Both the position numbers and the translations under genes were made by a program. Below are positions 1 through 64,000 of a stretch of 64,000 nt of DNA, piece by piece. Source of the DNA: Eledone cirrhosa. Taxonomy: Eukaryota. The stretch covers positions 403,310,001 to 403,374,000 of the forward strand of contig OZ024741.1 in the NCBI GenBank assembly GCA_964016885.1, given 5' to 3'. Position 1 is the first letter of the stretch. Each line of letters opens with the position of its first letter. A model generated the notes under the pieces. That model worked only from the letters and a program-made list of their open reading frames with translations. It ran no database searches and was not told the origin of the DNA.

Positions 1-3000
1 GTGACTACTACCTTTAACCCAGGTAGGGACTATCTTTAACCCAGGTAGGGACTATTATCTTTAACCCAGGTAGTGACTACTATCTTTAACCCAGGTAGTG
101 ACTACTATCTTTAACCCAGGTAGTGACTATCTTTAACCCAGGTAGGGACTATTATCTTTAACCCAGGTAGTGACTACTATCTTTAACCCAGGTAGTGACT
201 TCTATCTTTAACCCAGGTAGGGACTACTATCTTTAACCCAGGTAGTGACTTCTATCTTTAACCCAGGTAGTGACTATCTTTAACCCAGGTAGGGACTATT
301 ATCTTTAACGCAGGTAGTGACTACTACCTTTAACCCAGGTAGTGACTATCTTTAACCCAGGTAGTGACTACTATCTTTAACCCAGGTAGTGACTATCTTT
401 AACCCAGGTAGGGACTATTATCTTTAACCCAGGTAGTGACTACTATCTTTAACCCAGGTAGGGACTACTATCTTTAACCCAGGTAGGGACTATCTTTAAC
501 CCAAGTAGGGACTACTATCTTTAACCCAGGTAGTGACTACTACCTTTAACCCAGGTAGTGACTATCTTTAACCCAAGTAGGGACTACTATCTTTAACCCA
601 GGTAGTGACTACTACCTTTAACCCAGGTAGTGACTATCTTTAACCCAGGTAGTGACTACTATCTTTAACCCAGGTAGTGACTATCTTTAACCCAGGTAGG
701 GACTATTATCTTTAACCCAGGTAGTGACTACTATCTTTAACCCAGGTAGGGACTACTATCTTTAACCCAGGTAGGGACTACTATCTTTAACCCAGGTAGT
801 GACTATCTTTAACCCAGGTAGTGACTACTATCTTTAACCCAGGTAGGGACTATTATCTTTAACCCAGGTAGTGACTACTATCTTTAACCCAGGTAGGGAC
901 TACTATCTTTAACCCAGGTAGTGACTACTATCTTTAACCCAGGTAGTGACTATCTTTAACCCAGGTAGGGACTACTATCTTTAACCCTGGTAGGGACTAC
1001 TATCTTTAACCCAGGTAGTGACTACTATCTTTAACCCAGGTAGTGACTATCTTTAACCCAGGTAGGGACTACTATCTTTAACCCAGGTAGGGACTACTAT
1101 CTTTAACCCAGGTAGTGACTACTATCTTTAACCCAGGTAGTGACTATCTTTAACCCAGGTAGGGACTACTATCTTTAACCCTGGTAGGGACTACTATCTT
1201 TAACCCAGGTAGTGACTACTATCTTTAACCCAGGTAGGGACTACTATCTTTAACCCTGGTAGGGACTACTATCTTTAACCCAGGTAGTGACTTCTATCTT
1301 TAACCCAGGTAGTGACTATCTTTAACCCAGGTAGTGACTACTATCTTTAACCCAGGTAGGGACTATTATCTTTAACCCAGGTAGTGACTACTATCTTTAA
1401 CCCAGGTAGGGACTACTATCTTTAACCCAGGTAGTGACTACTACCTTTAACCCAGGTAGGGACTATTATCGTTAACCCAGGTAGTGACTACTATCTTTAA
1501 CCCAGGTAGTGACTACTACCTTTAACCCAGGTAGGGACTATCTTTAACCCAGGTAGGGACTATTATCTTTAACCCAGGTAGTGACTACTATCTTTAACCC
1601 AGGTAGTGACTACTATCTTTAACCCAGGTAGTGACTATCTTTAACCCAGGTAGGGACTATTATCTTTAACCCAGGTAGTGACTACTATCTTTAACCCAGG
1701 TAGTGACTTCTATCTTTAACCCAGGTAGGGACTACTATCTTTAACCCAGGTAGTGACTTCTATCTTTAACCCAGGTAGTGACTATCTTTAACCCAGGTAG
1801 AGACTATTATCTTTAACGCAGGTAGTGACTACTACCTTTAACCCAGGTAGTGACTATCTTTAACCCAAGTAGGGACTACTATCTTTAACCCAGGTAGTGA
1901 CTACTACATTTAACCCAGGTAGTGACTATCTTTAACCCAAGTAGGGACTACTATCTTTAACCCAGGTAGTGACTACTACCTTTAACCCAGGTAGTGACTA
2001 TCTTTAACCCAAGTAGGGACTACTATCTTTAACCCAGGTAGTGACTACTACCTTTAACCCAGGTAGTGACTATCTTTAACCCAGGTAGTGACTACTATCT
2101 TTAACCCAGGTAGTGACTATCTTTAACCCAGGTAGGGACTATTATCTTTAACCCAGGTAGTGACTACTATCTTTAACCCAGGTAGGGACTACTATCTTTA
2201 ACCCAGGTAGGGACTACTATCTTTAACCCAGGTAGTGACTATCTTTAACCCAGGTAGTGACTACTATCTTTAACCCAGGTAGGGACTACTATCTTTAACC
2301 CAGGTAGGGACTACTATCTTTAACCCAGGTAGTGACTATCTTTAACCCAGGTAGGGACTACTATCTTTAACCCAAGTAGTGACTACTATCTTTAACCCAG
2401 GTAGGGACTATCTTTAACCCAGGTAGGGACTACTATCTTTAACCCAGGTAGTGACTACTATCTTTAACCCAGGTAGGGACTACTATCTTTAACCCAGGTA
2501 GTGACTACTACCTTTAACCCAGGTAGGGACTATTATCTTTAACCCAGGTAGTGACTACTATCTTTAACCCAGGTAGTGACTACTACCTTTAACCCAGGTA
2601 GGGACTATCTTTAACCCAGGTAGTGACTACTATCTTTAACCCAGGTAGTGACTATCTTTAACCCAGGTAGGGACTACTATCTTTAACCCAGGTAGTGACT
2701 ACTACCTTTAACCCAGGTAGTGACTACTATCTTTAACCCAGGTAGTGACTTCTATCTTTAACCCAGGTAGGGACTTCTATCTTTAACCCAGGTAGTGACT
2801 ACTATCTTTAACCCAGGTAGTGACTATCTTTAACCCAGGTAGGGACTACTATCTTTAACCCAGGTAGTGACTACTACCTTTAACCCAGGTAGGGACTACT
2901 ATCTTTAACCCAGGTAGGGACTACTATCTTTAACCCAGGTAGTGACTACTACCTTTAACCCAGGTAGTGACTACTATCTTTAACCCAGGTAGGGACTACT

Positions 3001-6000
3001 ATCTTTAACCCAGGTAGGGACTACTATCTTTAACCCAGGTAGTGACTATCTTTAACCCAGGTAGGGACTACTATCTTTAACCCAGGTAGTGACTACTATC
3101 TTTAACCCAGGTAGTGACTATCTTTAACCCAGGTAGGGACTACTATCTTTAACCCTGGTAGGGACTACTATCTTTAACCCAGGTAGTGACTACTATCTTT
3201 AACCCAGGTAGGGACTACTATCTTTAACCCTGGCAGGGACTACTATCTTTAACCCAGGTAGTGACTTCTATCTTTAACCCAGGTAGTGACTATCTTTAAC
3301 CCAGGTAGTGACTACTATCTTTAACCCAGGTAGGGACTATTATCTTTAACCCAGGTAGTGACTACTATCTTTAACCCAGGTAGGGACTACTATCTTTAAC
3401 CCAGGTAGTGACTACTACCTTTAACCCAGGTAGGGACTATTATCTTTAACCCAGGTAGTGACTACTATCTTTAACCCAGGTAGTGACTACTACCTTTAAC
3501 CCAGGTAGGGACTATCTTTAACCCAGGTAGGGACTATTATCTTTAACCCAGGTAGTGACTACTATCTTTAACCCAGGTAGTGACTACTATCTTTAACCCA
3601 GGTAGTGACTATCTTTAACCCAGGTAGGGACTATTATCTTTAACCCAGGTAGTCACTACTATCTTTAACCCAGGTAGTGACTTCTATCTTTAACCCAGGT
3701 AGGGACTACTATCTTTAACCCAGGTAGTGACTTCTATCTTTAACCCAGGTAGTGACTATCTTTAACCCAGGTAGGGACTATTATCTTTAACGCAGGTAGT
3801 GACTTCTATCTTTAACCCTGGTAGGGACTACTATCTTTAACCCAGGTAGTGACTACTATCTTTAACCCAGGTAGTGACTATCTTTAACCCAAGTAGGGAC
3901 TACTATCTTTAACCCAGGTAGTGACTACTACATTTAACCCAGGTAGTGACTATCTTTAACCCAAGTAGGGACTACTATCTTTAACCCAGGTAGTGACTAC
4001 TACCTTTAACCCAGGTAGTGACTATCTTTAACCCAAGTAGGGACTACTATCTTTAACCCAGGTAGGGACTACTATCTTTAACCCAGGTAGTGACTTCTAT
4101 CTTTAACCCAGGTAGTGACTATCTTTAACCCAGGTAGGGACTATTATCTTTAACGCAGGTAGTGACTTCTATCTTTAACCCTGGTAGGGACTACTATCTT
4201 TAACCCAGGTAGTGACTACTATCTTTAACCCAGGTAGTGACTATCTTTAACCCAAGTAGGGACTACTATCTTTAACCCAGGTAGTGACTACTACATTTAA
4301 CCCAGGTAGTGACTATCTTTAACCCAAGTAGGGACTACTATCTTTAACCCAGGTAGTGACTACTACCTTTAACCCAGGTAGTGACTATCTTTAACCCAAG
4401 TAGGGACTACTATCTTTAACCCAGGTAGTGACTACTATCTTTAACCCAGGTAGTGACTACTATCTTTAACCCAGGTAGTGACTACTATCTTTAACCCAGG
4501 TAGGGACTACTATCTTTAACCCAGGTAGTGACTACTACCTTTAACCCAGGTAGTGACTATCTTTAACCCAGGTAGTGACTACTATCTTTAACCCAGGTAG
4601 TGACTATCTTTAACCCAGGTAGGGACTATTATCTTTAACTCAGGTAGTGACTACTATCTTTAACCCAGGTAGGGACTACTATCTTTAACCCAGGTAGGGA
4701 CTACTATCTTTAACCCAGGTAGTGACTACTATCTTTAACCCAGGTAGGGACTACTATCTTTAACCCAGGTAGTGACTATCTTTAAGCCAGGTAGTGACTA
4801 CTATCTTTAACCCAGGTAGGGACTATTATCTTTAACCCAGGTAGTGACTACTATCTTTAACCCAGGTAGGGACTACTATCTTTAACCCAGGTAGTGACTA
4901 CTACCTTTAACCCAGGTAGGGACTATTATCTTTAACCCAGGTAGTGACTACTATCTTTAACCCAGGTAGTGACTACTACCTTTAACCCAGGTAGGGACTA
5001 TCTTTAACCCAGGTAGTGACTACTATCTTTAACCCAGGTAGTGACTATCTTTAACCCAGGTAGGGACTACTATCTTTAACCCAGGTAGTGACTACTACCT
5101 TTAACCCAGGTAGTGACTACTATCTTTAACCCAGGTAGTGACTTCTATCTTTAACCCAGGTAGGGACTTCTATCTTTAACCCAGGTAGTGACTACTATCT
5201 TTAACCCAGGTAGTGACTATCTTTAACCCAGGTAGGGACTACTATCTTTAACCCAGGTAGTGACTACTACCTTTAACCCAGGTAGGGACTACTATCTTTA
5301 ACCCAGGTAGGGACTACTATCTTTAACCCAGGTAGTGACTACTACCTTTAACCCAGGTAGTGACTACTATCTTTAACCCAGGTAGGGACTACTATCTTTA
5401 ACCCAGGTAGGGACTACTATCTTTAACCCAGGTAGTGACTATCTTTAACCCAGGTAGGGTCTACTATCTTTAACCCAGGTAGTGACTACTACCTTTAACC
5501 CAGGTAGGGACTACTATCTTTAACCCAGGTAGTGACTACTATCTTTAACCCAGGTAGGGACTACTATCTTTAACCCAGGTAGTGACTACTATCTTTAACC
5601 CAGGTAGGGACTACTATCTTTAACCCAGGTAGGGACTACTATCTTTAACCCAGGTAGGGACTACTATCTTTAACCCAGGTAGGGACTATCTTTAACCCAG
5701 GTAGTGACTACTATCTTTAACCCAGGTAGGGAATACTATCTTTAACCCAGGTAGGGACTACTATCTTTAACCCTGGTAGGGACTACTATCTTTAACCCAG
5801 GTAGTGACTACTATCTTTAACCCAGGTAGGGACTACTATCTTTAACCCAGGTAGTGACTACTATCTTTAACCCAGGTAGTGACTACTATCTTTAACCCAG
5901 GTAGTGACTACTATCTTTAACCCAGGTAGTGACTACTATCTTTAACCCAGGTAGTGACTACTACCTTTAACCCAGGTAGTGACTACTATCTTTAACCCAG

Positions 6001-9000
6001 GTAGGGACTACTATCTTTAACCCAGGTAGGGACTACTATCTTTAACCCAGGTAGGGACTATCTTTAACCCAGGTAGGGACTACTATCTTTAACCCAGGTA
6101 GTGACTACTATCTTTAACCCAGGTAGGGACTACTATCTTTAAACCAGGTAGTGACTACTACCTTTAACCCAGGTAGTGACTACTATCTTTAACCCAGGTA
6201 GGGACTACTATCTTTAACCCAGGTAGGGACTACTATCTTTAACCCAGGTAGGGACTATCTTTAACCCAGGTAGGGACTACTATCTTTAACCCAGGTAGTG
6301 ACTACTATCTTTAACCCAGGTAGGGACTACTATCTTTAACCCAGGTAGTGACTACTATCTTTAACCCAGGTAGTGACTACTATCTTTAACCCAGGTAGGG
6401 ACTACTATCTTTAACCCAGGTAGGGACTACTATCTTTAACCCAGGTAGGGACTATCTTTAACCCAGGTAGGGACTACTATCTTTAACCCAGGTAGGGACT
6501 ACTATCTTTAACCCAGGTAGGGACTACTATCTTTAACCCAGGTAGGGACTACTATCTTTAACCCAGGTAGGGACTATCTTTAACCCAGGTAGGGACTACT
6601 ATCTTTAACCCAGGTAGGGACTACTATCTTTAACCCAGGTAGGGACTACTATCTTTAACCCAGGTAGGGACTACTATCTTTAACCCAGGTAGGGACTATC
6701 TTTAACCCAGGTAGGGACTACTATCTTTAACCCAGGTAGTGACTACTATCTTTAACCCAGGTAGGGACTACTATCTTTAACCCAGGTAGGGACTACTACC
6801 TTTAACCCAGGTAGGGACTACCTTTAACCCAGGTAGTGACTACTACCTTTAACCCAGGTAGGGACTACTATCTTTAACCCAGGTAGGGACTACTACCTTT
6901 AACCCAGGTAGGGACTACCTTTAACCCAGGTAGTGACTACTACCTTTAACCCAGGTAGGGACTACTATCTTTAACCCAGGTAGTGACTACTACCTTTAAC
7001 CCAGGTAGGGACTACTATCTTTAACCCAGGTAGGGACTACTACCTTTAACCCAGGTAGGGACTACCTTTAACCCAGGTAGTGACTACTATCTTTAAGCCA
7101 GGTAGTGACTACTATCTTTAACCCAGGTAGGGACTACTATCTTTAACCCAGGTAGGGACTACTATCTTTAACCCAGGTAGTGACTACTATCTTTAAGCCA
7201 GGTAGTGACTACTATCTTTAACCCAGGTAGGGACTACTATCTTTAAGCCAGGTAGTGACTACTACCTTTAACCCAGGTAGTGACTACTACCTTTAACCCA
7301 GGTAGGGACTACTACCTTTAACCCAGGTAGTGACTACTACCTTTAACCCAGGTAGTGACTACTACCTTTAACCCAGGTAGTGACTACTATCTTTAACCCA
7401 GGTAGGGACTACTATCTTTAACCCAGGTAGTGACTACTATCTTTAACCCAGGTAGGGACTACTATCTTTAACCCAGGTAGGGACTACTACCTTTAACCCA
7501 GGTAGGGACTACTATCTTTAACCCAGGTAGGGACTACTATCTTTAACCCAGGTAGTGACTACTATCTTTAACCCAGGTAGGGACTACTATCTTTAACCCA
7601 GGTAGTGACTACTATCTTTAACCCAGGTAGTGACTACTATCTTTAACCCAGGTAGTGACTACTATCTTTAACCCAGGTAGGGACTTCTATCTTTAACCAA
7701 GGTAGTGACTATCTTTAACCCTGGTAGTGACTACTATCTTTAACCCAGGTAGGGACTACTATCTTTAACCCAGGTAGTGACTACTACCTTTAACCCAGGT
7801 AGTGACTACTACCTTTAACCCAGGTAGTGACTACTATCTTTAAGCCAGGTAGTGACTACTATCTTTAACCCAGGTAGTGACTACTATCTTTAACCCAGGT
7901 ATCGACTACTATCTTTAAGCCAGGTAGTGACTACTATCTTTAACCCAAGTAGTGACTACTATCTTTAACCCAGGTAGTGACTACTATCTTTAACCCAAGT
8001 AGTGACTACTATCTTTAACCCAAGTAGTGACTACTATCTTTAACCCAAGTAGTGACTACTATCTTTAACCCAAGTAGTGACTACTATCTTTAACCCAGGT
8101 AGTGACTACTATCTTTAAGCCAGGTAGTGACTACTATCTTTAACCCAGGTAGTGACTACTATCTTTAACCCAAGTAGTGACTACTATCTTTAACCCAGGT
8201 AGTGACTACTATCTTTAAGCCAGGTAGTGACTTCTATCTTTAACCCAGGTAGTGACTACTATCTTTAACCCAGGTAGTGACTACTACCTTTAACCCAGGT
8301 AGGGACTACTATCTTTAACCCAGGTAGTGACTACTATCTTTAACCCAGGTAGTGACTACTACCTTTAACCCAGGTAGGGACTACTATCTTTAACCCAGGT
8401 AGTGACTACTATCTTTAACCCAGGTAGTGACTATCTTTAACCCAGGTAGTGACTACTATCTTTAACCCAGGTAGTGACTACTATCTTTAACCCAGGTAGT
8501 GACTATCTTTAACCCAGGTAGTGACTACTATCTTTAACCCAAGTAGTGACTACTATCTTTAACCCAGGTAGTGGCTACTATCTTTAAGCCAGGTAGTGAC
8601 TACTATCTTTAACCCAGGTAGTGACTACTATCTTTAACCCTGGTAGTGACTACTATCTTTAACCCAGGTAGGGACTACTATCTTTAACCCAGGTAGGGAC
8701 TACTATCTTTAACCCAGGTAGTGACTACTACCTTTAACCCTGGTAGTGACTACTATCTTTAACCCAGGTAGTGACTACTATCTTTAACCCAAGTAGTGAC
8801 TACTATCTTTAACCCAGGTAGTGACTACTACCTTTAACCCAGGTAGTGACTACTACCTTTAACCCAGGTAGGGACTACTATCTTTAACCCAGGTAGGGAC
8901 TACTATCTTTAACCCAGGTAGGGACTACTACCTTTAACCCAGGTAGTGACTACTATCTTTAACCCAGGTAGTGACTACTACCTTTAACCCAGGTAGGGAC

Positions 9001-12000
9001 TACTATCTTTAACCCAGGTAGTGACTACTATCTTTAACCCAGGTAGTGGCTACTATCTTTAACCCAGGTAGGGACTACTATCTTTAACCCAGGTAGTGAC
9101 TATCTTTAACCCAGGTAGTGACTACTATCTTTAACCCAGGTAGTGACTATCTTTAACCCAGGTAGTGACTACTATCTTTAACCCAGGTAGTGACTACTAC
9201 CTTTAACCCAGGTAGTGACTACTATCTTTAACCCAAGTAGTGACTACTATCTTTAACCCAGGTAGTGACTACTATCTTTAACCCAGGTAGGGACTACTAT
9301 CTTTAACCCAGGTAGTGACTACTATCTTTAACCCAAGTAGTGACTACTATCTTTAACCCAGGTAGTGACTACTACCTTTAACCCAGGTAGGGACTACTAT
9401 CTTTAACCCAGGTAGTGACTACTATCTTTAACCCAGGTAGGGACTACTATCTTTAACCCAGGTAGTGACTACTATCTTTAACCCAGGTAGTGACTACTAT
9501 CTTTAACCCAGGTAGGGACTACTATCTTTAACCCAGGTAGGGACTACTATCTTTAACCCAGGTAGTGACTACTATCTTTAACCCAGGTAGGGACTACTAT
9601 CTTTAACCCAGGTAGTGACTACTATCTTTAACCCAGGTAGGGACTACTATCTTTAACCCAGGTAGTGACTACTAGCTTTAACCCAGGTAGGGACTACTAT
9701 CTTTAACCCAGGTAGTGACTACTATCTTTAATCCAGGTAGGGACTACTATCTTTAACCCAGGTAGGGACTACTACCTTTAACCCAGGTAGGGACTACCTT
9801 TAACCCAGGTAGTGACTACTATCTTTAAGCCAGGTAGTGACTACTATCTTTAACCCAGGTAGTGACTACTATCTTTAACCCAGGTAGTGACTACTATCTT
9901 TAACCCAGGTAGTGACTACTATCTTTAACCCAGGTAGTGACTGTCTTTAACCCAGGTAGGGACTACTATCTTTAACCCAGGTAGGGACTACTATCTTTAA
10001 CCCAGGTAGGGACTACTATCTTTAACCCAGGTAGGGACTACTATCTTTAACCCAGGTAGTGACTACTATCTTTAACCCAGGTAGTGACTTCTATCTTTAA
10101 CCCAGGTAGGGACTACTATCTTTAACCCAGGTAGTGACTACTATCTTTAACCCAGGTAGTGACTACTATCTTTAACCCAGGTAGTGACTGTCTTTAACCC
10201 AGGTAGGGACTACTATCTTTAACCCAGGTAGGGACTACTATCTTTAACCCAGGTAGGGACTACTATCTTTAACCCAGGTAGTGACTACTATCTTTAACCC
10301 AGGTAGTGACTACTATCTTTAACCCAGGTAGTGACTGTCTTTAACCCAGGTAGGGACTACTATCTTTAACCCAGGTAGGGACTACTATCTTTAACCCAGG
10401 TAGGGACTACTATCTTTAACCCAGGTAGTGACTACTATCTTTAACCCAGGTAGGGACTACTATCTTTAATCCAGGTAGGGACTACTATCTTTAACCCAGG
10501 TAGGGACTACTATCTTTAACCCAGGTAGTGACTACTATCTTTAACCCAGGTAGTGACTTCTATCTTTAACCCAGGTAGGGACTACTATCTTTAACCCAGG
10601 TAGTGACTACTATCTTTAACCCAGGTAGTGACTACTATCTTTAACCCAGGTAGTGACTGTCTTTAACCCAGGTAGGGACTACTATCTTTAACCCAGGTAG
10701 GGACTACTATCTTTAACCCAGGTAGGGACTACTATCTTTAACCCAGGTAGTGACTACTATCTTTAACCCAGGTAGTGACTTCTATCTTTAACCCAGGTAG
10801 GGACTACTATCTTTAACCCAGGTAGTGACTACTATCTTTAACCCAGGTAGGGACTACTATCTTTAACCCAGGTAGTGACTACTACCTTTAACCCAGGTAG
10901 TGACTTCTATCTTTAACCCAGGTAGGGACTACTATCTTTAACCCAGGTAGGGACTACTATCTTTAACCCAGGTAGTGACTACTATCTTTAACCCAGGTAG
11001 TGACTACTATCTTTAACCCAGGTAAGGACTACTATCTTTAACCCAGGTAGTGACTACTACCTTTAACCCAGGTAGTGACTTCTATCTTTAACCCAGGTAG
11101 GGTCTACTATCTTTAACCCAGGTAGTGACTACTACCTTTAACCCAGGTAGGGACTACTATCTTTAACCCAGGTAGTGACTACTATCTTTAACCCAGGTAG
11201 GGACTACTATCTTTAACCCAGGTAGGGACTACTATCTTTAACCCAGGTAGGGACTACTACCTTTAACCCAGGTAGGGACTACTATCTTTAACCCAGGTAG
11301 TGACTTCAATCTTTAACCCAGGTAGGGACTACTATCTTTAACCCAGGTAGTGACTACTATCTTTAACCCAGGTAGGGACTACTACCTTTAACCCAGGTAG
11401 GGACTACTCTCTTTAACCCAGGTAGGGACTACTACCTTTAACCCAGGTAGGGACTACTATCTTTAACCCAGGTAGTGACTTCTATCTTTAACCCAGGTAG
11501 GGACTACTATCTTTAACCCAGGTAGGGACTACTATCTTTAACCCAGGTAGGGACTATCTTTAACCCAGGTAGGGACTACTATCTTTAACCCAGGTAGTGA
11601 CTACTATCTTTAACCCAGGTAGGGACTACTATCTTTAACCCAGGTAGTGACTACTATCTTTAACCCAGGTAGGGACTACTATCTTTAACCCAGGTAGGGA
11701 CTACTACCTTTAACCCAGGTAGTGACTACTATCTTTAACCCAGGTAGGGACTACTATCTTTAAGCCAGGTAGTGACTACTATCTTTAACCCAGGTAGGGA
11801 CTACTATCTTTAACCCAGGTAGTGACTACTATCTTTAAACCAGGTAGGGACTACTATCTTTAACCCAGGTAGTGACTACTATCTTTAACCCAGGTAGGGA
11901 CTACTATCTTTAACCCAGGTAGGGACTACTACCTTTAACCCAGGTAGGGACTACCTTTAACCCAGGTAGTGACTACTATCTTTAAGCCAGGTAGTGACTA

Positions 12001-15000
12001 CTATCTTTAACCCAGGTAGTGACTACTATCTTTAACCCAGGTAGGGACTACTACCTTTAACCCAGGTAGTGACTACTATCTTTAACCCAGGTAGGGACTA
12101 CTACCTTTAACCCAGGTAGGGACTACCTTTAACCCAGGTAGTGACTACTATCTTTAAGCCAGGTAGTGACTACTATCTTTAACCCAGGTAGGGACTACTA
12201 TCTTTAACCCAGGTAGGGACTACTACCTTTAACCCAGGTAGGGACTACCTTTAACCCAGGTAGTGACTACTATCTTTAAGCCAGGTAGTGACTACTATCT
12301 TTAACCCAGGTAGTGACTACTGTCTTTAACCCAGGTAGGGACTACTATCTTTAACCCAGGTAGGGACTTCTATCTTTAACCCAGGTAGTGACTACTACCT
12401 TTAACCCTGGTAGGGACTACTATCTTTAACCCAGGTAGGGACTACCACCTTTAACCCAGGTAGGGACTACCTTTAACCCAGGTAGTGACTTCTATCTTTA
12501 ACCCAGGTAGGGACTACTATATTTAACCCAGGTAGTGACTTCTATCTTTAACCCAGGTAGGGACTACTATCTTTAACCCAGGTAGGGACTACTATCTTTA
12601 ACCCAGGTAGTGACTACTATCTTTAACCCTGGTAGTGACTACTACCTTTAACCCAGGTAGTGACTATCTTTAACCCAGGTAGGGACTACTACCTTTAACC
12701 CAGGTAGTGACTTCTATCTTTAACCCAGGTAGGGTCTACTATCTTTAACCCAGGTAGTGACTACTACCTTTAACCCAGGTAGGGACTACTATCTTTAACC
12801 CAGGTAGTGACTACTATCTTTAACCCAGGTAGGGACTACTATCTTTAACCCAGGTAGGGACTACTACCTTTAACCCAGGTAGGGACTACTATCTTTAACC
12901 CAGGTAGTGACTACTATCTTTAACCCAGGTAGGGACTACTATCTTTAACCCAGGTAGGGACTACTATCTTTAACCCAGGTAGGGACTACTATCTTTAACC
13001 CAGGTAGGGACTACTATCTTTAACCCAGGTAGGGACTACTATCTTTAACCCAGGTAGGGACTACTACCTTTAACCCAGGTAGGGACTACTATCTTTAACC
13101 CAGGTAGTGACTACTATCTTTAACCCAGGTAGTGACTACTACCTTTAACCCAGGTAGGGACTACTATCTTTAACCCAGGTAGGGACTACTATCTTTAACC
13201 CAGGTAGGGACTACTATCTTTAACCCAGGTAGTGACTACTATCTTTAACCCAGGTAGGGACTACTACCTTTAACCCAGGTAGTGACTACTATCTTTAACC
13301 CTGGTAGTGACTAATATCTTTAACCCTGGTAGGGACTACTATCTTTAACCCAGGTAGGGACTACTACCTTTAACCCAGGTAGTGACTACTATCTTTAACC
13401 CAGGTAGTGACTACTACCTTTAACCCAGGTAGGGACTTCTATCTTTAACCCAGGTAGTGACTACTATCTTTAACCCAGATAGTGACTATCTTTAACCCAG
13501 GTAGGGACTACTATCTTTAACCCAGGTATCGACTACTATCTTTAACCCAGGTAGTGACTACTACCTTTAACCCAGGTAGGGACTTCTATCTTTAACCCAG
13601 GTAGTGACTACTATCTTTAACCCAGGTAGTGACTACTATCTTTAACCCTGGTAGTGACTAATATCTTTAACCCTGGTAGTGACTTCTATCTTTAACCCAG
13701 GTAGTGACTATCTTTAACCCAGGTAGGGACTACTATCTTTAACCCAGGTATCGACTACTATCTTTAACCCAGGTAGTGACTACTATCTTTAACCCAGGTA
13801 GGGACTACTATCTTTAACCCAGGTAGGGACTACTATCTTTAACCCAGGTATCGACTACTATCTTTAACCCAGGTAGGGACTACTATCTTTAACCCAGGTA
13901 GGGACTACTATCTTTAACCCAGGTAGTGACTACTATCTTTAACCCAGGTAGGGACTACTATCTTTAACCCAGGTAGTGGCTACTATCTTTAACCCAGGTA
14001 TCGACTACTATCTTTAACCCAGGTAGGGACTACTATCTTTAACCCAGGTATCGACTACTATCTTTAACCCAGGTAGGGACTACTATCTTTAACCCAGGTA
14101 GTGACTACTATCTTTAACCCAGGTATCGACTACTATCTTTAACCCAGGTAGTGACTACTATCTTTAACCCAGGTAGGGACTACTATCTTTAACCCAGGTA
14201 GGGACTACTATCTTTAACCCAGGTAGGGACTACTATCTTTAACCCAGGTAGGGACTACTATCTTTAAGCCAGGTAGTGACTACTATCTTTAACCAAGGTA
14301 GTGACTATCTTTAACCCTGGTAGTGACTACTATCTTTAACCCAGGTAGGGACTACTATCTTTAACCCAGGTAGTGACTACTACCTTTAACCCAGGTAGTG
14401 ACTACTACCTTTAACCCAGGTAGTGACTACTACCTTTAACCCAGGTAGGGACTACTATCTTTAACCCAGGTAGGGACTACTATCTTTAACCCTGGTAGTG
14501 ACTACTATCTTTAACCCAGGTAGGGACTACTATCTTTAACCCTGGTAGTGACTACTACCTTTAACCCAGGTAGTGACTACTATCTTTAACCCAGGTAGTG
14601 ACTACTATCTTTAACCCAGGTAGTGACTACTATCTTTAACCCTGGTAGTGACTACTATCTTTAACCCAAGTAGGGACTACTATCTTTAACCCAGGTAGGG
14701 ACTACTATCTTTAACCCAGGTAGTGACTACTACCTTTAACCCAGGTAGTGACTACTACCTTTAACCCAGGTAGGGACTACTATCTTTAACCCAGGTAGGG
14801 ACTACTATCTTTAACCCAGGTAGGGACTACTATCTTTAACCCAGGTAGGGACTACTATCTTTAACCCAAGTAGTGACTACTATCTTTAACCCAGGTAGGG
14901 ACTACTACCTTTAACCCAGGTAGGGACTACTATCTTTAACCCAGGTAGGGACTACTATCTTTAACCCAGGTAGGGACTACTATCTTTAACCCAGGTAGGG

Positions 15001-18000
15001 ACTACTATCTTTAACCCAAGTAGGGACTACTATCTTTAACCCAGGTAGGGACTACTATCTTTAACCCAAGTAGTGACTACTATCTTTAACCCAGGTAGGG
15101 ACTACTACCTTTAACCCAGGTAGGGACAACTATCTTTAACCCAGGTAGTGACTACTATCTTTAACCCAGGTAGGGACTACTATCTTTAACCCAGATAGTG
15201 ACTACTATCTTTAACCCAAGTAGTGACTACTATCTTTAACCCAGGTAGGGACTACTATCTTTAACCCAGGTAGTGACTACTACCTTTAACCCAGGTAGTG
15301 ACTATCTTTAACCCAGGTAGGGACTACTATCTTTAACCCAGGTAGGGACTACTATCTTTAACCCAAGTAGGGACTACTATCTTTAACCCTGGTAGTGACT
15401 ACTATCTTTAACCCAGGTAGTGACTACTACCTTTAACCCAGGTAGTGACTATCTTTAACCCAGGTAGGGACTACTATCTTTAACCCAGGTAGTGACTACT
15501 ATCTTTAACCCAAGTAGGGACTACTATCTTTAACCCTGGTAGTGACTACTATCTTTAACCCAGGTAGTGACTACTATCTTTAACCCAGGTAGGGACAACT
15601 ATCTTTAACCCAGGTAGTGACTACTACCTTTAACCCAGGTAGTGACTACTACCTTTAACCCAGGTAGGGACTACTATCTTTAACCCAGGTAGGGACTACT
15701 ATCTTTAACCCAGGTAGGGACTACTACCTTTAACCCAGGTAGTGACTACTATCTTTAACCCAGGTAGGGACTACTATCTTTAACCCAGGTAGGGACTACT
15801 ATCTTTAACCCAGGTAGGGACTATCTTTAACCCAGGTAGGGACTACTATCTTTAACCCAGGTAGTGACTACTATCTTTAACCCAGGTAGGGAATACTATC
15901 TTTAACCCAAGTAGGGACTACTATCTTTAACCCAGGTAGGGACTACTACCTTTAACCCAGGTAGTGACTACTATCTTTAACCCAGGTAGTGACTACTATC
16001 TTTAACCCAGGTAGGGACTACTATCTTTAACCCAGGTAGGGACTACTATCTTTAACCCAGGTAGTGTCTACTATCTTTAACCCAGGTAGTGACTACTATC
16101 TTTAACCCAGGTAGTGACTACTATCTTTAACCCAGGTAGGGACTACTACCTTTAACCCAGGTAGTGACTACTATCTTTAACCCAGGTAGAGACTACTATC
16201 TTTAACCCAGGTAGTGTCTACTATCTTTAACCCAGGTAGTGTCTACTATCTTTAACCCAGGTAGGGACTACTATCTTTAACCCAGGTAGTGTCTACTATC
16301 TTTAACCCAGGTAGTGACTACTATCTTTAACCCAGGTAGGGACTACTATCTTTAACCCAGGTAGGGACTACTATCTTTAACCCAGGTAGGGACTATCTTT
16401 AACCCAGGTAGGGACTACTATCTTTAACCCAGGTAGGGACTACTATCTTTAACCCAGGTAGGGACTACTATCTTTAACCCAGGTAGGGACTACTACCTTT
16501 AACCCAGGTAGTGACTACTATCTTTAACCCAGGTAGGGACTACTATCTTTAACCCAGGTAGTGACTACTATCTTTAACCCAGGTACGGACTACTATCTTT
16601 AACCCAGGTAGTGACTACTATCTTTAACCCAGGTAGGGACTACTATCTTTAACCCAGGTAGTGACTACTATCTTTAACCCAGGTAGTGACTACTATCTTT
16701 AACCCAGGTAGGGACTACTATCTTTAACCCAGGTAGGGACTACTATCTTTAACCCAGGTAGTGACTACTATCTTTAACCCAGGTAGGGACTACTATCTTT
16801 AACCCAGGTAGTGACTACTATCTTTAACCCAGGTAGGGACTACTATCTTTAACCCAGGTAGTGACTACTAGCTTTAACCCAGGTAGGGACTACTATCTTT
16901 AACCCAGGTAGTGACTACTATCTTTAACCCAGGTAGGGACTACTATCTTTAACCCAGGTAGGGACTACTACCTTTAACCCAGGTAGGGACTACCTTTAAC
17001 CCAGGTAGTGACTACTATCTTTAAGCCAGGTAGTGACTACTATCTTTAACCCAGGTAGTGACTACTATCTTTAACCCAGGTAGTGACTGTCTTTAACCCA
17101 GGTAGGGACTACTATCTTTAACCCAGGTAGGGACTACTATCTTTAACCCAGGTAGGGACTACTATCTTTAACCCAGGTAGGGACTACTATCTTTAACCCA
17201 GGTAGTGACTACTATCTTTAACCCAGGTAGTGACTTCTATCTTTAACCCAGGTAGGGACTACTATCTTTAACCCAGGTAGTGACTACTATCTTTAACCCA
17301 GGTAGGGACTACTATCTTTAACCCAGGTAGTGACTACTACCTTTAACCCAGGTAGTGACTTCTATCTTTAACCCAGGTAGGGACTACTATCTTTAACCCA
17401 GGTAGTGACTTCTATCTTTAACCCAGGTAGGGACTACTATCTTTAACCCAGGTAGGGACTACTATCTTTAACCCAGGTAGTGACTACTATCTTTAACCCA
17501 GGTAGTGACTACTATCTTTAACCCAGGTAGGGACTACTATCTTTAACCCAGGTAGTGACTACTACCTTTAACCCAGGTAGTGACTTCTATCTTTAACCCA
17601 GGTAGGGTCTACTATCTTTAACCCAGGTAGTGACTACTACCTTTAACCCAGGTAGGGACTACTATCTTTAACCCAGGTAGTGACTACTATCTTTAACCCA
17701 GGTAGGGACTACTATCTTTAACCCAGGTAGGGACTACTATCTTTAACCCAGGTAGGGACTACTACCTTTAACCCAGGTAGGGACTACTATCTTTAACCCA
17801 GGTAGTGACTTCTATCTTTAACCCAGGTAGGGACTACTATCTTTAACCCAGGTAGTGACTACTATCTTTAACCCAGGTAGGGACTACTACCTTTAACCCA
17901 GGTAGGGACTACTCTCTTTAACCCAGGTAGGGACTACTACCTTTAACCCAGGTAGGGACTACTATCTTTAACCCAGGTAGTGACTTCTATCTTTAACCCA

Positions 18001-20831
18001 GGTAGGGACTACTATCTTTAACCCAGGTAGGGACTACTATCTTTAACCCAGGTAGGGACTATCTTTAACCCAGGTAGGGACTACTATCTTTAACCCAGGT
18101 AGTGACTACTATCTTTAACCCTGGTAGTGACTACTATCTTTAACCCTGGTAGTGACTAATATCTTTAACCCTGGTAGTGACTTCTATCTTTAACCCAGGT
18201 AGTGACTATCTTTAACCCAGGTAGGGACTACTATCTTTAACCCAGGTATCGACTACTATCTTTAACCCAGGTAGTGACTACTACCTTTAACCCAGGTAGT
18301 GACTATCTTTAACCCAGGTATCGACTACTATCTTTAACCCAGGTAGGGACTACTATCTTTAACCCAGGTAGGGACTACTATCTTTAACCCAGGTAGTGAC
18401 TACTATCTTTAACCCAGGTAGGGACTACTATCTTTAACCCAGGTAGTGGCTACTATCTTTAACCCAGGTATCGACTACTATCTTTAACCCAGGTAGGGAC
18501 TACTATCTTTAACCCAGGTATCGACTACTATCTTTAACCCAGGTAGGGACTACTATCTTTAACCCAGGTAGTGACTACTATCTTTAACCCAGGTATCGAC
18601 TACTATCTTTAACCCAGGTAGTGACTACTATCTTTAACCCAGGTAGGGACTACTATCTTTAACCCAGGTAGGGACTACTATCTTTAACCCAGGTAGGGAC
18701 TACTATCTTTAACCCAGGTAGGGACTACTATCTTTAACCCAGGTAGTGAATACTATCTTTAACCCAGGTAGGGACTACTATCTTTAACCCAGGTAGGGAC
18801 TACTATCTTTAACCCAGGTAGTGACTACTATCTTTAACCCAGGTAGGGACTACTATCTTTAACCCAGGTAGGGACTACTATCTTTAACCCAGGTAGGGAC
18901 TACTATCTTTAACCCAGGTAGGGACTACTATCTTTAACCCAGGTAGTGACTACTATCTTTAACCCAGGTATCGACTACTATCTTTAACCCAGGTAGTGAC
19001 TACTATCTTTAACCCAGGTAGGGACTACTATCTTTAACCCAGGTAGGGACTACTATCTTTAACCCAGGTAGGGACTACTATCTTTAACCCAGGTAGGGAC
19101 TACTATCTTTAAGCCAGGTAGTGACTACTATCTTTAACCCAGGTAGGGACTACTATCTTTAACCCAGGTAGGGACTACTATCTTTAACCCAGGTAGGGAC
19201 TACTATCTTTAAGCCAGGTAGTGACTACTATCTTTAAGCCAGGTAGTGACTACTATCTTTAACCAAGGTAGTGACTATCTTTAACCCTGGTAGTGACTAC
19301 TATCTTTAACCCAGGTAGGGACTACTATCTTTAACCCAGGTAGTGACTACTACCTTTAACCCAGGTAGTGACTACTATCTTTAAGCCAGGTAGTGACTAC
19401 TATCTTTAACCCAAGTAGTGACTACTATCTTTAACCCAGGTAGTGACTACTACCTTTAACCCAGGTAGTGACTACTATCTTTAAGCCAGGTAGGGACTAC
19501 TATCTTTAACCCAAGTAGGGACTACTATCTTTAACCCAGGTAGTGACTACTATCTTTAACCCTGGTAGTGACTACTATCTTTAACCCAAGTAGTGACTAC
19601 TATCTTTAACCCAGGTAGTGACTACTACCTTTAACCCAGGTAGTGACTACTACCTTTAACCCAGGTAGGGACTACTATCTTTAACCCAGGTAGGGACTAC
19701 TATCTTTAACCCAGGTAGGGACTACTACCTTTAACCCAGGTAGTGACTACTATCTTTAACCCAGGTAGGGACTACTATCTTTAACCCAGGTAGGGACTAC
19801 TATCTTTAACCCAGGTAGGGACTATCTTTAACCCAGGTAGGGACTACTATCTTTAACCCAGGTAGTGACTACTATCTTTAACCCAGGTAGGGACTACTAT
19901 CTTTAACCCAAGTAGTGACTACTATCTTTAACCCAGGTAGGGACTACTATCTTTAACCCAGGTAGGGACTACTATCTTTAACCCAGGTAGGGACTTCTAT
20001 CTTTAACCCAGGTAGGGACTACTATCTTTAACCCAGGTAGTGACTACTATCTTTAACCCAGGTAGTGACTACTATCTTTAACCCAGGTAGTGACTACTAT
20101 CTTTAACCCAGGTAGGGACTACTATCTTTAACCCAGGTAGGGACTACTATCTTTAACCCAGGTAGGGACTTCTATCTTTAACCCAGGTAGGGACTACTAT
20201 CTTTAACCCAGGTAGTGACTACTATCTTTAACCCAGGTAGGGACTACTATCTTTAACCCAGGTAGGGACTACTATCTTTAACCCAGGTAGGGACTATCTT
20301 TAACCCAGGTAGGGAATACTATCTTTAACCCAAGTAGGGACTACTATCTTTAACCCAGGTAGGGACTACTACCTTTAACCCAGGTAGTGACTACTATCTT
20401 TAACCCAGGTAGTGACTACTATCTTTAACCCAGGTAGTGACTACTATCTTTAACCCAGGTAGGGACTACTATCTTTAACCCAGGTAGGGACTACTATCTT
20501 TAACCCAGGTAGGGACTTCTATCTTTAACCCAGGTAGGGACTACTATCTTTAACCCAGGTAGTGACTACTATCTTTAACCCAGGTAGGGACTACTATCTT
20601 TAACCCAGGTAGGGACTACTATCTTTAACCCAGGTAGGGACTACTATCTTTAACCCAGGTAGGGACTACTACCTTTAACCCAGGTAGTGACTACTATCTT
20701 TAACCCAGGTAGGGACTACTATCTTTAAGCCAGGTAGTGACTACTATCTTTAACCCAGGTAGGGACTACTATCTTTAACCCAGGTAGTGACTACTATCTT
20801 TAACCCAGGTAGGGACTACTATCTTTAACCC
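1..20831. repeat. 25-bp tandem satellite array, left arm (runs off the window start); consensus GACTACTATCTTTAACCCAGGTAG(T/G)
   Basis: Head-to-tail copies of the 25-mer seen on every line. Common variants: T/G at the last base, TATCT>TACCT, CCAGG>CCAAG or CCTGG, 22-bp units lacking one CTA, GACTTC, GACTATTA. Stop codons (TAA, TAG) occur in every unit on both strands, so it is non-coding. Confidence 0.99.
20820..20831 (+). repeat. Left copy of the 12-bp target-site duplication TATCTTTAACCC
   Basis: The satellite breaks after TATCTTTAACCC at 20831 and resumes at 21291 with the same 12 nt. The paralogous empty site at 16644-16655 has the same order of flanking T/G variants and only one copy of this 12-mer. 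Confidence 0.85.
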
Positions 20832-21026
20832 TGGACGCGTCTGAAAGGACTGAGGTCGGGCACCTTTCTCTCTGGCCAACAACTGGTCCGTTTCTTCCGA
20901 TATCATTTCGGAAGAAGGATCAGGATGGAGAGAGAGGTGCTGCACCCCAGCCGTTTCTATGAAAGATGGGTGAAAGTGGCGAGAATGGCCCGTGTGAATG
21001 GGCCTTCACTCTACATCAGACTATAG
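20832..21026 (+). pseudogene. Truncated C-terminal 64 aa of a retrotransposon ORF2-like protein: WTRLKGLRSGTFLSGQQLVRFFRYHFGRRIRMEREVLHPSRFYERWVKVARMARVNGPSLYIRL*
   Basis: Manual translation: open from the first inserted base (TGG) to TAG at 21024-21026. No upstream start; an in-frame TAA lies in the satellite at 20826-20828. The basic/aromatic pattern W-x-R ... F ... R-I-R-x-E ... F-x-x-x-W ... V-x-G-x-x-L resembles the tail that follows the zinc knuckle in Tx1-type ORF2 proteins. Confidence 0.72.
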
Positions 21027-21290
21027 GTGAGGAAGATGAAAGACCAAGGGAGCACCCCTTCTCTGTGCTCCTGAGGAGAAGGGTTGCACACTTTTTTCGG
21101 GGGTGTGTGCGACTCCCCAAGGCGCCTCCTCTCTATTGAGGATTTTGTTAAAAATTTTATTTTTTGTTATATCTTATTTTATTTTTATATTTTGTTATTG
21201 CCTCCTCCTTATTGAGGACGCCTTTTTGTGTAAACTCCCCCCTTTGTACTTGTCCCACTTTTGATGCCCTAGTGGCAAATAAAAGAAATA
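21027..21290 (+). other. 3' UTR of the inserted element, with several stem-loops and a T-rich tract
   Basis: Lies between the stop codon and the right TSD. GGAGCAC (21049-55) pairs with GTGCTCC (21065-71). A 19-nt near-duplicate GCCTCCTCnnTATTGAGGA occurs at 21124-21142 and 21200-21218. T-rich tract at about 21143-21199. Confidence 0.7.
21278..21283 (+). promoter_or_regulatory. Canonical polyadenylation signal AATAAA at the element 3' end
   Basis: AATAAA ends 7 nt before the right TSD, as is typical of L1/Tx1-clade 3' ends. Confidence 0.7.
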
Positions 21291-21302
21291 TATCTTTAAC
21301 CC
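21291..21302 (+). repeat. Right copy of the 12-bp target-site duplication TATCTTTAACCC
   Basis: Satellite resumes mid-monomer, repeating the 12 nt that precede the insert. Confidence 0.85.
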
Positions 21303-24300
21303 AGGTAGTGACTACTATCTTTAACCCAGGTAGTGACTACTATCTTTAACCCAGGTAGGGACTACTATCTTTAACCCAGGTAGGGACTACTATCTTTAAC
21401 CCAGGTAGTGACTACTATCTTTAACCCAGGTAGGGACTACTATCTTTAACCCAGGTAGTGACTACTATCTTTAACCCAGGTAGGGACTACTATCTTTAAC
21501 CCAGGTAGTGACTACTAGCTTTAACCCAGGTAGGGACTACTATCTTTAACCCAGGTAGTGACTACTATCTTTAACCCAGGTAGGGACTACTATCTTTAAC
21601 CCAGGTAGGGACTACTACCTTTAACCCAGGTAGGGACTACCTTTAACCCAGGTAGTGACTACTATCTTTAAGCCAGGTAGTGACTACTATCTTTAACCCA
21701 GGTAGTGACTACTATCTTTAACCCAGGTAGTGACTGTCTTTAACCCAGGTAGGGACTACTATCTTTAACCCAGGTAGGGACTACTATCTTTAACCCAGGT
21801 AGGGACTACTATCTTTAACCCAGGTAGGGACTACTATCTTTAACCCAGGTAGTGACTACTATCTTTAACCCAGGTAGTGACTTCTATCTTTAACCCAGGT
21901 AGGGACTACTATCTTTAACCCAGGTAGTGACTACTATCTTTAACCCAGGTAGGGACTACTATCTTTAACCCAGGTAGTGACTACTACCTTTAACCCAGGT
22001 AGTGACTACTATCTTTAACCCAGGTAGGGACTACTATCTTTAACCCAGGTAGGGACTACTATCTTTAACCCAGGTAGGGACTACTATCTTTAACCCAGGT
22101 AGGGACTACTATCTTTAACCCAGGTAGGGACTACTATCTTTAACCCAGGTAGTGACTACTATCTTTAACCCAGGTAGGGACTACTATCTTTAACCCAGGT
22201 AGTGACTTCTATCTTTAACCCAGGTAGGGACTACTATCTTTAACCCAGGTAGGGACTACTATCTTTAACCCAGGTAGGGACTACTATCTTTAACCCAGGT
22301 AGGGACTACTATCTTTAACCCAGTTAGTGACTTCTATCTTTAACCCAGGTAGGGACTACTATCTTTAACCCAGGTAGTGACTACTATCTTTAACCCAGGT
22401 AGTGACTTCTATCTTTAACCCAGGTAGGGACTACTATCTTTAACCCAGGTAGGGACTACTATCTTTAACCCAGGTAGGGACTACTATCTTTAACCCAGGT
22501 AGGGACTACTATCTTTAACCCAGGTAGGGACTACTATCTTTAACCCAGGTAGGGACTACTATCTTTAACCCAGGTAGGGACTACTATCTTTAACCCAGGT
22601 AGTGACTTCTATCTTTAACCCAGGTAGGGACTACTATCTTTAACCCAGGTAGGGACTACTATCTTTAACCCAGGTAGGGACTACTATCTTTAACCCAGGT
22701 AGTGACTACTATCTTTAACCCAGGTAGGGACTACTATCTTTAACCCAGGTAGTGACTACTACCTTTAACCCAGGTAGTGACTTCTATCTTTAACCCAGGT
22801 AGGGTCTACTATCTTTAACCCAGGTAGTGACTACTACCTTTAACCCAGGTAGGGACTACTATCTTTAACCCAGGTAGTGACTACTATCTTTAACCCAGGT
22901 AGGGACTACTATCTTTAACCCAGGTAGGGACTACTATCTTTAACCCAGGTAGGGACTACTACCTTTAACCCAGGTAGGGACTACTATCTTTAACCCAGGT
23001 AGTGACTTCAATCTTTAACCCAGGTAGGGACTACTATCTTTAACCCAGGTAGTGACTACTATCTTTAACCCAGGTAGGGACTACTACCTTTAACCCAGGT
23101 AGGGACTACTCTCTTTAACCCAGGTAGGGACTACTACCTTTAACCCAGGTAGGGATTACTATCTTTAACCCAGGTAGTGACTTCTATCTTTAACCCAGGT
23201 AGGGACTACTATCTTTAACCCAGGTAGGGACTACTATCTTTAACCCAGGTATGGACTATCTTTAACCCAGGTAGGGACTACTATCTTTAACCCAGGTAGT
23301 GACTACTATCTTTAACCCAGGTAGGGACTACTATCTTTAACCCAGGTAGGGACTACTACCTTTAACCCAGGTAGTGACTACTATCTTTAACCCAGGTAGT
23401 GACTACTATCTTTAACCCAGGTAGTGACTACTATCTTTAACCCAGGTAGTGACTACTATCTTTAACCCAGGTAGGGACTACTATCTTTAACCCAGGTAGT
23501 GACTACTATCTTTAACCCAGGTAGGGACTACTATCTTTAACCCAGGTAGTGACTACTATCTTTAACCCAGGTAGGGACTACTATCTTTAACCCAGGTAGT
23601 GACTACTATCTTTAACCCAGGTAGGGACTACTATCTTTAACCCAGGTAGGGACTACTATCTTTAACCCAGGTAGTGACTACTATCTTTAACCCAGGTAGG
23701 GACTACTATCTTTAACCCAGGTAGTGACTACTATCTTTAACCCAGGTAGGGACTACTATCTTTAACCCAGGTAGGGACTACTATCTTTAACCCAGGTAGG
23801 GACTACTATCTTTAACCCAGGTAGGGACTACTACCTTTAACCCAGGTAGTGACTACTATCTTTAACCCAGGTAGGGACTACTATCTTTAAGCCAGGTAGT
23901 GACTACTATCTTTAACCCAGGTAGGGACTACTATCTTTAAACCAGGTAGGGACTACTATCTTTAACCCAGGTAGTGACTACTATCTTTAACCCAGGTAGG
24001 GACTACTATCTTTAACCCAGGTAGTGACTACTATCTTTAACCCAGGTAGTGACTACTATCTTTAACCCAGGTAGGGACTACTATCTTTAACCCAGGTAGG
24101 GACTACTATCTTTAACCCAGGTAGTGACTACTATCTTTAACCCAGGTATGGACTACTATCTTTAACCCAGGTAGTGACTACTATCTTTAACCCAGGTAGG
24201 GACTACTATCTTTAACCCAGGTAGTGACTACTATCTTTAACCCAGGTAGTGACTACTATCTTTAACCCAGGTAGTGACTGTCTTTAACCCAGGTAGGGAC

Positions 24301-26429
24301 TACTATCTTTAACCCAGGTAGGGACTACTATCTTTAACCCAGGTAGGGACTACTATCTTTAACCCAGGTAGGGACTACTATCTTTAACCCAGGTAGTGAC
24401 TACTATCTTTAACCCAGGTAGTGACTTCTATCTTTAACCCAGGTAGGGACTACTATCTTTAACCCAGGTAGTGACTACTATCTTTAACCCAGGTAGGGAC
24501 TACTATCTTTAACCCAGGTAGTGACTACTACCTTTAACCCAGGTAGTGACTTCTATCTTTAACCCAGGTAGGGACTACTATCTTTAACCCAGGTAGTGAC
24601 TTCTATCTTTAACCCAGGTAGGGACTACTATCTTTAACCCAGGTAGGGACTACTATCTTTAACCCAGGTAGTGACTACTATCTTTAACCCAGGTAATGAC
24701 TACTATCTTTAACCCAGGTAGGGACTACTATCTTTAACCCAGGTAGTGACTACTACCTTTAACCCAGGTAGTGACTTCTATCTTTAACCCAGGTAGGGTC
24801 TACTATCTTTAACCCAGGTAGTGACTACTACCTTTAACCCAGGTAGGGACTACTATCTTTAACCCAGGTAGTGACTACTATCTTTAACCCAGGTAGGGAC
24901 TACTATCTTTAACCCAGGTAGGGACTACTATCTTTAACCCAGGTAGGGACTACTACCTTTAACCCAGGTAGGGACTACTATCTTTAACCCAGGTAGTGAC
25001 TTCTATCTTTAACCCAGGTAGGGACTACTATCTTTAACCCAGGTAGTGACTACTATCTTTAACCCAGGTCGGGACTACTACCTTTAACCCAGGTAGGGAC
25101 TACTCTCTTTAACCCAGGTAGGGACTACTACCTTTAACCCAGGTAGGGACTACTATCTTTAACCCAGGTAGTGACTTCTATCTTTAACCCAGGTAGGGAC
25201 TAATATCTTTAACCCTGGTAGTGACTACTACCTTTAACCCAGGTAGTGACTATCTTTAACCCAGGTAGTGACTACTACCTTTAACCCAGGTAGTGACTAC
25301 TATCTTTAACCCAGGTAGTGACTACTACCTTTAACCCAGGTAGTGACTATCTTTAACCCAGGTAGGGACTACTATCTTTAACCCAGGTAGTGACTATCTT
25401 TAACCCAGGTATCGACTACTATCTTTAACCCAGGTAGGGACTACTACCTTTAACCCAGGTAGGGACTAATATCTTTAACCCTGGTAGTGACTACTATCTT
25501 TAACCCAGGTATCGACTACTATCTTTAACCCAGGTAGGGACTACTACCTTTAACCCAGGTAGGGACTAATATCTTTAACCCTGGTAGTGACTACTACCTT
25601 TAACCCAGGTAGTGACTACTATCTTTAACCCAGGTAGGGACTACTACCTTTAACCCAGGTAGGGACTACTCTCTTTAACCCAGGTAGGGACTACTACCTT
25701 TAACCCAGGTAGGGACTACTATCTTTAACCCAGGTAGGGACTACTATCTTTAACCCTGGTAGTGACTACTACCTTTAACCCAGGTATCGACTACTATCTT
25801 TAACCCAGGTAGGGACTACTACCTTTAACCCTGGTAGTGACTACTACCTTTAACCCAGGTAGTGACTACTACCTTTAACCCAGGTAGGGACTACTATCTT
25901 TAACCCAGGTAGTGACTACTACCTTTAACCCAGGTAGGGACTACTATCTTTAACCCAGGTAGTGACTACTATCTTTAACCCAGGTAGTGACTACTGTCTT
26001 TAACCCAGGTAGGGACTACTATCTTTAACCCAGGTAGGGACTACTATCTTTAACCCAGGTAGGGACTACTATCTTTAACCCAGGTAGTGACTACTATCTT
26101 TAACCCAGGTAGGGACTACTACCTTTAACCCAGGTAGGGACTACTCTCTTTAACCCAGGTAGGGACTACTACATTTAACCCAGGTAGGGACTACTATCTT
26201 TAACCCAGGTATCGACTACTATCTTTAACCCAGGTAGGGACTACTATCTTTAACCCAGGTATCGACTACTATCTTTAACCCAGGTAGGGACTACTATCTT
26301 TAACCCAGGTAGTGACTACTATCTTTAACCCAGGTATCGACTACTATCTTTAACCCAGGTAGGGACTACTATCTTTAACCCAGGTATCGACTACTATCTT
26401 TAACCCAGGTAGGGACTACTATCTTTAAC

Positions 26430-27360
26430 CCAGGTAGGGACTACTATCTTTAACCCAAGTAGTGACTACTATCTTTAACCCAGGTAGTGACTACTATCTT
26501 TAACCCAAGTAGGGACTACTATCTTTAACCCAAGTAGTGACTACTATCTTTAACCCAGGTAGGGACTACTATCTTTAACCCAAGTAGGGACTACTATCTT
26601 TAACCCAGGTAGTGACTACTATCTTTAACCCAGGTAGGGACTACTATCTTTAACCCAAGTAGTGACTACTATCTTTAACCCAGGTAGTGACTACTATCTT
26701 TAACCCAAGTAGGGACTACTATCTTTAACCCAAGTAGTGACTACTATCTTTAACCCAGGTAGGGACTACTATCTTTAACCCAAGTAGGGACTACTATCTT
26801 TAACCCAGGTAGGGACTACTATCTTTAACCCAGGTAGGGACTACTATCTTTAACCCAAGTAGTGACTACTATCTTTAACCCAGGTAGTGACTACTATCTT
26901 TAACCCAAGTAGGGACTACTATCTTTAACCCAAGTAGTGACTTCTATCTTTAACCCAGGTAGGGACTACTATCTTTAACCCAAGTAGGGACTACTATCTT
27001 TAACCCAGGTAGTGACTACTATCTTTAACCCAGGTAGGGACTACTATCTTTAACCCAAGTAGTGACTACTATCTTTAACCCAGGTAGTGACTACTATCTT
27101 TAACCCAAGTAGGGACTACTATCTTTAACCCAAGTAGTGACTACTATCTTTAACCCAGGTAGGGACTACTATCTTTAACCCAAGTAGGGACTACTATCTT
27201 TAACCCAGGTAGGGACTACTATCTTTAACCCAGGTAGGGACTACTATCTTTAACCCAAGTAGTGACTACTATCTTTAACCCAGGTAGTGACTACTATCTT
27301 TAACCCAAGTAGGGACTACTATCTTTAACCCAAGTAGTGACTTCTATCTTTAACCCAGGT
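26430..27360. repeat. 8-monomer (200-bp) higher-order repeat marked by CCAAG units, with a 400-bp super-period
   Basis: The CCAAG pattern recurs at about 26451, 26651, 26851, 27051 and 27251. GACTTC variants at about 26941 and 27341 are 400 bp apart. Confidence 0.8.
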
Positions 27361-30300
27361 AGGGACTACTATCTTTAACCCAGGTAGGGACTACTATCTT
27401 TAACCCAGGTAGTGACTACTATCTTTAACCCAGGTAGGGACTACTATCTTTAACCCAGGTAGGGACTACTATCTTTAACCCAGGTAGGGACTACTATCTT
27501 TAACCCTGGTAGTGACTACTATCTTTAACCCTGGTAGTGACTACTATCTTTAACCCAGGTAGGGACTACTATCTTTAACCCAGGTAGTGACTACTATCTT
27601 TAACCCAGGTAGGGACTACTATCTTTAACCCAGGTAGTGACTACTATCTTTAACCCAGGTAGGGACTACTATCTTTAACCCAGGTAGTGACTACTATCTT
27701 TAACCCAGGTAGGGACTACTATCTTTAACCCAGGTAGTGACTACTATCTTTAACCCAGGTAGGGACTACTATCTTTAACCCAGGTAGTGACTACTATCTT
27801 TAACCCAGGTAGGGACTACTATCTTTAACCCAGGTAGGGACTACTATCTTTAACCCAGGTAGTGACTACTATCTTTAACCCAGGTAGGGACTACTATCTT
27901 TAACCCAGGTAGTGACTACTATCTTTAACCCAGGTAGGGACTACTATCTTTAACCCAGGTAGGGACTACTATCTTTAACCCAGGTAGGGACTACTATCTT
28001 TAACCCTGGTAGTGACTACTATCTTTAACCCTGGTAGTGACTACTATCTTTAACCCAGGTAGGGACTACTATCTTTAACCCAGGTAGTGACTACTATCTT
28101 TAACCCAGGTAGGGACTACTATCTTTAACCCAGGTAGTGACTACTATCTTTAACCCAGGTAGGGACTACTATCTTTAACCCAGGTAGGGACTACTATCTT
28201 TAACCCAGGTAGGGACTACTATCTTTAACCCTGGTAGTGACTACTATCTTTAACCCTGGTAGTGACTACTATCTTTAACCCAGGTAGGGACTACTATCTT
28301 TAACCCAGGTAGTGACTACTATCTTTAACCCTGGTAGTGACTACTATCTTTAACCCTGGTAGTGACTACTATCTTTAACCCAGGTAGTGACTACTACCTT
28401 TAACCCAGGTAGGGACTACTATCTTTAACCCAGGTAGTGACTACTATCTTTAACCAAGGTAGTGACTACTATCTTTAACCCAGGTAGGGACTACTACCTT
28501 TAACCCTGGTAGTGACTACTACCTTTAACCCAGGTATCGACTACTATCTTTAACCCAGGTAGGGACTACTACCTTTAACCCTGGTAGTGACTACTACCTT
28601 TAACCCAGGTAGTGACTACTACCTTTAACCCAGGTAGGGACTACTATCTTTAACCCAGGTAGTGACTACTACCTTTAACCCAGGTAGGGACTACTATCTT
28701 TAACCCAGGTAGTGACTACTATCTTTAACCCAGGTAGTGACTACTATCTTTAACCCAGGTAGGGACTACTATCTTTAACCCAGGTAGGGACTACTATCTT
28801 TAACCCAGGTAGGGACTACTATCTTTAACCCAGGTAGTGACTACTATCTTTAACCCAGGTAGGGACTACTACCTTTAACCCAGGTAGGGACTACTCTCTT
28901 TAACCCAGGTAGGGACTACTACCTTTAACCCAGGTAGGGACTACTATCTTTAACCCAGGTATCGACTACTATCTTTAACCCAGGTAGGGACTACTATCTT
29001 TAACCCAGGTATCGACTACTATCTTTAACCCAGGTAGGGACTACTATCTTTAACCCAGGTAGGGACTACTATCTTTAACCCAGGTAGTGACTACTATCTT
29101 TAACCCAAGTAGTGACTACTATCTTTAACCCAGGTAGGGACTACTATCTTTAACCCAGGTAGGGACTACTATCTTTAACCCAAGTAGTGACTACTATCTT
29201 TAACCCAGGTATCGACTACTATCTTTAACCCAGGTAGGGACTACTATCTTTAACCCAGGTAGGGACTACTATCTTTAACCCAAGTAGTGACTACTATCTT
29301 TAACCCAGGTAGTGACTACTATCTTTAACCCAGGTAGGGACTACTATCTTTAACCCAGGTAGGGACTACTATCTTTAACCCAGGTAGGGACTACTATCTT
29401 TAACCCAGGTAGGGACTACTATCTTTAACCCAAGTAGTGACTACTATCTTTAACCCAGGTAGTGACTACTATCTTTAACCCAAGTAGGGACTACTATCTT
29501 TAACCCAAGTAGTGACTACTATCTTTAACCCAGGTAGGGACTACTATCTTTAACCCAGGTAGTGACCATCTTTAACCCAGGTAGGGACTACTATCTTTAA
29601 CCCAGGTAGGGACTACTATCTTTAACCCAGGTATCGACTACTATCTTTAACCCAGGTAGGGACTACTATCTTTAACCCAGGTATCGACTACTATCTTTAA
29701 CCCAGGTAGGGACTACTACCTTTAACCCAGGTAGGGACTAATATCTTTAACCCTGGTAGTGACTACTACCTTTAACCCAGGTAGTGACTACTATCTTTAA
29801 CCCAGGTAGGGACTACTACCTTTAACCCAGGTAGGGACTACTCTCTTTAACCCAGGTAGGGACTACTACCTTTAACCCAGGTAGGGACTACTCTCTTTAA
29901 CCCAGGTAGGGACTACTACCTTTAACCCAGGTAGGGACTACTATCTTTAACCCAGGTAGGGACTACTATCTTTAACCCTGGTAGTGACTACTACCTTTAA
30001 CCCAGGTATCGACTACTATCTTTAACCCAGGTAGGGACTACTACCTTTAACCCTGGTAGTGACTACTACCTTTAACCCAGGTAGTGACTACTACCTTCAA
30101 CCCAGGTAGGGACTACTATCTTTAACCCAGGTAGTGACTACTACCTTTAACCCAGGTAGGGACTACTATCTTTAACCCAGGTAGTGACTACTATCTTTAA
30201 CCCAGGTAGTGACTACTATCTTTAACCCAGGTAGGGACTACTATCTTTAACCCAGGTAGGGACTACTATCTTTAACCCAGGTAGGGACTACTATCTTTAA

Positions 30301-30679
30301 CCCAGGTAGTGACTACTATCTTTAACCCAGGTAGGGACTACTACCTTTAACCCAGGTAGGGACTACTCTCTTTAACCCAGGTAGGGACTACTACCTTTAA
30401 CCCAGGTAGGGACTACTATCTTTAACCCAGGTATCGACTACTATCTTTAACCCAGGTAGGGACTACTATCTTTAACCCAGGTATCGACTACTATCTTTAA
30501 CCCAGGTAGGGACTACTATCTTTAACCCAGGTAGTGACTACTATCTTTAACCCAGGTATCGACTACTATCTTTAACCCAGGTAGGGACTACTATCTTTAA
30601 CCCAGGTATCGACTACTATCTTTAACCCAGGTAGGGACTACTATCTTTAACCCAGGTAGTGACTACTATCTTTAACCCA

Positions 30680-33600
30680 GGTATCGACTACTATCTTTAA
30701 CCCAGGTAGGGACTACTATCTTTAACCCAGGTAGGGACTACTATCTTTAACCCAGGTAGGGACTACTATCTTTAACCCAGGTAGGGACTACTATCTTTAA
30801 CCCAGGTAGTGACTACTATCTTTAACCCAGGTAGGGACTACTATCTTTAACCCAGGTAGTGACTACTATCTTTAACCCAAGTAGTGACTACTATCTTTAA
30901 CCCAGGTAGGGACTACTATCTTTAACCCAAGTAGTGACTACTATCTTTAACCCAGGTAGTGACTACTATCTTTAACCCAAGTAGGGACTACTATCTTTAA
31001 CCCAAGTAGTGACTACTATCTTTAACCCAGGTAGGGACTACTATCTTTAACCCAGGTATCGACTACTATCTTTAACCCAGGTAGGGACTACTATCTTTAA
31101 CCCAGGTAGTGACTACTATCTTTAACCCAGGTATCGACTACTATCTTTAACCCAGGTAGGGACTACTATCTTTAACCCAGGTAGGGACTACTATCTTTAA
31201 CCCAGGTAGGGACTACTATCTTTAACCCAGGTAGGGACTACTATCTTTAACCCAGGTAGTGACTACTATCTTTAACCCAGGTAGGGACTACTATCTTTAA
31301 CCCAGGTAGTGACTACTATCTTTAACCCAAGTAGTGACTACTATCTTTAACCCAGGTAGGGACTACTATCTTTAACCCAAGTAGTGACTACTATCTTTAA
31401 CCCAGGTAGTGACTACTATCTTTAACCCAAGTAGGGACTACTATCTTTAACCCAAGTAGTGACTACTATCTTTAACCCAGGTAGGGACTACTATCTTTAA
31501 CCCAAGTAGGGACTACTATCTTTAACCCAGGTAGTGACTACTATCTTTAACCCAGGTAGGGACTACTATCTTTAACCCAGGTAGTGACTACTATCTTTAA
31601 CCCAAGTAGGGACTACTATCTTTAACCCAAGTAGTGACTACTATCTTTAACCCAGGTAGGGACTACTATCTTTAACCCAAGTAGGGACTACTATCTTTAA
31701 CCCAGGTAGGGACTACTATCTTTAACCCAGGTAGGGACTACTATCTTTAACCCAAGTAGTGACTACTATCTTTAACCCAGGTAGTGACTACTATCTTTAA
31801 CCCAAGTAGGGACTACTATCTTTAACCCAAGTAGTGACTTCTATCTTTAACCCAGGTAGGGACTACTATCTTTAACCCAGGTAGGGACTACTATCTTTAA
31901 CCCAAGTAGTGACTACTATCTTTAACCCAGGTAGTGACTACTATCTTTAACCCAAGTAGGGACTACTATCTTTAACCCAAGTAGTGACTACTATCTTTAA
32001 CCCAGGTAGGGACTACTATCTTTAACCCAAGTAGGGACTACTATCTTTAACCCAGGTAGTGACTACTATCTTTAACCCAGGTAGGGACTACTATCTTTAA
32101 CCCAAGTAGTGACTACTATCTTTAACCCAGGTAGTGACTACTATCTTTAACCCAAGTAGGGACTACTATCTTTAACCCAAGTAGTGACTACTATCTTTAA
32201 CCCAGGTAGGGACTACTATCTTTAACCCAAGTAGGGACTACTATCTTTAACCCAGGTAGGGACCACTATCTTTAACCCAGGTAGGGACTACTATCTTTAA
32301 CCCAAGTAGTGACTACTATCTTTAACCCAGGTAGTGACTACTATCTTTAACCCAAGTAGGGACTACTATCTTTAACCCAAGTAGTGACTTCTATCTTTAA
32401 CCCAGGTAGGGACTACTATCTTTAACCCAGGTAGGGACTACTATCTTTAACCCAGGTAGTGACTACTATCTTTAACCCAGGTAGGGACTACTATCTTTAA
32501 CCCAGGTAGGGACTACTATCTTTAACCCAGGTAGGGACTACTATCTTTAACCCTGGTAGTGACTACTATCTTTAACCCTGGTAGTGACTACTATCTTTAA
32601 CCCAGGTAGGGACTACTATCTTTAACCCAGGTAGTGACTACTATCTTTAACCCAGGTAGGGACTACTATCTTTAACCCAGGTAGTGACTACTATCTTTAA
32701 CCCAGGTAGGGACTACTATCTTTAACCCAGGTAGTGACTACTATCTTTAACCCAGGTAGGGACTACTATCTTTAACCCAGGTAGTGACTACTATCTTTAA
32801 CCCAGGTAGGGACTACTATCTTTAACCCAGGTAGTGACTACTATCTTTAACCCAGGTAGGGACTACTATCTTTAACCCAGGTAGGGACTACTATCTTTAA
32901 CCCAGGTAGTGACTACTATCTTTAACCCAGGTAGGGACTACTATCTTTAACCCAGGTAGTGACTACTATCTTTAACCCAGGTAGGGACTACTATCTTTAA
33001 CCCAGGTAGGGACTACTATCTTTAACCCAGGTAGGGACTACTATCTTTAACCCTGGTAGTGACTACTATCTTTAACCCTGGTAGTGACTACTATCTTTAA
33101 CCCAGGTAGGGACTACTATCTTTAACCCAGGTAGTGACTACTATCTTTAACCCAGGTAGGGACTACTATCTTTAACCCAGGTAGTGACTACTATCTTTAA
33201 CCCAGGTAGGGACTACTATCTTTAACCCAGGTAGGGACTACTATCTTTAACCCAGGTAGGGACTACTATCTTTAACCCTGGTAGTGACTACTATCTTTAA
33301 CCCTGGTAGTGACTACTATCTTTAACCCAGGTAGGGACTACTATCTTTAACCCAGGTAGTGACTACTATCTTTAACCCTGGTAGTGACTACTATCTTTAA
33401 CCCTGGTAGTGACTACTATCTTTAACCCAGGTATCGACTACTATCTTTAACCCAGGTAGGGACTACTATCTTTAACCCAGGTAGGGACTACTATCTTTAA
33501 CCCAGGTAGGGACTACTATCTTTAACCCAGGTAGGGACTACTATCTTTAACCCAGGTAGTGACTACTATCTTTAACCCAGGTAGGGACTACTATCTTTAA

Positions 33601-36200
33601 CCCAGGTAGTGACTACTATCTTTAACCCAAGTAGTGACTACTATCTTTAACCCAGGTAGGGACTACTATCTTTAACCCAAGTAGTGACTACTATCTTTAA
33701 CCCAGGTAGTGACTACTATCTTTAACCCAAGTAGGGACTACTATCTTTAACCCAAGTAGTGACTACTATCTTTAACCCAGGTAGGGACTACTATCTTTAA
33801 CCCAGGTATCGACTACTATCTTTAACCCAGGTAGGGACTACTATCTTTAACCCAGGTAGTGACTACTATCTTTAACCCAGGTATCGACTACTATCTTTAA
33901 CCCAGGTAGGGACTACTATCTTTAACCCAGGTAGGGACTACTATCTTTAACCCAGGTAGGGACTACTATCTTTAACCCAGGTAGGGACTACTATCTTTAA
34001 CCCAGGTAGTGACTACTATCTTTAACCCAGGTAGGGACTACTATCTTTAACCCAGGTAGTGACTACTATCTTTAACCCAAGTAGTGACTACTATCTTTAA
34101 CCCAGGTAGGGACTACTATCTTTAACCCAAGTAGTGACTACTATCTTTAACCCAGGTAGTGACTACTATCTTTAACCCAAGTAGGGACTACTATCTTTAA
34201 CCCAAGTAGTGACTACTATCTTTAACCCAGGTAGGGACTACTATCTTTAACCCAAGTAGGGACTACTATCTTTAACCCAGGTAGTGACTACTATCTTTAA
34301 CCCAGGTAGGGACTACTATCTTTAACCCAAGTAGTGACTACTATCTTTAACCCAGGTAGTGACTACTATCTTTAACCCAAGTAGGGACTACTATCTTTAA
34401 CCCAAGTAGTGACTACTATCTTTAACCCAGGTAGGGACTACTATCTTTAACCCAAGTAGGGACTACTATCTTTAACCCAGGTAGGGACTACTATCTTTAA
34501 CCCAGGTAGGGACTACTATCTTTAACCCAAGTAGTGACTACTATCTTTAACCCAGGTAGTGACTACTATCTTTAACCCAAGTAGGGACTACTATCTTTAA
34601 CCCAAGTAGTGACTTCTATCTTTAACCCAGGTAGGGACTACTATCTTTAACCCAGGTAGGGACTACTATCTTTAACCCAAGTAGTGACTACTATCTTTAA
34701 CCCAGGTAGTGACTACTATCTTTAACCCAAGTAGGGACTACTATCTTTAACCCAAGTAGTGACTACTATCTTTAACCCAGGTAGGGACTACTATCTTTAA
34801 CCCAAGTAGGGACTACTATCTTTAACCCAGGTAGTGACTACTATCTTTAACCCAGGTAGGGACTACTATCTTTAACCCAAGTAGTGACTACTATCTTTAA
34901 CCCAGGTAGTGACTACTATCTTTAACCCAAGTAGGGACTACTATCTTTAACCCAAGTAGTGACTACTATCTTTAACCCAGGTAGGGACTACTATCTTTAA
35001 CCCAAGTAGGGACTACTATCTTTAACCCAGGTAGGGACCACTATCTTTAACCCAGGTAGGGACTACTATCTTTAACCCAAGTAGTGACTACTATCTTTAA
35101 CCCAGGTAGTGACTACTATCTTTAACCCAAGTAGGGACTACTATCTTTAACCCAAGTAGTGACTTCTATCTTTAACCCAGGTAGGGACTACTATCTTTAA
35201 CCCAGGTAGGGACTACTATCTTTAACCCAGGTAGTGACTACTATCTTTAACCCAGGTAGGGACTACTATCTTTAACCCAGGTAGGGACTACTATCTTTAA
35301 CCCAGGTAGGGACTACTATCTTTAACCCTGGTAGTGACTACTATCTTTAACCCTGGTAGTGACTACTATCTTTAACCCAGGTAGGGACTACTATCTTTAA
35401 CCCAGGTAGTGACTACTATCTTTAACCCAGGTAGGGACTACTATCTTTAACCCAGGTAGTGACTACTATCTTTAACCCAGGTAGGGACTACTATCTTTAA
35501 CCCAGGTAGTGACTACTATCTTTAACCCAGGTAGGGACTACTATCTTTAAACCAGGTAGTGACTACTATCTTTAACCCAGGTAGGGACTACTATCTTTAA
35601 CCCAGGTAGTGACTACTATCTTTAACCCAGGTAGGGACTACTATCTTTAACCCAGGTAGGGACTACTATCTTTAACCCAGGTAGTGACTACTATCTTTAA
35701 CCCAGGTAGGGACTACTATCTTTAACCCAGGTAGTGACTACTATCTTTAACCCAGGTAGGGACTACTATCTTTAACCCAGGTAGGGACTACTATCTTTAA
35801 CCCAGGTAGGGACTACTATCTTTAACCCTGGTAGTGACTACTATCTTTAACCCTGGTAGTGACTACTATCTTTAACCCAGGTAGGGACTACTATCTTTAA
35901 CCCAGGTAGTGACTACTATCTTTAACCCAGGTAGGGACTACTATCTTTAACCCAGGTAGTGACTACTATCTTTAACCCAGGTAGGGACTACTATCTTTAA
36001 CCCAGGTAGGGACTACTATCTTTAACCCAGGTAGGGACTACTATCTTTAACCCTGGTAGTGACTACTATCTTTAACCCTGGTAGTGACTACTATCTTTAA
36101 CCCAGGTAGGGACTACTATCTTTAACCCAGGTAGTGACTACTATCTTTAACCCTGGTAGTGACTACTATCTTTAACCCTGGTAGTGACTACTATCTTTAA
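30680..36200. repeat. Tandem duplication of a ~2.75-kb (110-111 monomer) block
   Basis: GTATCG markers at 30681/33431 and 31051/33801 (offset 2750). Rare GACCAC variant at 32264/35039 (offset 2775). Confidence 0.8.
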
Positions 36201-39200
36201 CCCAGGTAGTGACTACTACCTTTAACCCAGGTAGGGACTACTATCTTTAACCCAGGTAGTGACTACTATCTTTAACCAAGGTAGTGACTACTATCTTTAA
36301 CCCAGGTAGGGACTACTACCTTTAACCCTGGTAGTGACTACTACCTTTAACCCAGGTATCGACTACTATCTTTAACCCAGGTAGGGACTACTACCTTTAA
36401 CCCTGGTAGTGACTACTACCTTTAACCCAGGTAGTGACTACTACCTTTAACCCAGGTAGGGACTACTATCTTTAACCCAGGTAGTGACTACTACCTTTAA
36501 CCCAGGTAGGGACTACTATCTTTAACCCAGGTAGTGACTACTATCTTTAACCCAGGTTGTGACTACTATCTTTAACCCAGGTAGGGACTACTATCTTTAA
36601 CCCAGGTAGGGACTACTATCTTTAACCCAGGTAGGGACTACTATCTTTAACCCAGGTAGTGACTACTATCTTTAACCCAGGTAGGGACTACTACCTTTAA
36701 CCCAGGTAGGGACTACTCTCTTTAACCCAGGTAGGGACTACTACCTTTAACCCAGGTAGGGACTACTATCTTTAACCCAGGTATCGACTACTATCATTAA
36801 CCCAGGTAGGGACTACTATCTTTAACCCAGGTATCGACTACTATCTTTAACCCAGGTAGGGACTACTATCTTTAACCCAGGTAGGGACTACTATCTTTAA
36901 CCCAGGTAGTGACTACTATCTTTAACCCAGGTAGGGACTACTATCTTTAACCCAGGTAGGGACTACTATCTTTAACCCAAGTAGTGACTACTATCTTTAA
37001 CCCAGGTATCGACTACTATCTTTAACCCAGGTAGGGACTACTATCTTTAACCCAGGTAGGGACTACTATCTTTAACCCAAGTAGTGACTACTATCTTTAA
37101 CCCAGGTAGTGACTACTATCTTTAACCCAGGTAGGGACTACTATCTTTAACCCAGGTAGGGACCACTATCTTTAACCCAGGTAGGGACTACTATCTTTAA
37201 CCCAGGTAGGGACTACTATCTTTAACCCAAGTAGTGACTACTATCTTTAACCCAGGTAGTGACTACTATCTTTAACCCAAGTAGGGACTACTATCTTTAA
37301 CCCAAGTAGTGACTACTATCTTTAACCCAGGTAGGGACTACTATCTTTAACCCAGGTAGTGACTATCTTTAACCCAGGTAGGGACCACTATCTTTAACCC
37401 AGGTAGGGACTACTATCTTTAACCCAGGTATCGACTACTATCTTTAACCCAGGTAGGGACTACTATCTTTAACCCAGGTAAGGACTACTACCTTTAACCC
37501 AGGTAGTGACTACTATCTTTAACCCAGGTATCGACTACTATCTTTAACCCAAGTAGTGACTACTATCTTTAACCCAGGTATCGACTAATATCTTTAACCC
37601 AGGTAGGGACTACTATCTTTAACCCAGGTAGGGACTACTATCTTTAACCCAGGTAGGGACTACTATCTTTAACCCAGGTAGGGACTACTACCTTTAACCC
37701 AGGTAGGGACTACTATCTTTAACCCAGGTAGTGACTACTATCTTTAACCCAGGTAGGGACTACTATCTTTAACCCAGGTAGTGACTACTATCTTTAACCC
37801 AGGTAGGGACTACTATCTTTAACCCAGGTAGTGGCTACTATCTTTAACCCAGGTAGTGACTACTATCTTTAACCCAGGTAGGGACTACTACCTTTAACCC
37901 AGGTAGGGACTACTATCTTTAACCCAGGTAGTGACTACTATCTTTAACCCAGGTAGTGACTACTATCTTTAACCCAGGTAGTGACTACTATCTTTAACCC
38001 AGGTAGGGACTACTATCTTTAACCCAGGTAGTGACTACTATCTTTAACCCAGGTAGTGACTACTATCTTTAACCCAGGTAGGGACTACTATCTTTAACCC
38101 AGGTAGTGACTACTATCTTTAACCCAGGTAGTGACTACTATCTTTAACCCAGGTAGGGACTACTATCTTTAACCCAGGTAGTGACTACTATCTTTAACCC
38201 AGGTAGTGACTACTATCTTTAACCCAGGTAGGGACTACTATCTTTAACCCAGGTAGTGACTACTATCTTTAACCCAGGTAGGGACTACTATCTTTAACCC
38301 AGGTAGGGACTACTATCTTTAACCCAGGTAGGGACTACTACCTTTAACCCAGGTAGGGACTACTATCTTTAACCCAGGTAGTGACTACTATCTTTAACCC
38401 AGGTAGTGACTACTATCTTTAACCCAGGTAGTGACTACTATCTTTAACCCAGGTAGTGACTACTATCTTTAACCCAGGTAGTGACTACTATCTTTAACCC
38501 AAGTAGTGACTACTACCTTTAACCCAGGTAGTGGCTACTATCTTTAACCCAGGTAGTGACTACTATCTTTAACCCAGGTAGGGACTACTATCTTTAACCC
38601 AGGTAGTGACTACTATCTTTAACCCAGGTAGGGACTACTATCTTTAACCCAGGTAGTGACTACTATCTTTAACCCAGGTAGTGACTACTATCTTTAACCC
38701 AGGTAGGGACTACTATCTTAAACCCAGGTAGTGACTACTATCTTTAACCCAGGTAGGGACTACTATCTTTAACCCAGGTAGGGACTACTATCTTTAACCC
38801 AGGTAGGGACTACTACCTTTAACCCAGGTAGGGACTACTATCTTTAACCCAGGTAGTGACTACTATCTTTAACCCAGGTAGTGACTACTATCTTTAACCC
38901 AGGTAGTGACTACTATCTTTAACCCAGGTAGTGACTACTATCTTTAACCCAGGTAGTGACTACTATCTTTAACCCAAGTAGTGACTACTACCTTTAACCC
39001 AGGTAGTGGCTACTATCTTTAACCCAGGTAGTGACTACTATCTTTAACCCAGGTAGGGACTACTATCTTTAACCCAGGTAGTGACTACTATCTTTAACCC
39101 AGGTAGGGACTACTATCTTTAACCCAGGTAGTGACTACTATCTTTAACCCAGGTAGTGACTACTATCTTTAACCCAGGTAGTGGCTACTATCTTTAACCC

Positions 39201-41389
39201 AGGTAGTGACTACTATATTTCACCCAGGTAGGGACTACTATCTTTAACCCAGGTAGTGGCTACTATCTTTAACCCAGGTAGGGACTACTATCTTTAACCC
39301 AGGTAGTGACTACTATCTTTAACCCAGGTAGTGACTACTATCTTTAACCCAGGTAGGGACTACTACCTTTAACCCAGGTAGTGACTACTATATTTCACCC
39401 AGGTAGGGACTACTATCTTTAACCAAGGTAGTGACTACTATCTTTAACCCAGGTAGTGACTTCTATCTTTAACCCAGGTAGTGACTACTATCTTTAACCC
39501 AGGTAGTGGCTACTATCTTTAACCCAGGTAGTGACTACTATATTTCACCCAGGTAGTGACTTCTATCTTTAACCCAGGTAGTGACTACTATCTTTAACCC
39601 AGGTAGGGACTACTATCTTTAACCCAAGTAGGGACTACTATCTTTAACCCAGGTAGTGACTACTATCTTTAACCCAAGTAGGGACTACTATCTTTAACCC
39701 AGGTAGGGACTACTACCTTTAACCCAGGTAGGGACTACTATCTTTAACCCAGGTAGGGACTACTATCTTTAATCCAGGTAGGGACTACTATCTTTAACCC
39801 AGGTAGGGACTACTATCTTTAACCCAGGTAGGGACTTCTATCTTTAACCCAGGTAGGGACTATCTTTAACCCAGGTAGTGACTACTATCTTTAACCCAGG
39901 TAGTGACTACTATCTTTAACCCAGGTAGGGACTATTATCTTTAACCCAGGTAGGGACTACTATCTTTAACCCAGGTAGTGACTACTATCTTTAACCCAGG
40001 TAGTGACTACTATCTTTAACCCAGGTAGGGACTACTATCTTTAACCCAGGTAATGACTACTATCTTTAACCCAGGTAGGGACTACTATCTTTAACCCAGG
40101 TAGGGACTACTATCTTTAACCCAGGTAGGGACTACTATCTTTAACCCAAGTAGGGACTACTATCTTTAACCCAGGTAGGGACTACTACCTTTAACCCAGG
40201 TAGGGACTTCTATCTTTAACCCAGGTAGTGACTACTATCTTTAACCCTGGTAGTGACTATTATCTTTAACCCAGGTAGGGACTACTATCTTTAACCCTGG
40301 TAGTGACTATTATCTTTAACCCAGGTAGGGACTACTATCTTTAACCCAGGTAGTGACTACTATCTTTAACCCAGGTAGTGACTACTATCTTTAACCCTGG
40401 TAGTGACTATTATCTTTAACCCAGGTAGGGACTACTATCTTTAACCCAGGTAGGGACTACTATCTTTAACCCAAGTAGGGACTACTATCTTTAACCCAGG
40501 TAGGGACTACTACCTTTAACCCAGGTAGTGACTACTATCTTTAACCCAGGTAGGGACTACTATCTTTAACCCAGGTAGTGACTACTATCTTTAACCCAGG
40601 TAGTGACTACTATATTTAACCCAGGTAGGGACTACTATCTTTAACCCAGGTAGGGACTACTATCTTTAACCCAGGTAGGGACTTCTATCTTTGACCCAGG
40701 TAGGGACTATCTTTAACCCAGGTAGTGACTACTATCTTTAACCCAAGTAGGGACTACTATCTTTAACCCAGGTAGTGACTACTATCTTTAACCCAGGTAG
40801 TGACTGTCTTTAACCCAGGTAGTGACTACTATCTTTAACCCAGGGTAGTGACTACTATCTTTAACCCAGGTAGGGACTACTATCTTTAACCCAGGTAGGG
40901 ACTACTATCTTTAACCCAGGTAGTGACTACTATATTTCACCCAGGTAGTGACTACTATCTTTAACCCAGGTAGGGACTACTATCTTTAACCCAGGTAGTG
41001 ACTACTATCTTTAACCCAGGTAGTGACTACTATCTTTAACCCAGGGTAGTGACTTCTATCTTTAACCCAGGTAGTGACTACTATCTTTAACCCAGGTAGT
41101 GACTACTATCTTTAACCCAGGTAGGGACTACTATCTTTAACCCAGGTAGTGACTACTATTTTTAACCCAGGTAGTGACTATCTTTAACCCAGGTAGGGAC
41201 TACTATCTTTAACCCAGGTAGGGACTACTATCTTTAACCCAGGTAGGGACTATCTTTAACCCAGGTAGTGACTACTATCTTTAACCCAGGGTAGTGACTA
41301 CTATCTTTAACCCAGGTAGTGACTACTATCTTTAACCCAGGTAGGGACTACTATCTTTAACCCAGGTAGGGACTACTATCTTTAACCCT

Positions 41390-44300
41390 GGTAGTGACTA
41401 CTATCTTTAACCCAGGTAGTGACTATCTTTAACCCAGGTAGTGACTACTATCTTTAACCCAGGTAGTGACTATCTTTAACCCAGGTAGGGACTACTATCT
41501 TTAACCCAAGTAGTGACTACTATCTTTAACCCAGGTAGTGACTACTATCTTTAACCCTGGTAGTGACTACTATCTTTAACCCAGGTAGTGACTACTATCT
41601 TTAACCCAGGTAGTGACTATCTTTAACCCAGGTAGGGACTACTATCTTTAACCCTGGTAGTGACTACTATCTTTAACCCAGGTAGTGACTACTATCTTTA
41701 ACCCAGGTAGTGACTACTATCTTTAACCCAGGTAGGGACTACTATCTTTAACCCAAGTAGTGACTACTATCTTTAACCCAGGTAGTGACTACTATCTTTA
41801 ACCCAGGTATCGACTACTATCTTTAACCCAGGTAGTGACTACTACCTTTAACCCAGGTAGTGACTACTATCTTTAACCCAGGTAGTGACTACTATCTTTA
41901 ACCCAGGTAGGGACTACTATCTTTAACCCAGATAGTGACTACTACCTTTAACCCAGGTAGTGGCTACTATCTTTAACCCAGGTAGTGACTACTATATTTC
42001 ACCCAGGTAGGGACTACTATCTTTAACCCAGGTAGTGACTACTATCTTTAACCCAGGTAGGGACTACTACCTTTAACCCAGGTAGGGACTTCTATCTTTA
42101 ACCCAGGTAGGGACTACTATCTTTAACCCAGGTAGGGACTACTATCTTTAACCCAGGTAGTGACTACTATATTTCACCCAGGTAGGGACTACTATCTTTA
42201 ACCAAGGTAGTGACTACTATCTTTAACCCAGGTAGTGACTACTATCTTTAACCCAGGGTAGTGACTACTATCTTTAACCCAGGTAGTGGCTACTATCTTT
42301 AACCCAGGTAGTGACTACTATATTTCACCCAGGTAGTGACTTCTATCTTTAACCCAGGTAGTGACTACTATCTTTAACCCAGGTAGGGACTACTATCTTT
42401 AACCCAGGTAGGGACTACTATCTTTAACCCAGGTAGGGACTACTATCTTTAACCCAGGTAGTGACTACTATCTTTAACCCAGGTAGGGACTACTATCTTT
42501 AACCCAAGTAGGGACTACTATCTTTAACCCAGGTAGTGACTACTATCTTTAACCCAAGTAGGGACTACTATCTTTAACCCAGGTAGGGACTACTACCTTT
42601 AACCCAGGTAGGGACTACTATCTTTAACCCAGGTAGGGACTACTATCTTTAATCCAGGTAGGGACTACTATCTTTAACCCAGGTAGGGACTACTATCTTT
42701 AACCCAGGTAGGGACTTCTATCTTTAACCCAGGTAGGGACTATCTTTAACCCAGCTAGTGACTACTATCTTTAACCCAGGTAGTGACTACTATCTTTAAC
42801 CCAGGTAGGGACTATTATCTTTAACCCAGGTAGGGACTACTATCTTTAACCCAGGTAGGGACTACTATCTTTAACCCAGGTAGTGACTACTATCTTTAAC
42901 CCAGGTAGGGACTACTATCTTTAACCCAGGTAATGACTACTATCTTTAACCCAGGAAGGGACTACTATCTTTAACCCAGGTAGGGACTACTATCTTTAAC
43001 CCAAGTAGGGACTACTATCTTTAACCCAGGTAGGGACTACTACCTTTAACCCAGGTAGGGACTTCTATCTTTAACCCAGGTAGGGACTATTATCTTTAAC
43101 CCAGGTAGGGACTACTATCTTTAACCCAGGTAGGGACTACTATCTTTAACCCAAGTAGGGACTACTATCTTTAACCCAGGTAGGGACTACTACCTTTAAC
43201 CCAGGTAGTGACTACTATCTTTAACCCAGGTAGGGACTACTATCTTTAACCCAGGTAGTGACTACTATCTTTAACCCAGGTAGTGACTACTATCTTTAAC
43301 CCAGGTAGGGACTACTATCTTTAACCCAGGTAGGGACTACTATCTTTAACCCAGGTAGGGACTTCTATCTTTAACCCAGGTAGGGACTATCTTTAACCCA
43401 GGTAGTGACTACTATCTTAACCCAAGTAGGGACTACTATCTTTAACCCAGGTAGTGACTACTATCTTTAACCCAGGTAGTGACTGTCTTTAACCCAGGTA
43501 GTGACTACTATCTTTAACCCAGGGTAGTGACTACTATCTTTAACCCAGGTAGGGACTACTATCTTTAACCCAGGTAGGGACTACTATCTTTAACCCAGGT
43601 AGTGACTACTATATTTCACCCAGGTAGTGACTACTATCTTTAACCCAGGTAGGGACTACTATCTTTAACCCAGGTAGTGACTACTATCTTTAACCCAGGT
43701 AGTGACTACTATCTTTAACCCAGGGTAGTGACTTCTATCTTTAACCCAGGTAGTGACTACTATCTTTAACCCAGGTAGTGACTACTATCTTTAACCCAGG
43801 TAGGGACTACTATCTTTAACCCAGGTAGTGACTACTATTTTTAACCCAGGTAGTGACTATCTTTAACCCAGGTAGGGACTACTATCTTTAACCCAGGTAG
43901 GGACTACTATCTTTAACCCAGGTAGGGACTATCTTTAACCCAGGTAGTGACTACTATCTTTAACCCAGGGTAGTGACTACTATCTTTAACCCAGGTAGTG
44001 ACTACTATCTTTAACCCAGGTAGGGACTACTATCTTTAACCCAGGTAGGGACTACTATCTTTAACCCTGGTAGTGACTACTATCTTTAACCCAGGTAGTG
44101 ACTATCTTTAACCCAGGTAGTGACTACTATCTTTAACCCAGGTAGTGACTATCTTTAACCCAGGTAGGGACTACTATCTTTAACCCAAGTAGTGACTACT
44201 ATCTTTAACCCAGGTAGTGACTACTATCTTTAACCCTGGTAGTGACTACTATCTTTAACCCAGGTAGTGACTACTATCTTTAACCCAGGTAGTGACTATC

Positions 44301-47300
44301 TTTAACCCAGGTAGGGACTACTATCTTTAACCCTGGTAGTGACTACTATCTTTAACCCAGGTAGTGACTACTATCTTTAACCCAGGTAGTGACTACTATC
44401 TTTAACCCAGGTACGGACTACTATCTTTAACCCAGGTAGGGACTACTATCTTTAACCCAGGTAGGGACTACTATCTTTAACCCACGTAGTGACTACTATC
44501 TTTAACCCAGGTAGTAACTACTATCTTTAAAACAGGGTAGTGACTACTATCTTTAACCCAGGTAGTGACTACTATCTTTAACCCAGGTAGGGACTACTAT
44601 CTTTAACCCAGGTAGGGACTACTATCTTTAACCCAGGTATCGACTACTATCTTTAACCCAGGTAGGGACTACTATCTTTAACCCAGGTAGGGACTACTAT
44701 CTTTAACCCAGGTAGGGACTACTATCTTTAACCCAGGTATCGACTACTATCTTTAACCCAGGTAGGGACTACTATCTTTAACCCTGGTAGTGACTACTAT
44801 CTTTAACCCAGGTAGGGACTACTATCTTTAACCCAGGTAGGGACTACTATCTTTAACCCAGGTAGGGACTACTATCTTTAACCCAGGTAGTGACTACTAT
44901 CTTTAACCCAGGTAGTGACTACTATCTTTAACCCAGGTAGGGACTACTATCTTTAACCCAGGTATCGACTACTATCTTTAACCCAGTTAGTGACTACTAT
45001 CTTTAACCCAGGTAGTGACTACTATCTTTAACCCAGGTAGTGACTACTATCTTTAACCCAGGTAGGGACTACTATCTTTAACCCAGGGTAGTGACTACTA
45101 TCTTTAAAACAGGGTAGTGACTACTATCTTTAACCCAGGTAGGGACTACTATCTTTAACCCAGGTATCGACTACTATCTTTAAAACAGGGTAGTGACTAC
45201 TATCTTTAACCCAGGTAGTGACTACTATCTTTAACCCAGGTAGTGACTACTATCTTTAACCCAGGTAGTGACTACTATCTTTAACCCAGGGTAGTGACTA
45301 CTATCTTTAAAACAGGGTAGTGACTACTATCTTTAACCAAGGTAGGGACTACTATCTTTAACCCAGGTAGGGACTACTATCTTTAAAACAGGGTAGTGAC
45401 TTCTATCTTTAACCCAGGTAGGGACTACTATCTTTAACCCAGGTAGGGACTACTATCTTTAACCCAGGTAGGGACTACTATCTTTAACCCAGGTAGGGAC
45501 TACTATCTTTAACCCTGGTAGTGACTACTATCTTTAACCCAGGTAGGGACTACTATCTTTAACCCAGGTAGGGACTACTATCTTTAACCCAGGTATCGAC
45601 TACTATCTTTAACCCAGGTAGGGACTACTATCTTTAACCCTGGTAGTGACTACTATCTTTAACCCAGGTAGGGACTACTATCTTTAACCCAGGTATCGAC
45701 TACTATCTTTAACCCAGGTAGGGACTACTATCTTTAACCCTGGTAGTGACTACTATCTTTAACCCAGGTATCGACTACTATCTTTAACCCAGGTAGGGAC
45801 TACTATCTTTAACCCTGGTATCGACTACTATCTTTAACCCAGGTAGGGACTACTATCTTTAACCCAGGTAGGGACTACTATCTTTAACCCAGGTAGGGAC
45901 TACTATCTTTAACCCAGGTAGGGACTACTATCTTTAACCCAGGTAGGGACTACTATCTTTAACCCAGGTAGTGACTACTATCTTTAACCCAAGTAGTGAC
46001 TACTATCTTTAACCCAGGTATCGACTACTATCTTTAACCAAGGTAGGGACTACTATATTTAACCCAGGTAGGGACTACTATCTTTAACCCAGGTAGTGAC
46101 TACTATCTTTAACCCAGGTAGTGACTACTATCTTTAACCCAGGTAGGGACTACTATCTTTAACCCAGGTAGGGACTACTATCTTTAACCCAGGTAGGGAC
46201 TACTATCTTTAACCCAGGTAGTGACTACTATCTTTAACCCAGGTAGTGACTACTATCTTTAACCCAGGTATCGACTACTATCTTTAACCCAGGTAGGGAC
46301 TACTATCTTTAACCCTGGTAGTGACTACTATCTTTAACCCAGGTAGGGACTACTACCTTTAACCCAGGTAGGGACTACTATCTTTAACCCTGGTAGGGAC
46401 TACTATCTTTAACCCAGGTAGGGACTACTACCTTTAACCCAGGTAGTGACTACTATCTTTAACCCAGGTAGGGACTACTATCTTTAACCCAGGTAGGGAC
46501 TACTATCTTTAACCCTGGTAGGGACTACTATCTTTAACCCAGGTAGGGACTACTACCTTTAACCCAGGTAGTGACTACTATCTTTAACCCAGGTAGGGAC
46601 TACTATCTTTAACCCTGGTAGTGACTACTATCTTTAACCCAGGTAGTGACTACTATCTTTAACCCAGGTATCGACTACTATCTTTAACCCAGGTAGGGAC
46701 TACTATCTTTAACCCAGGTAGGGACTACTATCTTTAACCCAGGTAGGGACTACTATCTTTAACCCAGGTAGGGACTACTATCTTTAACCCTGGTAGTGAC
46801 TACTATCTTTAACCCAGGTAGTGACTACTATCTTTAACCCAAGTAGGGACTACTATCTTTAACCCAGGTAGGGACTACTATCTTTAACCCAGGTAGGGAC
46901 TTCTATCTTTAACCCAGGTAGGGACTACTATCTTTAACCCAGGTAGGGACTACTATCTTTAACCCAGGTAGGGACTACTATCTTTAACCCAGGTAGGGAC
47001 TTCTATCTTTAACCCAGGTAGTGACTACTATCTTTAACCCAGGTAGTGACTACTACCTTTAACCCAGGTAGGGACTACTATCTTTAACCCAGGTATCGAC
47101 TACTATCTTTAACCCAGGTAGGGACTACTATCTTTAACCCAGGTAGGGACTACTATCTTTAACCCAGGTAGGGACTACTATCTTTAACCCAGGTAGGGAC
47201 TACTATCTTTAACCCAGGTAGTGACTACTATCTTTAAACCAGGTAGGGACTACTATCTTTAACCCTGGTAGTGACTACTACCATTAACCAAGGTAGGGAC

Positions 47301-50300
47301 TACTATCTTTAACCCTGGTAGTGACTACTATCTTTAACCCAGGTAGTGACTATCTTTAACCCAGGTAGTGACTACTATCTTTAACCCAGGTAGTGACTAT
47401 CTTTAACCCAGGTAGGGACTACTATCTTTAACCCAAGTAGTGACTACTATCTTTAACCCAGGTAGTGACTACTATCTTTAACCCTGGTAGTGACTACTAT
47501 CTTTAACCCAGGTAGTGACTACTATCTTTAACCCAGGTAGTGACTATCTTTAACCCAGGTAGGGACTACTATCTTTAACCCTGGTAGTGACTACTATCTT
47601 TAACCCAGGTAGTGACTACTATCTTTAACCCAGGTAGTGACTACTATCTTTAACCCAGGTAGGGACTACTATCTTTAACCCAAGTAGTGACTACTATCTT
47701 TAACCCAGGTAGTGACTACTATCTTTAACCCAGGTATCGACTACTATCTTTAACCCAGGTAGTGACTACTACCTTTAACCCAGGTAGTGACTACTATCTT
47801 TAACCCAGGTAGTGACTACTATCTTCAACCCAGGTAGGGACTACTATCTTTAACCCAGATAGTGACTACTACCTTTAACCCAGGTAGTGGCTACTATCTT
47901 TAACCCAGGTAGTGACTACTATATTTCACCGAGGTAGGGACTACTATCTTTAACCCAGGTAGTGACTACTATCTTTAACCCAGGTAGGGACTACTACCTT
48001 TAACCCAGGTAGGGACTTCTATCTTTAACCCAGGTAGGGACTACTATCTTTAACCCAGGTAGGGACTACTATCTTTAACCCAGGTAGTGACTACTATATT
48101 TCACCCAGGTAGGGACTACTATCTTTAACCAAGGTAGTGACTACTATCTTTAACCCAGGTAGTGACTACTATCTTTAACCCAGGGTAGTGACTACTATCT
48201 TTAACCCAGGTAGTGGCTACTATCTTTAACCCAGGTAGTGACTACTATATTTCACCCAGGTAGTGACTTCTATCTTTAACCCAGGTAGTGACTACTATCT
48301 TTAACCCAGGTAGGGACTACTATCTTTAACCCAGGTAGGGACTACTATCTTTAACCCAGGTAGGGACTACTATCTTTAACCCAGGTAGTGACTACTATCT
48401 TTAACCCAGGTAGGGACTACTATCTTTAACCCAAGTAGGGACTACTATCTTTAACCCAGGTAGTGACTACTATCTTTAACCCAAGTAGGGACTACTATCT
48501 TTAACCCAGGTAGGGACTACTACCTTTAACCCAGGTAGGGACTACTATCTTTAACCCAGGTAGGGACTACTATCTTTAATCCAGGTAGGGACTACTATCT
48601 TTAACCCAGGTAGGGACTACTATCTTTAACCCAGGTAGGGACTTCTATCTTTAACCCAGGTAGGGACTATCTTTAACCCAGCTAGTGACTACTATCTTTA
48701 ACCCAGGTAGTGACTACTATCTTTAACCCAGGTAGGGACTATTATCTTTAACCCAGGTAGGGACTACTATCTTTAACCCAGGTAGTGACTACTATCTTTA
48801 ACCCAGGTAGTGACTACTATCTTTAACCCAGGTAGGGACTACTATCTTTAACCCAGGTAATGACTACTATCTTTAACCCAGGTAGGGACTACTATCTTTA
48901 ACCCAGGTAGGGACTACTATCTTTAACCCAAGTAGGGACTACTATCTTTAACCCAGGTAGGGACTACTACCTTTAACCCAGGTAGGGACTTCTATCTTTA
49001 ACCCAGGTAGGGACTATTATCTTTAACCCAGGTAGGGACTACTATCTTTAACCCAGGTAGGGACTACTATCTTTAACCCAAGTAGGGACTACTATCTTTA
49101 ACCCAGGTAGGGACTACTACCTTTAACCCAGGTAGTGACTACTATCTTTAACCCAGGTAGGGACTACTATCTTTAACCCAGGTAGTGACTACTATCTTTA
49201 ACCCAGGTAGTGACTACTATCTTTAACCCAGGTAGGGACTACTATCTTTAACCCAGGTAGGGACTACTATCTTTAACCCAGGTAGGGACTTCTATCTTTA
49301 ACCCAGGTAGGGACTATCTTTAACCCAGGTAGTGACTACTATCTTTAACCCAAGTAGGGACTACTATCTTTAACCCAGGTAGTGACTACTATCTTTAACC
49401 CAGGTAGTGACTGTCTTTAACCCAGGTAGTGACTACTATCTTTAACCCAGGGTAGTGACTACTATCTTTAACCCAGGTAGGGACTACTATCTTTAACCCA
49501 GGTAGGGACTACTATCTTTAACCCAGGTAGTGACTACTATATTTCACCCAGGTAGTGACTACTATCTTTAACCCAGGTAGGGACTACTATCTTTAACCCA
49601 GGTAGTGACTACTATCTTTAACCCAGGTAGTGACTACTATCTTTAACCCAGGGTAGTGACTTCTATCTTTAACCCAGGTAGTGACTACTATCTTTAACCC
49701 AGGTAGTGACTACTATCTTTAACCCAGGTAGGGACTACTATCTTTAACCCAGGTAGTGACTACTATTTTTAACCCAGGTAGTGACTATCTTTAACCCAGG
49801 TAGGGACTACTATCTTTAACCCAGGTAGGGACTACTATCTTTAACCCAGGTAGGGACTATCTTTAACCCAGGTAGTGACTACTATCTTTAACCCAGGGTA
49901 GTGACTACTATCTTTAACCCAGGTAGTGACTACTATCTTTAACCCAGGTAGGGACTACTATCTTTAACCCAGGTAGGGACTACTATCTTTAACCCTGGTA
50001 GTGACTACTATCTTTAACCCAGGTAGTGACTATCTTTAACCCAGGTAGTGACTACTATCTTTAACCCAGGTAGTGACTATCTTTAACCCAGGTAGGGACT
50101 ACTATCTTTAACCCAAGTAGTGACTACTATCTTTAACCCAGGTAGTGACTACTATCTTTAACCCTGGTAGTGACTACTATCTTTAACCCAGGTAGTGACT
50201 ACTATCTTTAACCCAGGTAGTGACTATCTTTAACCCAGGTAGGGACTACTATCTTTAACCCTGGTAGTGACTACTATCTTTAACCCAGGTAGTGACTACT

Positions 50301-53300
50301 ATCTTTAACCCAGGTAGTGACTACTATCTTTAACCCAGGTACGGACTACTATCTTTAACCCAGGTAGGGACTACTATCTTTAACCCAGGTAGGGACTACT
50401 ATCTTTAACCCACGTAGTGACTACTATCTTTAACCCAGGTAGTAACTACTATCTTTAACCCAGGTAGTGACTACTATCTTTAACCCAGGTAGTGACTACT
50501 ATCTTTAACCCAGGTAGGGACTACTATCTTTAACCCAGGTAGGGACTACTATCTTTAACCCAGGTAGTGACTACTATCTTTAACCCAGGTAGTGACTACT
50601 ATCTTTAACCCAGGGTAGTGACTACTATCTTTAAAACAGGGTAGTGACTACTATCTTTAACCCAGGTAGTGACTACTATCTTTAACCCAGGTAGGGACTA
50701 CTATCTTTAACCCAGGTAGGGACTACTATCTTTAACCCAGGTATCGACTACTATCTTTAACCCAGGTAGGGACTACTATCTTTAACCCAGGTAGGGACTA
50801 CTATCTTTAACCCAGGTAGGGACTACTATCTTTAACCCAGGTATCGACTACTATCTTTAACCCAGGTAGGGACTACTATCTTTAACCCTGGTAGTGACTA
50901 CTATCTTTAACCCAGGTAGGGACTACTATCTTTAACCCAGGTAGGGACTACTATCTTTAACCCAGGTAGGGACTACTATCTTTAACCCAGGTAGTGACTA
51001 CTATCTTTAACCCAGGTAGTGACTACTATCTTTAACCCAGGTAGGGACTACTATCTTTAACCCAGGTATCGACTACTATCTTTAACCCAGGTAGTGACTA
51101 CTATCTTTAACCCAGGTAGTGACTACTATCTTTAACCCAGGTAGTGACTACTATCTTTAACCCAGGTAGGGACTACTATCTTTAACCCAGGGTAGTGACT
51201 ACTATCTTTAAAACAGGGTAGTGACTACTATCTTTAACCCAGGTAGGGACTACTATCTTTAACCCAGGTATCGACTACTATCTTTAAAACAGGGTAGTGA
51301 CTACTATCTTTAACCCAGGTAGTGACTACTATCTTTAACCCAGGTAGTGACTACTATCTTTAACCCAGGTAGTGACTACTATCTTTAACCCAGGGTAGTG
51401 ACTACTATCTTTAAAACAGGGTAGTGACTACTATCTTTAACCAAGGTAGGGACTACTATCTTTAACCCAGGTAGGGACTACTATCTTTAAAACAGGGTAG
51501 TGACTTCTATCTTTAACCCAGGTAGGGACTACTATCTTTAACCCAGGTAGGGACTACTATCTTTAACCCAGGTAGGGACTACTATCTTTAACCCAGGTAG
51601 GGACTACTATCTTTAACCCTGGTAGTGACTACTATCTTTAACCCAGGTAGGGACTACTATCTTTAACCCAGGTAGGGACTACTATCTTTAACCCAGGTAT
51701 CGACTACTATCTTTAACCCAGGTAGGGACTACTATCTTTAACCCTGGTAGTGACTACTATCTTTAACCCAGGTAGGGACTACTATCTTTAACCCAGGTAT
51801 CGACTACTATCTTTAACCCAGGTAGGGACTACTATCTTTAACCCTGGTAGTGACTACTATCTTTAACCCAGGTATCGACTACTATCTTTAACCCAGGTAG
51901 GGACTACTATCTTTAACCCTGGTATCGACTACTATCTTTAACCCAGGTAGGGACTACTATCTTTAACCCAGGTAGGGACTACTATCTTTAACCCAGGTAG
52001 GGACTACTATCTTTAACCCAGGTAGGGACTACTATCTTTAACCCAGGTAGGGACTACTATCTTTAACCCAGGTAGTGACTACTATCTTTAACCCAAGTAG
52101 TGACTACTATCTTTAACCCAGGTATCGACTACTATCTTTAACCCAGGTAGGGACTACTATCTTTAACCCAGGTAGGGACTACTATCTTTAACCCAGGTAG
52201 TGACTACTATCTTTAACCCAGGTAGTGACTACTATCTTTAACCCAGGTAGGGACTACTATCTTTAACCCAGGTAGGGACTACTATCTTTAACCCAGGTAG
52301 GGACTACTATCTTTAACCCAGGTAGTGACTACTATCTTTAACCCAGGTAGTGACTACTATCTTTAACCCAGGTATCGACTACTATCTTTAACCCAGGTAG
52401 GGACTACTATCTTTAACCCTGGTAGTGACTACTATCTTTAACCCAGGTAGGGACTACTACCTTTAACCCAGGTAGGGACTACTATCTTTAACCCTGGTAG
52501 GGACTACTATCTTTAACCCAGGTAGGGACTACTACCTTTAACCCAGGTAGTGACTACTATCTTTAACCCAGGTAGGGACTACTATCTTTAACCCAGGTAG
52601 GGACTACTATCTTTAACCCTGGTAGGGACTACTATCTTTAACCCAGGTAGGGACTACTACCTTTAACCCAGGTAGTGACTACTATCTTTAACCCAGGTAG
52701 GGACTACTATCTTTAACCCTGGTAGTGACTACTATCTTTAACCCAGGTAGTGACTACTATCTTTAACCCAGGTATCGACTACTATCTTTAACCCAGGTAG
52801 GGACTACTATCTTTAACCCAGGTAGGGACTACTATCTTTAACCCAGGTAGGGACTACTATCTTTAACCCAGGTAGGGACTACTATCTTTAACCCTGGTAG
52901 TGACTACTATCTTTAACCCAGGTAGTGACTACTATCTTTAACCCAAGTAGGGACTACTATCTTTAACCCAGGTAGGGACTACTATCTTTAACCCAGGTAG
53001 GGACTTCTATCTTTAACCCAGGTAGGGACTACTATCTTTAACCCAGGTAGGGACTACTATCTTTAACCCAGGTAGGGACTACTATCTTTAACCCAGGTAG
53101 GGACTTCTATCTTTAACCCAGGTAGTGACTACTATCTTTAACCCAGGTAGTGACTACTACCTTTAACCCAGGTAGGGACTACTATCTTTAACCCAGGTAT
53201 CGACTACTATCTTTAACCCAGGTAGGGACTACTATCTTTAACCCAGGTAGGGACTACTATCTTTAACCCAGGTAGGGACTACTATCTTTAACCCAGGTAG

Positions 53301-53400
53301 GGACTACTATCTTTAACCCAGGTAGTGACTACTATCTTTAAACCAGGTAGGGACTACTATCTTTAACCCTGGTAGTGACTACTACCATTAACCAAGGTAG
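41390..53400. repeat. Tandem duplication of a ~5.9-6.1-kb block (about 41390-47315 and 47315-53400)
   Basis: Rare variants paired in the same order: CCAGCTAG 42755/48682 (5927), CCCACGTAG 44485/50413 (5928), TACCATTAACCAAGG 47283/53387 (6104). Confidence 0.85.
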
Positions 53401-55479
53401 GGACTACTATCTTTAACCCAGGTAGGGACTACTATCTTTAACCCAGGTAGGGACTACTATCTTTAACCCAGGTAGGGACTACTATCTTTAACCCTGGTAG
53501 TGACTACTACCTTTAACCCAGGTAGGGACTACTATCTTTAACCCTGGCAGTGACTACTATCTTTAACCCAGGTAGTGACTACTATCTTTAACCCTGGTAG
53601 TGACTACTACCTTTAACCCTGGTAGTGACTACTACCTTTAACCCAGGTAGGGACTACTATCTTTAACCCAGGTAGGGACTACTATCTTTAACCCTGGTAG
53701 TGACTACTATCTTTAACCCAGGTAGTGACTACTACCTTTAACCCAGGTAGTGACTACTATCTTTAACCCAGGTAGTGACTACTATCTTTAACCCTGGTAG
53801 TGACTACTACCTTTAACCCAGGTAGGGACTACTATCTTTAACCCAGGTAGGGACTACTATCTTTAACCCAGGTAGTGACTACTATCTTTAACCCACGTAG
53901 GGACTACTATCTTTAACCCTGGTAGTGACTACTACCTTTAACCCAGGTAGGGACTACTATCTTTAACCCAGGTAGGGACTACTATCTTTAACCCAGGTAG
54001 TGACTACTATCTTTAACCCAGGTAGTGACTACTATCTTTAACCCAGGTAGGGACTACTATCTTTAACCCTGATAGTGACTACTATCTTTAACCCAAGTAG
54101 TGACTACTATCTTTAACCAAGGTAGTGACTACTATCTTTAACCCAGGTAGTGACTACTATCTTTAACCCAGGTAGTGACTATCTTTAACCCAGGTAGGGA
54201 CTACTATCTTTAACCCAGGTATCGACTACTATCTTTAACCCAGGTAGGGACTACTATCTTTAACCCAGGTAGGGACTACTATCTTTAACCCAGGTAGGGA
54301 CTACTATCTTTAACCCAGGTAGGGACTACTATCTTTAACCCAGGTATCGACTACTATCTTTAACCCAGGTAGTGACTACTATCTTTAACCCAAGTAGTGA
54401 CTACTATCTTTAACCCAGGTAGGGACTACTATCTTTAACCCAGGTAGGGACTACTATCTTTAACCCAGGTAGTGACTACTATCTTTAACCAAGGTAGTGA
54501 CTACTATCTTTAACCCAGGTAGGGACTACTATCTTTAACCCAGGTAGTGACTACTATCTTTAACCCAGGTAGGGACTACTATCTTTAACCCAAGTAGTGA
54601 CTACTATCTTTAACCCAAGTAGTGACTACTATCTTTAACCCAGGTAGTGACTACTATCTTTAACCCAGGTCGTGACTACTATCTTTAACCCAGGTATCGA
54701 CTACTATCTTTAACCCAGGTAGTGACTACTATCTTTAACCCAGGTAGTGACTACTATCTTTAACCCAGGTAGGGACTACTATCTTTAACCCAGGTAGTGA
54801 CTACTATCTTTAACCCAGGTAGTGACTACTATCTTTAACCCAGGTAGTGACTACTATCTTTAACCCAAGTAGTGACTACTATCTTTAACCCAGGTAGTGT
54901 CTACTATCTTTAACCCATGTAGGGACTACTATCTTTAGCCCAGGTAGTGACTATCTTTAACCCAGGTAGGGACTACTATCTTTAACCCAGGTAGTGACTA
55001 CTATCTTTAACCCAGGTAGTGACTACTATCTTTAACCCAGGTAGGGACTACTATCTTTAACCCAGGTAGTGACTACTATCTTTAACCCAGGTAGGGACTA
55101 CTATCTTTAACCCAGGTAGTGACTACTATTTTTAACCCAGGTAGTGACTACTATCTTTAACCCAGGTAGGGACTACTATCTTTAACCCAGGTATCGACTA
55201 CTATCTTTAAACCAGGTAGGGACTACTATCTTTAACCCAGGTAGGGACTACTATCTTTAACCCAGGTAGGGACTACTATCTTTAACCCAGGTAGGGACTA
55301 CTATCTTTCACCCAGGTAGTGACTACTATCTTTAACCCAGATAGTGACTACTATCTTTAACCCAGGTAGTGACTACTATCTTTAACCCAGGTAGGGACTA
55401 CTATCTTTAACCCAGGTAGGGACTACTATCTTTAACCCAGGTAGGGACTACTATCTTTAACCCAGGTAGGGACTACTAT

Positions 55480-57650
55480 CTTTAACCAAGGTAGGGATTT
55501 CTATCTTTAACCCAGGTAGTGACTACTATCTTTAACCCAGGTAGTGACTACTATCTTTAACCCAGGTAGTGACTACTACCTTTAACCCAGGTAGTGACTA
55601 CTATCTTTAACCCAGGTAGGGACTACTATCTTTAACCCAGGTAGGGACTACTATCTTTAACCAAGGTAGGGATTTCTATCTTTAACCCACGTAGTGACTA
55701 CTATCTTTAACCCAGATAGTGACTACTATCTTTAACCCAGGTAGTGACTACTACCTTTAACCCAGGTAGTGACTACTATCTTTAACCCAGGTAGGGACTA
55801 CTATCTTTAACCCAGGTAGGGACTACTATCTTTAACCCAGGTAGGGACTACTATCTTTAACCCAGGTAGTGACTACTATCTTTAACCCAGGTATCGACTA
55901 CTATCTTTAACCCAGGTAGGGACTACTATCTTTAACCCAGGTAGGGACTACTATCTTTAACCCAGGTAGTGACTACTATCTTTAACCCAGGTAGGGACTA
56001 CTATCTTTAACCCAGGTAGGGACTACTATCTTTAACCCAGGTATCGACTACTATCTTTAACCCAGGTAGGGACTACTATCTTTAACCCAGGTAGGGACTA
56101 CTATCTTTAACCCAGGTAGGGACTACTATCTTTAACCCAGGTAGGGACTACTATCTTTAACCAAGGTAGGGATTTCTATCTTTAACCCAGGTAGTGACTA
56201 CTATCTTTAACCCAGGTAGTGACTACTATCTTTAACCCAGGTAGTGACTACTACCTTTAACCCAGTTAGTGACTACTATCTTTAACCCAGGTAGGGACTA
56301 CTATCTTTAACCCAGGTAGGGACTACTATCTTTAACCAAGGTAGGGATTTCTATCTTTAACCCAGGTAGTGACTACTATCTTTAACCCAGATAGTGACTA
56401 CTATCGTTAACCCAGGTAGTGACTACTACCTTTAACCCAGGTAGTGACTACTATCTTTAACCCAGGTAGTGACTACTATCTTTAACCCAGGTATCGACTA
56501 CTATCTTTAACCCAGGTAGGGACTACTATCTTTAACCCAGGTAGGGACTACTATCTTTAACCCAGGTAGTGACTACTACCTTTAACCCAGGTAGGGACTA
56601 CTATCTTTAACCCAGGTAGGGACTACTATCTTTAACCCAGGTATCGACTACTATCTTTAACCCAGGTAGTGACTACTATCTTTAACCCAAGTAGTGACTA
56701 CTATCTTTAACCCAGGTAGTGACTACTATCTTTAACCCAGGTAGTGACTACTATCTTTAACCCAGGTAGTGACTACTACCTTTAACCCAGGTAGTGACTA
56801 CTATCTTTAACCCAGGTAGGGACTACTATCTTTAACCCAGGTAGGGACTACTATCTTTAACCAAGGTAGGGATTTCTATCTTTAACCCAGGTAGTGACTA
56901 CTATCTTTAACCCAGATAGTGACTACTATCTTTAACCCAGGTAGTGACTACTACCTTTAACCCAGGTAGTGACTACTATCTTTAACCCAGGTAGGGACTA
57001 CTATCTTTAACCCAGGTAGGGACTACTATCTTTAACCCAGGTAGGGACTACTATCTTTAACCCAGGTAGTGACTACTATCTTTAACCCAGGTATCGACTA
57101 CTATCTTTAACCCAGGTAGGGACTACTATCTTTAACCCAGGTAGGGACTACTATCTTTAACCCAGGTAGTGACTACTATCTTTAACCCAGGTAGGGACTA
57201 CTATCTTTAACCCAGGTAGGGACTACTATCTTTAACCCAGGTATCGACTACTATCTTTAACCCAGGTAGGGACTACTATCTTTAACCCAGGTAGGGACTA
57301 CTATCTTTAACCCAGGTAGGGACTACTATCTTTAACCCAGGTAGGGACTACTATCTTTAACCAAGGTAGGGATTTCTATCTTTAACCCAGGTAGTGACTA
57401 CTATCTTTAACCCAGGTAGTGACTACTATCTTTAACCCAGGTAGTGACTACTACCTTTAACCCAGGTAGTGACTACTATCTTTAACCCAGGTAGGGACTA
57501 CTATCTTTAACCCAGGTAGGGACTACTATCTTTAACCAAGGTAGGGATTTCTATCTTTAACCCAGGTAGTGACTACTATCTTTAACCCAGATAGTGACTA
57601 CTATCTTTAACCCAGGTAGTGACTACTACCTTTAACCCAGGTAGTGACTA
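55480..57650. repeat. Higher-order repeat marked by CCAAGGTAGGGATTTC (175/500-bp spacing; 675- and 1200-bp periods)
   Basis: Marker at about 55498, 55673, 56173, 56348, 56873, 57373 and 57548, and again at 63322, 63822 and 63997. Confidence 0.8.
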
Positions 57651-60600
57651 CTATCTTTAACCCAGGTAGGGACTACTATCTTTAACCCAGGTAGGGTCTA
57701 CTATCTTTAACCCAGGTAGGGACTACTATCTTTAACCCAGGTAGTGACTACTATCTTTAACCCAGGTATCGACTACTATCTTTAACCCAGGTAGGGACTA
57801 CTATCTTTAACCCAGGTAGGGACTACTATCTTTAACCCAGGTAGTTACTACTATCTTTAACCCAGGTAGGGACTACTATCTTTAACCCAGGTAGGGACTA
57901 CTATCTTTAACCCAGGTATCGACTACTATCTTTAACCCAGGTAGTGACTACTATCTTTAACCCAAGTAGTGACTACTATCTTTAACCCAGGTAGTGACTA
58001 CTATCTTTAACCCAGGTAGGGACTACTATCTTTAACCCAGGTAGGGACTACTATCTTTAACCCAGGCAGGGACTACTATCTTTAACCCAGGTAGTGACTA
58101 CTATCTTTAACCCAGGTAGGGACTACTATCTTTAACCCAGGTAGGGACTACCATCTTTAACCCAGGTAGGGACTACTATCTTTAACCCTGGTAGTGACTA
58201 CTATCTTTAACCCAGGTAGGGACTACTATCTTTAACCCAGGTAGGGACTACTATCTTTAACCCAGGTAGGGACTACTATCTTTAACCCTGGTAGTGACTA
58301 CTATCTTTAACCCTGGTAGTGACTACTATCTTTAACCCTGGTAGTGACTTCTAACTTTAACCCAGGTAGGGACTACTATCTTTAACCCAGGTAGGGACTA
58401 CTATCTTTAACCCAGGTAGGGACTACTATCTTTAACCCAAGTAGTGACTATTATCTTTAACCCAGGTAGGGACTACTATCTTTAACCCAGGAAGGGACTA
58501 CTATCTTTAACCCAGGTAGTGACTACTATCTTTAACCCAGGTAGGGACTACTATCTTTAATCCAGGTAGGGACTAATATCTTTAACCCAGGTAGTGACTA
58601 CTATATTTAACCCAGGTAGGGACTACTATCTTTAACCCAAGTAGTGGCTACTACCTTTAACCCAGGTAGTGGCTACTATCTTTAACCCAAGTAGTGACTA
58701 CTATCTTTAACCCAGGTAGTGACTACTATCTTTAACCCAGGTAGGGACTACTATCTTTAACCCAGGTAGTGACTACTATCTTTAACCCAGGTAGGGACTA
58801 ATACCTTTAACCCAGGTAGTGACTACTACCTTTAACCCAGGTAGTGACTACTACCTTTAACCCAGGTATCGACTACTATCTTTAACCCAGGTAGGGACTA
58901 CTACCTTTAACCCAGGTAGGGACTACTACCTTTAACCCAGGTAGGGACTACTATCTTTAACCCAGGTAGGGACTACTATCTTTAACCCAGGTAGGGACTA
59001 CTATCTTTAACCCAGGTATCGACTACTATCTTTAACCCAGGTAGTGACTACTATCTTTAACCCAGGTATCGACTACTATCTTTAACCCAGGTAGGGACTA
59101 CTATCTTTAACCCAGGTAAGGACTACTACCTTTAACCCAGGTAGTGACTACTATCTTTAACCCAGGTATCGACTACTATCTTTAACCCAAGTAGTGACTA
59201 CTATCTTTAACCCAGGTATCGACTACTATCTTTAACCCAGGTAGGGACTACTATCTTTAACCCAGGTAGGGACTACTATCTTTAACCCAGGTAGGGACTA
59301 CTATCTTTAACCCAGGTAGGGACTACTATCTTTAACCCAGGTAGGGATTACTACCTTTAACCCAGGTAGGGACTACTATCTTTAACCCAGGTAGGGACTA
59401 CTATCTTTAACCCAGGTAGGGACTACTACCTTTAACCCAGGTAGGGACTACTATCTTTAACCCAGGTAGGGACTACTACCTTTAACCCAGGTAGGGACTA
59501 CTATCTTTAACCCAGGTAGTGACTACTACCTTTAACCCAGGTAGGGACTACTATCTTTAACCCAGGTAGTGACTACTATCTTTAACCCAGGTAGTGACTA
59601 CTAACTTTAACCCAGGTAGTGACTACTATCTTTAACCCAGGTAGTGACTACTATCTTTAACCCAGGTAGGGACTACTATCTTTAACCCAGGTAGTGACTA
59701 CTATCTTTAACCCAGGTAGTGACTACTATCTTTAACCCAGGTAGGGACTACTATCTTTAACCCAGGTAGTGACTACTATCTTTAACCCAGGTAGTGACTA
59801 CTATCTTTAACCCAGGTAGGGACTACTATCTTTAACCCAGGTAGTGACTACTATCTTTAACCCAGGTAGTGACTACTATCTTTAACCCAGGTAGGGACTA
59901 CTATCTTTAACCCAGGTAGTGACTACTATCTTTAACCCAGGTAGGGACTACTATCTTTAACCCAGGTAGGGACTACTATCTTTAACCCAGGTAGGGACTA
60001 CTACCTTTAACCCAGGTAGGGACTACTATCTTTAACCCAGGTAGTGACTACTATCTTTAACCCAGGTAGTGACTACTATCTTTAACCCAGGTAGTGACTA
60101 CTATCTTTAACCCAGGTAGTGACTACTATCTTTAACCCAGGTAGTGACTACTATCTTTAACCCAGATATTGACTACTACCTTTAACCCAGGTAGTGGCTA
60201 CTATCTTTAACCCAGGTAGTGACTACTATATTTCACCCAGGTAGGGACTACTATCTTTAACCCAGGTAGTGGCTACTATCTTTAACCCAGGTAGGGACTA
60301 CTATCTTTAACCCAGGTAGTGGCTACTATCTTTAACCCAGGTAGTGACTACTATCTTTAACCCAGGTAGGGACTACTACCTTTAACCCAGGTAGTGACTA
60401 CTATATTTCACCCAGGTAGGGACTACTATCTTTAACCAAGGTAGTGACTACTATCTTTAACCCAGGTAGTGACTACTATCTTTAACCCAGGGTAGTGACT
60501 ACTATCTTTAACCCAGGTAGTGGCTACTATCTTTAACCCAGGTAGTGACTACTATATTTCACCCAGGTAGTGACTTCTATCTTTAACCCAGGTAGTGACT

Positions 60601-63600
60601 ACTATCTTTAACCCAGGTAGTGACTACTATCTTTAACCCAGGTAGTGACTACTATCTTTAACCCAGGTAGTGACTACTATCTTTAACCCAGGTAGTGACT
60701 ACTATCTTTAACCCAGGTAGGGACTACTATCTTTAACCCAGGTAGTGACTACTATCTTTAACCCAGGTAGTGACTACTATCTTTAACCCAGGTAGGGACT
60801 ACTATCTTTAACCCAGGTAGTGACTACTATCTTTAACCCAGGTAGTGACTACTATCTTTAACCCAGGTAGGGACTACTATCTTTAACCCAGGTAGTGACT
60901 ACTATCTTTAACCCAGGTAGTGACTACTATCTTTAACCCAGGTAGGGACTACTATCTTTAACCCAGGTAGTGACTACTATCTTTAACCCAGGTAGGGACT
61001 ACTATCTTTAACCCAGGTAGGGACTACTATCTTTAACCCAGGTAGGGACTACTACCTTTAACCCAGGTAGGGACTACTATCTTTAACCCAGGTAGTGACT
61101 ACTATCTTTAACCCAGGTAGTGACTACTATCTTTAACCCAGGTAGTGACTACTATCTTTAACCCAGGTAGTGACTACTATCTTTAACCCAGGTAGTGACT
61201 ACTATCTTTAACCCAGGTAGTGACTACTATCTTTAACCCAGATAGTGACTACTACCTTTAACCCAGGTAGTGGCTACTATCTTTAACCCAGGTAGTGACT
61301 ACTATATTTCACCCAGGTAGGGACTACTATCTTTAACCCAGGTAGTGGCTACTATCTTTAACCCAGGTAGGGACTACTATCTTTAACCCAGGTAGTGACT
61401 ACTATCTTTAACCCAGGTAGTGACTACTATCTTTAACCCAGGTAGGGACTACTACCTTTAACCCAGGTAGTGACTACTATATTTCACCCAGGTAGGGACT
61501 ACTATCTTTAACCAAGGTAGTGACTACTATCTTTAACCCAGGTAGTGACTACTATCTTTAACCCAGGGTAGTGACTACTATCTTTAACCCAGGTAGTGGC
61601 TACTATCTTTAACCCAGGTAGTGACTACTATATTTCACCCAGGTAGTGACTTCTATCTTTAACCCAGGTAGTGACTACTATCTTTAACCCAGGTAGGGAC
61701 TACTATCTTTAACCCAAGTAGGGACTACTATCTTTAACCCAGGTAGTGACTACTATCTTTAACCCAAGTAGGGACTACTATCTTTAACCCAGGTAGGGAC
61801 TACTACCTTTAACCCAGGTAGGGACTACTATCTTTAACCCAGGTAGGGACTACTATCTTTAATCCAGGTAGGGACTACTATCTTTAACCCAGGTAGGGAC
61901 TACTATCTTTAACCCAGGTAGGGACTTCTATCTTTAACCCAGGTAGGGACTATCTTTAACCCAGGTAGTGACTACTATCTTTAACCCAGGTAGTGACTAC
62001 TATCTTTAACCCAGGTAGGGACTATTATCTTTAACCCAGGTAGGGACTACTATCTTTAACCCAGGTAGTGACTACTATCTTTAACCCAGGTAGTGACTAC
62101 TATCTTTAACCCAGGTAGGGACTACTATCTTTAACCCAGGTAATGACTACTATCTTTAACCCAGGTAGGGACTACTATCTTTAACCCAGGTAGGGACTAC
62201 TATCTTTAACCCAGGTAGGGACTACTATCTTTAACCCAGGTAGGGACTACTATCTTTAACCCAGGTAGGGACTACTATCTTTAACCCAGGTAGGGACTAC
62301 TATCTTTAACCCAGGTAGGGACTACTATCTTTAACCCAGGTAGGGACTACTACCTTTAACCCAGGTAGGGACTACTATCTTTAACCCAAGTAGGGACTAC
62401 TATCTTTAACCCAGGTAGGGACTACTACCTTTAACCCAGGTAGGGACTTCTATCTTTAACCCAGGTAGTGACTACTATCTTTAACCCTGGTAGTGACTAT
62501 TATCTTTAACCCAGGTAGGGACTACTATCTTTAACCCTGGTAGTGACTATTATCTTTAACCCAGGTAGGGACTACTATCTTTAACCCAGGTAGTGACTAC
62601 TATGTTTAACCCAGGTAGTGACTACTATCTTTAACCCTGGTAGTGACTATTATCTTTAACCCAGGTAGGGACTACTATCTTTAACCCAGGTAGGGACTAC
62701 TATCTTTAACCCAAGTAGGGACTACTATCTTTAACCCAGGTAGGGACTACTACCTTTAACCCAGGTAGTGACTACTATCTTTAACCCAGGTAGGGACTAC
62801 TATCTTTAACCCAGGTAGTGACTACTATCTTTAACCCAGGTAGTGACTACTATCTTTAACCCAGGTAGGGACTACTATCTTTAACCCAGGTAGGGACTAC
62901 TATCTTTAACCCAGGTATCGACTACTATCTTTAACCCAGGTAGTGACTACTATCTTTAACCCAAGTAGTGACTACTATCTTTAACCCAGGTAGTGACTAC
63001 TATCTTTAACCCAGGTAGTGACTACTATCTTTAACCCAGGTAGTGACTACTACCTTTAACCCAGGTAGGGACTACTATCTTTAACCCAGGTATCGACTAC
63101 TATCTTTAACCCAGGTAGTGACTACTATCTTTAACCCAAGTAGTGACTACTATCTTTAACCCAGGTAGTGACTACTATCTTTAACCCAGGTAGTGACTAC
63201 TATCTTTAACCCAGGTAGTGACTACTACCTTTAACCCAGGTAGTGACTACTATCTTTAACCCAGGTAGGGACTACTATCTTTAACCCAGGTAGGGACTAC
63301 TATCTTTAACCAAGGTAGGGATTTCTATCTTTAACCCAGGTAGTGACTACTATATTTAACCCAGATAGTGACTACTATCTTTAACCCAGGTAGTGACTAC
63401 TACCTTTAACCCAGGTAGTGACTACTATCTTTAACCCAGGTAGGGACTACTATCTTTAACCCAGGTAGGGACTACTATCTTTAACCCAGGTAGGGACTAC
63501 TATCTTTAACCCAGGTAGTGACTACTATCTTTAACCCAGGTATCGACTACTATCTTTAACCCAGGTAGGGACTACTATCTTTAACCCAGGTAGGGACTAC

Positions 63601-64000
63601 TATCTTTAACCCAGGTAGTGACTACTATCTTTAACCCAGGTAGGGACTACTATCTTTAACCCAGGTAGGGACTACTATCTTTAACCCAGGTATCGACTAC
63701 TATCTTTAACCCAGGTAGGGACTACTATCTTTAACCCAGGTAGGGACTACTATCTTTAACCCAGGTAGGGACTACTATCTTTAACCCAGGTAGGGACTAC
63801 TATCTTTAACCAAGGTAGGGATTTCTATCTTTAACCCAGGTAGTGACTACTATCTTTAACCCAGGTAGTGACTACTATCTTTAACCCAGGTAGTGACTAC
63901 TACCTTTAACCCAGGTAGTGACTACTATCTTTAACCCAGGTAGGGACTACTATCTTTAACCCAGGTAGGGACTACTATCTTTAACCAAGGTAGGGATTTC

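What the first reader, a model, noticed from the sequence alone, without database searches (positions are those of the whole stretch)
20820..21302. Single 5'-truncated Tx1/L1-like retrotransposon in a satellite, with a TSD ending in telomere-like TAACCC: candidate repeat-targeting element
Seen: a 459-bp insert with a startless 64-aa frame, stop, 3' UTR, AATAAA, A-rich end and a 12-bp TSD TATCTTTAACCC. Established: 5' truncation plus TSD plus A-rich 3' end is the signature of target-primed reverse transcription. The Tx1 clade contains many sequence-specific families that target repeats (Tx1L/Tx2L, Kibi, Koshi, Dewa, Keno, Mutsu). Inference: the peptide looks like a Tx1 ORF2 tail. The TSD does not start with the A-run of the canonical L1 TTTT/AA site, so this may be a family with its own preference for this satellite or for TAACCC motifs. 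One copy cannot establish specificity. The frame is uninterrupted and the TSD perfect, suggesting a young insertion.
Basis: partly seen in the sequence, partly recalled or inferred. Interest (0 to 1): 0.75.

Follow-up and report, generated by a model that had tools for sequence, protein, structure and literature searches.

The report
GATA-repeat-targeting LINE landed in a satellite
This is one short, recent copy of a jumping gene with about 2,000 near-identical copy ends in this genome, most of which sit in GATA (TATC) repeats, likely because its cutting enzyme reads the six letters CTATCT; it landed in this satellite at such a site, and the telomere-like TAACCC beside it is not what the family seeks.

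Summary
The insert is real. Window 20832-21290 is the last 459 nt of a 5.7-kb, two-ORF, APE+RT non-LTR retrotransposon, with one mismatch. Its 3' end occurs 1,981 times in the genome.

Targeting of this satellite or of TAACCC is refuted. Only 1 of 1,981 ends joins TATCTTTAACC, and the 235-kb array holds one insertion (0.16-0.41 expected).

The family is sequence-specific for the other half of the duplication. 1,522 ends (77%) run into TATCTAT and 191 into TATATAT, and 21 of 30 consecutive copies have the TATC motif at the 5' side too (background 1.1%). At off-repeat sites like this one the duplication starts at TATCT, and the target base before it is C in 29 of 34 (background 29%). The likely nick is 5'-AGATA/G-3', and every satellite unit carries CTATCT.

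There is no poly(A) tail; the A-rich end is the element's fixed terminus. In a 25-bp array a perfect 12-bp duplication is defined only modulo 25 and does not date the insertion.

The scan noted this GATA-targeting family before on other DNA of this genome. I found no paper on a (GATA)n-targeting L1/Tx1 family. Tx1 membership was not tested by a tree.

The parts
20832..21290 (+). 5'-truncated copy: last 459 nt of a 5,719-nt two-ORF non-LTR retrotransposon (natural full copy L031:3266-8984)
   Evidence: one mismatch, at 21114
20832..21026 (+). C-terminal 64 codons of ORF2 (residues 1082-1145) and TAG stop; no start, no promoter, cannot move by itself
21027..21290 (+). 3' UTR (264 nt), AATAAA at 21278, fixed end AAAGAAA-TA, no poly(A)
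20820..20831 (+). 5' copy of the target-site duplication TATCTTTAACCC, preceded by the C (20819) of the CTATCT target motif
21291..21302 (+). 3' copy of the duplication; its first five letters TATCT are what most of the family's ends run into
1..64000 (+). host satellite, 25-bp unit GACTACTATCTTTAACCCAGGTAG(G/T); part of a 235.5-kb array (G000:C2:403,306,186-403,541,730, about 9,150 units), about 13 Mb from the contig end

Best explanation
The insert is a recent, 5'-truncated copy of an abundant two-ORF LINE whose copies sit mostly in (TATC)n/(GATA)n microsatellites, and it likely entered this satellite because each unit carries the short site CTATCT that the element's endonuclease is inferred to nick. 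Shown: the element's structure, copy number, junction sequences, and the C before TATCT in the target. Inferred: ORF2's APE domain nicks the bottom strand at 5'-AGATA/G-3'. The freed 3' end primes reverse transcription on an RNA that ends in or just past AAAGAAA-NN and likely reads on into UAUC repeats of its donor site, which would pair with the primer. The top strand is cut some 6-21 nt downstream (12 here), reverse transcription stopped after 459 nt, and repair left the duplication. Long (TATC)n runs are used far more often per site than lone CTATCT sites. The satellite's 8,400 lone sites predict about 0.4 insertions and one is seen.
For: Intact full-length relatives: 13 of 39 best-match loci are full length and 9 of the 13 have both ORFs open (593 and 1,145 aa), with 2-36 differences per 5.7 kb. 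ORF2 hits Pfam RVT_1 (E 5e-26) and Exo_endo_phos (E 5e-8); best solved relative is human L1 ORF2p (E 3e-48), well ahead of R2. 3' ends: 1,981; followed by NN-TATCTAT 1,522, NN-TATATAT 191, NN-TATCT-not-A 98 (pattern with a final H). 5' flanks: CTATCT or TATCTAT within 30 nt in 21 of the first 30 copies on C1 and 35 of 39 best-match copies, against 150 of 13,320 background windows. Off-repeat class: 55 of the 98 were resolved; 34 show a duplication starting at TATCT next to the 5' end, so TATCT pre-existed in the target. The base before it is C in 29 of 34 against 113 of 390 in background (p about 1e-11), and 22 of 27 without TATC-preceded sites and this copy (p 2e-8). The element's last two letters match the target's in only 2 of 34 and track subfamily, so the C is a property of the target, not of the RNA. 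Expected insertions in the array 0.41 per site or 0.16 by length; observed 1.
Against: No enzyme assay and no RNA. Part of the 3' (TATC)n may be copied from RNA, so 77% is not purely target. 21 of 55 resolved off-repeat copies were dropped because no clean duplication met the rule. About 10% of ends lie in (TA)n and 6 of 30 5' flanks lack the motif, so specificity is loose; some 5' boundaries may be subfamily switches rather than true ends. Copies are not all independent (stacks L093-L095, L075-L076). The background is only 200 kb from 20 stretches, six of them near the array. The nick could lie a few bases inside TATCT.
Confidence: 0.82

Rival explanations
1. Site choice comes mainly from pairing of a (UAUC)n RNA tail with DNA breaks or nicks made by a weakly specific endonuclease; the tail also seeds or lengthens the microsatellites.
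For: AATAAA lies only 7 nt before the element end, so normal cleavage would fall in the flanking repeat (inference from the usual 10-30 nt spacing, recalled). A few 3' junctions carry TATC letters absent from the 5' copy of the site (L091/L154, L183, L047; read by eye, not counted). Such pairing is proposed for RTE and other LINEs (PMC6007223, passages).
Against: The C before TATCT (29 of 34) is not matched by the element's last letter, which is A or T in 31 of 34, so simple pairing does not explain it. 191 ends in (TA)n show A at the fourth place, which must come from the target.
Confidence: 0.13
2. The family prefers this 25-bp satellite or telomere-like TAACCC motifs.
For: This one copy's duplication ends in TAACCC. 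Telomere-specific Tx1 elements exist (Tx1-1_ACar, cited in PMC10088271, passages).
Against: 1 of 1,981 ends joins TATCTTTAACC. Two ends in the genome have TAACCC within 12 nt. 0 of 69 sampled 3' flanks hold TTAGGG and 1 of 69 holds TAACCC. One insertion in about 9,150 units. No (TAACCC)2 in the window.
Confidence: 0.01
3. The piece was not retrotransposed here but brought in by recombination, break repair or an assembly error.
For: The duplication is ambiguous modulo 25, and no laid contig bridged either satellite junction (contigs cannot show absence).
Against: It ends exactly at the family's 3' terminus, in register with C-TATCT. It has no flank from a donor site and one private base change. 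Its duplication length is typical of the family.
Confidence: 0.04

Closest known systems
Kibi (TC)n and Koshi (TTC)n of teleosts; crocodilian Tx1-1_Crp group on (TTCC)n/(TTTC)n (PMC4494074: passages and section 15; PMC3812793: passages)
   Same: APE-type non-LTR retrotransposons that insert preferentially into one pyrimidine-rich microsatellite.
   Different: The target here is (TATC)n, with spill-over into (TA)n and lone CTATCT sites; the host is likely an octopod (closest named protein Argonauta hians, 67% over the RT region). Kinship with Kibi/Koshi was not tested.
Tx1-1_ACar, telomere-specific Tx1 of the green anole (named in PMC10088271, passages only)
   Different: This family does not join telomeric repeats.
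Human L1 (ORF2p, PDB 8sxt)
   Same: APE-RT ORF2 aligned over residues 8-857 (E 3e-48); 5' truncation; variable duplications; by recall, L1 nicks 5'-TTTT/AA with a purine after the cut and pairs its tail with the primer.
   Different: No poly(A) at insertions; ORF1 has a CCHC knuckle; the inferred site is AGATA/G.
L1-Tx1 families of Octopus vulgaris (PMC13282606, passages: 13 recently active families, 421 insertions)
   Same: Recently active L1-Tx1 LINEs in an octopus.
   Different: The word 'target' has 0 occurrences in that paper's main text; whether these families are homologous was not tested.

Membership tests
APE-type non-LTR retrotransposon (LINE) | ORF2 with APE endonuclease and reverse transcriptase | tested here: met
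   Pfam PF03372 and PF00078 above cut-off; motifs GDWN 140, SDH 225-227, YADD 686 present
APE-type non-LTR retrotransposon (LINE) | Common 3' end, variable 5' truncation, variable duplications | tested here: met
   (lengths 72-5,802 nt among the 30 consecutive copies; duplications 6-29 nt in 34 copies)
APE-type non-LTR retrotransposon (LINE) | No LTRs or terminal inverted repeats | tested here: met
   no terminal direct or inverted repeat of 16 nt or more in L031:3266-8984
Tx1 clade | RT groups with named Tx1 families on a tree | not testable with these tools
   no named Tx1 protein was returned (atlas gave no answer); only L1 above R2 and unnamed turtle and fish proteins at 34-42%
Tx1 clade | Two ORFs, ORF1 with a CCHC zinc knuckle (feature recalled, from no call) | tested here: met
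   C-x2-C-x4-H-x4-C at ORF1 322-335; Pfam zf-CCHC only weak, E 0.05, below cut-off
Tx1 clade | Target-sequence preference (frequent, PMC4494074) | tested here: met
Kibi/Koshi | Insertion into (TC)n or (TTC)n | tested here: not met
   ends run into TATCT or TATAT in 30 of 30 consecutive copies
Telomere-specific Tx1 (Tx1-1_ACar type) | Insertion into (TTAGGG)n/(TAACCC)n | tested here: not met
Satellite-specific retrotransposon | Enrichment in the satellite | tested here: not met
   1 observed against 0.16-0.41 expected
Processed pseudogene | Best match to a host gene, poly(A) tail | tested here: not met
   matches are the 3' end of the retrotransposon, without poly(A)

The most novel reading that the evidence does not exclude
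An undescribed, still mobile L1/Tx1-type lineage has an APE endonuclease that reads a six-base site and nicks 5'-AGATA/G-3'. It uses read-through (UAUC)n in place of poly(A) as its priming tail, so it homes to GATA microsatellites, rebuilds its own target with every insertion, and reaches satellites such as this one only through embedded CTATCT sites.
Probability: 0.5. Interest if true: 0.55.

Novelty: new variant of a known kind. Interest (0 to 1): 0.38.

Why it matters
This copy is inert, and its place in the satellite needs no special explanation. The family matters more. How APE-type elements target microsatellites is called poorly understood in a 2013 review (PMC3812793, passage), and here a young family with intact ORFs, some 2,000 ends and readable off-repeat sites gives a testable cut site. 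It also cautions that a telomere-like word in a single duplication says nothing about targeting.

Tried and rejected
TAACCC, telomere and satellite targeting were rejected. A Pfam scan of the 64-aa peptide alone gave no family. A tree with named Tx1 families was not possible, as none was returned; the atlas gave no answer. An exact empty-site twin of the insertion site in the array was found only at 50 nt a side (47 matches) and not at 100 nt or more, so the duplication could not be fixed that way. Run search: no RNA holder listed. Laying 4 of 24 runs showed the family and the family base at 21114, but no listed piece crossed a satellite junction, which is no evidence either way. Paper searches for a GATA/TATC-targeting Tx1: searches gave 0 papers; searches listed none by title or abstract start. 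Kojima and Fujiwara 2004, Repbase and Dfam were not seen; the target labels in Fig. 3 of PMC4494074 and its supplements could not be read and may hold such a family.

Full report
Observation. The window is one 25-bp tandem array, broken once, by a 459-bp insert at 20832-21290 between two copies of TATCTTTAACCC. The frame, stop, 3' UTR and AATAAA are as described. The peptide alone hits no Pfam family.

What the insert is. A search of the own genome (3.0 Gb) scored 40 of 887 candidates and found 39 other places that match all 459 nt. The 29 others fetched differ from the window copy at one base, which is private to the window copy. Extending 39 loci gave 13 full-length copies of 5,719-5,744 nt; 9 have both ORFs open (593 and 1,145 aa), and pairs differ at 2-36 sites. 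ORF2 has APE and RT domains and a weak zf-RVT, and ORF1 a CCHC knuckle. The window peptide is ORF2 1082-1145. The best solved relative is human L1 ORF2p; the closest named protein is from Argonauta hians, so the host is likely an octopod. There are no terminal repeats. It is a young LINE of the L1/Tx1 kind; the Tx1 label rests on ORF1, on behaviour and on recall, not on a tree.

Is the satellite or TAACCC the target? No. The 22-nt 3' end occurs 1,981 times (a 35-nt version 1,906 times). The exact junction with TATCTTTAACCC occurs once, and it is the only TATCTTTAACC among the 98 ends of its class. TAACCC lies within 12 nt of an end twice; the other case is a different minisatellite, entered at C-TATAT. 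I read the whole array, 235.5 kb and about 9,150 units: this is its only insert. Expected numbers are 0.16 by length and 0.41 by CTATCT site. The array holds 4,145 of the genome's 4,786 exact 34-mers of the satellite; I did not locate most of the rest. The window has no (TAACCC)2 and lies about 13 Mb from the contig end.

The real target. After the end and two subfamily-linked letters, 1,522 of 1,981 ends read TATCTAT, 191 TATATAT and 98 TATCT then not A. A wider pattern for TAT-not-C found 246, which includes most of the TATATAT class; about 115 ends stay unclassified. A 3' repeat could be an RNA tail, so I checked 5' flanks. Of the first 30 copies on C1, 21 have CTATCT or TATCTAT within 30 nt, 3 a TA run and 6 neither; of 39 best-match copies, 35 have the motif; background windows have it in 150 of 13,320. 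The microsatellites were therefore mostly there before insertion.

The minimal site. Sites like the window's, where TATCT is not followed by A, let the duplication be read. I resolved 55 of the 98. In 34 a duplication of 6 nt or more begins at TATCT and ends within -12 to +8 of the element's 5' end; 21 did not meet this rule and were dropped. Lengths are 6-29, median 14.5. The target base before TATCT is C in 29, T in 3 and A in 2, against 29% C in 200 kb of background. Without the six TATC-preceded sites and the window copy it is 22 of 27. The element's own last two letters equal the target's in 2 of 34. The satellite unit reads TAC-TATCT-TTAACCC, a full match.

Mechanism. Shown: structure, junctions and the C-TATCT bias. 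Inferred from target-primed reverse transcription (established knowledge): a bottom-strand nick at AGATA/G primes cDNA synthesis, a second cut 12 nt downstream makes the duplication, and synthesis stopped after 459 nt. Target choice is attributed mainly to the endonuclease in PMC4494074 (passage). Also inferred: since AATAAA lies 7 nt from the end and no copy read has poly(A), the RNA likely runs on into the donor's UAUC repeats, which could pair with the primer. A few junctions with extra TATC letters fit this (anecdotal). The nick may lie a few bases inside TATCT.

Caveats on this copy. In a 25-bp array a 12-bp duplication equals a 13-bp deletion, and the 12-mer is shared by 2,158 units of the window, so its perfection dates nothing. 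One mismatch in 459 nt does indicate a recent event. No empty-site twin was found, and no laid contig bridged the junctions.

Comparison with what is known. Tx1 families on (TC)n, (TTC)n, (TTCC)n and (TTTC)n are described (PMC4494074: passages and section 15). A 2013 review lists ACAY, AC, TC, TTC and TAA targets but not GATA (PMC3812793: passages). A telomere-specific Tx1 is cited in PMC10088271 (passages). PMC4640811, PMC6007223 and PMC13282606 were seen as passages. Searches showed no GATA-targeting family; Repbase, Dfam, the 2004 paper and one set of supplements were not seen. The scan's own notes (consulted after my reading was formed) describe the same GATA-targeting family on other DNA of this genome; none lies near this window. 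They are unchecked notes and are not counted as support.

Verdict. This is an ordinary off-repeat insertion of a family that is a new target variant of a known kind. Interest 0.38.

Noticed in passing
L031, L032, L042, L046-L048, L050, L051, L056, L059-L061, L066 (5' junctions): All 13 full-length copies have TCTAT or TATCT directly before the 5' end, even in satellites that are not (TATC)n (L047, L061); the RNA may start inside the upstream repeat and carry it along.
   Followed up: no
L093-L095 (C1:42,268,250-42,269,581), L051/L052, L034, L043, L067: Copies stack head to tail, each new one entering the TATC run left at an older copy's junction; neighbours are often 80-93% identical sister subfamilies.
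   Followed up: partly
L047, L054/L055, L061, L064, L075, L084, L090, L166, L184, L187, L231; G000:C17:4.79-4.84 Mb (eight ends): Many unrelated minisatellites with a TCTAT/CTATC/CTATAT word hold insertions; the C17 cluster has eight ends in 45 kb, all at TATCTTTAT.
   Followed up: no
element 3' end, window 21289-21290: The last two letters (TA, CA, CT, CC, TC) track identity to L031 (medians 99.7, 98.9 and 96.8 for TA, CA and CT). Several CT copies have a 5' part only about 87% alike and start GATGGACACATG after CTAC, suggesting recombinant subfamilies.
   Followed up: partly
G000:C2:403,306,186-403,541,730: The 235.5-kb satellite array has recent higher-order duplications (57 of 300 random 1-kb stretches have an exact twin). 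About 640 further exact 34-mers lie outside it, all on the + strand, two at C2:218.06 Mb.
   Followed up: partly
window 20832-21295, runs X4 and X5: Runs under other organism codes hold near-identical pieces (X5: 133 of 133 and 143 of 144 letters; X4 at depth about 2.5); close relatives, labels, diet or contamination were not told apart.
   Followed up: no
L031:3639-3793 (ORF1): ORF1 has an Asn-rich (AAC)n-like stretch and a long Pro/Thr/Gln-rich C-terminal half.
   Followed up: no
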